In this document: piece by piece, positions 1 to 64,000 of the stretch
Layout of the letters: the number at the start of each line of letters is the position of its first letter
Numbering within the stretch: the first letter of the stretch is position 1
Assembly: GCA_044344795.1 (NCBI GenBank)
Contig: JBIJCF010000006.1
Coordinates: forward strand, 32,245 to 96,244
Direction: 5' to 3'
Length of the DNA: 64,000 nt
Source: Bacteroidia bacterium
Lineage (GTDB): Bacteria > Bacteroidota > Bacteroidia > Palsa-965
Made by a program: the position numbers and the translations under genes
The notes under the pieces: model-generated
Databases searched by the model: none
What the model was told of the DNA's origin: nothing
The model's input: only the letters and a program-made list of their open reading frames with translations

Positions 1-608
1 ATCAGCGTCCGGATTTGGATGTAATGTCATTTCGATTTAGAACGCTTTACATCTTTAATAAAAGAAAGTTTTCATACAATGCCGCCTATTTCAATACACA
101 TCGGCAGATTAAGTCCGCAGGGACTTGGCTCGCAGTCGGCAACTTTTATAATTATAAGGTGGCTTCCGATTCAGCAATTATTCCATTTAATGCACGACCG
201 TTTTATGGCAACTGGAATCGTATGAATCAATATGGTGTGATTGGTATTTCTGCAGGAGTAGGAGCATCGTATACACTTGTGTTATTTAAACGATTATACG
301 CCAACTTTACTTTGATCGGCGGTCCCGATTTTCAGCACCGAACAATGGTGAGTGAAGAAGATGCGTTAACGAAAAAATACTGGAAGACGGGTTATGCGGG
401 TGATACGCGAATTGCTCTAGGATTAAATTCTAAGAATTTCTTTATGTCCTTGACATATCGTCAGGAGTATAACTCTTATCAACTCACCAACTTTAGAATT
501 GAACCGCGCTTTATTTCGGTTGATTTCAACGTCGGATACCGCTTCCCATTCAAAGAAAGACGTTGGGTAACGAAGTTGAAATCCAATAAGTGGTACCAAT
601 TGTTGTAA
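1..608 (+). CDS. Hypothetical protein, C-terminal part; the ORF is open to the window start. Beta-strand-rich and possibly an outer-membrane protein.
   Basis: The frame is open from nt 3. The ORF track's start at 15 is a TTG, so the gene almost certainly begins upstream of the window. It shows an alternating aromatic/hydrophilic pattern but no recognisable catalytic motif. Confidence 0.35.
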   Translation, partial: QRPDLDVMSFRFRTLYIFNKRKFSYNAAYFNTHRQIKSAGTWLAVGNFYNYKVASDSAIIPFNARPFYGNWNRMNQYGVIGISAGVGASYTLVLFKRLYANFTLIGGPDFQHRTMVSEEDALTKKYWKTGYAGDTRIALGLNSKNFFMSLTYRQEYNSYQLTNFRIEPRFISVDFNVGYRFPFKERRWVTKLKSNKWYQLL

Positions 609-621
609 TCGATTTTGCTTG

Positions 622-2802
622 CTACGTGTTTTCAATAATGTAGCGTGCAACTTTCTCCATCAAGTGTGCGCGGTCTTTACCCAGTACGTTGTGCAAGTGC
701 AAAGGATAAACAAAGTAGTCCAGCTGAACCCCTTGGTCCACGCATGTTTTCAAATATGCCAGACTGTGTTGCCAAACCACCACATCGTCAGAAGTTCCGT
801 GAATGAGCAACAGATTCCCTTCTAAGCGATCAGCATAACGGAACAAACTGGAATTCTTATATCCAACCGGATTTTGCTCAGGAGTGTCCATGTATCGTTC
901 TGTGTACATGATTTCGTAGTAGCTCCAATCAATTACCGGCCCTCCTGCAACACCTGTTTTATAAAGTCCCGGTGCTCTGGTCATCAACGAAGTTGTCATG
1001 AAACCACCATAGCTCCACCCGTATACCGCCATCCGTTTCCCGTCCACATAACGCAGCGAACGCAAATATTCATTTCCTTTTTTCTGGTCAGCAATTTCTT
1101 CGTCTCCTAAATTCCTGAAGGTTGCTTGTTCAAATTCTTTCCCACGATTTTCACTTCCACGCCCGTCAACAGTAAATACAACAAAACCTTGTTGCGCCAT
1201 GTAGTACAGAAATAAATCACTTCCGCCCAACCACGATTTGGTAATCAACTGTGCATTCGGTCCATTGTACACATACGTGAGCGAAGGATATTTTTTCGTG
1301 GAATCAAAATCAGCAGGTAAAAACATTCTGCACCACAAATCCGTTTTATCGTCTGCAGCTTTTATTGAGAATAATTTCATAGAACATGCTTTGTAATCCT
1401 GTAACGGGTTACGAGAAGTTTTTAAATTATTAATCAGCTTGCCACTGTTGTTGTAAACGTCAATTTCTCTTGGAATTTCGGGCGAAGAAAAATTGGAAAT
1501 GAAACGCGTATACGAATCATTAAACGACGCACGTACCACTCCGTTCGTTCGGCTAATGGCAGTGTTGGTAGCATCGGATATTTTTACTTTATAAATAACA
1601 CGTGTAATATCACCAAACGGAACTCCTTCGTAATAGGCGAATTCTCCTTTCGCATCAACACCAAAAAAATCAGTAACAATTATTCCTCCGGTTCCGTTGG
1701 CTTGTGGTGTTGGTGTAAGTTTAATAACTACTTGACCTTTCGTATTATATAAATACAAGGCATTACAACCTTCTGCTTCGCTTTGCCAAATAAATTGATC
1801 GAGGCGACCCGGCATGAAAACCATGGGATGTAGCGGTTGCACATACTTTTCGTCCTTTTCTTCAAAAATGGTCTCTTCGAAAGCACCTGATGCTGCATTG
1901 TAACGATTCATTTTTAAATAATTCTGATCACGGTTTAATACCGCAACATAAATTGACGCATTATCAGGTGTCCAGGCTACGTTGGTTAAGTATTGCTCTT
2001 TGGGTTCGCCGGTTTGTATTGGAACTTGTTTTCCCGTCTCGATATCGTAAACGATTAAAGTAACCTGATGACTTTTCGCTCCAGCCATTGGATATTTAAT
2101 TTGACGTGATCGCGCAGGCTGCTCACCAACCTCTATAATCGGATAATCCGTTACCATGGTTTGATCCATACGATAGTAAGCCAGATAGCGCCCATTTGGC
2201 GACCAAAAAGTTCCTTTATGAATACCGAACTCATCACGATGCACACTTTGTCCATTAACAATGTTTACATCTGCATCATTGGTAATTGAAATAATTTGTT
2301 CGCCCTTTGCAATGAATAAATTATTGCCTGAGGTGAATGCGATCGCACCGGTTGGCGCTTCATCGAAATTAGCAGCACCCGCAGGAAATGCCGGATTACG
2401 TTGTGCAGTAACTTTTTTCGATTTGGTATTGTAACGCATCTTGTAAGCTCCGTTTTCGTACTCGAATTCCACCGGCGTAACCCAATTCAAGAATGGCATG
2501 TATTCCAGTAATTCTGCTCCCTGAAGTTTTAATGCAGCCGTCTTTTCATTCAACTCATTTAACGTTACTAACTTCTTTGCAGCACCTTTTGAATCCGCAT
2601 CATTAATCATCACGGTAAAGCGACTGTCGATAACATCAACATAGGAATATTGTTTTCCTCCCGGAATCCATGTCAACTGGGCGAGACCTTGAGGGGAAAG
2701 TTGTCCGCGTTTAAGAATGATATCCGATGTAGATAACATCTTCTGTTGTGCAACTGATACAACGTAAAACAATACGAAGACAAAAGTGAGAATCCGTTTC
2801 AT
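622..2802 (-). CDS. S9 family serine peptidase, dipeptidyl-peptidase IV-like (DPPIV N-terminal beta-propeller plus prolyl-oligopeptidase alpha/beta hydrolase domain).
   Basis: 726 aa with a signal peptide. It carries the catalytic nucleophile-elbow motif GWSYGG (VYGWSYGGFMT) and a C-terminal Asp/His region (LLIHGTSDDVV...HNV). Domain order is typical of DPP4. Confidence 0.85.
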   Translation of the reverse strand: MKRILTFVFVLFYVVSVAQQKMLSTSDIILKRGQLSPQGLAQLTWIPGGKQYSYVDVIDSRFTVMINDADSKGAAKKLVTLNELNEKTAALKLQGAELLEYMPFLNWVTPVEFEYENGAYKMRYNTKSKKVTAQRNPAFPAGAANFDEAPTGAIAFTSGNNLFIAKGEQIISITNDADVNIVNGQSVHRDEFGIHKGTFWSPNGRYLAYYRMDQTMVTDYPIIEVGEQPARSRQIKYPMAGAKSHQVTLIVYDIETGKQVPIQTGEPKEQYLTNVAWTPDNASIYVAVLNRDQNYLKMNRYNAASGAFEETIFEEKDEKYVQPLHPMVFMPGRLDQFIWQSEAEGCNALYLYNTKGQVVIKLTPTPQANGTGGIIVTDFFGVDAKGEFAYYEGVPFGDITRVIYKVKISDATNTAISRTNGVVRASFNDSYTRFISNFSSPEIPREIDVYNNSGKLINNLKTSRNPLQDYKACSMKLFSIKAADDKTDLWCRMFLPADFDSTKKYPSLTYVYNGPNAQLITKSWLGGSDLFLYYMAQQGFVVFTVDGRGSENRGKEFEQATFRNLGDEEIADQKKGNEYLRSLRYVDGKRMAVYGWSYGGFMTTSLMTRAPGLYKTGVAGGPVIDWSYYEIMYTERYMDTPEQNPVGYKNSSLFRYADRLEGNLLLIHGTSDDVVVWQHSLAYLKTCVDQGVQLDYFVYPLHLHNVLGKDRAHLMEKVARYIIENT

Positions 2803-2808
2803 GGTTAT

Positions 2809-3081
2809 TTATAATGTGATGATACCTTCAATTTTAGATGCCTGCTCGTAAATAGCAATTACACTCTCCGGGCTTAACATGACTTCCTTTGCTGTAATGC
2901 CGGTATATTTTCCTTTAGATGAAGGCATGGTTGAAATTTCGGCATTTTCGGAAAACAAAGCTTCCACCAGCGCCATATTTCGATTGTCGGAAGTTATAAT
3001 GAACTTAAACATATATAGCTTCGGCCAATCTTTATCTTCTTGTAATTTCTTCAGTAGTTCTGAATAATCAGTGTTTGCCAT
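2809..3081 (-). CDS. DUF493 / YbeD-like small protein.
   Basis: 90 aa. It shares conserved blocks with E. coli YbeD: MPSSKGKYTGITA ~ KPSSKGNYHSVSI, and C-terminal YEQASKIEGIITL ~ YEELGKIDIVRMVL. Confidence 0.7.
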   Translation of the reverse strand: MANTDYSELLKKLQEDKDWPKLYMFKFIITSDNRNMALVEALFSENAEISTMPSSKGKYTGITAKEVMLSPESVIAIYEQASKIEGIITL

Positions 3082-3082
3082 G

Positions 3083-3454
3083 TTATAAATATCCTCCTAA
3101 TTTTCTGCGGTCTCTTTTTGTCGGACGACCTTTGCCTGTAAAGAATACAGAAGGTATCACTTCTTTCGCCACTTTTAATTTTTCATATTCTTCTTGTGGA
3201 GTTAAGTCCTCCATGTACTTTATCACTAAGGCTGCACCTACTCTGGATGTAGGGAAATCAATAACGCGCACTGTTCTGGTGATCATTCCTGTTTTAAACG
3301 AAATAACATCACCAACAATCAATTCTTTGGATGGTTTGGTCGGCTGATCATTCCATTTGATTTTACCCCCTTTAACAGCAGTAGCGGCAAGTGTACGTGT
3401 TTTAAATAAGCGCACGCACCACAACCATTTATCGATCCTGTTATTGGCTTCCAA
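3083..3454 (-). CDS. hslR: Ribosome-associated heat-shock protein Hsp15 (S4-domain RNA-binding protein).
   Basis: The S4 motif RIDKWLWCVRLFKTRTLA matches E. coli HslR LDKWLWAARFYKTRALA. GGK..N.QPTKPSK and the basic C-terminus are also conserved. Confidence 0.8.
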   Translation of the reverse strand: MEANNRIDKWLWCVRLFKTRTLAATAVKGGKIKWNDQPTKPSKELIVGDVISFKTGMITRTVRVIDFPTSRVGAALVIKYMEDLTPQEEYEKLKVAKEVIPSVFFTGKGRPTKRDRRKLGGYL

Positions 3455-3521
3455 AGCATACCAAAGGTAAGCACTTTACGTCGGGTTTCGCGGATTCACA
3501 GGAAGCGGTACTTTTGCACCT

Positions 3522-4394
3522 ATGGTAATTTATAATCCTAAAGATTGGTTCAAACTCATCTTTGCGTTTCACAAGAGCGATACGTTCCGAATGTTGATTC
3601 CTGCTTTGTTCACTATTGCAATAGTATGCTTTGGAATTGTCTATATCGAAATTGAAGTGTGGCACATGAAATACAAGAGCACGATAGCGATGCATTCGCT
3701 GTTAGGTTTTGTTATTTCGTTGTTGTTAGTTTTTAGAACCAATACAGCATACGACCGTTGGTGGGAGGGAAGAAAAATGTGGGGAGCGTTCGTAAATCAT
3801 TCGCGTAGCCTGGCAACTAAAATTGAGGTTGCCGTTGATGTTTCGCTAAAAACGGAACGTGCTAAAATGAACGCACTATTGTGCAATTATTTCATTGCTG
3901 CAAAAGATCACCTGCGTGGTGTGCGAAGCAGTAAAGAGTGGAAAGTCGTTTCGGGCTTAGATAATGATACCATTGTTATGGCCGATCACGTTCCTAATAG
4001 AATCATCGTGGAACTCAGTCGCGAAATAGAATCGCTGCGTAAGGCAGGTAAGATATCAGATATGCAATGGCTGAGCATGCAGGATGAACTTCGTATGTAT
4101 AGTGAATCGTTGGGTGCATGTGAACGAATTCGTTCAACTCCGATTCCGTACTCTTATAGTTTGTTCATTAAGAAAATCATCTTCCTCTACACGTTAACAA
4201 TGCCATTTGGCTTTGTAACAGATTTCGGTTATTGGACGATTCTGGTCACCACGTTCATCTTCTATGCGTTTGCAAGTTTGGAGTTAATCGCAGAAGAGAT
4301 AGAAGATCCATTTGGAACCGACGCCAATGATTTACCAACCGATGAACTTGCAGGAAAGATCGGTAAACAGATCGACGATATTCTTAAAGTTTAG
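3522..4394 (+). CDS. Bestrophin / UPF0187 (YneE) family putative anion channel.
   Basis: 290 aa with two N-terminal TM segments followed by RTNTAYDRWWEGRKMWG, the characteristic bestrophin-family block. Confidence 0.65.
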   Translation: MVIYNPKDWFKLIFAFHKSDTFRMLIPALFTIAIVCFGIVYIEIEVWHMKYKSTIAMHSLLGFVISLLLVFRTNTAYDRWWEGRKMWGAFVNHSRSLATKIEVAVDVSLKTERAKMNALLCNYFIAAKDHLRGVRSSKEWKVVSGLDNDTIVMADHVPNRIIVELSREIESLRKAGKISDMQWLSMQDELRMYSESLGACERIRSTPIPYSYSLFIKKIIFLYTLTMPFGFVTDFGYWTILVTTFIFYAFASLELIAEEIEDPFGTDANDLPTDELAGKIGKQIDDILKV

Positions 4395-5683
4395 TTTTTT
4401 AAGCTGAATCGTTCAGTAGCCATTTCTTCAATGGCTTTACCAATCGCCAGACATGCTGTTGCTGCAGGACTTGGAGCATTTAATACGTGGATGGCGTTGC
4501 CGTGATATTCAATTTTAAAATCGTCTATCATGTTTCCTTCAGGTGATAATGCCATAGCACGCACTCCGCAACGACTTGCAACAATATCATCTTCTTCCAA
4601 AGTTGGAATAAGTGTACGTAATCGTTTCAGGAAAAATGCTTTTGAAAATGCACCACGATATTCGTCCCATCCGAATTTCAGATTTTTTCCGAAGAACTTC
4701 CAAGTGCCGCCAAAGCTTAGTGCTTCAGCCGTGTCGCCCAAACTGAAAGAAGTTTTGGAATAACCTTCGCGTTTGAAAACGAAAACTGCGTTAGGCCCGC
4801 ATTCTACACCACCATGAACCATGCGCGTAAAGTGAACTCCCAAAAACGGATACTTCGGATTAGGAACGGGGTAGATGAGGTGTTTAACCTTACTTAATCC
4901 TTTTTCAGTTAAATCGTAATAGTCACCACGGAAACCTACAATTGCCGCATCAGATTTAGCGCCTTCTTTTTTAGCAATACGATCACTGTGCAAACCGGCG
5001 CATGTTACTAGGTATTTAGCATTAAACACGCCGCGATTGGTTACAATATCGGTACTGTCTGCTTTACGAACAAAGTCCTTGGCTTCTGTCGATAAAAACA
5101 CTTTGCTTCCTGTAAATTGTTGCTCCAGCAATTCTCCTAATTTTCGCGTAATGCCCGGGAAGTCAATAATACCGGTACATCCAATGCGAATACCGGCAAT
5201 ACCTTCAACAAAGGGTTCAATGTCTTTAATCTGCTTACTGTCGATCAACTCAATATCTTCAACACCATTTGCAATACCATTGTTATAAACTTTATGCATG
5301 TGCGCCAGTTCGCTTTCATGCGTAGCAACAATTACTTTACCGCAGATGTCGTGTGCAATTTTATGCTCTTTGGCGAATTGAACCAATTCACGACGACCGT
5401 CTACACAATTCTTTGCCTTGTATGAGCCGGGTTTGTAATAAATACCGGAATGTATCACACCCGAATTACGTCCGGTTTGATGCGCAGCCAACGTGCTTTC
5501 CTTTTCAAGAACAGCAACTTTGAGATGAGGATATCGTGAATTGATTTTATAAGCTGCTGCGAGGCCAACACAACCGCCTCCTACAACAACAACGTCGAAA
5601 TGAGAATTTTCCTGATTCACTAGATTATAATTTGAGCAAAGATAACGTGTTCTGTTTCCATTTTGTTTATGAAAATATGCCAT
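4391..5683 (-). CDS. lhgO: L-2-hydroxyglutarate oxidase/dehydrogenase (FAD-dependent).
   Basis: FDVVVVGGGCVGLA Rossmann motif. HQTGRNSGVIHSGIYYKPGS matches E. coli LhgO [20 protein letters not shown]. The NAPSPAATA block is conserved. The true start is probably the in-frame GTG at about 5620 (MNQENSHFDVVVVGGG), which would free room for the divergent hemE promoter. Confidence 0.8.
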   Translation of the reverse strand: MAYFHKQNGNRTRYLCSNYNLVNQENSHFDVVVVGGGCVGLAAAYKINSRYPHLKVAVLEKESTLAAHQTGRNSGVIHSGIYYKPGSYKAKNCVDGRRELVQFAKEHKIAHDICGKVIVATHESELAHMHKVYNNGIANGVEDIELIDSKQIKDIEPFVEGIAGIRIGCTGIIDFPGITRKLGELLEQQFTGSKVFLSTEAKDFVRKADSTDIVTNRGVFNAKYLVTCAGLHSDRIAKKEGAKSDAAIVGFRGDYYDLTEKGLSKVKHLIYPVPNPKYPFLGVHFTRMVHGGVECGPNAVFVFKREGYSKTSFSLGDTAEALSFGGTWKFFGKNLKFGWDEYRGAFSKAFFLKRLRTLIPTLEEDDIVASRCGVRAMALSPEGNMIDDFKIEYHGNAIHVLNAPSPAATACLAIGKAIEEMATERFSLKN

Positions 5684-5716
5684 TTTATGAATCGGTAATG
5701 CGGGTATCTTTACGCC

Positions 5717-6748
5717 ATGAATTTGCAGAACGATTTGATTTTACGTGCGGCACGCGGCGAACAAGTGGAGCGCACTCCTGTATGGTTAATGCGTCAGGCG
5801 GGACGTGTATTGCCTGAATATCGCGAAGTGCGCGCCAAGATGGGCGGATTTATTGAGTTGGTTAAAACTCCTGAATTTGCTGCCGAAGTAACTATTCAAC
5901 CGGTGGATATTTTAGGTGTGGATGCCGCAATTATTTTTTCGGATATTCTCGTAATCCCGGAAGCGATGGGATTGCCTTATAAAATGGTGGAAGCGCGCGG
6001 ACCATGGTTCGAGAAAACCATCACCAGCATGGAAGATGTGGAGCGTGTGCACATCACCGATGGGTATACCGAACTTCAATATGTACACGATGCTTTACGT
6101 TTAACTAAATCATCATTGGGAGGTCGCGTGCCGTTAATCGGTTTTGCCGGTGCGCCTTGGACAATTCTCGCTTACATGGTGGAAGGAAGCGGTTCTAAAA
6201 CTTTTTCTAAAGCCAAGAAGTTTTTATACACGCAACCTAAGGCTGCACATTTGTTGCTGGAGAAGATTGCAATTAGCACTACGCATTATCTTAAAGCACA
6301 AGTGGAAGCGGGTGCAGACATGGTGCAGCTTTTCGATTCATGGGCAGGAATTCTTTCTCCTGCGCAATACAGAGAATTTGCATTGCCGTATATCGCCCAA
6401 ATTTGCGATGAACTGAATACCAAAGTTCCTGTAACTGTCTTCGCAAAAGACGCACACTTTATTCGCAAGGATTTTGCAGCATTGAACTGCAATACAATAG
6501 GCCTTGATTGGACCATGGATGCTACTGAATCGCGTACAATAATTGGTGTGGGGAAAACGCTTCAAGGCAATATGGATCCTTGTTTGTTATACGCGGACGA
6601 AGCCGTTATTGTGCGTGAAACTGAAGCAATGCTGCAACAGTTTGGTCCGCAACGTCATATCGCCAATCTGGGCCACGGTTTGTATCCTGATCTCGAAAAA
6701 TCGAAGGTTAAATTATTTGTTGATACAATTAAGGCCTACCGGCATTAA
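5717..6748 (+). CDS. hemE: Uroporphyrinogen decarboxylase.
   Basis: Canonical N-terminus [21 protein letters not shown]. 343 aa. Confidence 0.95.
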
Positions 6749-6770
6749 TAAATAACGGTAAAGTTTATAT

Positions 6771-9179
6771 TTGATAAACGTTACCCGTATGAACCGTTTT
6801 CTCATCCTCTTGGTTGCGCTTTTGTTTTCCGCAGCCGGTTTCTCTCAAAGCACACAAACAATTCGCGGAACTGTTGTTGATGCAGTTTCAAAATCGCCAC
6901 TTCCCGGCGTAATCGTGATGCTGTTTAAGGACTCGTTACGATTAAAACCTGCCGTAACTGATGTGAACGGCGTATTTCGTTTTGCTGATGTTCATGTCGG
7001 ACGCTATGATCTGCAAGCACGTTTTACGGGATATCAAACACTGTACGCGTCCAATCTGATTCTTACTGCAGGCAAGGAGTTAGTGCTCAATCTGGAAATG
7101 GAAGAGCTGGTGATCAATAAACAGGAAGTAGTTATTACCGCCGATAAGAAAGAAGGCACAGTAAACGAAATGGCGACAGGAAGTGGTCGAATGTTTTCTG
7201 TGGAAGAGACGAATCGTTATGCAGGAAGTCGAGGAGATCCGGCACGTATGGCATCCAACTTTGCCGGTGTTCAGGGCGCTGATGATTCCCGAAATGATAT
7301 TGTCGTACGTGGTAATTCGCCAAGCGGTGTGCTGTGGCGTCTAGAGGGAGTGGATATTCCTAATCCGAATCACTTTGCTATTGAAGGAACTACGGGAGGT
7401 CCAGTGAGTATTTTAAATAATAAAGTGTTGTCGAATTCAGATTTTTTCACGGGTGCATTCGCTGCAGAATATGGTAACAGCATAGCTGCTGCATTTGATT
7501 TGCGTATGCGCAATGGTAACAATGAAAAGTTTGAGTTCAATGGTCAGTTTGGTTTTTTGGGTACGGAGTTATCCGCGGAAGGTCCGCTTAAAAAATCTTC
7601 CGGCGCATCATTCCTGGTGAATTACCGCTATTCGACATTGCGCATGTTTGAAGCTGCGAACATTCCGATTGGAACCGGCGCTGTCCCTTCGTATATGGAT
7701 GGTGCTTTCAAATTGAATTTTCCATTGAAGAACGGTGGCAACCTTTCTTGGTTCGGAATTGGTGGTAATAGTAAAATTGATATTATCGTGAGTGAATACA
7801 CGGCGTATGCAGATGAATTGTACGGAGAAGATAGTCGCGATCAATATTTCAGAAGTGGCATGTTTGTTTCCGGTGTTGTTTATGCAAAGCCACTGAATGA
7901 AACTACATTCTTTCGTGCCGTTGTTGCAGGGAGCAGACGGTATTCTTCTGCACACCATGATTTGGTATGGAGAAGTCCTTCTTTTAATCTCGATTCCATC
8001 ACGCCCAAAATGGGATATCGCAATGATGAAGATCGCGTATCAATGAATTGGTATATTTCAAAAAAACTCTCTTCACGTACAACATTGAAGGCAGGAATGT
8101 TCAACGACTTGTACCGAAATACGCTGCAAGACAGTATTCATAGTGAAGTAACGTTCTTGTTTTATAATCGACAGGATTATTCGGGTTCTTCATTTCTCAT
8201 TCAGCCATACGCACAATTGCGTTTTCGTCCGAACGATAAACTGACATTGAATGCCGGTTTGCACGGACAGTACTTTACACTAAACGGAAGTACAGCCGTG
8301 GAGCCGCGTTTGGGAATGCGCTACGCAATTAACGATCTGAATTCAGTTCATGTTGGAGTGGGTATGCACAGTCAGATGTTGCCGGCATACGTGTATTATT
8401 CGCATCGCCCTTCGTTAACCGCTGATAATAATTTGCACAACAAAAATCTTGATTTCATCAGAAGTTATCATTCCGTGGTAGGGTATGATCGCATTCTTTC
8501 TGAGAGCATGCGTTTAAAAGCGGAGGCGTATTATCAGTACTTGTATGATGTTCCTGTAGATGTTGCTGCATCTTCATTTTCTGTGCTGAATCAAGGTACA
8601 GGATTCAGTCGTTATTTCCCGGATTCGCTGGTAAATTCGGGCACCGGTCAGAATTATGGTGTAGAATTAACGCTTGAAAAGTTCTTTAGTAAAAACTATT
8701 TCTTCATGACCACACTATCTCTGTTTGATGCAACCTATAAAGGAAGTGATGGTGTGACGCGCAATACCGATTTTAATACTCGTTATGCATTTAACGCCTT
8801 AGCAGGAAAGGAATTTAAAATCAACGACAAACAAACCATTCAGTTAGGAACAAAACTGACGATGGCCGGAAAGCGTTGGTATACGCCAATTGATACTGCT
8901 GCATCTGCAATAGAAAATGACGAAGTGTTGGTGGATTCGCTGCGAAATACGGTGCAGTTTTCACGTTCTTATTTGCGTGTAGATATACGCGTGGTATGGC
9001 GCATGAATACAAAAAAGCTTACACATGAAATTGGTATTGACGTAGTCAACGTGTTAAATAGAAAAAATATTTTAGGGTTAACGTATTCGCCTAATCCTGT
9101 AACACCTTCCGCAAATCCGGTGGTGGAACAATATCAATTGGGATTGTTACCGCTGTTCTATTACAGTATTGACTTTTAG
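6771..9179 (+). CDS. TonB-dependent outer-membrane receptor with an N-terminal carboxypeptidase-regulatory-like domain.
   Basis: Signal peptide, then a CarbopepD_reg-like block (IRGTVVDAVSKSPLPGVIVML), a plug domain (DIVVRGNSPSGVLWRLEGVDI), and a long beta-barrel with an aromatic C-terminus. Confidence 0.85.
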   Translation: MINVTRMNRFLILLVALLFSAAGFSQSTQTIRGTVVDAVSKSPLPGVIVMLFKDSLRLKPAVTDVNGVFRFADVHVGRYDLQARFTGYQTLYASNLILTAGKELVLNLEMEELVINKQEVVITADKKEGTVNEMATGSGRMFSVEETNRYAGSRGDPARMASNFAGVQGADDSRNDIVVRGNSPSGVLWRLEGVDIPNPNHFAIEGTTGGPVSILNNKVLSNSDFFTGAFAAEYGNSIAAAFDLRMRNGNNEKFEFNGQFGFLGTELSAEGPLKKSSGASFLVNYRYSTLRMFEAANIPIGTGAVPSYMDGAFKLNFPLKNGGNLSWFGIGGNSKIDIIVSEYTAYADELYGEDSRDQYFRSGMFVSGVVYAKPLNETTFFRAVVAGSRRYSSAHHDLVWRSPSFNLDSITPKMGYRNDEDRVSMNWYISKKLSSRTTLKAGMFNDLYRNTLQDSIHSEVTFLFYNRQDYSGSSFLIQPYAQLRFRPNDKLTLNAGLHGQYFTLNGSTAVEPRLGMRYAINDLNSVHVGVGMHSQMLPAYVYYSHRPSLTADNNLHNKNLDFIRSYHSVVGYDRILSESMRLKAEAYYQYLYDVPVDVAASSFSVLNQGTGFSRYFPDSLVNSGTGQNYGVELTLEKFFSKNYFFMTTLSLFDATYKGSDGVTRNTDFNTRYAFNALAGKEFKINDKQTIQLGTKLTMAGKRWYTPIDTAASAIENDEVLVDSLRNTVQFSRSYLRVDIRVVWRMNTKKLTHEIGIDVVNVLNRKNILGLTYSPNPVTPSANPVVEQYQLGLLPLFYYSIDF

Positions 9180-10828
9180 ATTTTGAAATAGTCTTTCAAA
9201 TCTTCAATCAGCTGTTTCGGATTTTCGAGATGCGCCGACTTCTTGGTTTCAGTATAAACAGTATTCAATTTGTCTCTGTACTGTTTTCTCTCGCTGAGCA
9301 GCCACTGTGCAGCATAGTACAACGCTTTTATGGTTAAATCATTCTCCGGAAGTTTGGAGCTGCTTGACGTGATTTTTTCGTAACGTTTATAACACTCTTG
9401 TACACGCTGATATTCCCCCAAATTGAAATACGCCATAATCAACGTAGCGAACAGCTGGTCGTATAACCGGTGAAACGCCACCTGCTGATAATTGAACAAC
9501 AAACCTTCAAGAAGCTCAGTTACTTTTTTCTGATCACGTTCACTACCCATCAGCAGATAACAACAATAAATATTGTTCATATTGATGTGTCGCATATGCA
9601 TATTCTCTTCATGCCACGATGCGTTTTTAAGAATACGTTCACACGTTGCACGACCAAGTTGAAGCTGTTGCTTAATATCTTCCGGTAAATGTTCATTCCA
9701 ATTTTTTCGATACGATCTGCCGTATTTACTTACAATTCCACTAATCTGAATACTCAGGAATGCGATCTCTGCCGCTTTCAGATAGTTTTTCCAGAACAAT
9801 GGTGTGTTTTTCTTTTGCAACAATCGTGATGCTTCTTTTTGCATTTCCTCCTGCGGAAGTTGCAAAATCAAAAGCTTTAAGCGCAAATAATCAACGTTCA
9901 ATTCAATGTCATCCGAGAATGGAAATACCACGTAGGGATTCTTTTCAAGTTCCTCGGCAATAGTATTTAATTCTGCTAAAGTCTTTTCTGAATAGAAACG
10001 CGGATCGTTTAGAAAATGTAAACTGTAACAACTTCCGTATCTGCTTAGAATCCGAACAGCAAATGACGTATGGTGATGCAGCGATGCGAAAAAACTAAGA
10101 TGCTTTTCATTCTCCACAAGATCTATAACCGACTTGTCCTTGAAATGCAAGTTGCTTCGTATGTAAAGGTACAAACTGTTTAGCGCGAGCTCAGATTCAA
10201 TGTTAATATGATTTCTTTCGAGATAGCGAACGGCTTCCGATTTACGCTCACGTATGTATGCTTGTTGTGCCAGAAACTGAAGAATGGGACGAGCTGTGGA
10301 GTAATCTTCAATTTTTTCTGCAATGTCGAGTGCTATTTCAGCAAGCTGCTCCGCCTTGTTAACTTTAGCTGTATTCACTAACCGCTCTATTCTACCAATA
10401 GTGCTATTGAGGTATGATGGATAATTTCTGCTAAGAAAAGCTGTGAGTTTAAATGCGTGGTGCGCAAGCTGGAAAAATTTTCGTTTTTCTACAGCGCCGG
10501 CTTTTTCGTAAATGAGTTTGCAAAGTTCGTCAGAGTCTTTTTCTGTAATTCCCATTTTCCGGGATTCTTGAATAAGGCGAAGTGGCAATTCGGCTTTAAT
10601 AGTTTTAAAATGTTCGCACAACGCCTCGTAATGGAAGTCGTCGAGTAGGACAATCACTTTCTGTATACTTAGCATATGTCGGTACTTGCTTCTGGCTGTT
10701 GCAACAGAATCTTTATAAAACCTTCGGACTAAAGTTAAACATTTGTCTATGTTAATTGTAATGTCAACGTGTTCGGTCGATTTGATCTTGTTTTCGCGAG
10801 TTGGTATACAAAAACTGATTTTGAACAA
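9176..10828 (-). CDS. Hypothetical all-alpha protein (550 aa) with no recognisable motif.
   Basis: Long ORF with uniform coding composition. Predicted helix-rich with possible TPR-like repeats. No signal peptide and no catalytic signature. Its stop overlaps the convergent TonB-dependent receptor stop by 4 nt. Confidence 0.5.
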   Translation of the reverse strand: MFKISFCIPTRENKIKSTEHVDITINIDKCLTLVRRFYKDSVATARSKYRHMLSIQKVIVLLDDFHYEALCEHFKTIKAELPLRLIQESRKMGITEKDSDELCKLIYEKAGAVEKRKFFQLAHHAFKLTAFLSRNYPSYLNSTIGRIERLVNTAKVNKAEQLAEIALDIAEKIEDYSTARPILQFLAQQAYIRERKSEAVRYLERNHINIESELALNSLYLYIRSNLHFKDKSVIDLVENEKHLSFFASLHHHTSFAVRILSRYGSCYSLHFLNDPRFYSEKTLAELNTIAEELEKNPYVVFPFSDDIELNVDYLRLKLLILQLPQEEMQKEASRLLQKKNTPLFWKNYLKAAEIAFLSIQISGIVSKYGRSYRKNWNEHLPEDIKQQLQLGRATCERILKNASWHEENMHMRHINMNNIYCCYLLMGSERDQKKVTELLEGLLFNYQQVAFHRLYDQLFATLIMAYFNLGEYQRVQECYKRYEKITSSSSKLPENDLTIKALYYAAQWLLSERKQYRDKLNTVYTETKKSAHLENPKQLIEDLKDYFKI

Positions 10829-10888
10829 TTAAAGAGATTTTTTTTCACTCGACAGAGAACTGATGTTTGTCCAACCTAATTTTAAATA

Positions 10889-12241
10889 ATGAAAAACATA
10901 TTGTTACTGCTTTGCATTTTACTGCTCGGCGAAATTTCTGCCCAGTCTTTTGCTATTGGACATCGTAATGTAATTTACATCGATCCCTCCCGTAATAACA
11001 GACAGATCGAAACTGAGATTTATTATCCTGCTAACATTGCAGGTGATAATGTTGCAATAGCGCAGGGACAGTTTCCTGTTATTTCATTCGGTCATGGTTT
11101 TGTGATGGTGTGGAGCGCGTATCAGAATATCTGGTCTTCTTTAGTGCCGCAAGGTTACATTGTTATGTTTCCAAGAACCGAGGGTAATACATCCCCAAGC
11201 CACGCTGAATTTGGCCGCGATCTCGTATTTTTAATTGGGAAAATGCAGTCAGAAGGAACAACAGCTAATTCTCCGTTCTTCGGTGCAGTTGGAGCTACGA
11301 GTGCAATTATGGGTCATTCTATGGGCGGTGGCTCTTCCTTCCTTGCAGTAGAAAATAATACTACGATTACTACGATGATTACTCTTGCTGCAGCCAATAC
11401 AAATCCTTCATCTGTTGCTGCTGCTGCAAATATTAGTGTTCCATCATTAGTGATCGCCGGTGAAAACGACTGTGTAGCGCCTCCTGCACAACACCAAATC
11501 CCCATGTATAATGGACTAAGTTCTTCATGTAAAACTTACGTTGAAGTTAAAGGAGGCGGACATTGCTACTTTGCCAACAATAATTTTAACTGTTCTTTTG
11601 GTGAAGGGACTTGTACTCCGAATCCGACCATTACCAGAGCGGAGCAACAAGATGCCACACAGGATTTGATGAATTTGTGGCTGGCATATTTCTTAAAAGG
11701 AGATTGTCCTTCATGGGAATCATTCGGGGATTCATTGCTTACTTCGCCTCGCATTACTTCTCAAAGCACATGTCTGTACCCACCGCCCGTTGTTACAATT
11801 AATGCAAATGTCCTGACATCTTCTCCCGCTGTAACGTATCAATGGATGCTAAACAATGCCGCAATTCCCGGTGCTGATTCTTCATCCTATACGATTCCCG
11901 GAATTGGATCTTACCATGTGGAAACAACATATTACAATTCTTGTGTTTACGTTTCAGCTCCGATAGTAATTACAGGCACAGGAGAAACTGACACACCAAG
12001 TACATTTGAAATATTTCCGAATCCTGTTACACATGCAGTAACACTACAATGGAATTCCGGTTCAGTTATTCCGGATGCAGTTCAGATTATTGGAATCAAT
12101 GGTGTTGTCATTAAGGTGCAGCAAGTGTCAACCGGAAACGCCATACAAATTCAAGTTGAGGATTTAGCTCCGGGTTTCTACATGATACAACCACTGCGTA
12201 ATGGTCATGTGTTGACCACACATAAAATGATTAAACAGTAA
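10889..12241 (+). CDS. PETase/cutinase-like polyesterase (dienelactone-hydrolase-fold alpha/beta hydrolase) fused to a T9SS C-terminal sorting domain.
   Basis: Signal peptide. AIMGHSMGGGSSF matches PETase GVMGWSMGGGGSL (the Ser nucleophile). LVIAGENDCVAPP matches LIFACENDSIAPV (Asp). VKGGGHCYFANNN matches INGGSHSCANSGN (His plus a disulfide Cys). The C-terminal about 80 aa form a T9SS CTD (FEIFPNPVTHAVTLQW...GFYMIQP). Confidence 0.8.
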   Translation: MKNILLLLCILLLGEISAQSFAIGHRNVIYIDPSRNNRQIETEIYYPANIAGDNVAIAQGQFPVISFGHGFVMVWSAYQNIWSSLVPQGYIVMFPRTEGNTSPSHAEFGRDLVFLIGKMQSEGTTANSPFFGAVGATSAIMGHSMGGGSSFLAVENNTTITTMITLAAANTNPSSVAAAANISVPSLVIAGENDCVAPPAQHQIPMYNGLSSSCKTYVEVKGGGHCYFANNNFNCSFGEGTCTPNPTITRAEQQDATQDLMNLWLAYFLKGDCPSWESFGDSLLTSPRITSQSTCLYPPPVVTINANVLTSSPAVTYQWMLNNAAIPGADSSSYTIPGIGSYHVETTYYNSCVYVSAPIVITGTGETDTPSTFEIFPNPVTHAVTLQWNSGSVIPDAVQIIGINGVVIKVQQVSTGNAIQIQVEDLAPGFYMIQPLRNGHVLTTHKMIKQ

Positions 12242-12247
12242 GCGCGC

Positions 12248-12928
12248 TTACAATTGAAACCAGTTAATCGGTTCTTTCCCGAATTCAATCAGATAGTAAT
12301 TGGTTTTACTGAAATGTCTGCAACCGAAGAATTTCGTAGCAGAAAAAGGGGAAGGGTGCGCTGCTTCCAGAATTTTGTGTTTATCAAGATTGATTAAACT
12401 TTTCTTTTCACGGGCATGAGCGCCCCAAAGAATAAAGACAAGTCCTTCACGATGATCAGAAAGATGACGAATAACGTTATCCGTAAATATTTCCCAGCCT
12501 TGTCCGCGGTGTGAGGCCGGTTGTGCTTCTCGAACGGTAAGTGTTGTGTTTAATAGCAAAACGCCTTGTTTCGCCCAACCTGATAAATCACCGGTTTTTG
12601 GGTATGGCACATTCAGGTCTTTTTGCATTTCCTTAAAAATATTTACCAACGATGGCGGATGCTTAATGCCCGTAGAAACCGAGAAACACATGCCGTTCGC
12701 TTGCCCGAATCCGTGATACGGATCTTGTCCGATAATAACAACTTTAACTTCTTCGAAAGGCGTGTGATTGAAGGCATTAAAAATTAAAGGGCCGGGAGGA
12801 TAAACCGGAAATTGTGACTTTTCTTCCAACAAGAATTGCTTGAGTGCTAAAAAGTAGTCTTGTTCGAATTCGTTCTGTAGTGCTTTCGCCCAACTGGGGT
12901 GAATCTGCGGATAAACGGAAGTGGACAT
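12248..12928 (-). CDS. ung: Uracil-DNA glycosylase.
   Basis: Family 1 UDG motifs: GQDPYHG (water-activating loop), the HPSPFSA region, and LLLNTTLTV. Confidence 0.95.
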   Translation of the reverse strand: MSTSVYPQIHPSWAKALQNEFEQDYFLALKQFLLEEKSQFPVYPPGPLIFNAFNHTPFEEVKVVIIGQDPYHGFGQANGMCFSVSTGIKHPPSLVNIFKEMQKDLNVPYPKTGDLSGWAKQGVLLLNTTLTVREAQPASHRGQGWEIFTDNVIRHLSDHREGLVFILWGAHAREKKSLINLDKHKILEAAHPSPFSATKFFGCRHFSKTNYYLIEFGKEPINWFQL

Positions 12929-13103
12929 ACAATAATTAGTTAAAATCTAAACAAAACACAAACTTTTAGGTTAAATACAAGGTTCACGAATGTACAGGTT
13001 GCTTGTTAATAAAAAAAAACTCAGTAACTTGATCTGTCAGATCGTATCAACTAATTTCGCCAAGATATTGTAACTATACACAATTAATCATACATCTGAA
13101 ACT

Positions 13104-13235
13104 ATGAAAAAAGTTTTTTTAGCCCTCTTTGTTGCGGCATTGGTATCATCCGTTGCTGTTTCCTGTAAGTCGAAAGAAAAGTGTGACGCGTACCGCAGTG
13201 CAGCTCCGAAAGCTAAAACACAAAATAATTTCTAA
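13104..13235 (+). CDS. Small putative lipoprotein (43 aa). It is absent from the ORF track because it is under 60 aa.
   Basis: ATG at 13104 followed by MKKVFLALFVAALVSSVAVSC, a signal peptide with a lipobox Cys. A strong terminator lies about 20 nt downstream. Supported by coding context only. Confidence 0.4.
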   Translation: MKKVFLALFVAALVSSVAVSCKSKEKCDAYRSAAPKAKTQNNF

Positions 13236-13255
13236 TTACAGCGATTTCGAATTCG

Positions 13256-13290
13256 GGCCGAATGTTCTCATTCGGCCTTTTTATGTTTTT
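13256..13290 (+). terminator. Rho-independent terminator.
   Basis: Perfect 9-bp stem GGCCGAATG / CATTCGGCC with a 4-nt loop, then TTTTTATGTTTTT. Confidence 0.7.
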
Positions 13291-13295
13291 ACGCT

Positions 13296-13637
13296 ATGCA
13301 TGTAAACGAACTTTCCGGCATCGATGATCTTAATCACGCGGATCAATTATCGCGTGAACTGCCAACCGGTGTAGTTTTATTTAAGCATAGCACACGCTGC
13401 TTTATTAGTCGAAGTGCTTGGCAGCGTTTTAATGATGAATGGAGTTCAGACAACAGCACTCCCCTGTATTATCTTGATTTGTTAGAGCACCGAGACGTCT
13501 CATCGGAAATTGCTCAGCGTTATGGAATTCAGCATCAGTCGCCTCAAGTTTTACTGATACGCAATGGGATCTGTGTTTATCATGCTTCACATGAAAACAT
13601 CAGCGCACCGGAAATAATAAAATTTACAGCCAGTTAA
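13296..13637 (+). CDS. ytxJ: Bacillithiol-system redox-active protein YtxJ (monothiol thioredoxin-like, DUF2847).
   Basis: VLFKHSTRCFISRSA matches B. subtilis YtxJ FLLKHSTTCPISRAA (T-C-x-I-S active site). HQSPQVLLIRNGICVYHASHENIS matches HESPQVLLIRDGKVVWHASHHQIT. Confidence 0.8.
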   Translation: MHVNELSGIDDLNHADQLSRELPTGVVLFKHSTRCFISRSAWQRFNDEWSSDNSTPLYYLDLLEHRDVSSEIAQRYGIQHQSPQVLLIRNGICVYHASHENISAPEIIKFTAS

Positions 13638-14037
13638 AACTCACTACCTGCTTTAAATCGGGGTGCAAACTTTTTGCTACCGGGCACGTGTGTGCGGCAT
13701 GTTCCAATAATTTCTTGTCCTGATCGCTTAATCCTAACGCGGGGATCGTAAAGTCGACGTGAATCTCTATAACTCTTCGTGGTTCAGTGCCCATTATTTT
13801 TGTAACAGCAGCCTTCATTCCCTGCAAATTCCAGCCGTGACGTTCGGCTACAATTCCCATAATCGTCATCATGCACGAAGCAAGAGATGTGGACATTAAA
13901 TCGGTCGGGGAGAACGCCTCTCCCTTCCCATTATTATCCGGTGGCGCATCTGTGGTAATTTGATTCCCGGAGCGCAAGTGAGTGCCCACGGAGCGCAGTT
14001 GACCATGATATTCTACTTCGGCTATTTTCATGAACAA
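13624..14037 (-). CDS. OsmC/Ohr family peroxiredoxin-like protein.
   Basis: 137 aa. OsmC-fold pattern with two conserved Cys (SLASCMM...HTCPVAKSL). The likely start is MKIAEV. Its 3' end overlaps ytxJ by 14 nt in convergent orientation. Confidence 0.75.
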   Translation of the reverse strand: MFMKIAEVEYHGQLRSVGTHLRSGNQITTDAPPDNNGKGEAFSPTDLMSTSLASCMMTIMGIVAERHGWNLQGMKAAVTKIMGTEPRRVIEIHVDFTIPALGLSDQDKKLLEHAAHTCPVAKSLHPDLKQVVSFNWL

Positions 14038-14090
14038 AAATGGCTTTGACGTGTATTCTTTGTACCTTTGATTGAATTCAAAAGTACGAA

Positions 14091-14858
14091 ATGAAGCGTC
14101 TTATTTGGATCATATTAGTTTTCTCTTCCTTTAACCTTTTGGCACAGGTTGAAAATAAGACTGTGCAAGGCAATGAGAATACTTTTGACGAAGTGAAATT
14201 GCTGTACCGCAATGAATCAACTGCGGGTGTACTTATTCATACGAATGGTTTAGGACTTAATTATCGCCGAGGCAAGCACGTAACAGGTTTTCGGAAGCGG
14301 TTGTTCGAAATGGAAGTCACCTACTACCGTCACAATAAAGAATTCAAAACGACAAACTCTTCATTTGATAATGCGAAAGGTTACTTCTACGGAAAATTGA
14401 ACAGTGCTTACTTGTTGCGTCCCGGAATTGGTTTTCATAATGTGATTTACACCAAACCTGAAAAGAACGGTGTTGAAATTCGATATGTGGCCGTAATTGG
14501 TGCTTCATTAATGTTTTTGAAGCCTGTTTATCTTGAAATTCTTAAAGACACAGGAATTCCCGGAACATATGCAGTTGTTACGGAGAAATACGATCCGGAC
14601 CGCCATTTTCAGGATAACATTTATGGACGAGCGCCTTTCATGCGTGGCTTTGGAGATATGTCGCTCCAGCCCGGGGGGTATTTGAAGTTCGGATTGAACT
14701 TTGAATATGGTCCGTTAGATACGGAAATTAAATCCCTTGAAACAGGAGTTATCCTGGATATTTATGCCAAAGATGTTCCATTGATGGCTACTCAGAAAAT
14801 GCATCCTTATTTGCTGAGTTTGTATTTGAATTTCAGCATCGGAAAAAAATGGTTCTAA
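14091..14858 (+). CDS. Hypothetical outer-membrane beta-barrel protein.
   Basis: Signal peptide (LLAQ). Alternating beta-strand pattern with a C-terminal aromatic residue (KKWF). No family recognised. Confidence 0.5.
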
Positions 14859-14862
14859 TCCC

Positions 14863-15750
14863 TTGAGACGGGAATTGATTATGGAAAATACGGTTGTAGA
14901 GAAGAAAGAAGAACGTTTTAAAAAGCCGGAATGGCTTCGTGTTAAATTGCCTACGGGGGAGAATTACCTTAAGGTTCGAAGTCTCGTTGATCAGCATAAA
15001 CTGCACACAATTTGTGAAAGCGGCAATTGTCCCAACATGGGTGAATGTTGGGGCGCAGGCACTGCAACATTCATGATTCTTGGAAATATTTGTACACGCT
15101 CCTGTGGTTTTTGTGCGGTGGCTACAGGTCGCCCAATGCCTGTTGATTGGGATGAACCTATGCGTGTAGCGGAATCAGTGAAGTTGATGGGGGTAAAACA
15201 TTGTGTTATTACTTCCGTAGATCGCGACGAATTGAAAGATGGTGGTTCAACGATTTGGGCTATGACGGTTAATGCAATACGTCAAATTAGTCCCGGTACC
15301 ACATTGGAAACATTAATTCCCGATTTCAAAGGTGAGATGGAAAATGTTCAGCGTATTGTAGACGTTATGCCGGAAATTGTTTCACACAACATGGAAACGG
15401 TTCGTCGATTAACGCGTCAGGTGCGCATTCAAGCCAAATACGATCGTAGTTTGGAAGTGTTGAAATACCTTAAAAACGGCGGTTGCCGGACTAAATCCGG
15501 TATTATGGTAGGTTTGGGTGAATCCGACACCGAGGTTTTGGAGACCATGGATGATTTGGCTCGGGTTGGGGTAGAGATTATGACGATTGGCCAGTACTTG
15601 CAACCGACAAAAAAGCATTTGGCGGTTCAGGAGTTTGTTCATCCTGAAAAGTTTGCCCGATACAAGGAGGAAGCCCTAAAGCGTGGTTTCCGTTACGTTG
15701 AAAGTGGCCCATTGGTGCGTTCTTCGTATCATGCCGAGCAACATATTTGA
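14863..15750 (+). CDS. lipA: Lipoyl synthase.
   Basis: Both cysteine clusters are present: [13 protein letters not shown] (auxiliary 4Fe-4S) and CTRSCGFC (radical-SAM CxxxCxxC). Confidence 0.95.
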
Positions 15751-15966
15751 AAAAAAACTTGACAACAGCAGTTGTTGTTACTATCTTTAGAGAAATCTAA
15801 ACTGGTTCGTCGGTTTGGTTTCAAAACATCCCCCAATTTTCGGCATTGTTTGCTGCGTTTAATTTATTTAACGTTTGCTGCGCTGCATAGGAAAAAAATA
15901 GTAGTTTTGGATGCTTTGAACATCGCATAAAACAGATTTTAAAATCTAAAAGAGGGACCTAAATTT

Positions 15967-18900
15967 TTGACAATGAAACGCAGAACTTTTACACTTGCCG
16001 GAACCGGAATTGCTGCAGTCGGTTTGGCTGTTTTCGCGAGCTTCGTGATGAAGAACGATACAGCTTCCAAGTATCGTGGTCACGTTGCTGTTAACGTGGT
16101 TAATGGCGAAATCACTTATGATGACTTTGGTGCCAAAGGCGCAGCGCAGTGGTGGTTTGATCGCATGAAAGATGCGAATACTGGTGAATTGAATTTTCAG
16201 GAAATGGCGCGCATGAAGCAATTGGCTTCTCAAACGCATACCGCAGCACGCAACTCAAGTGCAGCGAGTATCCAGGCAACATCTTGGAATGAAATTGGTC
16301 CGGACAACGTGGGTGGAAGAACTCGCGCAATGATCATCGATCGCAACAACACGCAGCACATGTTCGCAGGTGCGGTGAGTGGTGGTTTGTGGGAGTCATT
16401 TGACGGAGGTTTAAATTGGCAAAAGAATTCAGGTTTCTTCTCGATTCCTGATGTAAATATCAATATTGCCAGCATGGCGCAAGCATCTAACGGTGATTTG
16501 TATGTTGGAACAGGTGAAGGAATGTATTATTTCTTCGGTACCGGTGCCGGTGGATTTATCGGTGGTGGTATCTACAAGTCTGTAGATGGCGGAGTTACAT
16601 GGAGTGTGTTATCTGCAACAGTTCCTCCAACTGCTAACAACGCTACTGCAAACTGGGTGGCTGTGAATAAAATTGTGGTTGATCCGAACGATCCAAACCA
16701 CGTGTTCGCATCAACTAACAAAGGTTTACGTGTTTCTTCCGATGGTGGTCAGACTTGGGTAACCCCGGCTGGTTTACCGGCAACAGGCGAATCCAGTGAT
16801 GTTGACGTGCCGGGCAACGGTACAGTTATTACTACCGCAAGTGGTAAGCCATGGCGCTCTACCGACAATGGTGCAACATTTACAAATGTGGGTACTTCTG
16901 CTCAAGGATTTTTCTCCAGCAGTTTATCGCGCACGGAAATTGGTGTCGCTCCCTCTGACCCTAATTTCGTATATGCATTCTGCGCTAGTAACGCAGGTGC
17001 ATTGGCAGGTGTTTACGTTTCTATTGATGGCGGTGCAACTTGGCAGCAAGCGGCAGGTGCAGGTAATGCACAGTTTGAGCCGTTCGGTACAGGTCAAGGT
17101 GATTATGACAACGTTGTAGAAGTTGATCCGAACAACAAGTTTCGCGCAATCTTTGGTGGCGTGGAGTTGTGGGATTTTGAATTGGTACAAACCAATCCTG
17201 TTGGTGGTCAGTGGACACGCCGCGCTTTAGAGTTCCCTGCTTCGTTGTTCAATCCATGGTACGTTCACTCTGATAAACATGTGATTTTATATCACCCAAC
17301 TGCTCCCGGAACTATTTTCGTTGGAACAGACGGTGGTATTTTCCGTTCACAGAACGATGGTGCTACATGGACTCCAATGAACAATGGATACAACGTAACA
17401 CAAGCATATTCTGTAGCAATTGATCCTTTCGCACCTAATCGTGATCGCGCGATGATTGGTACTCAGGACAACGGTACACAGTACGTAAACGGCACAGGAA
17501 ACACATTGATGTCTTCATTCGCTACAAGTGGTGGTGATGGCGGTCATTGCGATCTGTCTTTGTTATTCCCGGGTGCAACTTTCCAAACTGTGTATTACGG
17601 CTCAACTTCTCGTTCTAATAACGGGGGGCAGTCTTCCGGAGATTTCTTCTCTGAGCGTATGACCCCTGCAGCTTATGGACAGCCGGGGTTTGCAGCATTC
17701 GTAACTCCTATTCGCTTGTGGGAATCATTTAACGATCCGTTGAGTTCTGATTCGATCACAATGGTGAATGATACAATTGAGCAAAACAAACACGTTACAA
17801 CAGGAGCAACAGCAACCTATAGTAGCACATTAACAGTTCCTACTCCAATTGCGAATCCTGCTGCTACAGTGATTCTTAACTCTATTCGTTTTACTGTCGC
17901 TAACAGTTCTGCAACTGTGGATGGTGCAGGTAATATTTCAGGTGATGCAACCGGTACAGTTCAGTCTAATGGTTCTTACACTATTACATGGAATTCTACT
18001 CCTGCTGCTAACCAAGTAATTAAAGCATACTATCAAGTAAGTTACGCTGCCGGAACAGTATTCACTTTGAACTCTAACGTTCAAGGAAGAACCTTCAGCT
18101 ATGCCACTCCATTTACAATCAATCCAAATGATACTGTGCGTATTCAAGATCCGGTACAGGCTCGTTTAGCGGTTGGATTTACCGGAAATAACGGTATCTG
18201 GATTACTAAGCGTCCTTTGGATTTCTCTTCAACTCCTGAATGGTTGAAAATTGGAGGAAACCGTTCTTTACCAAGTGCTTATTCCGGTGAAGCTTCACAA
18301 ATGACATGGTCTGTTGATGGTAACTACTTGTTCGTTGGAACTGCCGGTGGTTCTGTTTTCCGTTTCTCTAATATCGCGGCTGCAGTTGACTCTGCGAATG
18401 GTGATTCTGAAGCTAATGGAGGTGCAATTGCGAATCCTACATGTGTTATTACATGTCACTTGATCGGTTCATTCTCTCGTCCTGTTACAGGCTTAGATGT
18501 TGATCCAAACAATCCGAACAACGTTGTTGTAACAACAGGTAACTACGGCGCAACACAGAACGTACATTATTCTTCAGTAGGTACTACCGCTACTTCTGTA
18601 AGCGGAACGTTCGTAAACAAAACAGGTAACCTGAACACATTGGGTGGTGTACCTTGCTTATCAGTTTCATTTGACAAGTACACACCGAATCGTGTATTGG
18701 TTGGTACAGAGCATGGAATGTTTGAAACTTCAAACATTACAGCTGCTACTCCAACCTATGTATCATCAAATGCTAACTTGGATAACGTGGCTGTAGATAT
18801 GATTCGTCAGCAGCGCTTCGAGCCTTGGCATGTTCCGAATGCGGGATGTTTCTACATCGGAACACATGGACGTGGTATATGGCGCGATGATTCCAGCTGG

Positions 18901-19212
18901 CAGATTCCAAACAGCATCAATGAACCATCTAACGGATCTTCACAGCCTGTAGTTGCTAATGATGTTAAAGTATTCCCGAACCCTGTTGTAGATAACAGCT
19001 TCGTAACATTTACAACTGCTCGTAGCGGTAATGCTATCGTTCAGATCTTTGATCTTTCGGGTAAGATGGTTTCAACTCAGAATTATCAGCAGTTAGCTGC
19101 AGGCAAGAACACAGTTGAATTCAACGCAGCTAATATGGCTAAAGGAACTTACATTATCGTAATTATTCAGGATAACAAACGTATCGGCTCAGGTCGCTTC
19201 GTGAAGATGTAA
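15967..19212 (+). CDS. Large secreted BNR/Asp-box repeat (sortilin/VPS10-like beta-propeller) protein with a T9SS C-terminal sorting domain.
   Basis: 1081 aa. Multiple S-x-D-x-G-x-T-W Asp-boxes (SFDGGLNWQ, SVDGGVTWS, SSDGGQTWV, STDNGATF, SIDGGATWQ, SQNDGATWT). C-terminal T9SS CTD (VKVFPNPVVDNSFVTFT...GTYIIVIIQDNKRIGSGRFVKM). Confidence 0.75.
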   Translation: MTMKRRTFTLAGTGIAAVGLAVFASFVMKNDTASKYRGHVAVNVVNGEITYDDFGAKGAAQWWFDRMKDANTGELNFQEMARMKQLASQTHTAARNSSAASIQATSWNEIGPDNVGGRTRAMIIDRNNTQHMFAGAVSGGLWESFDGGLNWQKNSGFFSIPDVNINIASMAQASNGDLYVGTGEGMYYFFGTGAGGFIGGGIYKSVDGGVTWSVLSATVPPTANNATANWVAVNKIVVDPNDPNHVFASTNKGLRVSSDGGQTWVTPAGLPATGESSDVDVPGNGTVITTASGKPWRSTDNGATFTNVGTSAQGFFSSSLSRTEIGVAPSDPNFVYAFCASNAGALAGVYVSIDGGATWQQAAGAGNAQFEPFGTGQGDYDNVVEVDPNNKFRAIFGGVELWDFELVQTNPVGGQWTRRALEFPASLFNPWYVHSDKHVILYHPTAPGTIFVGTDGGIFRSQNDGATWTPMNNGYNVTQAYSVAIDPFAPNRDRAMIGTQDNGTQYVNGTGNTLMSSFATSGGDGGHCDLSLLFPGATFQTVYYGSTSRSNNGGQSSGDFFSERMTPAAYGQPGFAAFVTPIRLWESFNDPLSSDSITMVNDTIEQNKHVTTGATATYSSTLTVPTPIANPAATVILNSIRFTVANSSATVDGAGNISGDATGTVQSNGSYTITWNSTPAANQVIKAYYQVSYAAGTVFTLNSNVQGRTFSYATPFTINPNDTVRIQDPVQARLAVGFTGNNGIWITKRPLDFSSTPEWLKIGGNRSLPSAYSGEASQMTWSVDGNYLFVGTAGGSVFRFSNIAAAVDSANGDSEANGGAIANPTCVITCHLIGSFSRPVTGLDVDPNNPNNVVVTTGNYGATQNVHYSSVGTTATSVSGTFVNKTGNLNTLGGVPCLSVSFDKYTPNRVLVGTEHGMFETSNITAATPTYVSSNANLDNVAVDMIRQQRFEPWHVPNAGCFYIGTHGRGIWRDDSSWQIPNSINEPSNGSSQPVVANDVKVFPNPVVDNSFVTFTTARSGNAIVQIFDLSGKMVSTQNYQQLAAGKNTVEFNAANMAKGTYIIVIIQDNKRIGSGRFVKM

Positions 19213-19235
19213 TCGATAAACACCAATTGCATTAC

Positions 19236-19270
19236 AAGGCTGTCCTAATGGGCAGCCTTGTTTGTTTGCA
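19236..19270 (+). terminator. Rho-independent terminator after the BNR protein gene.
   Basis: Stem AAGGCTG(T)CC / GGCAGCCTT with loop TAATG, followed by the T-rich run GTTTGTTTG. Confidence 0.55.
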
Positions 19271-19325
19271 TTAATTATGAATTCGAAGTTCTGATTTGAA
19301 GTAACTTTGATTAAAACATCGGGAT

Positions 19326-20315
19326 ATGATAAACGTTGCCATTAATGGATTTGGTAGAATCGGACGTGTTACTTTACGCGTCATGCTGGAGCGCAAAGAC
19401 TTCAATGTCGTTGCAATAAATGATTTAACGGATGCTAAAACGTTGGCGCATTTATTTAAATACGATTCCGTGCATGGAAGATTTAAAGGTGATGTGCAAC
19501 ATGATGTTGAAGCATTGATCATTAATGGTAAACGGATTCCGGTAACTGCTGTTAAAGATCCTGAAGAGCTCAATTGGAATGCTGTAAATGCCGATATCGT
19601 CATTGAATCAACAGGTAAATTTCTGTCGCGAGAAAAAGCAATGTTGCACATTGCTGCAGGTGCGAAGAAAGTAGTGCTATCAGGACCGCCGGAAAGTTCA
19701 GATATTAAAGCTGTGGTATTAGGCGTGAATGATCATATTATTTCAGCAGATGATATTATCATATCGAATGCTTCGTGCACGACAAATTGTGCAGCGCCAA
19801 TGATTAAAATTCTGGATGATAATTGGGGTATAGATGATGGATACATTACGACTGTGCATTCGTACACCGGAGATCAGCGGTTGCATGATGCGCCACATAA
19901 AGATTTGCGCAGAGCACGAGCAGCGGCTGTTTCTATGGTTCCAACATCTACCGGAGCAGCTAAGGCAATTACAAAAATATTCCCGCACCTCACGGGCAAG
20001 CTGGGAGGTTGTGGTATTCGTGTTCCTGTTCCGGATGGTTCGTTGACGGATATAACATGTCAACTGAACAAACTTCCGAGTGTAGAAGAAATTAATGCTG
20101 CTTTCAAAGCCGCTGCAAATGGTGAACTAAAAGGCATTATGGAATATACGGAAGATCCTATTGTATCGATAGACGTTGTAGGTAATCCGCATTCGTGTTT
20201 GTTTGATCCGGGATTCACATCCATTGTAGGAAACATGGTCAAGGTATTCGGATGGTATGATAACGAATACGGTTATTCCAGTAGACTTGTAGACCTTATT
20301 AAAAAGATTGCTTAG
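19326..20315 (+). CDS. gap: Type I glyceraldehyde-3-phosphate dehydrogenase.
   Basis: NGFGRIGR NAD-binding motif and active-site SNASCTTNCAAP. 329 aa. Confidence 0.95.
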   Translation: MINVAINGFGRIGRVTLRVMLERKDFNVVAINDLTDAKTLAHLFKYDSVHGRFKGDVQHDVEALIINGKRIPVTAVKDPEELNWNAVNADIVIESTGKFLSREKAMLHIAAGAKKVVLSGPPESSDIKAVVLGVNDHIISADDIIISNASCTTNCAAPMIKILDDNWGIDDGYITTVHSYTGDQRLHDAPHKDLRRARAAAVSMVPTSTGAAKAITKIFPHLTGKLGGCGIRVPVPDGSLTDITCQLNKLPSVEEINAAFKAAANGELKGIMEYTEDPIVSIDVVGNPHSCLFDPGFTSIVGNMVKVFGWYDNEYGYSSRLVDLIKKIA

Positions 20316-21064
20316 CCTTCGAATTTTTTCAATTCACATGTTGTGCCGTCAAACACTGCATACGTGTTATATTGAATCCAATCACCGAGATTGATGTAGG
20401 TTGAATTATTTCCAATAGGCATAGAGAGTGGGAGGTGACGATGCCCGAATACAAAATAATCGTAGTGTTTGTTGCGAACGACATCGTTACAATAACGCAC
20501 TAAGAATTCCTTATCGTCTCCGGTGTAAGCACGTTCGGTTTCTTTTTTGTCGTAACCTTTCCGTGAAAAATATTCCGCCAAACCTAATCCGAAATTAGGA
20601 TGAAAGCGCGCATAGAGCCATTGTGCAAAGGAATTTCTAAAAACTGATTTGATGAATTTATATCCGTGATCACCGGGTCCTAAACCATCACCGTGGCCGA
20701 TCAGAAATTTCTTTCCGTTCCATTCTCGTTCTATCGGTGCATGATAGAGTTTCACTCCACATTCTTGCACCAAATAGCCAAACATCCAGGTGTCGTGGTT
20801 ACCAGAAAAAACATGAACAGGAATTCCGCGATCGGTAAGGCTTGCAATTTTTCCCAATAATCGCACAAAACCTTTTGGAACAGCCCGCTTGTATTCGAAC
20901 CAAACATCAAACAAATCGCCCACAAGAAAAATTTCTTGTGCATCGTTTTCGATCGATTCCAGCCAGCGAATTATTCTCTTTTCTCTGATTAGAGACTGCT
21001 CGTGATCAGGTATCCCGAGATGAAAATCGGAAGCAAAATATATTATACCTGGTCCTGCATGCAT
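20312..21064 (-). CDS. lpxH: UDP-2,3-diacylglucosamine diphosphatase (calcineurin-like metallophosphoesterase).
   Basis: The LpxH motif series is present: SDFHLG, VGDLFDVW, FSGNHDTW, IGHGDGLG, FGHRHLP, LGDW. This parallels E. coli LpxH ADLHL / GDLFEAW / HGNRDF / HGDTL / HGHTH / LGAW. Confidence 0.8.
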   Translation of the reverse strand: MHAGPGIIYFASDFHLGIPDHEQSLIREKRIIRWLESIENDAQEIFLVGDLFDVWFEYKRAVPKGFVRLLGKIASLTDRGIPVHVFSGNHDTWMFGYLVQECGVKLYHAPIEREWNGKKFLIGHGDGLGPGDHGYKFIKSVFRNSFAQWLYARFHPNFGLGLAEYFSRKGYDKKETERAYTGDDKEFLVRYCNDVVRNKHYDYFVFGHRHLPLSMPIGNNSTYINLGDWIQYNTYAVFDGTTCELKKFEG

Positions 21065-21066
21065 GC

Positions 21067-24000
21067 TTACAAACCGATCATGTTCGTGATGTTGGAAGGA
21101 TTGAATCGTCCGATATTGAACGTGAATCGAATTTGATTACCATATCCTAATCCTACTGCGTCGTAATAGTTCTGAATGTCTTGTGACAGCAACACCGGGA
21201 AATAAACGTCCATGAAGTTATTGATTACCGCTACTTTCAATCCTGCATTATAAATAAAAGATTCGCTACCACGACCGTCTTCACCACACATACCGGCATC
21301 AGCATATATATGAAATTTATTTAACCACTTGTTTTTGAATGGTAATTCTGCGTCCATATTAAACGCAATTAACCAACGAGCACTTTGTCCTACGGGCGAA
21401 TAAACTTTAAATCCGCCGTCTTGCTCCACCATTTGTTGTGCCAGCAATCCTGTAGTTTCAGAACGTCCCAAGAACGTGTGGTCATATAGGTAATCGTGGT
21501 TACCGATACCTAACGGACCCCAACCGCTCATACGGAAACGATAAGGTCCTGCATTGGTGGTATCGATGAACATTCCGGCAAATGCTCGGAAATGAATGCC
21601 TTTATTGGATTTGTATGTAATAGTGTAATGCCCTTCGATCATCACCTTCGACATGTTATCACCTTGCTGATAACGAACAGAAACATCGTAAGGATGAATA
21701 TTGCGTGTATTCTTTAAGCTATACTGTGCTTCATAAAACGCACGTTCTTTATTGCCGATGTACCAAGTAAAACCTGATAAGTCGTCGCTGTAAATGGTAC
21801 GTATGTCTTGCGTTTTCAAATAAACACCACGCAACGTTACGCTTTGATTAATCGGACTGCGCAAGCGTTTCTTTTTGATGTCAAACGTAATTTCAGGATT
21901 TGCTTTCATCCATCGAAGCTCGCGATCAGGAGCTGCATCAAGCGGATGATCAGCAGGTTTTACCTTGTAATCGTGGAAGGAGTTAAATGTGCCACCGAAA
22001 CGAATATGTGTAAATACTTTTTCTGGATAAGCATGAAAGAACAAACTTCCATTACCAACGAGTGAAGAGCTTCCTACACTGTAAAGTGGAACAGCGCGCC
22101 ATTCTACTTTTTTACCCGGCAATACTTGATTGTACAACGCAGCACCAATCATTAACTTGTCGTAGTTGTTCCAGCCTACTGCAGGCGCCCAAAACAGTTG
22201 TGTCCGCTCAGGATTATCCAAACTGCCGATGAATTGGAGTTTGAAAGGTTCTGACTTTTTCACGAGCCCCTTTGTTTTGATGCGGTTATTTTTTCTGTTA
22301 ATCTCAGGCATATCTTCCGGTTGATCGATGATGAAGTAATCAGCATCAACCATCGGGAACATTAAATCTTTTTCACCGGTAAATCCTTCATACCACTTTT
22401 GACTCACCACTTTTCCGTCTTTCACCGCACATATCAGCACCGGACCTGCAATGTCACCTTTATTGACAACTTCTACTTCCCATTCGTTGCCTTCTTTCTC
22501 TGCTTCTTTGATTTTATAATCCAACAACTTGGTGGTGCCAATCATATCGTCAAAAAACCAACTAAGGTTCTTACCACTCACTTCTTCAAATGTTGCTCGT
22601 AAGTCGGAAGGTTGTGGATGCTTGAAGTGCCAACGATCGAAGTAGGTGCGGAAGCACTTGTCGTATAATGAGTCGCCGAGGTAACCGCGTAAGTAATCAA
22701 AGCAAACTGCCGATTTGGAATACATGATGGCTCCGTAATTGATACCGGTGAAATCAGCAGAGTGCATTTCACAAGGTTGATCAACATTGGTTCGGGCCAC
22801 AAAAGAATACAACAAATAGTACTGTGCTTTTTGCTTGTAACGTCCTAAATCAAAAATACCTTCAATTGGTTTGTTGTTCACTAATGTGCGTTCAGGATAT
22901 TTTGTTTCATTGTAACGCAATTCATTAGCAGAATTAATTCCTTCGTCGAGCCATCCGTGCACACGTTCATTACTACCTAACATACCGTAGAACCAATTGT
23001 GTCCGATTTCATGCATGATTACTGTTTCCAATGAAAACGCACTACCTACACCGCCGATAACTGTGATGTTAGGATACTCCATTCCGCCTCCCGCACTCAG
23101 TGCACCGTCAACAGCGGTAGCATGATTGTAGGCATAATCGCCATTCCACAAGGAATAATAATAAATAGCATCATTCAAATATTGAATACCGTCTTTCCAC
23201 AAATTGCCGTATTGATTGGTAAACATCACCCAAGTGGAAACGGTGCGACCGCTATGCGGTAATTTAACTTCGCCTTTTAAAACGTGGTAACGCTTGTCGC
23301 AAAACCATGCAAAGTCGTGAACGTTTTCCTGATGAAAGTGAATCGTTTTCCATTCGTTGGATGACGCGGGATATTCTAATTTCTTCTTATCAAAGAACGA
23401 AATCGTTTTTGTCTCTTCCGCCTTCTTATTCAGAAAGTCAATCTCTTCCGGATTGTTTTGAATATCACCAGTTGCTCCTAACACATAGTTCTTCGGTAAA
23501 GTGATGTGCACATCATACGTCCCGAACTCCGAATAAAATTCGCCTTGATCTAAATAGGGCATTTCATTCCAGCCGTTAACATCATAAACGGCAGGTTTCG
23601 GATACCATTGTGTGATTTGATATTGTTGATCGATATGTCCTAATCGCGAAAATTTTCCACTCGGAATTTTCACATGAAAAGGAGTTGTAATGACAATTTT
23701 TCCTCCCGGGTTGAGCGGTTGATTCAAGATAATTTTGCAAATGTCGATATGCTCGGGATGTGCTTCCATTTTTACCGGCGCACCATCTACTTTGAAGTCA
23801 AGACTATCAATGTAACCACGTTCTTCATCTTTCGCGTAATAAAAATTCAACTCTCCATTTTCAGCGAGTTGTTTGCCTAATGCGGTTTGATTGTTCTTGT
23901 ATGCATTCGGCCATAAGTGAATGTAGATAAACGTCAACTGATCGGGCGAATTATTCGTGTATTCCATTTCCTCATAACCGTGCAACTCGTGTTTAACGTC

Positions 24001-24111
24001 GTTAAGTTTGACTTTGATGTCATACTTAACGAATTGCTGGAAATACGGTTTTTGTGCAAGTAAAGACAGGCATGTACTTAACGCAAGTGTAGCAACAAGA
24101 ATCTTTTTCAT
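21067..24111 (-). CDS. M1 family zinc metallopeptidase (aminopeptidase N-like), secreted.
   Basis: Signal peptide. GGMEYPNIT (GAMEN-like), HEIGHNWFYG (HExxH) and WLDEGINS (third Zn ligand Glu). 1014 aa. Confidence 0.85.
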   Translation of the reverse strand: MKKILVATLALSTCLSLLAQKPYFQQFVKYDIKVKLNDVKHELHGYEEMEYTNNSPDQLTFIYIHLWPNAYKNNQTALGKQLAENGELNFYYAKDEERGYIDSLDFKVDGAPVKMEAHPEHIDICKIILNQPLNPGGKIVITTPFHVKIPSGKFSRLGHIDQQYQITQWYPKPAVYDVNGWNEMPYLDQGEFYSEFGTYDVHITLPKNYVLGATGDIQNNPEEIDFLNKKAEETKTISFFDKKKLEYPASSNEWKTIHFHQENVHDFAWFCDKRYHVLKGEVKLPHSGRTVSTWVMFTNQYGNLWKDGIQYLNDAIYYYSLWNGDYAYNHATAVDGALSAGGGMEYPNITVIGGVGSAFSLETVIMHEIGHNWFYGMLGSNERVHGWLDEGINSANELRYNETKYPERTLVNNKPIEGIFDLGRYKQKAQYYLLYSFVARTNVDQPCEMHSADFTGINYGAIMYSKSAVCFDYLRGYLGDSLYDKCFRTYFDRWHFKHPQPSDLRATFEEVSGKNLSWFFDDMIGTTKLLDYKIKEAEKEGNEWEVEVVNKGDIAGPVLICAVKDGKVVSQKWYEGFTGEKDLMFPMVDADYFIIDQPEDMPEINRKNNRIKTKGLVKKSEPFKLQFIGSLDNPERTQLFWAPAVGWNNYDKLMIGAALYNQVLPGKKVEWRAVPLYSVGSSSLVGNGSLFFHAYPEKVFTHIRFGGTFNSFHDYKVKPADHPLDAAPDRELRWMKANPEITFDIKKKRLRSPINQSVTLRGVYLKTQDIRTIYSDDLSGFTWYIGNKERAFYEAQYSLKNTRNIHPYDVSVRYQQGDNMSKVMIEGHYTITYKSNKGIHFRAFAGMFIDTTNAGPYRFRMSGWGPLGIGNHDYLYDHTFLGRSETTGLLAQQMVEQDGGFKVYSPVGQSARWLIAFNMDAELPFKNKWLNKFHIYADAGMCGEDGRGSESFIYNAGLKVAVINNFMDVYFPVLLSQDIQNYYDAVGLGYGNQIRFTFNIGRFNPSNITNMIGL

Positions 24112-24128
24112 AGTGTGGTTATGGTATA

Positions 24129-25322
24129 CTATTTACGATTGGCAAAAAGTTCATCAAGGCGCTGACCTAATGCCGGGCCTCTGAGATCGCGATCAATAAT
24201 TTTTCCTTCTTCATCCAAAAGCAACGTTTTGGGAATTCCCTGAATACGGTACTGTTGCACAACGGGCGATTGCCAATACATCAAATCGCTGATGTGCCAT
24301 GGCCAAACTAATCCATCTTTCTTGATGGCCTCTGACCATGCATTTTTTTCTTTGTCCAGTGAAACACTGAATACATCAAATCCTTTTGATTTGTATTTGT
24401 TGTAATTAGCAACTACGTTAGGTAATTCCTGACGGCAAGGTCCACACCAAGATGCCCAAAAATCGAGCAGTACAATTTTGCCTCGCGTTTCGCTGAGCTT
24501 CATTTGCTTTCCTTCAGGGTTGTTCATGATAATATCTGGAGCGACCGATCCTTTACAAAAAGGCTTTTCACGATCCACATATTCACGCAACAATTTTACA
24601 TTCGGAGCTTCAGCAAAATCTTTTTCGATAGCGAGCAAAGTTTTTTCCCAGTACTCCATGTTATCAAATGGATCCAGTAAGCGCAATGCAGGAATATTTG
24701 CAAATGAAGCCGGGTGTGCATCGATGAATGATTTTACCCACGTGATTCCTTCATTATTTAGAACAGTAATGCGATCTTGAGTGCTATTGAAAAGTGGTTC
24801 GATAACTTCCTTCTCGTATTTACGCATTTCCACGGTATCCTTCATGATTTCAATTTGTAGTTGAAATGCACGCTGCAAGGAATCCAATCGCCCCATTAAC
24901 GGTTGGCGTTTCTTTTCGTATTCAGCAAAGTAATTGTTGAATTCTTCAAAGTGTTTGGTGTCTGCAGTTCCTTCCGTTTTCACCGAGTAGCCGAAATTTT
25001 TAATATCAGCAGTTAGTTTGCAGGTGTCACCGGGTTTTAGAATGATAGTAGCGAACTGATTCTGATCTTTCGCCACATTGATATTGTAAAAACCTTTGTG
25101 CGACAAAGTCGGGCGAAATTCAAAAGAACCGTCTTCACCGGTAATCGTGGAGTCCAGCACTTTAAAATCACGCTGGCTTACGTCCACTAAATAGATCGTA
25201 TCACCGGCGCTGTTGGTCAATGTTCCTTTAACAACAGTGTTTCCTCCGGTTCGCTCGGTTGTGCCTTCTCCACAAGCCCAAACTGCGATGCTAATTCCGA
25301 ATGCGAAAATTAATTTCTTCAT
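24129..25322 (-). CDS. TlpA/ResA-like thiol-disulfide oxidoreductase with an N-terminal DUF4369-like domain (periplasmic).
   Basis: Thioredoxin CxxC active site WASWCGPC. Signal or lipoprotein N-terminus (AVWACGEG). Confidence 0.85.
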   Translation of the reverse strand: MKKLIFAFGISIAVWACGEGTTERTGGNTVVKGTLTNSAGDTIYLVDVSQRDFKVLDSTITGEDGSFEFRPTLSHKGFYNINVAKDQNQFATIILKPGDTCKLTADIKNFGYSVKTEGTADTKHFEEFNNYFAEYEKKRQPLMGRLDSLQRAFQLQIEIMKDTVEMRKYEKEVIEPLFNSTQDRITVLNNEGITWVKSFIDAHPASFANIPALRLLDPFDNMEYWEKTLLAIEKDFAEAPNVKLLREYVDREKPFCKGSVAPDIIMNNPEGKQMKLSETRGKIVLLDFWASWCGPCRQELPNVVANYNKYKSKGFDVFSVSLDKEKNAWSEAIKKDGLVWPWHISDLMYWQSPVVQQYRIQGIPKTLLLDEEGKIIDRDLRGPALGQRLDELFANRK

Positions 25323-25323
25323 A

Positions 25324-26787
25324 TCAGTTTTGTTCTAGTTCTTTTTTCAATAATTCAGTAGTGACTTTCGGATCAGCTTTGCCTTTAGAAGCTTTCATTA
25401 CCTCACCCATGAACATGCCTAACAAGCCCACTTTTCCGCCGCGATATTCCGCGACTTTTTCCGGGTATTTGGCAACAACTTCTTTCACAACAACCAATAA
25501 CGTATCGGTGTTACTTTCCTGAATCAAATTGTCGCGCTCCGCAATTGCAAGTGCAGACAAATCTTTGTGTTGAACCATTTGCGGGAATATTTTCTGACTG
25601 GCAACACTGAAACTCACTTTACCGGAGTCCACTAAAGCAATGAGCTCTGCAAGTCGATTTCCTCCAAATGATAATTGAGAAATGTGCATTGCATTTTCAT
25701 TCAGCCATGATTTGACAGGTCCCATTACCCAGTTGGCAGCAGCTTTTGCGTTGGTTGTATGTTTCAATACATCTTCGAAGTACAACGCGATTTCTTTGGC
25801 ATCTGTTAAAACGGACGCATCATAAATAGAGAGCTGTAATTCTTGAGTGTATTTTTTTACCAATTCATCCGGCAGTGGAGGTAAAGTTGACTTAACTCTT
25901 GCAATTTCATTTTCGGTTACAATTACCGGCAACAAATCGGGTTCAGGGAAGTAACGATAATCGTTAGCCGCCTCCTTACTTCTTAATGAAAACGTTGTTC
26001 CTGAAGGCGCATCAAAACTTCTTGTTTCCGTGTCGATAATTCCGCCTGCTTCGATTAAATCAATTTGACGAATGATTTCGTGTTCTATGGCTCGTTTCAC
26101 ATTAGAAATCGAGTTCATGTTTTTCACTTCCACTTTGCGACCAAATTCCGGCGCTCCTTTTTTGCGCACAGAGATATTCGCATCGCAACGCAAAGAACCT
26201 TCTTCCATGTTGCCGTCGCAGATATCGAGATAACGCACTAGACGGCGTACTTCGGTCAAGTATTTGTAGGCTTCGTCGGCACTTCGCAAGTCAGGTTCAG
26301 TTACAATTTCAAGCAGCGGAACACCTGCGCGGTTGAGATCCACCAAAGTGTCAGTTAAGTCTACATCGTGCATACTTTTTCCGGCATCTTCTTCCATGTG
26401 AATGCGGTTAATGCCGATGCGCTTCGTTTCAGTTTCACTGAGTTTAATATCTATGTATCCGTTCGTGCATATCGGAGTTTTATCCTGTGTGATTTGATAA
26501 CCTTTCGGCAAATCTGCGTAGAAATAATTTTTTCTGGCGTATTCGTTACGTTCACGAATTGTGCAATGCGTGGCTAAACCCAAACGTACTGCAAATTCAA
26601 TTACCGTTTTGTTGGCTAGTGGTAGCGTTCCGGGCAAACCTAACGTTACAGGACTTACCAACGTATTGGGCAAAGCGCCGTAAGCAGCTTCATCGTCGCT
26701 GTACGCTTTAGTTTTGGTTAAAAGTTGGGTGTGTACTTCGAGGCCGATAACTGCTTCGTAAGTATCGTATATTGACGTTGTGCTCAT
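25324..26787 (-). CDS. gatB: Asp-tRNA(Asn)/Glu-tRNA(Gln) amidotransferase subunit B.
   Basis: N-terminal YEAVIGLEVHTQL and a C-terminal YqeY-like domain. 487 aa. Confidence 0.95.
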   Translation of the reverse strand: MSTTSIYDTYEAVIGLEVHTQLLTKTKAYSDDEAAYGALPNTLVSPVTLGLPGTLPLANKTVIEFAVRLGLATHCTIRERNEYARKNYFYADLPKGYQITQDKTPICTNGYIDIKLSETETKRIGINRIHMEEDAGKSMHDVDLTDTLVDLNRAGVPLLEIVTEPDLRSADEAYKYLTEVRRLVRYLDICDGNMEEGSLRCDANISVRKKGAPEFGRKVEVKNMNSISNVKRAIEHEIIRQIDLIEAGGIIDTETRSFDAPSGTTFSLRSKEAANDYRYFPEPDLLPVIVTENEIARVKSTLPPLPDELVKKYTQELQLSIYDASVLTDAKEIALYFEDVLKHTTNAKAAANWVMGPVKSWLNENAMHISQLSFGGNRLAELIALVDSGKVSFSVASQKIFPQMVQHKDLSALAIAERDNLIQESNTDTLLVVVKEVVAKYPEKVAEYRGGKVGLLGMFMGEVMKASKGKADPKVTTELLKKELEQN

Positions 26788-26882
26788 TAGTTTATTTAAG
26801 ACCTGCGAATTTACTGAAAATGCGTGATTTCGAGGTCTTAAAATACGTGAAGAAGGTAATTATTCACTGGTGTTTAATGGAG

Positions 26883-27986
26883 TTATGGCACTAACGTAAT
26901 CCGGTCCAACAAAACATGCAGATCCTGATTCAATACATTGATGAATTCCGTGTCGGATTGAACGATTTCCAGAACGAAAAAAGCCTGATTTTTCGCAGAA
27001 TAAACGTAACACCGTTTAATAAGTAAAATGGATTGATCCTGCTGTGTGATGCGCGAAGCGACGGTGTATGTATCATAACCTGAGCTTGTTTTGCCGCGCG
27101 TTCCGGGATCGGTTAGCGTAGAGCTAATTGCACCGGAATGAAGAATCATGAAATTGTAGTCAGCTCTGGCGACCAAATGAAAACTATCCTGTAAAACAAC
27201 TTTCGCATAGCTCATCATTATTCCTTCGCCGGCGTGTTGATGTTCGGGAGTCCAGAACAAACATTCCTGCCCGTCGGTTTCTACGCGCATTCCACTTGGA
27301 AGACACATGTTCATGTTCCAGGGTTCGAAATTGAAAAATGAACCTATACACGTTTTGGTTAATTGCAATGAAGCGGGGAAGAACTCATCCTTGCCGGGTT
27401 GAACCAGCCAGATATAGTCAAATAAGGCATGGCCCGGACCTTCGCAGAAAAGCCCGAATTCGTTGTTGCCGGGCTGTACCAAAGTATGTTCGTATACCGG
27501 AATATTATTGATAAAATAAAATGATCTGTTTAATTCGTAATTATAATTAATACGCAAATAGTTAATTCCATCTTTACGAATAGCATCGTGTTGTACCGGC
27601 GCAATAACATGTTTGGCTGTATCATCATTCATCACAATTACGATGAATTCATGATTGGATGTGATGCCGAAGTATTGGTAAGTTGAATCGTTCTCGTAGC
27701 CTAACATAATTCCGGCTGAATTTTTCCCGTTAACTGAGGTATAGGAAATTCCACATTCAGCACGGAATGACTTGTTGGCAGTAATTGCAACATGGAGAAA
27801 GGAACTCCAGGTTTTTTCGTTGTTGGTTTTTACTGATAGAAATCCTTGCGTTAGTTCGGTATGAAAATCTGAAGTTTTTTGTAAGGTCCAGTTATTTGAA
27901 TTATCCGAAAAGCCATCAAAAGAATTAAATTGTGCCCACAGCATAGAATTAACAAGAAACAAGAAAAGAAGAAGGTGGTAGCGCAT
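26883..27986 (-). CDS. Hypothetical secreted protein.
   Basis: Signal peptide (LWAQ). 367 aa. No family recognised. Confidence 0.45.
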   Translation of the reverse strand: MRYHLLLFLFLVNSMLWAQFNSFDGFSDNSNNWTLQKTSDFHTELTQGFLSVKTNNEKTWSSFLHVAITANKSFRAECGISYTSVNGKNSAGIMLGYENDSTYQYFGITSNHEFIVIVMNDDTAKHVIAPVQHDAIRKDGINYLRINYNYELNRSFYFINNIPVYEHTLVQPGNNEFGLFCEGPGHALFDYIWLVQPGKDEFFPASLQLTKTCIGSFFNFEPWNMNMCLPSGMRVETDGQECLFWTPEHQHAGEGIMMSYAKVVLQDSFHLVARADYNFMILHSGAISSTLTDPGTRGKTSSGYDTYTVASRITQQDQSILLIKRCYVYSAKNQAFFVLEIVQSDTEFINVLNQDLHVLLDRITLVP

Positions 27987-29059
27987 TAAAACAATGATAG
28001 TTGTGGATTTCCCGCATCCGGATTAAAGTCGGATAGGTTCCAGTTCATTTTATTTTTATTTAAATTCAATTTATGTGTAAGTATGGTAAATTGTCTGTTT
28101 AAAGTTTCTGCCAACGGCCCTTCACCTTTCATCCGCACGTTATATCTGCTATCGTTCACTTGTCCGCCGTGTAACTCTTTAATCTGATTCCAAACTTTGT
28201 CGCTTCTGTCGGGAAAGTAATTGTCTAGCCAATTTCTAAAAAGTGGTGCAACTTGACCGTTTAAACGAATCATGTTAAAAGACGCAGTTGTAGCTCCCGA
28301 GTTGGCTGCCTGTTGCAAAACTTCCGGCATTTCGTGACTGTTTAAGGCAGGAATTACGGGGGCAAACAGCACGCCGGTTGGAATTCCCGCTTGGCTCAGA
28401 GTTCGAATGGTATCTATGCGTTGCGCGTATGTGGAGGTTCTGGGTTCCATTTTCCGACGCAAATTTTCGTCCACGCCGGTTACGCTTATCATGACCATTA
28501 CCAGGCGATTTTGCGCCATCTCTGACAAGATGTCGATATCGCGTTTGATTAAGGCGTTTTTAGTGATGAGGGCAACGGGATGTTTAAATTTTAGAAAAAC
28601 TTCAAGAAGTTGACGGGTAATTTTTAGTTCCCGCTCTGCAGGTTGGTAACAATCTGTATTGCCCGAGAACATTACAGGTTGTGGCGTGTGATTTTTGTTG
28701 GATAATTCTTTAATTAATAATTCCGGAGCATTTTTTTTGACAATAATTTTTCGTTCAAAATCGAGTCCGGCACTGAGGCCCCAATATTCATGCGTATTTC
28801 TTGCGTAGCAATATACGCAGCCGTGCTCACAGCCTTGATAAGGATTAATTGATAGCGGAAATAAATCAGGCGAGGAAACTTTGTTTAAGATAGTTTTGGG
28901 GAACGTTTCCATTAAAGTGGTTCGTTCGTCCATTAGCAAAGGTTCTTCACCTTCATAAGCTAATGTCTGTGATTTCTCAAAACGATTGTGCGGATTAAAT
29001 CCGGCGCCTGTTCCTCGGAAGCTGCTGTAATTTTGTACATCATCGTTTTGATCCGACAC
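27986..29059 (-). CDS. Radical SAM protein, PA0069/SplB-like family.
   Basis: The CxxxCxxC cluster lies in QGCEHGCVYCYARNTHEYWG, the characteristic context of the PA0069 / spore-photoproduct-lyase-like family. Confidence 0.7.
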   Translation of the reverse strand: MSDQNDDVQNYSSFRGTGAGFNPHNRFEKSQTLAYEGEEPLLMDERTTLMETFPKTILNKVSSPDLFPLSINPYQGCEHGCVYCYARNTHEYWGLSAGLDFERKIIVKKNAPELLIKELSNKNHTPQPVMFSGNTDCYQPAERELKITRQLLEVFLKFKHPVALITKNALIKRDIDILSEMAQNRLVMVMISVTGVDENLRRKMEPRTSTYAQRIDTIRTLSQAGIPTGVLFAPVIPALNSHEMPEVLQQAANSGATTASFNMIRLNGQVAPLFRNWLDNYFPDRSDKVWNQIKELHGGQVNDSRYNVRMKGEGPLAETLNRQFTILTHKLNLNKNKMNWNLSDFNPDAGNPQLSLF

Positions 29060-29061
29060 GT

Positions 29062-30477
29062 CTATTTGGTTTTAATCAACTGTGTGGAAGAGCGGAACGT
29101 GCTTCCGGAAATGATAATGTGATAAGCTCCGGGCGTTAAAAATCCTGCTTTTACTTCCAGTAACGAAGTGCCTGCAGATTGGAATGAAGAGCCTGTCATT
29201 ACTTCACGACCACTGACATCCACAATGCTGTAGCGCACGTTTTGTGCCTCGGGCAGTTCAATACTTACTGAGAAATTCTCGTTGAACGGATTGGGGTATG
29301 CAGCAACAGCAACAGATCCTTGATGCTCCGGTGTACTTGCCAAAATGGCCTGAGAAATATCAAGTACATACAATCCGTTTTGCATGTCCGAAGCGATCAG
29401 TAAGCCCGACGGTAAATCGGTATAAGCACCCCAACAACCGTGATAGTTAGCAGTATAATTAGGTGCGTTCACTAATGTGTCGGTGTCGAAATAACCGATG
29501 CGAACAACATTATAAGGATCTGTGATGTTAAAAATTTGAACGCCGTCGGTGTAATTCGCCCCAATTAAAACATCGTTGCCGATGATATATGGATTATGTG
29601 GTGTATTTCCTTGATTGGAGCGGAACACGGATGTTACTGTGATGTTACCCAAATTAGAAACATCAACCGCTTTTACACCACGTCCATCAGGAACTTCATC
29701 CATAAATATGAGCGTGTTTCCGTTTCCTGTGAGAAATGAACTGTGGTTATAGCCTTGTTCCGGATAACTAGTTAATCGAGCTAATTCGGTAAACGTATTC
29801 GCCAGCGTATCAAATTTGTAAATAAATAATCCGTCAAAGCCTCCTGATACATAACACGTGTCATTACGAATAAACATGTCGTGAACGGTTGCCGGTGTCG
29901 TATAGAATTGATCTAGTGTAGCAAGTAATTGAGGTTGTTCCGGATTTGCTAAACTGTAAACTGCCATGGAGTAGTACTGTGAATTTCCTACAAGCGTAAC
30001 GCTGCCTCCATATAGTTTGTCACCATCTACGTATATCGTATGGCAACGCTCAAAGTACGTCGTGCCATCGTGAATTACGTGAATAGAGTCGGGTAGATAT
30101 TGCAAGTCTACAATTTGAAAAGCATTGCTTCCACCATCATCACTCACGATATAGCAGTAGTTTTTATAAGTCTTTACTTCATGCCAGATATGATCTTGCT
30201 GGCGTCCCGGTAAATAACCAACCTGTACAGGAGCAGCAGGATTCGTTACGTCAATAAAATAACAACCCGTTGATGATCCCATGATAGCATATTCTCTATT
30301 CGTAGAGTCATCGTGCCAACCCCAGATACCCTGAAAGCGTATGCCATACACCGGCTCTGACGGTTCTGTAGCATTTACCCAGTGTCCGACTAATGAAATA
30401 TTTTGTGAACTGTAATTTTGTGCAATTGCACCCAATGAAAGCAAACAAACAAACGCGAGCGCGGTTATTAATTTCAT
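29062..30477 (-). CDS. Secreted beta-propeller-like protein (LVIVD / choice-of-anchor-B-like repeats) with a T9SS C-terminal sorting domain.
   Basis: Signal peptide. Repeated hydrophobic-Asp blocks (YCYIVSDDGG, LLIASDMQNGLYVLDI, VRIGYFDTD). C-terminal T9SS CTD (AAYPNPFNENFSVSIEL...GAYHIIISGSTF...KTK). Confidence 0.55.
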   Translation of the reverse strand: MKLITALAFVCLLSLGAIAQNYSSQNISLVGHWVNATEPSEPVYGIRFQGIWGWHDDSTNREYAIMGSSTGCYFIDVTNPAAPVQVGYLPGRQQDHIWHEVKTYKNYCYIVSDDGGSNAFQIVDLQYLPDSIHVIHDGTTYFERCHTIYVDGDKLYGGSVTLVGNSQYYSMAVYSLANPEQPQLLATLDQFYTTPATVHDMFIRNDTCYVSGGFDGLFIYKFDTLANTFTELARLTSYPEQGYNHSSFLTGNGNTLIFMDEVPDGRGVKAVDVSNLGNITVTSVFRSNQGNTPHNPYIIGNDVLIGANYTDGVQIFNITDPYNVVRIGYFDTDTLVNAPNYTANYHGCWGAYTDLPSGLLIASDMQNGLYVLDISQAILASTPEHQGSVAVAAYPNPFNENFSVSIELPEAQNVRYSIVDVSGREVMTGSSFQSAGTSLLEVKAGFLTPGAYHIIISGSTFRSSTQLIKTK

Positions 30478-30486
30478 AATAGTTAT

Positions 30487-31308
30487 TTATAGACGTGAAA
30501 TCATTTCTTTCATTAAGCCGGTCATTTTCTTCTCGGCAACCAGCGCTACTTTTTGTACTTCTTCGTGAGTAACCTCTAAAATTTTTCCCGGAACTCCAAG
30601 ATCCGTAATTACAGAAATACCGAATACAGGAATATTCATGTGACGTGCAGCAATAACTTCAGGAACAGTACTCATTCCAACTGTATCAGCCCCAAGCACA
30701 CGAATGAATTTGTACTCTGCCGGTGTTTCAAATGTTGGACCACTCAATCCCGCATAAACACCTTGTTGTGTGGAAATGCCCAATTCTCCGGCAATTTGTT
30801 TGCACAAGGCAATCATTGATTTATCATACGCTTCACTCATGTCCGGAAAGCGCGGCCCGAAACGCTTGTCGTTAGGACCAATCAGCGGATTAGACGGGAA
30901 AAGGTTAATGTGATCATCGATAATCATTAAGTCACCGATTTCGAAATTCGGATTAACTCCTCCGCTGGCGTTAGAAACAAACAGGCGTTTAATTCCTAAA
31001 AATTTCATGACACGCACTGGGAATACCACCTGTTGCATATCGTATCCCTCGTAGTAGTGAAAGCGTCCCTGCATGGCTACCACTTTTTTGCCACTCAGTA
31101 TTCCGAAAATTAATTTCCCGGAATGCCCTTCTACAGTGGAAACCGGAAAGTTGGGAATGGTGTCGTAAGGCAACACATGTTCTGCTTGTATTTCGTGAAC
31201 AAGTCCGCCAAGTCCTGTTCCCAAGATGATTCCTGTTTCAGGTGTAAATCCGTTTGTTTTTTCTTTTATGAATGCGGCAGTTGCTTCAATGGTTTCGTAA
31301 GAGATCAT
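30487..31308 (-). CDS. Purine-nucleoside phosphorylase (PNP/MTAP family, PunA-like).
   Basis: [11 protein letters not shown]...[11 protein letters not shown] matches B. subtilis PunA IERAAAFIKQN...GLILGSGLG. The start is placed at the internal Met (MISYET), not the ORF-track start at 31359, because the upstream 51 nt overlap lpxK and PunA homologues begin there. Confidence 0.8.
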
Positions 31309-32392
31309 AAATGATTTGGTTAAATCGGTTTTCGTCGCTTTCGTCGAATTTGACTTCAATAGGTTGAACTAAAGTGTAGGATTTTATTTTTTCAAATGAA
31401 GTTAGACGTTGTAATCGAACCGCATCTTTTTCTGTTGTGATGATGAATTTTAATGTTGATGATAACGATTCAAATTTACTCAATACTTGTTCGATATCAC
31501 GATCTGTGAATAAATGATGATCGGGAAAAGTAACCGGTTCGTAAACCTTCGCTATAGAACGAATGTAACGTTCCAGACCTGCAGGATTCGCAATTCCGGA
31601 AAGGATGATCACTCCGGCGTCTGATGGAAGTTTTACAATGGAATGATCAACTATGGAGCGCAGTTCGCCAAAATGCAGTTTACTAAAAAACAAGCTCTGA
31701 TTTGTAGTAAGCGCCAGTTCATTGGTAATGGCGATACGTTCATGCGCAGATAATGTTTCCGGGCATTTAGTAACCACCACAACATCTGCACGATTTTTTC
31801 CTGATGACGGTTCACGTAAGCGCCCCGCTGGCAAAACCCAATCTCTGGTGAACAGCTTGTTGTGATCCGTCAATAGAATTTGCAGATGCGGTTGAATTTT
31901 TCGGTGTTGGAATACATCATCCAATACAATTACATCCGTTTTGGGAAACTGCTTCACAATTTCATGAACGCCGTGTACGCGATTCTCATCTACTGCAACT
32001 GCGCAGGATTCGGAAAATTTGAATCGAAATTGTAAAGGTTCATCACCAACCTGATCTGCAGTGTCTTTGGGTGTTACCCGACGAAAGCCTGTGGTGGTTC
32101 TTCCATAGCCACGACTCAGTGTTGCAACCTTGAAATCGTTCTGCAATAATTTTACAATGTATTCTACGTGTGGTGATTTTCCGGTTCCGCCAACGCTTAA
32201 GTTGCCAACGCCTATAAGTTTCGGCGTTTTCAATGACGTTGAAGGAAGAATGTTGGCGTCATACAATTTATTCCTTAGCCACATTACTGCCGCGTAAACA
32301 GCGGAAAAGGGGAGAAGTATAATTTGTATCGGCGACATGGGTAACGAAGATACGGCTTCCATGTAGTTAATCGGAATTACGGGAGCCGACAC
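31286..32392 (-). CDS. lpxK: Tetraacyldisaccharide 4'-kinase.
   Basis: P-loop [13 protein letters not shown] and SRGYGR, as in LpxK VGNLTVGGTGKTP...SRGYG. Confidence 0.9.
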
Positions 32393-32444
32393 ATGGATAA
32401 TAATTACTCTTATAGAATTGCTGCATTTACGGTAAATTCGCAGG

Positions 32445-33539
32445 ATGAAAGTTGCTGAAATAGTTGAGTTTCTTGAACAATGGGCACCGCCATCATTTCA
32501 GGAATCCTATGATAATAGTGGATTGCTGGTTGGTGAACGTCACATGGAAGTGAGCGGAATTACGGTTTGTTTGGATGTGACAGAAGCGGTTGTTCATGAT
32601 GCAATTGCTAATTCGTGCAATTTGATTGTTGCACATCACCCGATCATTTTCGGTGGATTGAAAAAATTGACCGGCGCCAATTACGTGGAGCGTACGGTAA
32701 TGCTGGCACTCAGAAGCAACGTCGCGATATATGCGATTCATACCAATCTGGATCATGTTCAATCGGGTGTCAATGCAGAGATCGCAAGTCGTTTGGGATT
32801 GAAGAACGCCCGCATACTTCAACCCTTGAAGGAAACATTGAATAAGCTGATTACGTTCGTGCCTGATTCACATGCAGAGGGTGTGCGAAAGGCCTTGTTT
32901 GCGGCGGGTGCCGGAAACATTGGCGCTTATGACAATTGCAGTTTTAATAGTTCCGGAACAGGAACGTTTCGTGCAGGCGTGGGAACAGATCCTTACGTCG
33001 GTAAGCAAGGGGAAGTTCATTACGAGTCGGAAGTTCGTGTGGAAGTCATAGTGCCTGAACATGTAACAAGCGCGGTTATATCGGCGATGAAAAATGCGCA
33101 TCCTTATGAAGAAGTAGCGTACGATTTAATAAAACTGCAAAACGAACGTGCGGATGTAGGCGCCGGGATGATCGGAACATTGGAGTCGGAACTGTCGTCC
33201 GAGGAATTTTTGGCTTTGGTGAAATCGAGTCTGAAGGTTCCGGTTATTCGCTATACGCCTGTAAATAAGGCGATTAAAAAGGTGGCGGTATGTGGCGGAG
33301 CAGGTAGTTTTTTATTGAAAACGGCCATCCGTGCAGGTGCAGACGCTTTCGTAACAGGAGATTTCAAGTATCACCAGTTTTTTGATGCGGAAGAAAAAAT
33401 TCTCATAGCCGATACGGGACACTTTGAGAATGAACAGTTTACGATCGATCTGATAGCACGTCAACTAAAGGAAAAATTTCCTACCTTTGCCATCCGCAAA
33501 ACGGAAATTAGTACGAATCCAATATTATACTATACATGA
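32445..33539 (+). CDS. Nif3-like dinuclear metal-centre protein (YqfO/YbgI family, GTP cyclohydrolase 1 type 2 homologue).
   Basis: The N- and C-terminal Nif3 halves with His-rich metal ligands (VAHHPIIF...HTNLDH...DTGHFENE) surround an inserted PII-like domain. Confidence 0.85.
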   Translation: MKVAEIVEFLEQWAPPSFQESYDNSGLLVGERHMEVSGITVCLDVTEAVVHDAIANSCNLIVAHHPIIFGGLKKLTGANYVERTVMLALRSNVAIYAIHTNLDHVQSGVNAEIASRLGLKNARILQPLKETLNKLITFVPDSHAEGVRKALFAAGAGNIGAYDNCSFNSSGTGTFRAGVGTDPYVGKQGEVHYESEVRVEVIVPEHVTSAVISAMKNAHPYEEVAYDLIKLQNERADVGAGMIGTLESELSSEEFLALVKSSLKVPVIRYTPVNKAIKKVAVCGGAGSFLLKTAIRAGADAFVTGDFKYHQFFDAEEKILIADTGHFENEQFTIDLIARQLKEKFPTFAIRKTEISTNPILYYT

Positions 33540-34351
33540 CAACCAAAGCGAAAAAAGCCGACGAAAAATCGGAAATCCCTGTAGAAGAGAAGCTTCGTGC
33601 TCTTTATGAGTTACAGCAGATTGATGCTCAAATCGATCGTATTCGTACAGTGCGTGGTGAACTTCCTCTTGAGGTTCGTGATCTGGAAGACGAAGTGGCC
33701 GGGTTGGAAACTCGTGTCAACAATTTGACTCAGGAAATGCAGAACTTGGAGGACATGATCAACGAGAAGAAGAACGTGATCAAAGATGCTCAGTCGCAGA
33801 TTAAAAAATATGAGACGCAGCAAGGCAAAGTGCGTAACAACCGTGAGTTCGATTCTTTAAGCAAGGAAATTGAATTCCAAGGTTTGGAAATGCAGTTGGC
33901 TGAGAAGCGCATCAAAGAAGCAAAAGCACAAATTGCTGCAAAGCAGGAAGTGATTGATGCTGCACAAGCTACTTTGGACGAGCGTCGCGGTGATTTGAAA
34001 TTGAAGAAAGAAGAATTGGAAGATATCGTTTCTGAAACTCGTAAAGAGGAAGAAGAATTGTTGGGCCGTTCTTCATTAGCAGAAGCTAAAATTGAAGATC
34101 GTTTGTTGAATGCTTACAAGCGTATTCGTCAGAACGTGCGCAATGGCTTAGGTGTGGTTGGTGTACAGCGTGACGCTTGCGGTGGTTGCTTTAACAAAAT
34201 TCCACCACAACGCCAGTTGGATATTCGTACGCACAAGAAAATTATTGTTTGCGAACATTGCGGTCGCATTCTGGTTGATGCCGATTATTTGATGGGCACC
34301 GTTCCGGAAGTTCCTGTAGCAGCAGTTCCTGCGAAGAAGGGAAAGAAGTAA
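33536..34351 (+). CDS. C4-type zinc-ribbon coiled-coil protein (DUF164/COG1579), the conserved partner of Nif3.
   Basis: Long coiled coil followed by a C-x2-C...C-x2-C zinc ribbon (CGGCFNKIP...CEHCGRIL). Its start overlaps the Nif3 stop (ATGA). Confidence 0.7.
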   Translation: MTTKAKKADEKSEIPVEEKLRALYELQQIDAQIDRIRTVRGELPLEVRDLEDEVAGLETRVNNLTQEMQNLEDMINEKKNVIKDAQSQIKKYETQQGKVRNNREFDSLSKEIEFQGLEMQLAEKRIKEAKAQIAAKQEVIDAAQATLDERRGDLKLKKEELEDIVSETRKEEEELLGRSSLAEAKIEDRLLNAYKRIRQNVRNGLGVVGVQRDACGGCFNKIPPQRQLDIRTHKKIIVCEHCGRILVDADYLMGTVPEVPVAAVPAKKGKK

Positions 34352-34370
34352 ATCTTTCTGAATAGCATAA

Positions 34371-34410
34371 AAGAAGCCCGCATCATTGATGCGGGCTTCT
34401 TTGTTTATTA
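34371..34410. terminator. Strong bidirectional rho-independent terminator between convergent genes.
   Basis: Perfect 14-bp stem AAGAAGCCCGCATC / GATGCGGGCTTCTT with loop ATT, flanked by AAAAG on the 5' side and TTTGTTTATT on the 3' side. Confidence 0.8.
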
Positions 34411-34436
34411 AGCTTTTGAAGTAATACCGAAGTTTC

Positions 34437-35903
34437 TTAATACTTAAATCCAACCGTCACCACTACGTTCGCCATATTCCATTTGTTGAGTACCGGATTA
34501 ACCAGACTTTGATCATAGAAGAAATAATTTTCTTTGGAGTTCATAGTCACAATAGCAAAGTCTACAAAGAAGGATTCTTCCGCATTGCGATATCCAGCGC
34601 CGGTGGTGATGTAACGTCGAGACGCATCGTTGTTTACCTCGTCTACATATGGACTTCCATAATACGCAAAACCTCCACGCACATAGAAAGGTAGCAAGCG
34701 TAATTCACCTCCGATACGCAGATTGCCGGTATTCTTATATTTCTCACGCACCGCTTTATTCTCTTCCAGATAACCGTAGTCTTGCGCCTTTAATCGAGCG
34801 CTACTGTAGTCTAACATTTCGTAATCGACATTAATCAATCCGATTTTTCCAAAAATAAACGCCACACTTCCGGTCATTCTTAACGGTGTACGTACAGAAT
34901 AGTTGAATGTTCCTTCGGGTGAAAAATCTTTGCGTACTACACCACCCAGTACGCTAGTCATGCTGGTTTGATAGACTTCGGTTAACTTATAGTTGGTTGG
35001 TGTTTGTACACTGAAACCGATGCGCAACAAATCGATAGGTCGATAAATAAAGCCGGCTTTGAAGTTGAAACCACGTCCTTCTACCTCTATACTTTCATCA
35101 AATAATAAATAATCGAAAGTGGAGGTACTATCAATTACTTCTTCTTCCGAATATTGTCCGCTTTGTTCGTAACGCACATTGGCAATTCCTACTGTTGCAC
35201 CGATATACAATTTGTTTCCATAGTTAGCACCGACACCAAATGTCCATTCGCTCATGCCACCGCGGGTTTCCAGAAATTTTTCCTGATACAATAAATCGCC
35301 TGCGGGAATGGTGTCGACGTATTGTGTGGTATCACCGGGAACATGATTGAGGAGCCACGTATTCCACGCCAATAATTCGTAAAAACTATTTAATTGATAA
35401 GGCCCCGAACCCGATGCTGTACGCTTCCAGTGATCCATCATGGATGTGGTATCGTTTCCGCCCATCCATTGGTTGGATTGAAATGTATTGATGCGATTGT
35501 AAGCCAATCCGAATGTGAACGATTGCCAACCGTCTTGCGTCTTGTTCTCAGCCGGTGAGTTGAATACAAAACCGAAATTGTCCACTTTAAAATTGAAGCG
35601 TACATCTTCGTTTTCGCTTCCATTGTACATGGAGTTCACACGTACATTTTGAAATGATGGTGAGAATACCAATTCGTTTTTACGGAACATTCCTAATCCA
35701 CCGGGATTAGCAGACATCATGGAAATGTCTGCACCCACAGCCCCGAAAGAACCGGCCATGCCCATGAAGCGTGCAGTTCCACCGAACTGTGTACGCGAAT
35801 AGCGCAACACGTCCATTTCATTCTGTCCGGCTAATGCTAATGAGAAAGAAAGCCCTGTTATGCACAGGGCTGTTCTATATAAGTTCTTAAACATAAACTT
35901 CAA
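34437..35903 (-). CDS. Outer-membrane beta-barrel channel of the FadL/TodX/OMPP1-like family.
   Basis: Signal peptide. FadL-family N-terminal block ARFMGMAGSFGAVGADISMMSANPGGLG (compare GMGGAF.AVADDASA...NPAGL). Terminal aromatic residue (VGFKY). Confidence 0.55.
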   Translation of the reverse strand: MKFMFKNLYRTALCITGLSFSLALAGQNEMDVLRYSRTQFGGTARFMGMAGSFGAVGADISMMSANPGGLGMFRKNELVFSPSFQNVRVNSMYNGSENEDVRFNFKVDNFGFVFNSPAENKTQDGWQSFTFGLAYNRINTFQSNQWMGGNDTTSMMDHWKRTASGSGPYQLNSFYELLAWNTWLLNHVPGDTTQYVDTIPAGDLLYQEKFLETRGGMSEWTFGVGANYGNKLYIGATVGIANVRYEQSGQYSEEEVIDSTSTFDYLLFDESIEVEGRGFNFKAGFIYRPIDLLRIGFSVQTPTNYKLTEVYQTSMTSVLGGVVRKDFSPEGTFNYSVRTPLRMTGSVAFIFGKIGLINVDYEMLDYSSARLKAQDYGYLEENKAVREKYKNTGNLRIGGELRLLPFYVRGGFAYYGSPYVDEVNNDASRRYITTGAGYRNAEESFFVDFAIVTMNSKENYFFYDQSLVNPVLNKWNMANVVVTVGFKY

Positions 35904-37208
35904 TTATCGTGGACGACTTGCCGGTGTTGAGCTTCCACCACCTCTGCTGTTGCCGCCTGACGAAGACGGAGAAGAAGAAGGGAATGAAGATCCACCACTA
36001 TTATCACTCATGCGAGGACGGCTTTCGCGCGGAGGCTCGCTGCTGCGTGGTGTTTCCGGACGACCTTGAGTTGGCGCCGGCTGCACGTTTGGTGATGACG
36101 GACGATCAAAGTTCGGTTGAGCAGGAGTTGGCGAAGCCGGATTAACCTGCACCGGACGTGAGGTGTTCGTTGGACCGTTAACTGCCGGAGGAGGAGGAAC
36201 TGCGCCTCGACCATCAACTTGTTGCCCCGAATTGTAAGGATTAGCCGGTAAGTTTGTTCCGTTATCAACAGGACGTCCTGCCGGAGCAGTGCTTGATGCA
36301 GGCAACGAGTTCACCACCGCACGATTAACATCTTCGTTAGTCGGACGCTCCAATTGATTTTCTGCAACAACAGAATTCACAAAACGCTCACCGAATGTAG
36401 AACCACCCATGTTGGCTGTACGACCATCATTGCTTCCCGGAGCAGTACGCGGACCATAGAAGAAACTGTTGTTATCAAAACTGTTGAAGTAGTTATTACC
36501 CCAACCGTTATTGCCCCAACCGCTTCCCCAGCCGCCGTTGCCCCAACCGTTACCCATCATCCAATTGTAACCGGGACCGTACCAACCGCCACCCCAGTAT
36601 GGGTTATAAGCATAGTAAGGATTGTATCCCCAACTGTTGTATCCCCAACCGTTATTCATCCAAGGATCGTTCCAACCCCACATGTTATTCGGTTGTCCCC
36701 AACCGGTACCCCAGCCCCAACCATTGTTCCAATACATATACGATTGCGGACAATTGTAGTACATAAATGAAGACGGACCCCAGAAACCGTAACTGTTATA
36801 GACACTAGTTCCGAAATACATCGGATTGTTGTTGTAGAAATACGCATTCGTGTAATAGTTGTCGTAGTAATTACCGCTCATCGGGTTGTTAAAACGACGC
36901 AAACGCGCTGCATATTCGTAATCGTAGTAGTCGTCGTAGTCGAATTCTTCGTTGTAATAATCAGAACCCTGAGAACTCATCTTCTGAAGATTCTCTTGCT
37001 CCTGACGCTTGCGCTCTTCTTCCTGACGACGTTTGTCATCATCTTCTTTACGCTTCTGCTCGGCACGCCAATCCTTTTTGGCGTCTTTCAGGGAGTAATA
37101 CACATCATCCCCGTTATCCTGTTTGGATAAACTACCGTTCATCTTGCACGAACTGAAAGCACCTGCAAGTACAACAGCTATTCCGAATAGTAACCATTTG
37201 TTTTTCAT
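35904..37208 (-). CDS. Low-complexity, predicted intrinsically disordered lipoprotein. It has a charged KRED segment, an acidic-aromatic (Y/D/E) segment, a W/G/N/Y-rich segment, then a Pro/Ser-rich tail.
   Basis: Signal peptide with Cys (LAGAFSSCK). Compositional segments include EQKRKEDDDKRRQEEERKRQEQE, YDDYYDYEY, and GWGNGGWGSGWGNNGWGNN with many GW/WG/YN repeats. The Pro-rich C-terminus is PAPTQGRPETPRSSEPPRESRPR. It directly abuts the FadL-like gene with a 0-nt gap. Confidence 0.6.
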   Translation of the reverse strand: MKNKWLLFGIAVVLAGAFSSCKMNGSLSKQDNGDDVYYSLKDAKKDWRAEQKRKEDDDKRRQEEERKRQEQENLQKMSSQGSDYYNEEFDYDDYYDYEYAARLRRFNNPMSGNYYDNYYTNAYFYNNNPMYFGTSVYNSYGFWGPSSFMYYNCPQSYMYWNNGWGWGTGWGQPNNMWGWNDPWMNNGWGYNSWGYNPYYAYNPYWGGGWYGPGYNWMMGNGWGNGGWGSGWGNNGWGNNYFNSFDNNSFFYGPRTAPGSNDGRTANMGGSTFGERFVNSVVAENQLERPTNEDVNRAVVNSLPASSTAPAGRPVDNGTNLPANPYNSGQQVDGRGAVPPPPAVNGPTNTSRPVQVNPASPTPAQPNFDRPSSPNVQPAPTQGRPETPRSSEPPRESRPRMSDNSGGSSFPSSSPSSSGGNSRGGGSSTPASRPR

Positions 37209-37330
37209 GGTTGATCGAATTTAATGTTCAACATACGACAGGGTTTCATTAATCGGGGATGATTTATGTTATTTTTGCCCCTGTCTTTGCTAGTAAAGTT
37301 ACAAAAATCATTCCAAAATAGATTGTTAAA

Positions 37331-38812
37331 ATGTCTAAAGTTGTTACCTCCAGAAATGATGATTATAGCCAATGGTATCAGGATATTGTAACCAAAGCTG
37401 ATCTCGCGGATCACTCTGCGGTTCGCGGATGTATGGTTATTAAGCCCCACGGATACGCCATTTGGGAAAAAATGCAGCAAGCGCTGGATAGTATGTTTAA
37501 GGAAACGGGACACGTCAATGCGTATTTTCCGTTGTTCATTCCGAAATCTTTTTTGTCCAAAGAGGCGAAGCACGTCGATGGTTTTGCGCAGGAATGCGCT
37601 ATTGTAACGCACCATCGATTGAAGACGGTTGGTGACACTCCGGAAACACGTCAGGTGGTAGTAGATGAAACTGCAAAGCTCGAAGAAGAACTTATTGTTC
37701 GTCCGACATCCGAAACAATTATATGGAATACGTATCGGGATTGGATTAAGTCGCACCGTGATTTACCATTATTGATCAATCAATGGGCAAACGTAGTGCG
37801 TTGGGAAATGCGTACACGATTGTTTTTGCGTACCGCAGAATTTTTGTGGCAAGAAGGTCATACAGCTCACGCAACAAAACAAGAAGCAATTGAAGAAACC
37901 GAGCGCATGTTGGAAGTGTATGCGCGCTTCGCGGAGGATTATATGGCGATGCCCGTTATCAAGGGAATTAAGTCAGAGAATGAACGTTTTGCGGGAGCAG
38001 AAGAAACCTACTGTATTGAAGCAATGATGCAGGATGGAAAGGCACTGCAGGCAGGAACATCACATTTTTTAGGACAGAATTTTGCGAAAGCTTTTGAAGT
38101 GAAGTTTGCGAATAAAGAGAATAAGCTGGAATATGTATGGGCAACATCGTGGGGCGTTTCTACACGATTGGTGGGTGCGTTGATCATGACACATTCTGAT
38201 GATAATGGATTGGTAATTCCTCCGAAGTTGGCTCCTGTTCACGTTGTTATAGTTCCGATTTACAAGACTGAAGAAGAATTGAGCAAGATAGAAGTGTTAG
38301 CGAAACAATTGACGACTGAATTAAAAACAAAAAACATTGTTGTTCGTTTTGATCACAGAGATACGTTACGTCCCGGATTTAAATTTGCTGAGCATGAATT
38401 GCGTGGAGTTCCTGTGCGTTTAGGAATTGGCCCAAAGGATATGGAAAATGGCACTGTTGAAATGGCACGACGCGATACGTTAACGAAAGAAGTGGTTTCG
38501 ATGGATGGTCTTGCAGAAAGAATTATAACTGTGCTGGATGACATTCAATCATCGATGTATAATCGTGCGTTGAAGTTGCGTGAATCCATGACGCATCATG
38601 TGAATACCTGGGAAGAATTTGAGAAAGCGTTGGATGCAGGCGGATTTGTTTATGCGCATTGGGATGGCACTTCCGAGACGGAAAAGAAAATTAAAGATCG
38701 AACAAAAGCGACGATTCGTTGTATTCCTTTGGATAGTGTTGCTGAAGATGGCAAATGTATCCTTACGGGAGCACCGTCATCACGTCGTGTGCTCTTTGCA
38801 AGAGCATATTAA
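37331..38812 (+). CDS. proS: Prolyl-tRNA synthetase (archaeal/eukaryotic-type class II).
   Basis: 493 aa. Class II motifs and a C-terminal zinc-binding-like domain. Its architecture lacks the bacterial INS editing insertion. Confidence 0.95.
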
Positions 38813-38833
38813 TTTCTTGGTTAAATTGGCATT

Positions 38834-39520
38834 ATGAATCAACCTGCAAAAGAGATTATTTCCGGACTGCTTTACGAAAAGTCGAAGTTAAAACAGGATA
38901 TTTTTTATCTGACGATCGATGTTTTCAAACAATTGAAAGAAGTAGTACGTGAAAGTGTTGCAGAGTTGAAGCCATTAGCACAAAACATTGATAAGCGCAT
39001 CATTATTGATTATAAGGATAAAAGTGAACACGAGATCGAATTGCGCGTCGCAGGTGATGTAATGATTTTTTCCATGCACACGAATGTTTTTGAGTTTGAT
39101 CAGAATCATCCTATGTGGAGAACATCATACATCAAACAAGATCACAAGCGCTCGTATTGTGGGATGATCATGGTGTATAATTTTCTTGCGGATACTTTTA
39201 AGTATAATCGCATGAATGATGTGGGCTATTTGGTGAGTCGATTATTCGTCAATCATGAGCGTCACTATTTCGCGGAGGGAAAACGTCAATTGGGATTGCT
39301 GTTTAACAACTTTGCGTCCTCTGAAATCAGTAAGGAGGAATTGAAAAAGTTTGTTGAAGCTACAGTTATATATTGTCTTGATTTTGATTTGTTCACACCT
39401 CCGTTTGATGATGTGAAAATGGTTTCCTTCGCCCAGATTCAAGAAGAAAGCTCGATGATGTCGCTAAAAACCGGCAAACGTTTAGGGTTTAGATTCCAAG
39501 CTGATACTGATTTGGATTAG
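38834..39520 (+). CDS. Hypothetical cytoplasmic protein (228 aa).
   Basis: No signal peptide and no recognisable motif. Coding composition is normal. Confidence 0.5.
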   Translation: MNQPAKEIISGLLYEKSKLKQDIFYLTIDVFKQLKEVVRESVAELKPLAQNIDKRIIIDYKDKSEHEIELRVAGDVMIFSMHTNVFEFDQNHPMWRTSYIKQDHKRSYCGMIMVYNFLADTFKYNRMNDVGYLVSRLFVNHERHYFAEGKRQLGLLFNNFASSEISKEELKKFVEATVIYCLDFDLFTPPFDDVKMVSFAQIQEESSMMSLKTGKRLGFRFQADTDLD

Positions 39521-39717
39521 TTAATTGTGGCCAATATCATCCGCCGTTCAGCTATATTGTCGTAGCTGTTGTTCAGATCAACGGTCAGGTGGTTCACACG
39601 ATTCAGGCAAATGGTGTTAATCGTTTGGATATTCCAACACACGATTTAAGTGCGGGAATTTATTTTGTAAATATTACTTCTAATGGTGAAACCCGCAGCG
39701 TACGCGTTGTGAAGTAA
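39511..39717 (+). pseudogene. Orphan T9SS C-terminal sorting-domain remnant (about 68 codons) with no start codon or signal peptide.
   Basis: The frame (coordinate ≡1 mod 3) is open from the stop at 39508. It translates to ...VNGQVVHTIQANGVNRLDIPTHDLSAGIYFVNITSNGETRSVRVVK*, a textbook Por_Secre_tail. There is no ATG. The upstream 228-aa ORF is in another frame and lacks a signal peptide. The remnant is followed by its own terminator. Confidence 0.55.
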
Positions 39718-39737
39718 TTGATAGAAGTTACATTGTA

Positions 39738-39770
39738 AAGGGCTGGAATCGTTTGATTTCAGCCCTTTTT
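39738..39770 (+). terminator. Rho-independent terminator following the CTD remnant.
   Basis: Stem AGGGCTG / CAGCCCT (7 bp, 39739-39745 / 39760-39766) with a 14-nt loop, then TTTT. Confidence 0.55.
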
Positions 39771-39870
39771 AGTTTTGAAAAATTACCGTCTAACGCTCGA
39801 ATTGCGTATCGCAAATGCAGCATAAAAAAAGCGAGTAGATCGCTCTCGCTCTCACACTCGCTCTGTTTTG

Positions 39871-39942
39871 TAGCCCGTAGGGGAATCGAACCCCTGTTTA
39901 CAGAATGAAAATCTGCTGTCCTAACCCCTAGACGAACGGGCC
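39871..39942 (-). tRNA. tRNA-Glu (anticodon UUC).
   Basis: The reverse complement reads GGCCCGT-TC-GTCT-AGGGGTTA-GGAC-A-GCAGA-TTTTCAT-TCTGT-AAAC-AGGGG-TTCGATT-CCCCT-ACGGGCT-A. It has a cloverleaf with a G1·U72 wobble, U33, anticodon TTC, A37 and a TTCGATT T-loop. CCA is not encoded. Confidence 0.85.
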
Positions 39943-40040
39943 ATTTAGGGACTAATTTTTTTCAAATCAGCGTGCAAATGTACACGCTTTTCCCTAATCT
40001 ACAAAAAAATCTTGAAAAACGCTTACATTCCTATTTCTGA

Positions 40041-40685
40041 CTAGTCTTCGTCTTCGAAATGATCGTAACGATAAATCGGATCTATTTCGGCTCCGGGTTT
40101 GATATTGATGAGCTCTTTAATTAAACCGTCGTCTAATCCGAAGACCCAACCGTGCAGTTCCGGACTTTGACGACGCTTCCATGATTTTTGGATGATGGTA
40201 GTTTTTGACAAATTTTGGAGTTGCTCAATAACGTTGAATTCCACTAGTTTATTTACGCGATCCTCTTCATTTTTTATCGCGTTCACATCTTCACGATGTA
40301 AACGGTACACATCTTTAATATTGCGAAGCCATTTATTAATCAATCCAAAACTGTCATTGGACATTGCGGCTTTCACACCACCGCAACCATAATGTCCGCA
40401 AACGATTACGTGGTCAACCTTTAAAACTTCTACAGCATATTGTAATGCCGATAGCATATTAAGATCTGTGTTGACTACCAAATTCGCTACGTTACGATGA
40501 ATGAAGATTTCTCCGGGTTTAGTACCCGTAATTTCGTTGGGAGGTACCCGTGAATCAGCGCAACCGATCCACAGAAATTTAGGAGTTTGCACACGAGCCA
40601 GTTTGTTGAAATATTCGGGATCCTGCTCCAGACGCTCCTGCGACCAGCTTTTGTTTTCAAGTAGTAGTCGATTATAGTCGTTCAT
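40041..40685 (-). CDS. Beta-class carbonic anhydrase.
   Basis: Zinc-ligand motifs CADSRVPP and HYGCGG. 214 aa. Confidence 0.9.
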   Translation of the reverse strand: MNDYNRLLLENKSWSQERLEQDPEYFNKLARVQTPKFLWIGCADSRVPPNEITGTKPGEIFIHRNVANLVVNTDLNMLSALQYAVEVLKVDHVIVCGHYGCGGVKAAMSNDSFGLINKWLRNIKDVYRLHREDVNAIKNEEDRVNKLVEFNVIEQLQNLSKTTIIQKSWKRRQSPELHGWVFGLDDGLIKELINIKPGAEIDPIYRYDHFEDED

Positions 40686-42271
40686 TAGTTCGATTTGATA
40701 TTGTCTTTATAATTCGGGATTCCTTCAAGAATGACACGTACGCCGCGTAATTCAGCAGCTTGCTGGAAATTGAGTAATGCCTCAATGATATCGTCATCGA
40801 TGAAATCGGATTTTCGTCCATCAATTATTACTGTTACGTTATCAGGAATATTTTCGAGCGTTTCCATTACAGCCGCTTTATTCATAAACGTAACGTCTTT
40901 GTAGAAGCGCAATAGATAATTGTCATTGTGTTGATGTAAGCGGTGGACAGTTTTGAAATTGGTGCGGGCAACATAATAGATACCCACTGCCATTCCGATT
41001 CCGATTCCGATGAGTAAGTCGCTGAATAAAATGGCCACAATCGTAACGATAAATGGCATAAAATGATCCATGCCGCGTGACCACGCTTCTTTATACAATG
41101 CAGGTTTTGATAATTTGTAACCGGTCATCAACAAGATAGCCGCTAATGATGCGTTGGGTATTTTATTGATGAATGGCGCTAAAAAAGCCACAGCAATGAG
41201 TAACCACATGCCATGAAAAATGGCAGACATTTTTGTGCGAGCTCCGGAGTTGACATTGGCAGAACTTCTTACAATTACAGCCGTAATAGGTAACCCCCCA
41301 ATTAATCCGGAAATTAAATTTCCTGAACCTTGAGCGATCAATTCACGATTGGTTGGAGTAACACGTTTGAACGGGTCGATCTTATCGGCTGCCTCAACAC
41401 TAAGCAATGTCTCTAAGCTGGCTACTATAGCCAATTTTATTGCTAAAACATACACGGTATAATTGGAAAGTGCCGACCAATCAGGGCTTGAAAAGAAACC
41501 AAAAAATTCTTGTGTTGATCCTGCTACCGGTAAATTCACTAGGTGATCTCCGGATAAACCGGTTCCTTGTCCCGTGAAAATCTCGTTGAGCACGATGCCA
41601 AGAATAACAACGATAAGTGAACCCGGAATAAATTGGAAGACTTTGAATTGCTTGATGAGCTTTGTGTCGAACAACACCAAAATAGCCATTGAAATAATAC
41701 AAATGATGACTGCGCTAGGACTAACGAAGTTGAATGCGTTTAAGATTTCGCTAAATGTGTTTTCATTATCCGGTTGAATAAACGATTCATCGCCTTCAAA
41801 GTCTTTGTCGTAACCAACCCCATGAGGAATTTGTTTCATAATGAGGATAAGGCCGATTGCAGCCAACATACCCCGAATTACAGATGATGGAAACCAATAC
41901 CCGATAATGCCGAGACGAAATATTCCGAACAGAATTTGAAATATCCCGGCTGCTGCAACAACTAATAAAAACGCCTGAAAATTATTGCCAAGGTCTTGTA
42001 TGCCGCTTAGCACAATTACTGTCAATCCTGCAGCAGGACCACTTACGCTAACGCTGGATTTACTGATGCCGGCTACAACTATGCCGCCAATCAGACCGGC
42101 AATGATTCCGGAGAAAGGTGGTGCACCGGATGCGAGCGCGATACCCAAACATAATGGTAAGGCCACTAAAAAAACGACAATAGATGCGGGGACATCTTTG
42201 CCCAAGTGGCTGAATAAGCCGTGTTGTGCTTTCATTAATTTAGAACAGAGGTATAGTTGGGAACTCCGCAA
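40685..42271 (-). CDS. SulP family inorganic anion transporter with a C-terminal STAS domain.
   Basis: About 11 TM segments. The SulP signature region and a C-terminal STAS domain (VIIDGRKSDFIDDDIIEAL) are present. Its stop overlaps the carbonic anhydrase start (ATGA). Confidence 0.9.
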   Translation of the reverse strand: MRSSQLYLCSKLMKAQHGLFSHLGKDVPASIVVFLVALPLCLGIALASGAPPFSGIIAGLIGGIVVAGISKSSVSVSGPAAGLTVIVLSGIQDLGNNFQAFLLVVAAAGIFQILFGIFRLGIIGYWFPSSVIRGMLAAIGLILIMKQIPHGVGYDKDFEGDESFIQPDNENTFSEILNAFNFVSPSAVIICIISMAILVLFDTKLIKQFKVFQFIPGSLIVVILGIVLNEIFTGQGTGLSGDHLVNLPVAGSTQEFFGFFSSPDWSALSNYTVYVLAIKLAIVASLETLLSVEAADKIDPFKRVTPTNRELIAQGSGNLISGLIGGLPITAVIVRSSANVNSGARTKMSAIFHGMWLLIAVAFLAPFINKIPNASLAAILLMTGYKLSKPALYKEAWSRGMDHFMPFIVTIVAILFSDLLIGIGIGMAVGIYYVARTNFKTVHRLHQHNDNYLLRFYKDVTFMNKAAVMETLENIPDNVTVIIDGRKSDFIDDDIIEALLNFQQAAELRGVRVILEGIPNYKDNIKSN

Positions 42272-42342
42272 AGATAATTAAATGGCTTTCCGTTGCACTA
42301 AAGTTGATGTATCTTAACAATCGTTAACGTACACTTTTTCAG

Positions 42343-43299
42343 ATGTCTTCATCCAAAATTATTTTGACCGCCGACGACTACGGAGCAATGCCTTTTATTG
42401 ATGTGGCGATTGAAGAAGCTGTTGCTAAAGGCAAAATAAATTCAGTGGCAACTTTTGTTACGTATGGAAAATATAATGAAGAAAAGATTGAACACATTAA
42501 GCAACTGATAAAAGATGCACCCGGAAAAGTCGGTGTGGGTTTGCATTTTTCCCTTACCGCAGGACAACCATTATCGGATGGACTTGGACCAATTGTGGAG
42601 ACTGATGAACACGGTGTAAAACGGTTTTCGGAAGCGCAACTTTTCCCGTTTGATCATTTAAGTAAAGACGAGGTAGCGCGTGAGTTAGAATTGCAAATCG
42701 AAAAAATGGCGGATCATTTAGGTGGAGCGGAAAAGATTGATTCCATCTCGAACCACCATGGAGTGGCGTACATGGATCATGAATTGTTTGATGCTTTAAG
42801 TTCGGTTGCTGCGCGATATAAAATTCCTATCCGAAGTCCTTTGTCGTGGATGCAATCGGGATTGAAATGGAAGCGCATTAATTTGCCTTCCGATGCTGTG
42901 ATTTGGGAAGGATTTCGTTTGGGTTTCTGGAGAAATCTGGGTGAAATGACGAAGAAAGATATGTATGCGCGTGTGGATTTGGCTAAACAACGGAATTTGC
43001 ATTTCCCTTTTTGCACTGCGGATGTTATTTACGGCAAACCTACTGAATCGCGCATGTTGACATTACTGGAACAGTATGAAGGAAATCGGATGACGACAGA
43101 GTTTATGTTTCATTTGGGCGATCCTTCGGAACATGCGCCGCCAGCTGTGCACGGTATTAATCCCGCATACTTTACTAAACGGAAACACGAATACGACTTA
43201 CTGATGAAATTTCCTTTGGACACCCAACTGATGGTGAGGGAAATTCAGAAGGCTGTGTTTCGGGATATGAGTTCAATAGATCGTGAACTAGATAGCTAG
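42343..43299 (+). CDS. YdjC/ChbG-family carbohydrate deacetylase.
   Basis: N-terminal YdjC signature ILTADDYGAMPFIDVAIEEAVAKGKINSVA (DD-Y/F-G metal site). Confidence 0.65.
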   Translation: MSSSKIILTADDYGAMPFIDVAIEEAVAKGKINSVATFVTYGKYNEEKIEHIKQLIKDAPGKVGVGLHFSLTAGQPLSDGLGPIVETDEHGVKRFSEAQLFPFDHLSKDEVARELELQIEKMADHLGGAEKIDSISNHHGVAYMDHELFDALSSVAARYKIPIRSPLSWMQSGLKWKRINLPSDAVIWEGFRLGFWRNLGEMTKKDMYARVDLAKQRNLHFPFCTADVIYGKPTESRMLTLLEQYEGNRMTTEFMFHLGDPSEHAPPAVHGINPAYFTKRKHEYDLLMKFPLDTQLMVREIQKAVFRDMSSIDRELDS

Positions 43300-43302
43300 G
43301 AA

Positions 43303-43620
43303 TTATTTTCCTGTCGGTATCGTGTCTTCTACAATCACGTATATTTCTTCATTATCCTTTTTCATCAGATAATGTTCACGGGCGAATTTTTCCAGCAGTA
43401 CGGTGTCGCTCTGCAATTGCTCCAGCGCTTCTTTATTGCGACGGATTTCATCTTTATAAAACTGAACATCCTTTTCCAGTTTCTCCACCTGCTGTTTTCT
43501 GTCCATCTGCGTGAAGAAATCGTTCTTGTCGAAAAACAGCAACCAGATCGCCAGAACTACAATCACCAGTATGTAGCGATTGGTAAAGAATTTCAAAACC
43601 GGATGCTGAGCCCATTTCAT
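43303..43620 (-). CDS. Septum-formation initiator (FtsB/DivIC-like) protein.
   Basis: 105 aa with an N-terminal TM (ILVIVVLAIWLLF), then a coiled coil (LEKDVQFYKDEIRRNKEALEQLQ) typical of the FtsB/DivIC family. Confidence 0.55.
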   Translation of the reverse strand: MKWAQHPVLKFFTNRYILVIVVLAIWLLFFDKNDFFTQMDRKQQVEKLEKDVQFYKDEIRRNKEALEQLQSDTVLLEKFAREHYLMKKDNEEIYVIVEDTIPTGK

Positions 43621-43772
43621 GGTGATAAAATTACGAGGAGTAATTGGTTGTCGAACTGATTTATTCCTGCGTTTTCCAAATGTTATTCAGTTGGGATTGT
43701 TAATTATGAAGGTGTAATAGCTTGCTATTATTTGTAATTTCAAATTAGTTTAAAGAACTATAGATATTAACT

Positions 43773-44711
43773 ATGACCTTACAACAACTCGAATACATTG
43801 TAGCTGTAGGCCGATACGGCAGTTTTGTGGAAGCGGCTGATAAGTGTTTCGTAACGCAACCAACGCTTTCTATGCAGGTGAAAAAGTTGGAGGATGAGTT
43901 GGGGATTATTTTGTTCGATCGTTCCCGACAGCCGGTGGCGATTACCGAAGCAGGCAGACAATTTTTGGAGCAAGCACAAATTATTCTTCGGGAACAACAA
44001 CGCTTGTTGGAAATGGTGAAAGATTTTAAAGGTGAAACCGGAGGTGATTTACGTCTTGCGGTGATTCCAACTTTAGCGCCTTATCTGTTGCCTGTTTTTG
44101 TTCGTGAGTTTACCAACAAATATCCCGGAGTGAATTTGATTGTTCGGGAGATGACTACGGAACAAATTGTGCAAGCACTGCGCAACGAAACTTTAGATGT
44201 CGGTTTACTCGCGACGCCATTACCGGAATCCGATTTGCACGAACTTCATTTATTTTACGAACCTTTTGTGGGCTATTTGTCCAAAGGACATTCGCTTTGG
44301 AATAAAAAAACAATTAAAGTGGATGATCTCGATCCGGAACAAATTTGGTTGCTTTCCGAAGGTCATTGTATGCGTAATCAGGTGTTGAATCTTTGTCGGG
44401 AACAACCGCATTCCGGCGACCAGCAATTTGTTTATGAAAGCGGTAGCGTGGAAACGTTGAAGCGGCTCGTGGACACCGGGGAAGGAATGACCATTTTACC
44501 GTGGTTAGCGACGGTTGGAATGAGCAATAAACAATTGCAGCAGGTGCGATATTTTAGAACTCCTGAGCCTGTGCGTCAAATTAGTTTGGTAACGCACCGC
44601 TCACAACTCAAGCGCAAGCTGGTCGAGTTGTTGGCGAATTGTATCCGACAAACAATACCGACCACATTAAAGCGTTCTATGAAACAAGATATTATCCCCA
44701 TTGAAGCATGA
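43773..44711 (+). CDS. oxyR: LysR-family redox-sensing regulator OxyR.
   Basis: HTH LQQLEYIVAVGRYGSFVEAADKCFVTQPTLSMQVKKLE. The redox Cys pair lies in LLSEGHCMRNQVLNLC, matching E. coli LLEDGHCLRDQAMGFC (C199/C208). Confidence 0.85.
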   Translation: MTLQQLEYIVAVGRYGSFVEAADKCFVTQPTLSMQVKKLEDELGIILFDRSRQPVAITEAGRQFLEQAQIILREQQRLLEMVKDFKGETGGDLRLAVIPTLAPYLLPVFVREFTNKYPGVNLIVREMTTEQIVQALRNETLDVGLLATPLPESDLHELHLFYEPFVGYLSKGHSLWNKKTIKVDDLDPEQIWLLSEGHCMRNQVLNLCREQPHSGDQQFVYESGSVETLKRLVDTGEGMTILPWLATVGMSNKQLQQVRYFRTPEPVRQISLVTHRSQLKRKLVELLANCIRQTIPTTLKRSMKQDIIPIEA

Positions 44712-45475
44712 GAACGACAGCTGTATTTCTGATTACACTATTTTCAATCGTATTGCTATTTTGGCAAGGCGCACCCAAAGCCACTCCCGTAACATTTCGT
44801 GCCGAACAGATGAAGCACAGTCGTGTTAAAGCAGCGTACATTGAGAAATGGGATGGAATCGAATCGCGATTGAAGGAACTTGACGTACAAGTTGCAACGC
44901 TGGAAGTTTTTATTCGATCGTTTAAGCACGAGAAGGTAACGGAAGTGTGGGTGAAAAATAAAACCGACAAAACGTGGAAAAAGTATCGCGATTACAAGGT
45001 TTGTATGTCGTCTGGCGAATTGGGTCCTAAGCGATGCCAAGGTGATGGTCAGGTTCCGGAAGGATTTTATCATGTGAATGTTTTTAATCCATACAGCAAT
45101 TTTCATCTATCACTTGGTGTAAGTTATCCGAATGCTTCAGATCGCGTGTTTGCTTGTAAGCGTGATCCCGGCGGAGCAATTATGATTCATGGCGATTGTG
45201 TTACGATAGGATGTATTCCGCTTACGGATGATAAAATAAAGGAAGTGTATGTGCTGTGCGTAGAGGCCAAAAATGCGGGACAGCAAAAGATTCCCATTCA
45301 TGTTTTCCCGACACGCATGAGCGAGGAGCGCTTACGAGAAATTAAAGCAACAACAGATGATGCAGCAGTAAAATCGTTTTGGGATAATTTGAAAACAGGA
45401 TATGATTATTTCGAAACGAAAACTGCACTGCCTTTCGTAACTGTTGATGCAAAAGGGAAATACATTTTTCGCTAA
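44708..45475 (+). CDS. L,D-transpeptidase (YkuD) catalytic-domain family protein.
   Basis: IMIHGDCVTIGCIPL resembles the YkuD His...Gly-Cys catalytic block. It has an N-terminal TM or signal. Its start overlaps the oxyR stop (ATGA). Confidence 0.5.
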   Translation: MRTTAVFLITLFSIVLLFWQGAPKATPVTFRAEQMKHSRVKAAYIEKWDGIESRLKELDVQVATLEVFIRSFKHEKVTEVWVKNKTDKTWKKYRDYKVCMSSGELGPKRCQGDGQVPEGFYHVNVFNPYSNFHLSLGVSYPNASDRVFACKRDPGGAIMIHGDCVTIGCIPLTDDKIKEVYVLCVEAKNAGQQKIPIHVFPTRMSEERLREIKATTDDAAVKSFWDNLKTGYDYFETKTALPFVTVDAKGKYIFR

Positions 45476-45478
45476 GAA

Positions 45479-47869
45479 TTAACGGTTGCGAGAAGGTACA
45501 ATTTCCACTTTGGTCATAATTGTCTCTCCGTTATCATCAACACAAGTCACACGGTGTTGTCCTTCGGAAGGATTGAGTGCCAGCTGATGAATTCCTGTTG
45601 TCGATCCCACAAATTCCTCGTCGAGATGCCAATGCACAGTGGCCGTTGGACTTCTATGCGCAAGTTCAAAAATGATTTTACCCGGCCTTCCATCCAACTC
45701 TGTGGGTAAACTTAAACGAGTTTCTTCTCGTGGATAAACAAATTCCATATAGGAAGAACTTTGATGCGAGCATCCGGATAAATACGGTGGCAATACTTTG
45801 TACAACGGGTTTTTCACGCGGTAATAAAATTCCATAGCAGGCGGTAGCACAAACCAAGAAACATGTTGCATTTCAGAAGGCGATGCACAATCGCTGCTGA
45901 CACGATATTTAAGAGACGCATCCAGATGCACGGTACGATGGTATTTGCAGGCACCCGATTTAAGTCCGGCTTCCGGAATCCATTGTTGTTGTCCTTCGCA
46001 TAAGTCGAGCGCACGCATCCCCGATTGTGCACATACACGAACTTGTTTCATTAACTGTTCCGGTTTTTCAAACCAATCGGGCGAACGTAACATGGAAAAA
46101 ATGTCAAACAGAATAGGTGCTGCAGTTTGTATTCCTGTTAACCCCGGTCGTCCTTCTCCTGTTGCATTGCCTACCCAAACTGCTATTACATATTTTGGTG
46201 TTACGCCCACAGCCCAGCCGTCTCTGAATCCGAAGCTGGTCCCTGTTTTCCATGCAATGCGTGATGATGTGCTAAACTTACTCCAGTTGGCATCTTCTTC
46301 GGGGCGATTTACTTCGGTGAGTGCATCGAATGTGAACCATGTTGCAGCGGGATCCAACCAGGAATGATCATTTAATTTCCCTTCTATTGTTGGTGTCGCT
46401 GTTGCAATATAATGTGGCGGATAGAAATCTAATTTGGTTTGTGTACGAGTTGCATTGTAGCGGTTTAAGGAACGCGCCATCGATGCGTACATACCTGCAA
46501 TATCCCAGAGTTTTCCTTCTGCACCACCAAGAATCAAGGAAAGACCGTATTCGTCCGGCGTGCGGAATAAGGTGGTCATGCCGCAATTTTTGAGTCGTTC
46601 ATAAAAACGATTAACCGTGTGCGATTGTAACATGCGAACAGCAGGTACATTGAGCGAACGGGCTAATGCACGCGACGCAGGAACAGCACCGTCGTAAGCA
46701 CGATTAAAGTTTTCGGGATTATAACCGGAAAGGTCAGTTGGAATATCAGCAACAATAGTATGGGGAAGTAGTTCGCCCTCCGTAAGCATGGACGCATAAA
46801 GAATAGGTTTCAGAATACTACCTGTACTGCGCGGTGCATTAATTACATCTACCTGATTACTGTATTCCTTGAATTCGTTTGCTGTATTACCCACATATGC
46901 TAAAGTTGCACCATCTTCTACACGAAGCACTAATGCTGCTGCATTATGTATTTGATTGCCCGACAAACGTTCGGCATGACGCTGCAACGCATCGGTTACT
47001 TGTTCCTGCAAGTTTTTATCTAATGTAGATGTAACGCGTTTCCCTTCGTTCCCTTCTTTGCGGCAACGATCGAGTAGGTGCGGAGCTAATCGCGGCAAAG
47101 GATAAGGTGCACCCGGTAAAGGTTCTTGCATGGCGAGATGTGCAGCTTCCACGGCAATTATTCCTTCATCAGCCATGTGCTGTAATAAACGATCACGTTT
47201 CGTTTTCAATCGCTCTTGATTTTTTCCCGGATAAATCAATGAAGGACTATTTGGTAAAACGGCCAGTGTAGCGGCTTCTGCCCAAGACAAGTTTTCAGGC
47301 GAACGACCGAAGTAGCGCCACGATGCAGCATCAATGCCTACGACGTTTCCGCCAAATGGTGCATGTGAAGCATAGAGCGCAAGAATTTCTTCTTTATCAT
47401 GAGTAAATTCAATACGCACAGCCCAAATCATTTCAATCAACTTGTTCCAAAAATTTCTGGGTTGATTTTTTCTCGCCATTCTGGCTAATTGCATGGTGAT
47501 TGTACTGCCACCAGAAACAATTTTTCCGCGAGACATATTTTGAGAGGCTGCTCGCATAATCCCCGTTACATCAACACCGGCATGTTCCGCGAAGTAGCGA
47601 TCTTCAAATTGAATTAAACAAAGTGCATATTTTAACGGAACCAGTTTTCTTTCCGGAAACCGCCATTGACCATCAGCCGCAATTTTCGCTCCCAATAAAT
47701 GTTGTTTTTCATCTTCAAGAACCGTAGCGGTTGGATCTGTGAATAAAGGGCGCGGAAGAAAAAAGATAAACCACAATACCAAAACCAACAATACAGTGAA
47801 CACCACAGTCCTTTTCGGATTTGTAGAATGCGCCATCTTCAGTTGATTGATGCGTGATTGCAGTTTCAT
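45479..47869 (-). CDS. pbpC: Penicillin-binding protein 1C (transglycosylase + transpeptidase + PBP1C C-terminal domain).
   Basis: GT51 motifs (GGSTITMQLAR, RYFAEHAGVD). Transpeptidase SxxK (STGSILKP) and KTG(T/S) (KTGTSFG). An extra C-terminal Ig-like domain typical of PbpC. 796 aa. Confidence 0.85.
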   Translation of the reverse strand: MKLQSRINQLKMAHSTNPKRTVVFTVLLVLVLWFIFFLPRPLFTDPTATVLEDEKQHLLGAKIAADGQWRFPERKLVPLKYALCLIQFEDRYFAEHAGVDVTGIMRAASQNMSRGKIVSGGSTITMQLARMARKNQPRNFWNKLIEMIWAVRIEFTHDKEEILALYASHAPFGGNVVGIDAASWRYFGRSPENLSWAEAATLAVLPNSPSLIYPGKNQERLKTKRDRLLQHMADEGIIAVEAAHLAMQEPLPGAPYPLPRLAPHLLDRCRKEGNEGKRVTSTLDKNLQEQVTDALQRHAERLSGNQIHNAAALVLRVEDGATLAYVGNTANEFKEYSNQVDVINAPRSTGSILKPILYASMLTEGELLPHTIVADIPTDLSGYNPENFNRAYDGAVPASRALARSLNVPAVRMLQSHTVNRFYERLKNCGMTTLFRTPDEYGLSLILGGAEGKLWDIAGMYASMARSLNRYNATRTQTKLDFYPPHYIATATPTIEGKLNDHSWLDPAATWFTFDALTEVNRPEEDANWSKFSTSSRIAWKTGTSFGFRDGWAVGVTPKYVIAVWVGNATGEGRPGLTGIQTAAPILFDIFSMLRSPDWFEKPEQLMKQVRVCAQSGMRALDLCEGQQQWIPEAGLKSGACKYHRTVHLDASLKYRVSSDCASPSEMQHVSWFVLPPAMEFYYRVKNPLYKVLPPYLSGCSHQSSSYMEFVYPREETRLSLPTELDGRPGKIIFELAHRSPTATVHWHLDEEFVGSTTGIHQLALNPSEGQHRVTCVDDNGETIMTKVEIVPSRNR

Positions 47870-47945
47870 TACAAGTCAAAGATAAGCGGTAAAGAAGGAT
47901 GCCTGTCGTGTATTGAATAAGTGTAGTTAAACTTCGAAAATTCGT

Positions 47946-48395
47946 TTGCGTTTATGGAAATCCATCAAGTGTTGCATCATTACATTAAACGCAATTCGTA
48001 TGATACACATTCAGCAACCGTGTTCCGCATCATGGGACAACATGACTCCGGTTAACGGTGGAAGATTCTGCTCGTACTGCAATAAGACGGTGCATGATTT
48101 TGCTGCTATGACCACAGCCGAAATTCAAGAAGTGTTAAAGGTCTCAGCCGGAAATAAATTGTGTGTGCGAGTTAAGGTTATAGCACCGGCTAGACGAACT
48201 CCGCGATTGCTCAAGTTTTTGGCGGCAGTGTTGGTTGTGTTTGGTTTAGGGTTATTTCAATCGTGTTCTCGTCCCCCGGGTGTTTTGGTAATGGGCGGGA
48301 TGCAGACTGTTGTTGGCGATACAATTCCGACTTCCGATACTGTTCCTGTTGAACATACACTCGGTGAAATTGAAGCTCCTCCGCATGGTGCATGA
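47946..48395 (+). CDS. Hypothetical single-pass membrane protein with an N-terminal Cys/His cluster (possible zinc-binding).
   Basis: PCSASWDNMTPVNGGRFCSYCNKTVHDF gives C-x17-C-x2-C-x4-H. A TM follows (LLKFLAAVLVVFGLGLF). It is the first gene of a 3-gene overlap-coupled set. The likely true start is the internal MIHIQQP. Confidence 0.4.
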   Translation: MRLWKSIKCCIITLNAIRMIHIQQPCSASWDNMTPVNGGRFCSYCNKTVHDFAAMTTAEIQEVLKVSAGNKLCVRVKVIAPARRTPRLLKFLAAVLVVFGLGLFQSCSRPPGVLVMGGMQTVVGDTIPTSDTVPVEHTLGEIEAPPHGA

Positions 48396-48898
48396 GCGCA
48401 GCACCTATATTTGTTGCAAATGACTCCATTATGATTCTTCGCCTTATTGCTATTTCTCTTGTTGCACTTATAACGCAAGCAGCTACTTGTAAGAAGTCGG
48501 TTTCTAAATCGGATACTGTTGTTGCTGATTCAATAACTCCCGTAACTATGGATACTGCATTGCCACAGGATAACCGCAAACATCCGCCCGCTTTACCAAT
48601 TGAGCCGACCTATCCGGAAGGACGATTGGCGCTGGAACAGTTTATCGCCAAGAACACCATTTACCCTGAAGCCGCTAAGAAGGCCGGAATAACAGGGCAA
48701 GTGATCGTTGGATTTATGGTAAAAAAAGATGGTTCGTTAAGTGACTTTAAGCTGTGGAAGGGATTAGGCTATGGGTGCGATGAAGAAGCCATGCGCGTTG
48801 CCCGTTTGATGCCGAACTGGAAGCCCGGTAAAAAAGACGGTGTTGACGTGGATATGGAATATCAAATTTATGTCCCGTTCCCGCCGGTTAAAAAATGA
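48392..48898 (+). CDS. TonB C-terminal-domain lipoprotein (energy-transducer TonB family), paralogue 1.
   Basis: Signal with lipobox-like AATC. TonB_C block YPEAAKKAGITGQVIVGFMVKKDGSLSDFKL...GYGCDEEAMRVARLMPNWKPGKKDGVDV. Confidence 0.65.
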   Translation: MSAAPIFVANDSIMILRLIAISLVALITQAATCKKSVSKSDTVVADSITPVTMDTALPQDNRKHPPALPIEPTYPEGRLALEQFIAKNTIYPEAAKKAGITGQVIVGFMVKKDGSLSDFKLWKGLGYGCDEEAMRVARLMPNWKPGKKDGVDVDMEYQIYVPFPPVKK

Positions 48899-49437
48899 AG
48901 AGACGACAGCTGCTATCTTTTATTTGCATCGCATGGATCTATGCCTGCTCTTCGTCTGAAACGCCCGATACAGTAGTGTATCAAGAGCATTTTTCCAACG
49001 AAAGTCCTCAATTAGAGTTAACATTTTTAACCGATACGTTTAAAGTTCGCAGACGTACGGGCAGCGCAGTTGTTTCATTAGATACTTTTCGAACAACGCC
49101 GCCAACAACGGTTTCAGGGAATGAAGTCATCGAGATACAGCCGGATGTACCACCTCAGTTTAACGGGGGCGATGCGGCATTGAGAGCTTATCTGAAAAAG
49201 AAATGCGTTTATCCTTTGGTTGCTTTCCAGAATGAAGTTTCGGGTGTAGTTACGATTAGCTTCCGGATTTGTGCTGATGGGTCTATTGAAGGCATCAAAG
49301 TCAAGCGCTCTGTGGGTTTCGGCTGTGATGAAATGGCCGTAGATGTGGTAAAAAATATGCCGAATTGGATTCCCGGAACTAAAAGCGGAAAAAATGTTAA
49401 ATGTCCTGTCGCGCTGGATGTGCCATGTGGTCGTTAG
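48895..49437 (+). CDS. TonB C-terminal-domain lipoprotein, paralogue 2.
   Basis: Signal with lipobox-like IYAC. TonB_C block QFNGGDAALRAYLKKKCVYPLVAFQNEVSGVVTISFRICADGSIEGIKV...GFGCDEMAVDVVKNMPNWIPGTKSGKNV. It shares the G.GCDE.A..V...MPNW.PG.K.G..V pattern with the upstream gene. Confidence 0.65.
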   Translation: MKRRQLLSFICIAWIYACSSSETPDTVVYQEHFSNESPQLELTFLTDTFKVRRRTGSAVVSLDTFRTTPPTTVSGNEVIEIQPDVPPQFNGGDAALRAYLKKKCVYPLVAFQNEVSGVVTISFRICADGSIEGIKVKRSVGFGCDEMAVDVVKNMPNWIPGTKSGKNVKCPVALDVPCGR

Positions 49438-49481
49438 TGAGGTACTTTGCTATCTTTGCCTAGTAACTAATCAGCATAACA

Positions 49482-50117
49482 GTGAATAATAGATTTTCAG
49501 TCGTTCTAAACGTCGTATTGGTGATTGCGGTGATCGTATTGTTCGTCCTTCACTTTTCATCAAAACCTAATGAAGGTGCTGTTGCAGGAACTAAGGATTC
49601 TGTAAAGCAATTGACGTTCGAAATTCCAAAGAATTTGCACGGTGCACGCGTATTGTATATCAATGTGGATTCGTTGGATACGCAATATGAAGCCTTCACC
49701 GATTTGAGCAAGGAAACTTCATCCAGCTATAAGTATAAGTTGACACAATACCAGAACAAAGGAGTGGAGTTGCAGCAGCGTTATGCTGCACTTCAGGAAA
49801 AAGTGCAAATGGGAACCATTTCCGCTGACGAAGCAGCAAAAGAAGAGGCAGCGATTAATAAAGGTATGGACGATTTGAAGCGCATGGAAACCGAATTGCA
49901 GTTGATGGAAACGAATGCGATGAAGAAAAATCAGATTATTACTGAAGAAATTTCAAAGTACTTCAAGTCTTACGCACAGCAAAAAGGAATTGACTTTATT
50001 TTGGGTTATGGAGGAAGTAGCACGGTGTTGTATGCAACAGACAGCCTGGATGTGACCATGGAAATTGTAACGGCGTTGAACGCTGAATACCGTGCGAACA
50101 AAGCGACAAAGAAGTAA
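49482..50117 (+). CDS. OmpH/Skp-like periplasmic chaperone.
   Basis: N-terminal signal-anchor, then an about 180-aa coiled-coil-rich region (LQQRYAALQEKVQ...), consistent with Bacteroidota OmpH. Confidence 0.55.
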   Translation: MNNRFSVVLNVVLVIAVIVLFVLHFSSKPNEGAVAGTKDSVKQLTFEIPKNLHGARVLYINVDSLDTQYEAFTDLSKETSSSYKYKLTQYQNKGVELQQRYAALQEKVQMGTISADEAAKEEAAINKGMDDLKRMETELQLMETNAMKKNQIITEEISKYFKSYAQQKGIDFILGYGGSSTVLYATDSLDVTMEIVTALNAEYRANKATKK

Positions 50118-50137
50118 TTAGTTTTTAACAAGTTTTC

Positions 50138-50176
50138 ATCCTGTCGGGTTCTGCTCGGCAGGATTTCTTTTTTTTG
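50138..50176 (+). terminator. Rho-independent terminator after the OmpH-like gene.
   Basis: 9-bp stem ATCCTGTCG / CGGCAGGAT (one G·U) with a 9-nt loop, then TTTCTTTTTTTTG. Confidence 0.75.
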
Positions 50177-50197
50177 ATCTACACAAAATCACGGATC

Positions 50198-50623
50198 ATG
50201 GAAAATGGCAACGAAGTACTAATTCATAAAATTAAAAAGGTTGAAGAGTTTCATGAAGTCTTCATGATTGGCAATCGGCATACTCCAACCGGTAATGTTT
50301 CGCAAGATGAAGCCCTGTTACGGTACAACTTGCTGAAAGAAGAAAATGAAGAGTACCTTGAGGCTTGTCAACGCGGAGACATTGTCGAGATTGCTGATGC
50401 TTTAGGAGATATTTTATATATCGCATTCGGGACCATTTTGCGACATGGATTGCAATACAAAATTGAAGAAGTGTTCGATGAAATTCATCGCAGCAACATG
50501 TCGAAACTGGACAAAGACGGGAAACCTATTTTCCGTGAAGACGGCAAAGTGTTGAAGAGTGAATTTTACTTTCGTCCGAATATTGCGGCGTTATTAAAAC
50601 ACGAAGAACAAGAATTGAAATAG
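50198..50623 (+). CDS. MazG-like / all-alpha NTP pyrophosphohydrolase family protein.
   Basis: EENEEYLEA ... EIADALGDILYIAFG matches the E-x2-E ... D metal-binding helices of the MazG/HisE fold. Start moved to the ATG at 50198; the ORF-track start at 50174 is a TTG inside the terminator T-run. Confidence 0.55.
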   Translation: MENGNEVLIHKIKKVEEFHEVFMIGNRHTPTGNVSQDEALLRYNLLKEENEEYLEACQRGDIVEIADALGDILYIAFGTILRHGLQYKIEEVFDEIHRSNMSKLDKDGKPIFREDGKVLKSEFYFRPNIAALLKHEEQELK

Positions 50624-50624
50624 A

Positions 50625-51290
50625 TTATTGTCCCGCCTGCAACCAGGGCTGCTCCACAAAAAGTCGCACAATAACGACAACACCGGAAATGATAAATATT
50701 ATTCCGGCAGCGACATTGATTTTGTGAATCACTACATCGTTGAGGTAAGTTTTAATTTTACCTGCGGCTAATGCTTTAATTGTATCTGTTCCGAATAAAG
50801 TGAGCAAAGCTGATGTGAAAAAAGTAATCATCAATACGCCATCACCGTTAAACTTGGAAGAAGAAAAACTAATCGCACCGATCCACATCAGAATGATTAA
50901 TGGATTGACCAGATTCATAAAGAATCCTTTCAGTGCAATACCACCCACTTTTACTTGTCCGTTTTTAATTACAACAACGGTATCGCCTTCTGAAACGGGT
51001 ACGGGCTGCGGTACTTTTTTCAGCACTTGATAGACGCCATACGTAATCAGTAATCCGCCTCCTAAGATTCCAACAGGCAATGCGTATTTCTGATCTAGTA
51101 ACCATCCCGACATCCCGAAGTAAGCTAACGCCAAATAAATTAAATCGCTGGCGATAACACCTATGGACATGGCGATACCGGCTTTATATCCAAATCGTAA
51201 ACTCGATTGTATCAACGCAAAGAATGCCGGACCCAGTGAAAAACACAGGGCTAATCCGAAAAGCATTCCATGACCGATTGCGCCGAACAT
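50625..51290 (-). CDS. LysE/RhtB-family amino-acid (derivative) exporter.
   Basis: 221 aa with six TM segments. LysE-type N-terminus MFGAIGHGMLFGLALCFSLGPAF. Confidence 0.7.
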   Translation of the reverse strand: MFGAIGHGMLFGLALCFSLGPAFFALIQSSLRFGYKAGIAMSIGVIASDLIYLALAYFGMSGWLLDQKYALPVGILGGGLLITYGVYQVLKKVPQPVPVSEGDTVVVIKNGQVKVGGIALKGFFMNLVNPLIILMWIGAISFSSSKFNGDGVLMITFFTSALLTLFGTDTIKALAAGKIKTYLNDVVIHKINVAAGIIFIISGVVVIVRLFVEQPWLQAGQ

Positions 51291-51293
51291 TAA

Positions 51294-52829
51294 TTATACG
51301 TTTTGATACGATTTAAGATGTTGCTTCCAGCTTTCCAAACGTTCATCTTTGATAACACGCGGGAACTTGCTCTGGCCGCCAATTTTTCCGTTCTTTTCCA
51401 TCCACGCATAAAACACGTCAATAGGAAGAACTTCTACAATGACTTCTTTTAGAGCAGCACTTCGTTCAACACGGTAATCATCGTTCAGGTTTTTCAAATG
51501 ATTATCCAAACAATTGCGGAAGGCTTGTGCATCAACGGGTTTATTGGTGCCGACATACCAGTGATGAGCGAATAAATTTTCGTAGTTGATTCCGGCAACC
51601 GTAAACTCATTAATCGTCACGTTAAACTCATCTGCGCAAAGATCAATGGCTCTGTTCATGTTATCCTGAGACAAGTGTTCGCCACACAAACTCAGGAATT
51701 GTTTCGTTCTGCCCGTAATGATAATCTCCTGGCGTTCTAAATTGGTAAAACGAATAGTGTCACCAACAAGATAACGCCACGCACCGGAGCACGTACTGAT
51801 TAACATAGCATATTCTGTATGCTCATCCACTTCATTAATGGTGAACGTTACAGGATTAGCTTTCATCTGCCCGTCGCTGTCGAAGTTGTCGGCGTTAAAT
51901 GGAACGAACTCGAAAAATATACCGTTGTTTAATTGCAACCGCTGACCTTCTGAATCCGGGCGATCCTGAAACGCAAAAAATCCTTCCGATGCTAAATAGG
52001 TTTCCAGATAATGAATCGGTTGCCCGAGTAATTTATCAAATCCTTTGCGATACGGCTTTAGTGAAACACCACCCCAAACATAAATTTTGAGATTGGGCCA
52101 GATTTCATGTATGTGTTTAACGTTGTAATATTTGATGATACGTTCAAACAAAATCTGAATCCACGCCGGCACGCCGCACACCACACCAATATCCCAGTTC
52201 TTAGCATTCTTGGTAAGTTCATCCAGCTTGGTGTTCCAGTCGCGTTCTTTCGCAATACGATCACCGGGCTTATAAAAGTGTTGAAACCAAAATGGAATGT
52301 TTCCTGTAGTAATTCCGCTCAAATCACCGGAATAGTATGTGCCGTTGTAATTTAGGTGTGTGCTTCCGCCGATCATCAATATTCCTTTCTGAAAGAAATC
52401 GGTGGGCAAATCGTAACGATGAAGCGCCATGATTTGACGAATACTGGCCATACGAATGGCTTTCAGCATCTCTTTCGTAACAGGAATATGTTTGGATGAT
52501 GCCTCAGAAGTTCCAGAGCTTAATGCAAAATATTTGGTTTGCCCCGGCCAAGTAACATAGCCTTCACCATTCAAACTTCTATACCACCATTTACGAAACA
52601 TGCTGTTATAGTCATGCGTTTGTACGGTGCGTTGAAACGATTCTACAGGGTCTTTCTCGGTTAGCAGTTTGGTAAAGTTGTAGTGTTCTCCAATTGCTGT
52701 AAACTCCGCTTTACTCAGTAATTTTTTTAATGTTTTAACCTGAAGGTTATAGGCATCTTTCTTCCGTAAGCGCGGAATTTTATTATTCAGTTCTATGGTT
52801 TTTTTAAGAATTGAACCAATGATGGCCAT
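51294..52829 (-). CDS. GH3 (auxin-responsive promoter) family adenylate-forming acyl-acid amido synthetase.
   Basis: 511 aa. GH3 N-terminal block (YFALSSGTSEASSKHIPVT, the adenylation SSGTS P-loop-like motif) with conserved central and C-terminal regions. Confidence 0.75.
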   Translation of the reverse strand: MAIIGSILKKTIELNNKIPRLRKKDAYNLQVKTLKKLLSKAEFTAIGEHYNFTKLLTEKDPVESFQRTVQTHDYNSMFRKWWYRSLNGEGYVTWPGQTKYFALSSGTSEASSKHIPVTKEMLKAIRMASIRQIMALHRYDLPTDFFQKGILMIGGSTHLNYNGTYYSGDLSGITTGNIPFWFQHFYKPGDRIAKERDWNTKLDELTKNAKNWDIGVVCGVPAWIQILFERIIKYYNVKHIHEIWPNLKIYVWGGVSLKPYRKGFDKLLGQPIHYLETYLASEGFFAFQDRPDSEGQRLQLNNGIFFEFVPFNADNFDSDGQMKANPVTFTINEVDEHTEYAMLISTCSGAWRYLVGDTIRFTNLERQEIIITGRTKQFLSLCGEHLSQDNMNRAIDLCADEFNVTINEFTVAGINYENLFAHHWYVGTNKPVDAQAFRNCLDNHLKNLNDDYRVERSAALKEVIVEVLPIDVFYAWMEKNGKIGGQSKFPRVIKDERLESWKQHLKSYQNV

Positions 52830-52840
52830 AGTTTATAATC

Positions 52841-53686
52841 TTAACGGGTAGGAATAAAACGCTTACGTGTGATCGCTGTTTCGCGTGCAATACGACTTAC
52901 TTGCAAAGGACTAAGCGATTCGCCCTTCGGATAAATTGTTGCCAGCGCATTCATGTCACGAGCCAGTTGCGAGCATGTACTGTCGTCCGGAAATAATTGC
53001 AATAAGCCGGTGAGTTGTTCCATATATAAACGTTGTTCCTCCATAATTTCGTACAACGTAGAATTCTTGTCATCTTTTTCTGTGGAGTCAATCATGGTTG
53101 CAGTCAGGTACAAGCTTTCCAACCAACCTCCCGAAAGCACTAGTGATGCAAGTGCCAATCGATCGTTAGAAATAAGCGTGGTGTCAGCCCGCATGTAGGA
53201 ACTGAAAACCAGTTTCTGCAATGAATCTTGATTGTTACGATTGTTGTCAAAACGCTTCATGGTTGTTTCGTCGAATGCATTCGGCACAACAATCGCATCT
53301 GCCAGTACTCTCACACTTTTCAAGTATGGACCGGAATCAGCAAGCCGCGATTGTGTAATCAGCAAAGCCATATCAGCACCATAAATCCCCAAATTTAATG
53401 CCTGCAAATTCGGGTCGGTTATTTGTCCTACCTGAGCAGTATTACTTAGGATGTCAGCGTTGAAAACCACTTTGGAATTCGAAAGTTTATTCAGGATATC
53501 AAATGGAACCGGTATGGTACTAACGAATTGTTTAATTCTTTCCCGCACGCTATCGTTCATGACATTATGCACTAACGTATCGCTGTTGGATATAGAATCC
53601 ATTCGTTGATCCGGCTCGCCCGAGCTGCAGGAAGCTAATAACGAAGTAATGATAATCCAAACGAATAGGGGGAATCTGGTTTTCAT
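52841..53686 (-). CDS. Hypothetical lipoprotein.
   Basis: Signal with lipobox LLASCSSG. 281 aa. No family recognised. It sits between the M42 and GH3 genes with gaps of 12 nt or less. Confidence 0.5.
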   Translation of the reverse strand: MKTRFPLFVWIIITSLLASCSSGEPDQRMDSISNSDTLVHNVMNDSVRERIKQFVSTIPVPFDILNKLSNSKVVFNADILSNTAQVGQITDPNLQALNLGIYGADMALLITQSRLADSGPYLKSVRVLADAIVVPNAFDETTMKRFDNNRNNQDSLQKLVFSSYMRADTTLISNDRLALASLVLSGGWLESLYLTATMIDSTEKDDKNSTLYEIMEEQRLYMEQLTGLLQLFPDDSTCSQLARDMNALATIYPKGESLSPLQVSRIARETAITRKRFIPTR

Positions 53687-54795
53687 TAGCGAATGTATCT
53701 GAAGTCATGATTATTCTTGATGTTCTTCAAACTTTCAACGATGAGTTGAATAACGTGTTCCACATCATCTTTGTGCACACTTTCAACAGTAGTATGCATG
53801 TAACGAAGCGGCAAGGAAATTAATGCGGAAGGAATTCCACCGGTTGAATACGCAAAGGCATCCGTGTCTGTCCCCGTAGAGCGCGATGCAGCTTCACGCT
53901 GAAAAGGGATTTTATTTTTTTCGGCAGTGTTGATGATTAAATCGAGCAGGTTATTGTGAACTGCCGGACCGTACGTTAACGAAGGACCTTTGCCGCAAGA
54001 AACATCACCTTGCGCAATTTTATTCATCATCGGGGTTTGAGTGTCGTGTGTTACATCAGTAACGATAGCCACATTTGCACGAATTGACTCGGTAATCATT
54101 TCGGCACCGCGCAAACCTACTTCTTCCTGAACAGCGTTAACGATGTACAAGCCATAGGGAAGTTTGGTACGACTTTGCTTCAGCAAGCGTGCTACCTGCG
54201 CAATGATAAATCCTCCGATTCGGTTATCCAACGCACGACCGGTGTAGTAGCGATCATTCAACACTATGAATTCATCTTCGTAGGTAACTACACAGCCAAC
54301 GTGTACCCCAAGTTCAGCAACCTCCTTGTCGGACGTACAACCCAGGTCAAGGAAAATATTTTTCAATGTTGGAGTTTCTTCTTTACCCGGCTCACGCACG
54401 TGAATGGCAGGCCAACCGAAAACGGCTTTCACTATGCCTTTTTTAGTGTGAACGTTTACACGCTTGGAAGGTGCGATCTGATGATCAGAACCTCCATTGC
54501 GACGTAAATACACAAATCCATCTTTGGTGATATAATGTACAAACCAGGAAATTTCATCGGCGTGCGCTTCGATTACAACTTTATATTTCGCTGTAGGATT
54601 GATAACACCTACCACGTTACCGTAATTATCGGTCATGTATTCATCAACATACGGACGAATGTAGTCGAGCCACATTTGTTGTCCTTTGCTCTCGAAACCT
54701 GTTGGTGATGGGTTATTGATATATCTGGTCAGGAATTCCAGTTCGGCTTTACCGACGATACCTGCTTTGCTCGCTTTTTTCTTCACTTTAACCAT
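53686..54795 (-). CDS. M42 family metallopeptidase (glutamyl-aminopeptidase / FrvX-like).
   Basis: 369 aa. M42 metal-ligand blocks (IEAHADEIS, GRALDNRIG, AVQEEVGLRGA). Confidence 0.8.
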   Translation of the reverse strand: MVKVKKKASKAGIVGKAELEFLTRYINNPSPTGFESKGQQMWLDYIRPYVDEYMTDNYGNVVGVINPTAKYKVVIEAHADEISWFVHYITKDGFVYLRRNGGSDHQIAPSKRVNVHTKKGIVKAVFGWPAIHVREPGKEETPTLKNIFLDLGCTSDKEVAELGVHVGCVVTYEDEFIVLNDRYYTGRALDNRIGGFIIAQVARLLKQSRTKLPYGLYIVNAVQEEVGLRGAEMITESIRANVAIVTDVTHDTQTPMMNKIAQGDVSCGKGPSLTYGPAVHNNLLDLIINTAEKNKIPFQREAASRSTGTDTDAFAYSTGGIPSALISLPLRYMHTTVESVHKDDVEHVIQLIVESLKNIKNNHDFRYIR

Positions 54796-54910
54796 AACAT
54801 TTCAATTTTTGCTAAGTTAAGCAATGCCGTTAATTTTTGCCGATTTTGTTTAATTATTGCCCTTAATTAACTGTTGGTTGTGCAAGCCGATGTTAATACT
54901 AAATTAGCGT

Positions 54911-55348
54911 ATGAATAAACTCATTTCGTTCGCGCTTGTTTTCGTTTTAGGGCTTGCTGTTATTGGATGCAAAGGAAAGAAGGGCGCAACAGGTGATTCT
55001 GCGCAATTGGCACTGCCTAAAGTGATAGTTGATTCTACCTACAAAGCAGGTTTAAATACCATCACGATTGATAGCAGCAGCATTTCCGGTAACACGTTAC
55101 GTTTGTACGTAAATTATTCGGGCGGGTGCAAAAAGCACGATATCGATTTAATTTGGACCGGAATTATGGCGAAATCGTTACCCCCACAATTGCCCATGAC
55201 ATTGCGTCATAACAACCACGGCGATGCTTGTCGTCAGGTGGTGAGTGAGTTTCGCGAATTTGATTTATCACCATTAAAATCGAACGGATACAAAACGATG
55301 GTATTGAATATTCAGGGTCATCGTGTAACCTATCAACCAACACCTTAA
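54911..55348 (+). CDS. Hypothetical small lipoprotein.
   Basis: Signal with lipobox AVIGCKG. 145 aa. Lies immediately upstream of the T9SS protease gene. Confidence 0.45.
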   Translation: MNKLISFALVFVLGLAVIGCKGKKGATGDSAQLALPKVIVDSTYKAGLNTITIDSSSISGNTLRLYVNYSGGCKKHDIDLIWTGIMAKSLPPQLPMTLRHNNHGDACRQVVSEFREFDLSPLKSNGYKTMVLNIQGHRVTYQPTP

Positions 55349-55379
55349 CAATTCGCTTTTCAACACTAGAATTCAACAC

Positions 55380-57857
55380 ATGAAAAAACTTCTTCTTAGT
55401 TCCTGTTTGATTGTTGCTTCATTTTCTGCGTGGTCACAGCGTGGAGAAGGAGGAATGCCTTATTCTAATAAATCCGATTATTTTAATAACGAAGTTCCTT
55501 TCGTTACTATGCAACCTTTTAATATTGATTCTGTGCGCAATGCCGCAGCGTATCAGGATTCAGTGAAAGGACCTTATAAATTCGGTTATAATTATTTTAC
55601 GAATTTGAATCCAGATAATTCAGGAACATGGAAAGATTTATCGAATGGTGATCGCTATTGGAGATTAGGAATTACATGTCCTGAGGCGCTTTCCATTAAT
55701 CTTGCATTCAGCGGAATGGTGATGCCTCATGGCGCAAAGCTTTTTGTGTATAGTGCGGATCGTAAAGTGGTCATGGGAGCATTTACACGCAACCAGATGA
55801 ATCCTGATCAGCTATTCGGAACAGAATTAATTCCCGGAGAAGCTGTTGTTGTAGAATACTACGAACCGGCAGCTGTTCGTGGTCAGGGTTGGTTGAACGT
55901 GTTCCGCATTACGCATGGCTTCCGTGGTGTTCAGCCGTATCTGGATGATATTGGTCGCGGATTTGGCGATGCAGGAAATTGTCATAATAACACGGCTTGT
56001 CCCGGTGCAGTAGCGTGGGCGGATCAGGCACGATCTGTGGTATGTTTGGTGTCGGGCGGAAGCGAATTTTGTACGGGAGCATTAATTAATAATACTTGTA
56101 ATGATGCCACACCTTATGTCCTTACTGCTGATCACTGTGGAACAGCAAACGGTTCTTGGGTGTTTCGTTTTAACTGGCAGTCTGCAACTTGCGCAGATCC
56201 TTCAACTAATCCTTCATCACAGTCATTAACCGGCGGAACACAGCGTGCTGCATATGGTGGTTCAGACGTTAGTTTGGTTCAAATTAATCAGGCAATTCCT
56301 TCTAACTACAACGTATATTTTTCAGGGTGGAATCGTGTGAATGCAGTTGTGGACAGCACAGTTTGTATTCACCATCCTTCAGGCGATATTAAAAAAATCA
56401 GCTGGGCACAAAATGTTACCATTTCTTCTACTTATGGTGGTGCTGATTGCTGGAGAACAACACAATGGACGAGCGGTGTCACTGAGCCAGGATCTTCCGG
56501 TTCTCCACTTTATGATCCGAACAGAAGGATTATTGGACAATTGTATGGCGGTCCATCTTATTGCGGTGCGCCAACCAATAGTTTGAATGATTATTATGGA
56601 AAATTTTCAACGTCGTGGACAGGTGGTGGTACAAACGCTACACGTCTCAGTAACTGGTTGGATGCTTGCAATACCGGTGTAACGGTTTTAGATGGTTTTG
56701 ATCCTAACACGCCAACAGTAGCACTTGACGCGCAGATGAACGCAGTTGTTACACCAAGCGGAGCCTACACCAATTGTGGTGCTGCTATTAATGAAGATGT
56801 AATTGTTGTTTTGCGAAATGCCGGTGTAAATACATTGACGTCTTGCACCATTACATGGCAATTGGATTCCAATACTCCAACAGTTTTCAACTGGACAGGC
56901 TCTTTAAATTCCAACTCAACCACTCAGGTAAATCTTGGCAACATTACGTTGCCATTGGGTACACACACCGTAACTGTTGTTGTTAGCAATCCGAATAATG
57001 GATCAGATGGCAATACTGCTAATGATCAATCATCAACTACCTTTACTGTTACCACATTGGCGACAGGGACATTGCCGGTGCAAGATGGATTCCAAAGTAC
57101 CACATTCCCAAGTGCGGGATGGAGCGTAGTGAATCCGAATAACGATGTAACATGGGTACGTACTACCGCAGCAGGGTTTAACAGCAATGCTTCCATGCGT
57201 ATTGACAATTTTAATAATGACACGGAAGGAACAACGGATGATTTACGCACTCCTGTATTGGATTTAACCAACGCGATTGCCCCGATTACCGTGACATTTG
57301 ATGTAGCTTATGCACGTTATGATGCGCAATATTCAGATACATTGGGTGTGTATGTTTCCACAGATTGCGGCATCACCTGGACACAAGTGTTTTTAAAAGG
57401 AGGAACAACATTATCTACTGCACCCGACAATACAAATGCGTTTACTCCTAATGCTAATCAGTGGCGTGCGGAGTCTATTAATTTAAATGCTTATGCAGGT
57501 CAATCCGGTGTGATTGTGGCGTTCCGCGCACGCGGCGGATATGGTAATTTCTTGTACGTGGACAATATCAATTTAACTGCAGGAACAAGTTCTGTTAATG
57601 ACATCGCCGGATTGGATGCAGGAGTTTATCCTAATCCTAGCAATGACGGGATCTTTACACTAGAGTTGCAAGGTGTGTTGAACGGTGATGAAATAATAGA
57701 AGTTACTGATGTTACCGGGCGTGTTATTACTTCTACAGCAGTTAATGGCATACAACGCCACACTTTAGATTTATCCGGTGAATCGCAAGGAGTTTATTTT
57801 GTTTCGGTGCGCAACAAAGACAAATCTATTCATCGTCGTCTGTTTTACGTGAAGTAA
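55380..57857 (+). CDS. S1-family lysyl-endopeptidase-like (Lys-C / Achromobacter protease I-like) serine protease with extra beta-rich domains and a T9SS C-terminal sorting domain.
   Basis: The His block LTADHCG and the Ser block GVTEPGSSGSPLYDPNRRIIGQLYGGPSYC match API GVTEPGSSGSPIY...GQLHGGPSSC. C-terminal T9SS CTD (GVYPNPSNDGIFTLEL...GVYFVSVRNKDKSIHRRLFYVK). Confidence 0.8.
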   Translation: MKKLLLSSCLIVASFSAWSQRGEGGMPYSNKSDYFNNEVPFVTMQPFNIDSVRNAAAYQDSVKGPYKFGYNYFTNLNPDNSGTWKDLSNGDRYWRLGITCPEALSINLAFSGMVMPHGAKLFVYSADRKVVMGAFTRNQMNPDQLFGTELIPGEAVVVEYYEPAAVRGQGWLNVFRITHGFRGVQPYLDDIGRGFGDAGNCHNNTACPGAVAWADQARSVVCLVSGGSEFCTGALINNTCNDATPYVLTADHCGTANGSWVFRFNWQSATCADPSTNPSSQSLTGGTQRAAYGGSDVSLVQINQAIPSNYNVYFSGWNRVNAVVDSTVCIHHPSGDIKKISWAQNVTISSTYGGADCWRTTQWTSGVTEPGSSGSPLYDPNRRIIGQLYGGPSYCGAPTNSLNDYYGKFSTSWTGGGTNATRLSNWLDACNTGVTVLDGFDPNTPTVALDAQMNAVVTPSGAYTNCGAAINEDVIVVLRNAGVNTLTSCTITWQLDSNTPTVFNWTGSLNSNSTTQVNLGNITLPLGTHTVTVVVSNPNNGSDGNTANDQSSTTFTVTTLATGTLPVQDGFQSTTFPSAGWSVVNPNNDVTWVRTTAAGFNSNASMRIDNFNNDTEGTTDDLRTPVLDLTNAIAPITVTFDVAYARYDAQYSDTLGVYVSTDCGITWTQVFLKGGTTLSTAPDNTNAFTPNANQWRAESINLNAYAGQSGVIVAFRARGGYGNFLYVDNINLTAGTSSVNDIAGLDAGVYPNPSNDGIFTLELQGVLNGDEIIEVTDVTGRVITSTAVNGIQRHTLDLSGESQGVYFVSVRNKDKSIHRRLFYVK

Positions 57858-57887
57858 GCGACGCAGTTATAATTATTAGGGCAAGCG

Positions 57888-57920
57888 GGCTTCGTGATTC
57901 ATTTCACGGAGCCTGTTTTG
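57888..57920 (+). terminator. Rho-independent terminator after the T9SS protease gene.
   Basis: Stem GGCTTCGTGA / TCACGGAGCC (10 bp, one G·U) with loop TTCATT, then TGTTTTG. Confidence 0.6.
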
Positions 57921-57974
57921 CATTAGGTGTTTCCGGGGAATTCGCTATATTTCGGAGGATAAACACATTTTCGT

Positions 57975-59024
57975 ATGATTCGTTTGTTAATTGTAATGAC
58001 TGCCTTGTGCGGTTCTTTTCTTTATTTGTCTGCGCAGGACACGATTAAAGCTACTTCGCTGCCGGGTGCACAGGAAGCCGAACAGTTTTATAACAGCGGC
58101 ACATTGAAGTTCAACAACAAGCAGTTTGCTGATGCCATGCTGGACTTTAATAAAGCCATTGAATTCAAGCCTGATTTTGAAAAGGCCTATTTCAATCGTG
58201 GTTTAACTAAAATTGAGCTGTTGTTGGCTAAAAGTGCTATCGAAGATTTTAATAAATCCATAGAACTCAATCCTGCCGCTGATTATGCATATTTCTATCG
58301 AGGAATGGCGAAGAATTCTTTAGGCGACAAGGATGGTGCCGGAGCAGATTTTGACCAGGCCGCCCGAATGAATGCGCAGAATGATAAAGCATTTTATCAA
58401 TCGGGCGTGTTGAAATTTGAAAAATCAGATTACAAGGGTGCTATCGAATTGTTTGATAAAGCGATTCAAATAAATCAGAAAGAGGCTTACTATTTTAATG
58501 ATCGTGGAAGTGCAAAGCGCATGTTGAAAGATTATGACGGTGCTATCGCGGATTATCAGAAAGCGATTCAAATTAATCCGGGTTTAGCGTTTGTTTATAA
58601 TAATTTGGGAAGTGCGCGTAAAGAGAATGGCGATTTGAAAGGTGCGATTGAATCGTACACTACTGCGGTTAATATGAAAACCGATTATTACATCGCATAC
58701 AACAATCGTGGTGCTGCAAAATTACAATTGGGCGATCTGGATGGAGCAATTTCTGATTTCAATCGTGCGATACAATTGAAGAATGATTACGCATTTGCTT
58801 ATGTCAATCGTGCTGCTGTTCGTTACAAACGTCGCGATTATAAGGGCGCGGTTGAAGATTGCGATAAAGCCACTCAACTGAATTCCAATTATGCAGATGC
58901 ATATTTGAATCGAGGTATTGCCAAAGAAATGTTACGTGACCCCTCGGCATGTAATGATTTCAGGAAAGCCGCAGAGCTGGGCGTTGAAGTAGCGCATAAT
59001 TATGTTAACGATTGTGAGAATTAA
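57975..59024 (+). CDS. Tetratricopeptide-repeat protein (secreted or periplasmic).
   Basis: Signal peptide. About nine consecutive 34-aa TPR units with the A-x3-Y/F-N-R-G pattern (AYFNRGLTK, AYFYRGMAK, AYNNRGAAK, AYVNRAAVR, AYLNRGIAK). Confidence 0.85.
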   Translation: MIRLLIVMTALCGSFLYLSAQDTIKATSLPGAQEAEQFYNSGTLKFNNKQFADAMLDFNKAIEFKPDFEKAYFNRGLTKIELLLAKSAIEDFNKSIELNPAADYAYFYRGMAKNSLGDKDGAGADFDQAARMNAQNDKAFYQSGVLKFEKSDYKGAIELFDKAIQINQKEAYYFNDRGSAKRMLKDYDGAIADYQKAIQINPGLAFVYNNLGSARKENGDLKGAIESYTTAVNMKTDYYIAYNNRGAAKLQLGDLDGAISDFNRAIQLKNDYAFAYVNRAAVRYKRRDYKGAVEDCDKATQLNSNYADAYLNRGIAKEMLRDPSACNDFRKAAELGVEVAHNYVNDCEN

Positions 59025-59036
59025 TTCAGAAAGACG

Positions 59037-61178
59037 ATGAAGAACTTATTTCTACTAGCTGCAACATTACTTTTTGGAACCGCAACGTTCGCGCAAACGA
59101 ATGTGGAGTTTGATGAAAAGAATTTTAACGACCGCAAGGCATTTAAAGAAGCGAACAAGCGTTACGATCGTGGTAACGATTATTATAAACAAGCTAAGTC
59201 TGTTCACGACGCGGAATTGAAACGTTTCGTCGGAGAGAATCATTATTACCCGAATGGTATCAATGAATTGGGCGGCGCAGGCATGGATATGTTCAAGTTA
59301 GCATTGCCCGAATATCTTGCGGCCAATCAGTTTAATCCGAATAGCGCGACTTGTAATTTTCGAATTGCTGTTTGTTATTACAATATTCCCGCTCAGAAAT
59401 TAATGGGATTGGCTTATGCGGAAAAGGCGAAGATGTTAAATCCTTCCGTTGATCCGGAATTGAATTATGTTCTCGGGCGTTTGTATCATTTGAATAGCCG
59501 TTGGGACGAAGCTATTGCTGCATATAAAAGTTATCAGCAAGTGTATAATACAGATCCTGTTAAGAACAAAGACAAGATTACGGATTGTAACCGAAAGATA
59601 TCTGAGTGTTTGAACGGTAAAGAGTATGTTAAAAATCCGCAGCGTGTGTTTATCGATAATCTTGGAGCTACCGTAAATTCAGCAGATCCGGAGTACACGC
59701 CAATCATTACGGCAGATGAATCGATGATGTATTTTACCTCACGTCGTGCAACTTCAACGGGGGGAAGAATGTACCGGGATAATCAATATTTCGAAGATTT
59801 ATATATGACAAGTTACGTGAATGGAAGTTGGACACCCCCCGTTAATCTAGGTAAACCAGTTAACAGTGAAGATCATGATGCAACTGCAGGAATCTCTCCT
59901 GACGGGCAGCGTCTTTACGTATATCGTCCGCATAATGGTGGTGATATTTATGAGTGTTTTCAGAAAGGAAACGAGTGGTCGGAACCGGAGCGAATGAATA
60001 AGAATATCAATTCTGAAGGGCATGAATCATCGGTCTCATTGAGTTACGATGGAAAGAAGTTGTTTTTTGTAAGTGATAAAGAAGGGACGAACGGCCATCG
60101 TGATATCTGGTTTAGTACCATGGATCAGAAGGGGAAGTGGGGAGCTTCTGTAAACCTCGGACCAACAATAAATACGATTTACGGTGAAGAAGGTGTGTTT
60201 ATGATGCCTGACGGCAAGACGATGTATTTCAGTTCTCAGGGCCACAAGACTATGGGAGGCTACGATATTTTCAAAAGTGAATTTAAGGATGGTAAGTGGA
60301 GTGAGCCGGAGAATTTGGGTTATCCGATTAATGGTCCTGATGATGATGTATTCTTTGTAATTGACGCAAGCGGACGCCATGGTTATTTTGCATCCAATAA
60401 GGCGGATGGACAAGGAGAAAAAGATATTTATAAAATTACGTTCCTCGGCCCTGAAAAGCCATTAGCAACAAGCACCGAAGACAATCTGTTAGCAGGAGTT
60501 GCACAGCCGGTAAAAACAATACAGGCGGCACAGCCCGTTGAAATCAAAACGGCGCAGTTGACATTGTTAAAAGGAGCAATTACAGACGCATTTACCAAGA
60601 AGCCTGTATCAGCGCAAATTGAAATTGTTGATAACGAGCGTCGTGAAGTTGTTGCTACGTTTCCTAATAACTCTGTTAGTGGAAAGTATCTGGTGTCGTT
60701 ACCATCGGGAAAAAATTATGGTATTGCGGTTAAAGCAGATGGATATCTGTTCCATTCCGAAAACTTCGATATTCCGGCAGGCGCTAATTATCAGGAAATC
60801 ATAAAAGATATCGAACTGAAAAATGTTGCCGTGGGTAGCGTAATCGTATTGAAGAATATTTTCTTTGATTTTGATAAATCAACGTTAAAGCCGGCATCAT
60901 TTATAGAATTGGATCGTTTGGTGAAACTGATGCAAGATGTTCCGTCGTTGCGTATTGAGATTTCAGGGCACACGGATAGTAAGGGTGCTGATGATTATAA
61001 TCAGCGCTTGTCTGAAAGCCGTGCCAAGGCTGTTGTTGAATATTTGGTGTCGAAAGGCATAAAGGCTGATCGCATGGAGTACAAAGGTTACGGTGAAACA
61101 CAACCAATTGAAAGCAACGAAACCGATGCAGGACGCGCTAATAACCGACGCACGGAGTTCAAGATTATCGGAAAGTAA
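59037..61178 (+). CDS. OmpA-family peptidoglycan-associated protein with N-terminal TPR-like and TolB-like (PD40) beta-propeller regions.
   Basis: C-terminal OmpA domain NIFFDFDKSTLKP...ISGHTDSKGADDYNQRLSESRAKAV...NRRTEF. The central repeats SPDGQRLYV / SYDGKKLFF / MPDGKTMYF / ASGRHGYF are PD40-like. Confidence 0.8.
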   Translation: MKNLFLLAATLLFGTATFAQTNVEFDEKNFNDRKAFKEANKRYDRGNDYYKQAKSVHDAELKRFVGENHYYPNGINELGGAGMDMFKLALPEYLAANQFNPNSATCNFRIAVCYYNIPAQKLMGLAYAEKAKMLNPSVDPELNYVLGRLYHLNSRWDEAIAAYKSYQQVYNTDPVKNKDKITDCNRKISECLNGKEYVKNPQRVFIDNLGATVNSADPEYTPIITADESMMYFTSRRATSTGGRMYRDNQYFEDLYMTSYVNGSWTPPVNLGKPVNSEDHDATAGISPDGQRLYVYRPHNGGDIYECFQKGNEWSEPERMNKNINSEGHESSVSLSYDGKKLFFVSDKEGTNGHRDIWFSTMDQKGKWGASVNLGPTINTIYGEEGVFMMPDGKTMYFSSQGHKTMGGYDIFKSEFKDGKWSEPENLGYPINGPDDDVFFVIDASGRHGYFASNKADGQGEKDIYKITFLGPEKPLATSTEDNLLAGVAQPVKTIQAAQPVEIKTAQLTLLKGAITDAFTKKPVSAQIEIVDNERREVVATFPNNSVSGKYLVSLPSGKNYGIAVKADGYLFHSENFDIPAGANYQEIIKDIELKNVAVGSVIVLKNIFFDFDKSTLKPASFIELDRLVKLMQDVPSLRIEISGHTDSKGADDYNQRLSESRAKAVVEYLVSKGIKADRMEYKGYGETQPIESNETDAGRANNRRTEFKIIGK

Positions 61179-61847
61179 ATGGAGTCACGAGAACCTGAAC
61201 TTCGTGTTACAACTGATGGTTCGCATTCTTTGTACCATCCGGTAACGGATCAGCTTTATCATTCGCATCACGGTGCTGTGCAGGAATCCATGCACGTATT
61301 TATTAAGCACGGTTACGAATGTGTAGCAGGATCTAAGGATCATATTCGAATTTTGGAAATCGGATTCGGAACAGGGCTGAATGCCTTGTTGACACAACGT
61401 ATGGCCGATGATAAAACGATTTATTATGAATCGTTGGAGTATTATCCGATTTCAGCAAATTTGGCGGAACAATTAAATTATCCGAGAGACAACAACGAGC
61501 GTACTTTTTTTCACGCTTTGCACAACGCTTCATGGAATACTGTTGAGATGTTATCGCCGCAATTTCAAGTGCGCAAACGTTTACTGAAAATCCAGGATTA
61601 TGTTGCTCAAGATGCGTCGTTTGACGTGATCTATTTTGATGCATTCTCGCCGAGCGCTCAACCCGAGTTGTGGAGTGAGAAAATTTTTTGTGCGATGTAC
61701 AATAGCTTAAACTATAATGGTGTTTTGGTTACATATTGCAGCAAAGGCGATGTGCGGAGAGCTATGATAGCAGCGGGTTTCTCAGTAGAAAAACTCCCCG
61801 GCCCTCCGGGTAAGCGCGAAATGTTACGAGGCATACGCATGAAATAA
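61179..61847 (+). CDS. MnmC-N / MnmD-like SAM-dependent tRNA (mnm5s2U34) methyltransferase.
   Basis: HSHHGAVQESMHVFI...ILEIGFGTGLNALLT (SAM motif I) with an overall DUF752/MnmD layout. Its start abuts the upstream stop (TAAATG). Confidence 0.6.
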   Translation: MESREPELRVTTDGSHSLYHPVTDQLYHSHHGAVQESMHVFIKHGYECVAGSKDHIRILEIGFGTGLNALLTQRMADDKTIYYESLEYYPISANLAEQLNYPRDNNERTFFHALHNASWNTVEMLSPQFQVRKRLLKIQDYVAQDASFDVIYFDAFSPSAQPELWSEKIFCAMYNSLNYNGVLVTYCSKGDVRRAMIAAGFSVEKLPGPPGKREMLRGIRMK

Positions 61848-61925
61848 TTTGGCGATCAGTAAGAAATTCGTTTACATTTGCGCGTTCTTTAATTTATCGG
61901 CATCACCGGAAAAGGTCTGAAACGA

Positions 61926-62110
61926 AAGTTTTAGTTAATAGGGAATCGTGTTAAAGTCACGAACTGGTGCGCAACTGTAAGTGTCTTATAGGTCTGTGTA
62001 ATACTCCACTGTCTGCCTGCGGCGGATGGGAAGGAACACAGATGACACAAGTCAGGAGACCTGCCTTCGCCGTTATGATCACGCCTTCGCAAGTTGAGGC
62101 AGAAATCAAG
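61926..62110 (+). promoter_or_regulatory. Cobalamin (AdoCbl) riboswitch in the btuB leader.
   Basis: Conserved core elements occur in order: AGGGAATCGTGTTAAAGTCACGAACTGGTGCGCAACTGTAAG (GGGAA...GGTG.AA.TCC...CCGC.ACTGTAA), CCACTG...GGGAAGG, and the B12 box AGTCAGGAGACCTGCC at 62050-62065. Confidence 0.85.
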
Positions 62111-62204
62111 TGAGATGTTTTTACAATACCTTTTCCGGCGTTGTTGGTTCATTTTATTTATTTCCCGAGGCTTCGTGCGTGATGATGTCACAGACATTAC
62201 GACA

Positions 62205-64000
62205 ATGAAGTATTTGTTCATTACACTTACGCTTTTGCTTTTCGTTTGCTCTGCAAACGGACAGGATACGTTGCGTACATATGACAAATCAGTCGTAGTC
62301 GTGGTAGTCGATCGTGTCCGCACACAAGCCTCCGGTGTGAAAGTGCTGACATTTGATTCATCATTAATAGCGCGCTACAACGACCGAAATATCGGTGACT
62401 TGTTGGCATCACATTCTCCCATTTTTGTAAAAAATTATGGTCCGGGCAATTTATCTACGACAACTTTTCGTGGTGGAAACGCAGCGCACACCGCAGTGAT
62501 CTGGGGAGGCTTGAACATCAATAGTTCCATGAATGGAATTGTTGATTTTAATTTGTTGCCAACGTATTTATTTGACCAAGTGGCTTTGCAGTTTGGCGGT
62601 GGTGGGACATCATGGGGAAGTGGCGCGGTAAGTGGAGCTGTTTTACTGGATAGTAAGATGAAGTTTAATAACGGAAGATCCATCACAGCAGGTTCTTCCA
62701 TTGGAGCATTTGGTTTTCGTCAAACCGGTGTGAAGGCGCAATGGAGCTCCGATTCAACGATATGGAATTTAGGCGCGTATTACACAGATTCAGAAAACAA
62801 CTTTACCTATCAACGCTCGGACACTGCCTCGAAAGAGCGAATGGATCATGCATCGTTCATTCAACGCGGAATTAAAATCGATCACAGTCGGAAATTGCGT
62901 GGTAAAAAGGGAATCTTGTCCGTACGATATTGGTATCACGAGAATTTCAGAGATGTTCCACCGACACTGAATGAGCAAACATCTTCTGCTTTCCAGTATG
63001 ATCTTACTTCACGATTAGCCTGGCAATTGCAGAAAGAAGCATTCGGAGGATTTTTGGTCATTCGGCAAGGATGGTTTTTGGAGCGAATTAATTTTAAGAT
63101 TAATGATTATCGTAAAATTGAGCATAACGTTGCCAATACTTTAATTTCTGATATCGAATTCAATCGTTATTTAGCGAAGTGGAAATGGCACGCCGGGGTT
63201 AATCACACGATTTCTATGGGGAATTCAAAGTCTTATTCGGGAAGCCCAATGATCAACAGAATATCGCTCTTCGGTGGAGCGATTATCAAATTATCGAACC
63301 GTTGGGAAGGATCAATGAACCTTCGTTCGGAATTAGTCAATAATCAATTCGCACCTTTAACTTTTGCGGTAGGTTCTGAATATCGCGTTAATCCCTTGTT
63401 GTCATTTTTAGTAAATGCTTCTCGCGTGTATCGTGTCCCAACGTTTAACGATCTGTATTGGAATCCCGGCGGAAACCCTGAATTATTAACGGAGTTGGGT
63501 TATACCGGTGACGCGACTACAGTACTTAACATACGTCCTTTCCGAAGTAAATTTAAATCCAAAATAGAAATAACGGTATTCACACGTTTGATGAAAAATC
63601 AAATAATCTGGTTGCCACAAGGAGCGTTTTGGACCCCACGTAATTTAATGGAAGTATGGAGTAGAGGAATGGAAACGAACTGGACCTTGAGTTATACCAA
63701 TAAGAACTTTTCTGTTCTGACAGGTGTTGGTACGAATTATACGTTGGCTGCTTCGATGAAGCCGTTATCCGAGAACGATCAGAGTGTTGATCAACAATTG
63801 ATGTACGTGCCCATGTATTCCGGCAACGGTAATATTTTAATTCGCTATAAGCAGTTTGAATTTAATTATACTCTTACATATACAGGATACCGTTATATAT
63901 CTACAGATCGTTATTCATACCTGAATCCGTATTGGTTGCATAGTAGTTTCGTTTCGTATGCCATAGAGGAGCGCAATAATATGATTATTCGACTAAACGG
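62205..64000 (+). CDS. btuB: TonB-dependent vitamin B12/cobalamin outer-membrane receptor (BtuB-like), 5' portion; it runs off the window end.
   Basis: ATG at 62205, missed by the ORF track because there is no stop in the window. Signal peptide, a TonB-box-like DKSVVVVVVDR, and plug motifs (IGDLLASHSPIFV, TTFRGGN) followed by beta-barrel repeats. It lies directly downstream of the cobalamin riboswitch. Confidence 0.8.
   Translation, partial: MKYLFITLTLLLFVCSANGQDTLRTYDKSVVVVVVDRVRTQASGVKVLTFDSSLIARYNDRNIGDLLASHSPIFVKNYGPGNLSTTTFRGGNAAHTAVIWGGLNINSSMNGIVDFNLLPTYLFDQVALQFGGGGTSWGSGAVSGAVLLDSKMKFNNGRSITAGSSIGAFGFRQTGVKAQWSSDSTIWNLGAYYTDSENNFTYQRSDTASKERMDHASFIQRGIKIDHSRKLRGKKGILSVRYWYHENFRDVPPTLNEQTSSAFQYDLTSRLAWQLQKEAFGGFLVIRQGWFLERINFKINDYRKIEHNVANTLISDIEFNRYLAKWKWHAGVNHTISMGNSKSYSGSPMINRISLFGGAIIKLSNRWEGSMNLRSELVNNQFAPLTFAVGSEYRVNPLLSFLVNASRVYRVPTFNDLYWNPGGNPELLTELGYTGDATTVLNIRPFRSKFKSKIEITVFTRLMKNQIIWLPQGAFWTPRNLMEVWSRGMETNWTLSYTNKNFSVLTGVGTNYTLAASMKPLSENDQSVDQQLMYVPMYSGNGNILIRYKQFEFNYTLTYTGYRYISTDRYSYLNPYWLHSSFVSYAIEERNNMIIRLN

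Follow-up and report, generated by a model that had tools for sequence, protein, structure and literature searches.

Gene structure and domain organisation

Within the 64 kb stretch of DNA analysed here (hereafter the window), a single ATG-to-stop open reading frame (ORF) on the forward strand spans positions 10889..12241 and encodes a protein of 450 aa (450 codons plus stop). The ORF listing held no rival frame of at least 80 aa at 10889-12241 on either strand, and an identical protein was called on five independent metagenome contigs. The gene is real and intact, and the three active-site motifs quoted in an earlier, sequence-only reading of the locus were all located in its translation. The gene and its product comprise the following features, given with the evidence for each:

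10889..12241, + strand: complete gene, whose PETase-fold esterase product also has an Ig/PKD-like domain and ends in a T9SS type A C-terminal sorting domain (CTD); ORF, Pfam/NCBIfam matches
10889..10942, + strand: predicted Sec signal peptide, residues 1-18 (MKNILLLLCILLLGEISA); read from the sequence
10943..11776, + strand: catalytic alpha/beta-hydrolase domain of PETase/cutinase fold, residues 19-296; PF12740, AlphaFold (AF2) model, Foldseek, hhalign
11090..11110, + strand: GHGFVMV, residues 68-74, with Phe71 aligned to IsPETase Tyr87 (oxyanion hole, aromatic); alignments
11312..11332, + strand: nucleophile elbow GHSMGGG, residues 142-148, with Ser144 as nucleophile and Met145 as oxyanion residue; alignments
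11384..11398, + strand: LAAAN, residues 166-170, with Ala169 where IsPETase has its 'wobbling' clamp Trp185; phmmer, profile hmmsearch
11453..11482, + strand: IAGENDCVAP, residues 189-198, with catalytic Asp194, Cys195 (Asp+1) and Val196; alignments
11552..11569, + strand: GGGHCY, residues 222-227, with catalytic His225 and Cys226 (His+1); alignments
11564..11635, + strand: family-specific insertion after the catalytic His, residues 226-249 (CYFANNNFNCSFGEGTCTPNPTIT); alignments, model
11777..11977, + strand: Ig/PKD-like beta-sandwich spacer, residues 297-363, with a YQW motif and Cys352; model, homologue, Foldseek
11978..12004, + strand: flexible linker TGETDTPST, residues 364-372; model
12005..12238, + strand: T9SS type A CTD, residues 373-450; PF18962, TIGR04183

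The assignment of the catalytic domain to the PETase/cutinase-type alpha/beta hydrolases, already proposed from the letters of the sequence, was borne out by profile, model and structure searches alike. The Pfam PETase family PF12740 matched residues 43-234 with 80.6 bits (cut-off 28; E=1.6e-22). A PDB search recovered IsPETase chains at E ~5e-18 when the single sequence was used, a family profile brought PETases in the PDB to 7e-24, and hhalign gave a probability of 99%. The AF2 model (pLDDT 88.9, with blocks of the catalytic domain mostly above 90) superposed on IsPETase structures in Foldseek with a TM-score of ~0.8, normalised to the target, at 22-23% identity. The block-by-block alignment with IsPETase claimed earlier needs qualification, the PETase alignments covering residues 43-234 at only 22-33% identity. 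Outside these alignments lies a conserved N-terminal strand pair (residues 22-48), and at their other end they stop at residue 234 or before.

The C-terminal extension, previously put at ~130 residues, amounts to ~154 and consists of two domains (297-363 and 373-450) joined by a linker of low model confidence. The first of these was modelled as all-beta with a pLDDT of ~90. It returned no Pfam match of its own, while the aligned domain of a homologue (P0130) scored 26.1 bits against the PKD family PF00801 (cut-off 23.5) and also matched Ig_7; moreover, the C-terminal part of the model matched tandem Ig-like domains in Foldseek. The linker has a pLDDT below 50 at positions 364-369 and is only 11% identical to the corresponding segment of two orthologues (L001 and L002).

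A conserved active site and purifying selection on the gene

Conservation was counted over 291 aligned relatives, or fewer where a position has no residue. In the nucleophile elbow, H143, S144, M145 and G146 were found in 290 of 290 relatives, D194 in 291 of 291, and H225 together with the adjoining C226 likewise in all 291. Phe71 is kept in 288 of the 289 relatives with a residue there, and the neighbouring H69, G70 and M73 do not vary wherever a residue is present; V196, at the position of IsPETase Ile208, occurs in 289/291. Loss of a triad or oxyanion-hole residue, which the sequence-only reading had named as grounds for abandoning its assignment, was thus not seen, since Ser144, Asp194, His225, Phe71 and Met145 are all kept. 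By homology and invariance, Ser144, His225 and Asp194 would carry out catalysis, and the oxyanion hole would be formed by the main-chain amides of Phe71 and Met145.

The insertion after the catalytic His is ~13-15 residues longer than the beta8-alpha6 loop of IsPETase and contains Cys235 and Cys242. It was modelled with a short helix (233-240; pLDDT of 71 in the block 231-240), and its residues F228, N232, C235, F237 and G238 vary little or not at all among the relatives. Four aromatic residues, Y227, F228, F233 and F237, fall within it.

The gene evolves faster than its surroundings: its product shares 82% identity with the L001 and L002 orthologues, whereas most flanking genes reach 94-98%, and its dN in the same comparison is ~0.10 as against ~0.02 for the flanking genes. 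Taken by itself, this pattern would suit a decaying gene or a non-catalytic surface protein in which the esterase fold persists as a binding module or pseudoenzyme. However, the divergence sits mainly in the linker and the CTD, with the catalytic domain 87-88% identical; dN/dS relative to both orthologues is 0.055-0.066, which still denotes strong purifying selection; the ORF is intact and its product recurs unchanged on the five contigs; and the triad, the oxyanion residues and the GxSxG motif are invariant across ~290 relatives. Given the invariance of the triad and the low dN/dS, we reject loss of function, to which we assign a negligible probability.

Predicted disulfide map

In IsPETase, the disulfide DS1 (C203/C239) joins positions Asp-3 and His+2. 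The esterase instead has cysteines directly after the catalytic residues, at Asp+1 (C195) and His+1 (C226), and carries Gly191 and Phe228 at the positions of C203 and C239. Type II PETases as classified by Joo et al. are reportedly marked by DS1 (C203-C239) in the active site and by a Trp at subsite II (W159); with Gly191, Phe228 and His143 at the three positions, the esterase does not fall into that class, and His143 at the Trp159 position is the state of cutinases (type I).

Pairing of the cysteines was predicted purely from their presence and absence in the 291 relatives and by parsimony on a neighbour-joining (NJ) tree. C195 and C242 occur together in 142 relatives and are jointly missing from 149, with no discordant case, and this split maps to a single evolutionary event on the tree. 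For C214 and C295 the corresponding counts are 260 relatives with both, 25 with neither and 6 discordant, their joint loss having occurred in at least three independent events. C226 and C235 are invariant. C273 was lost in five independent events, only in lineages that lack the middle domain. From these patterns we infer four disulfides: C195-C242, C226-C235, C214-C295 and an interdomain C273-C352. The cysteines beside the catalytic Asp and His, described earlier as a flanking disulfide, thus occupy other positions than DS1, and each co-occurs with a cysteine of the insertion and not with the other. Judging by co-occurrence, the protein would fold in the periplasm with up to four disulfides, of which C195-C242 and C226-C235 would anchor the loops of the Asp and the His to the post-His insertion, C214-C295 would tie strand beta8 to the C-terminal tail, and C273-C352 would staple the Ig/PKD-like domain onto the catalytic domain.

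Predicted export by Sec and the type IX secretion system

Prediction of secretion found support at both ends of the protein, with a Sec signal at the N-terminus and a genuine type A CTD of the T9SS at the C-terminus. Inspection of the N-terminus, made without a predictor, revealed a basic start (MKN), a hydrophobic core and the junction A18|Q19. Of the 291 relatives, 279 retain the Gln at position 19 and 287 have A, S or G at position 18. The predicted cut by signal peptidase I (SPase I), directly ahead of Gln19, agrees with the Bacteroidetes Q-rule for cleavage before Gln (PMC5837995).

At the other end, the CTD, recognised as such in the sequence-only reading, scored above cut-off in both relevant families: Por_Secre_tail PF18962 at residues 375-448 with 37.3 bits (cut-off 27; E=3.4e-9), and TIGR04183 at the extreme C-terminus with 35.2 bits (cut-off 23). 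It carries the motifs PNP, G-x-Y and a terminal K-x-x-K, with P377, G429 and Y431 near-invariant, and the model and Foldseek indicate a seven-stranded Ig-like sandwich. Three further genes in the window encode proteins with such a CTD, and these cargo genes suggest that the host uses a T9SS; a scan of 31 window ORFs turned up no gene for a T9SS core or machinery component. The distribution of CTDs correlates with the presence of the T9SS, and the published PorU site reads T/E/D/N | G/A/S (PMC10202324). PorU probably cleaves the esterase within the linker (364-372) or at T362|G363 just before it, where T|G dipeptides fit.

[quoted passage not shown]

Substrate range and the missing aromatic clamp

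As a whole, we consider it likely that the gene encodes an extracellular serine carboxylesterase with a PETase/cutinase-type alpha/beta-hydrolase fold, exported by Sec and the T9SS of an uncultured, Flavobacteriales-like bacterium, and that it is not of the type of the proven PETases. One residue that bears on the latter point is that of the aromatic clamp. Both phmmer and a profile hmmsearch placed W185 of IsPETase on A169 of the esterase, while hhalign left it in a gap beside P173; under any of the three alignments, residues 166-181 contain no aromatic residue. Ala169 is found in 291 of 291 relatives. The W185A variant of IsPETase is 'highly impaired' (PMC5948967), which tells against the polyesterase or PETase function put forward earlier. 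Likewise, the NCBIfam equivalog for the BHET hydrolase BdeA (NF051441) scored 66.5 bits, far below its cut-off of 520. Meaningful turnover of PET by the esterase is therefore doubtful as judged from its sequence, and if the enzyme acts on PET at all, we expect no more than a weak, promiscuous activity.

Ala at the clamp position and the remodelled post-His loop suggest that the natural substrate is most likely a non-aromatic ester, for example an aliphatic polyester or a lipid-like ester, a conclusion drawn from one absent residue plus that loop. On the other hand, the aromatic-rich insertion could supply an alternative aromatic wall, so that an aromatic polyester is a possible substrate, too. 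A genuine PET-active polyesterase equal to PET27 and PET30, secreted by the T9SS and depolymerising PCL, BHET and amorphous PET about as fast as they do, would share with those enzymes the Pfam family, fold, triad and CTD that we find here, and Phe71 and Met145 correspond to the first two residues of their F-M-W/Y motif. PETase-fold enzymes are, moreover, promiscuous, and PET30 tolerates a Tyr at the clamp. Against this stand the invariant Ala, the BHET hydrolase score and the comparisons with PET30 and PET38 given below, and we regard such an activity as improbable. Were it nonetheless present, the esterase would represent a third, very widespread lineage of T9SS-exported Bacteroidota PETases, would bear on estimates of environmental plastic turnover and would offer a new, heavily disulfide-stabilised scaffold.

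Small lipid esters rather than polymers are the substrates in another alternative, in which the protein is a secreted lipase-, phospholipase- or chlorophyllase-type enzyme acting on acylglycerols, PAF-like lipids or the phytol esters of chlorophyll. The Chlorophyllase family PF07224 produced a partial match to residues 58-156 (29.6 bits against a cut-off of 26), PAF-AH_p_II matched as well, and among 75 sampled representatives of the family the two were found in 71 and 36, respectively. PDB entries named 'triacylglycerol lipase' (7ykq and 7yko) were hit at E ~1e-17, and aliphatic acyl chains would be consistent with the lack of an aromatic clamp. However, the Chlorophyllase and PAF-AH_p_II matches are partial, weaker than that to PETase, stem from models of related alpha/beta hydrolases and overlap the same stretch, and beyond the short post-His helix the model displays no lid domain of a true lipase. 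Polymeric and small-molecule substrates are not separable in silico. We consider this alternative possible, if rather unlikely.

A large Bacteroidota family with housekeeping neighbours

The family to which the esterase belongs is not rare, as had been supposed, but comprises at least 662 representative clusters at 50% identity (E<=1e-30) and occurs in at least 562 species genomes. A profile built from three Crocinitomicaceae relatives retrieved 3482 clusters at 90% identity (E<=1e-10). All 75 sampled representatives matched PF12740, and 55 of the 75 carry the same CTD. By its sequence relationships, the esterase is a member of a large, already annotated, Bacteroidota-centred subfamily distinct from the proven PET hydrolases; no biochemical characterisation was found in the literature for any member of this subfamily.

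A further reading, which we hold tentatively, sees here a distinct, Bacteroidota-wide clade of T9SS-exported, cutinase-fold esterases with a natural substrate of their own, as opposed to weak PETases. Its marks would be the invariant Ala at the clamp, the cysteine-stapled, lid-like insertion after the His, the His+1 cysteine and the interdomain disulfide; its substrate might be, for instance, an aliphatic biopolyester or a lipid ester that abounds in soil and freshwater.

The gene neighbourhood offered no clue to the substrate, the conserved neighbours at 69 loci being either housekeeping genes (UDG, OsmC, YtxJ, LipA, UvrB) or unannotated. The only widely conserved one, found at 26 of the 69 loci, encodes an unannotated helical protein of 499 aa; it is absent from L002, and we therefore claim no functional link. 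As to regulatory signals, nine sigma-70-like sites were found against 5.5 +/- 2.0 expected (~1.8 s.d. above the shuffle mean), none of them in the intergenic region upstream of the esterase gene. That upstream region also lacks an exact copy of the Bacteroidetes TAnnTTTG element, the only candidate being GATGTTTG at 10863-10870. Both the promoter and the terminator scans were uninformative.

The value of these observations is modest: they flag a large, uncharacterised esterase family and provide a disulfide map that can be tested. They also indicate that homology-based 'PETase' labels over-reach, as fold and triad are kept in this family while the aromatic clamp is lost in every member examined.

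Comparison with characterised and candidate polyester hydrolases

By sequence and by fold, the esterase is matched best in the PDB by IsPETase and the type I cutinases (LCC, TfCut2). Equivalent residues, IsPETase first, are S160-S144, D206-D194, H237-H225, M161-M145, Y87-F71, I208-V196 and K227-K215. IsPETase differs in having Trp185 where the esterase has Ala and in the DS1 cysteines C203/C239, at whose positions the esterase has no Cys; in the esterase, in turn, the beta8-alpha6 insertion carries two extra cysteines, and an Ig/PKD-like domain and a CTD are appended.

The sequence-only reading had equated the architecture with that of PET27 (Aequorivita sp., WP_111881932) and PET30 (Kaistella jeonii, WP_039353427). 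These two enzymes, also from Bacteroidota, indeed share with the esterase the PETase fold, the Ser-His-Asp triad, Phe and Met at the oxyanion positions, a signal peptide, a C-terminal T9SS type A (PorC) domain and the lack of a disulfide at the DS1 positions of IsPETase. However, they measure ~365 aa (compared with 450 here), their core being followed only by a PorC/T9SS CTD of ~100 aa (PMC8767016), and they lack the extra Ig/PKD-like domain (~67 aa) that the esterase has between core and CTD. The post-His loop is much longer in the esterase, and four disulfides are predicted where PET30 has one (C262-C285). The extra domain and the different disulfides set the architecture of the esterase apart from that of PET27 and PET30 and add to the case against an equal, PET-active enzyme. 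At the clamp, PET27 has Trp and PET30 Tyr, with which it still works (PMC8767016), where the esterase has Ala. In Foldseek, PET30 (7PZJ) is 20% identical to the esterase and thus no closer than IsPETase (22-23%), and 7pzj was not among its best 60 PDB sequence matches; the study describing PET27 and PET30 defined homologues by 50% identity and 80% coverage (PMC8767016).

A better fit is provided by PET38 (Fluviicola taffensis, WP_083800582), a candidate of Zhang et al. 2022 (PMC8767016), whose likeness to the esterase we judge by published descriptors only. PET38 has 447 aa (450 in the esterase), a SignalP cleavage site at 19-20 (18|19 by the Q-rule in the esterase), a D-H-S triad, a Phe-Met-Ala 'binding motif' (equivalent to F71, M145 and A169) and an alignable core ending at 279, after which a C-terminal extension of ~168 aa includes a PorC/T9SS domain. 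The 80 best genome loci included none from F. taffensis, so the identity of PET38 to the esterase is probably ~42% or less; nor was PET38 named among the 120 matches listed from the profile search with the Crocinitomicaceae relatives. PET38 ranks as an untested or inactive candidate, being poorly expressed and without activity in every assay (PMC8767016), and hence provides no functional precedent for the esterase; that this enzyme, with the same F-M-A motif, a similar length and a similar C-terminal extension, showed no activity also weighs against PET hydrolysis here.

Two other affiliations were discarded. The dienelactone hydrolase (DLH) label that JGI attaches to relatives is not supported, as PF01738 scored 14.8 bits, below its cut-off of 21. 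PET93 and PET94, DLHs that lack a PorC domain and fall in a separate cluster, are rejected as relatives on those two grounds. Together with PET46, PET93/94 represent other scaffolds that slowly degrade PET without the PETase-CTD architecture, which, like the Tyr of PET30, counts against our view of the esterase as no proper PETase.

Finally, RefSeq lists members of the subfamily as 'poly(ethylene terephthalate) hydrolase family protein' or 'T9SS type A sorting domain-containing protein', names that derive from annotation and not from assays. The RefSeq 'PET hydrolase family protein' is a 449-aa member from Parvicella tangerina (P0173), which belongs to the same subfamily as the esterase and shares its three-domain architecture, with PETase and Por_Secre_tail matches flanking a PKD-like middle domain, but branches in another clade, which lacks the C195/C242 pair. 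Parvicella tangerina is a cultured carrier of the family.

An intact, selected esterase gene

The esterase is encoded by a single uninterrupted ORF (10889-12241, + strand) that runs from ATG to stop and specifies 450 aa, with no overlapping ORF of at least 80 aa on either strand of this interval. The motifs quoted in the sequence-only reading were located at residues 142-148 (GHSMGGG), 189-198 (IAGENDCVAP) and 222-227 (GGGHCY). Profile searches assigned residues 43-234 to the Pfam PETase model PF12740 (E=1.6e-22; 80.6 bits, cut-off 28) and residues 375-448 to Por_Secre_tail, PF18962 (E=3.4e-9; 37.3 bits, cut-off 27), with TIGR04183, the NCBIfam T9SS type A sorting domain, scoring 35.2 bits (cut-off 23). 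The top PDB sequence matches were variants of Ideonella sakaiensis PETase (IsPETase; E ~5e-18 with the single sequence, 7e-24 with the family profile). Given these domain-model and PDB matches, the PETase-like, T9SS-tagged ORF noticed by that reading is confirmed as real, far beyond chance. Gene calls on five metagenome contigs, one of them a 683-kb ENA contig, give the identical protein, and dN/dS against orthologues in two related MAGs is 0.055-0.066. The esterase is a selected, expressed-type gene, and an artefact is excluded.

Domain anatomy and predicted export

An AlphaFold2 model built with 41 family sequences (mean pLDDT 88.9) resolved the product as follows.

Domains of the esterase in the AlphaFold2 model (gene on + strand)
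N-terminus: signal-peptide helix
Residues ~20-296: alpha/beta-hydrolase domain
Residues 297-363: all-beta middle domain
Between residues 363 and 373: short disordered linker (pLDDT <50 at 364-369)
Residues 373-449: second all-beta domain

IsPETase structures ranked first in a Foldseek search of the PDB (target-normalised TM ~0.8, identity 22-23%). Modelled separately, residues 297-450 (pLDDT 89.5) matched pairs of Ig-like domains in tandem, as well as PorU over its C-terminal part. The middle domain itself has no Pfam match; the aligned region of homologues matches PKD (26.1 bits, cut-off 23.5, in homologue P0130), Ig_7, PKD_3 and BiPBP_C, and we assign it as a predicted Ig/PKD-like spacer. 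What had been described as ~130 extra residues ending in a C-terminal sorting domain (CTD) thus amounts to ~154 residues and two domains.

The N-terminus, MKNILLLLCILLLGEISA with QS following the cut, is a predicted Sec signal. Its A/S/G-Gln junction is conserved (Gln in 279 of 291 relatives in the family alignment) and corresponds to the "Q-rule" of Bacteroidetes signal peptidase I substrates (PMC5837995). By analogy with established T9SS biology (PMC10202324), the precursor would be exported by Sec and cleaved before Gln19, and would fold and form its disulfides in the periplasm; after recognition of the type A CTD it would cross SprA/Sov and pass to PorV, and PorU would take off the CTD. 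The published PorU site (T/E/D/N before the cut, G/A/S after it; PMC10202324) is matched by candidate Thr-Gly dipeptides where the disordered linker begins (362-365), so CTD removal is proposed to occur there. The mature enzyme might then be either released or surface-attached.

A conserved catalytic centre without the aromatic clamp

Residue equivalences to IsPETase were drawn from three alignments.

Active-site residues, IsPETase to esterase
S160 to S144: nucleophile Ser
D206 to D194: catalytic Asp
H237 to H225: catalytic His
M161 to M145: oxyanion residue
Y87 to F71: oxyanion-hole aromatic
I208 to V196
W159 to H143

Wherever the position is present (290-291 sequences of the 291-sequence alignment), S144, D194, H225, M145 and H143 do not vary; F71 is kept in 288/289 and V196 in 289/291. 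Loss of a triad or oxyanion residue, which would have undone the proposed assignment, was looked for in the alignments and did not appear. Homology and conservation therefore indicate a serine carboxylesterase (Ser144, His225, Asp194) with an oxyanion hole formed by the Phe71 and Met145 backbone amides; with these residues retained, it is expected to be catalytically competent.

The "wobbling" clamp residue Trp185 of IsPETase falls on Ala169 in two alignments and in a gap in the third. Residues 166-181 contain no aromatic residue, and Ala169 is invariant (291/291). In IsPETase, W185A is "highly impaired", the residue being critical for pi-stacking on PET (Austin et al., PMC5948967), and every verified PET hydrolase of the PF12740 type in the tables of Zhang et al. 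has Trp or Tyr here; Phe-Met-Ala is given there for PET38 alone, an inactive candidate (PMC8767016).

Predicted cysteine pairs and the insertion after His

The mature protein has eight cysteines, which we followed in pairs across the 291 relatives.

Co-occurrence of cysteines (both present, both absent, discordant)
C195/C242: 142, 149, 0
C214/C295: 260, 25, 6
C273/C352: 276, 11, 4 (C273 kept, middle domain absent)
C226/C235: 291 (invariant), 0, 0

Gains and losses were placed on an NJ tree by Fitch parsimony. C214 and C295 were lost jointly at least three times, and C273 was lost five times, each time in a lineage where the middle domain is gone as well. The C195/C242 split is one event on the tree, and because of this its co-occurrence is weak as independent evidence. 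The most economical predicted map pairs C195-C242, C226-C235, C214-C295 and, between domains, C273-C352. The cysteines beside Asp and His had been taken for the IsPETase active-site disulfide. That bond, C203-C239, lies at Asp-3 and His+2, where the esterase has Gly and Phe, whereas its own cysteines lie at Asp+1 (C195) and His+1 (C226). Two of the predicted bonds would instead anchor the loops bearing Asp and His to an insertion specific to the family (residues 226-249), which follows the His and is ~13-15 residues longer than its IsPETase counterpart. In the AlphaFold2 model the insertion carries a short helix (233-240), the lowest-confidence part of the catalytic domain.

Because the clamp is missing and this loop is remodelled, we infer a non-aromatic ester (an aliphatic polyester or lipid-like) as the natural substrate, and expect activity on PET, if any, to be weak and promiscuous. 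Conversely, the insertion, being rich in aromatic residues (Y227, F228, F233, F237), might rebuild an aromatic wall. Quite different scaffolds have also been seen to hydrolyse PET. We propose only tentatively, at somewhat less than even odds, that the subfamily has a natural substrate of its own and a lid of distinctive kind, stapled by disulfides.

A large Bacteroidota family

Scanning all 1.84 billion cluster representatives with the mature catalytic domain retrieved 662 (clusters at 50% identity) at E<=1e-30; relaxing the cut-off to E<=1e-10 raised this to 1105. Word-indexed searches with the window protein gave 1681 clusters (90% identity; E<=1e-5); queried instead with a profile built from three Crocinitomicaceae relatives, they gave 3482 (90% identity; E<=1e-10). 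At least 562 genomes, scanned at one per species, encode a relative; the best 80 matches among these, all MAGs, belong to Flavobacteriales (Crocinitomicaceae, Vicingaceae, Parvicellaceae), Chitinophagales, Saprospiraceae and Bacteroidales. A 449-aa Parvicella tangerina member is labelled "poly(ethylene terephthalate) hydrolase family protein" at NCBI, and JGI labels relatives "dienelactone hydrolase". The proposed rarity is contradicted by these threshold-dependent cluster counts (662-3482) and by the species genomes: this is a large Bacteroidota subfamily, already annotated yet biochemically uncharacterised.

PF12740 was found in 75/75 sampled representatives and Por_Secre_tail in 55/75. The catalytic module is always N-terminal, followed by 0 to ~1000 residues of Ig_7, PKD, SprB, fn3 and BiPBP_C spacers; representatives P0257-P0404 span 300 to 1311 aa. 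Of the accessory domains, Ig_7 is carried by 11 of the 75, SprB repeats by 5, P_proprotein by 4 and fn3 by 3. Dockerin type I, seen in 4/75, hints at display by a non-T9SS route in some members.

Genomic neighbourhood

The esterase gene is monocistronic. It converges with a uracil-DNA glycosylase gene (12248-12928, - strand) and diverges, head-to-head, from a gene for a 499-aa, cytoplasmic-type, all-helical protein (9176-10675, - strand) that has no match in Pfam, NCBIfam or PDB sequences. The latter is the most conserved neighbour (26/69 loci, median gap 93 bp) and is missing in the close relative L002; its longest ORF starts at TTG 10828, gene callers and homologues placing the start at ATG 10675. 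The remaining conserved neighbours are housekeeping genes, and no substrate clue emerged among conserved neighbours at the 69 related loci.

Further T9SS cargo genes in the window (all with a type A CTD)
15967-19212, + strand: 1081-aa BNR/sortilin-like protein, glycosylhydrolase-like match
29062-30477, - strand: 471 aa, no further recognisable domain
55380-57857, + strand: 825 aa, weak trypsin-like peptidase match

With the esterase this makes four cargo genes in 64 kb, and the three further ones support a T9SS-proficient host. No T9SS core genes were identified among the 31 scanned window ORFs.

In the closest genome match, the uncultured Flavobacteriales MAG locus L001, flanking genes are mostly 94-98% identical to those of the window (the small YtxJ gene 79%) and the esterase only 82%. 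The window comes from an uncultured relative of this MAG. Against L001 and L002, the non-synonymous rate of the esterase is 4-5x that of its neighbours (dN ~0.10 vs ~0.02, dS similarly saturated at ~1-1.9), the linker (11% identity) and CTD (67-70%) taking most of the changes; the large cargo gene at 15967-19212 shows no acceleration. A bacillithiol-system YtxJ homologue (13296-13637, + strand; TIGR04019, 1e-33) likewise departs unusually far from its L001/L002 orthologues (79-81% identity, dN/dS 0.12-0.19; flanking genes mostly 94-98%).

The exact Bacteroidetes -7 promoter motif TAnnTTTG lies 5-65 nt before the start codons of many window genes (for example at 3509, 6766, 14063, 15902, 19302 and 49451). 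The esterase gene is preceded, 19 nt upstream of its ATG, by no better than GATGTTTG (10863-10870, + strand), which departs from the motif at one position. The only gathering-level Rfam matches in the window were a single tRNA gene (39871-39942, - strand) and a cobalamin riboswitch (RF00174; 61896-62082, + strand; 90.3 bits), which lies just downstream of an ORF whose end is at 61847. A 183-aa GTG-start ORF (37205-37756, - strand), whose ~425-nt overlap with the prolyl-tRNA synthetase gene (37331-38812, + strand) falls in the 5′ part of that gene, is probably spurious.

Relation to described Bacteroidota PETases

Of the initial interpretation, the PETase fold, triad and T9SS CTD hold, whereas rarity, an IsPETase-type disulfide and the architecture of PET27 and PET30 do not. 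These two enzymes have 365-366 aa, a PorC domain of ~100 aa alone after the core, a Trp/Tyr clamp and one disulfide (PMC8767016). The esterase differs in length, post-core domains, clamp residue and predicted disulfide number; with its extra domain, Ala at the clamp position and 20% Foldseek identity to PET30 (7pzj), no nearer than to IsPETase, it falls outside that subcluster. Two dienelactone hydrolases active on PET, PET93 and PET94, were considered as kin; they lack a PorC domain and belong to a different cluster. By published descriptors alone, PET38 from Fluviicola taffensis is a close fit (PMC8767016). It has 447 aa and a Phe-Met-Ala motif, its core stops at residue 279, and its C-terminal extension of 168 aa includes PorC. 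SignalP predicts its cleavage at 19-20, one residue from the Q-rule cut between residues 18 and 19 of the esterase. PET38 expressed poorly and showed no activity in any assay (PMC8767016); its apparent closeness to the esterase offers only a lead.
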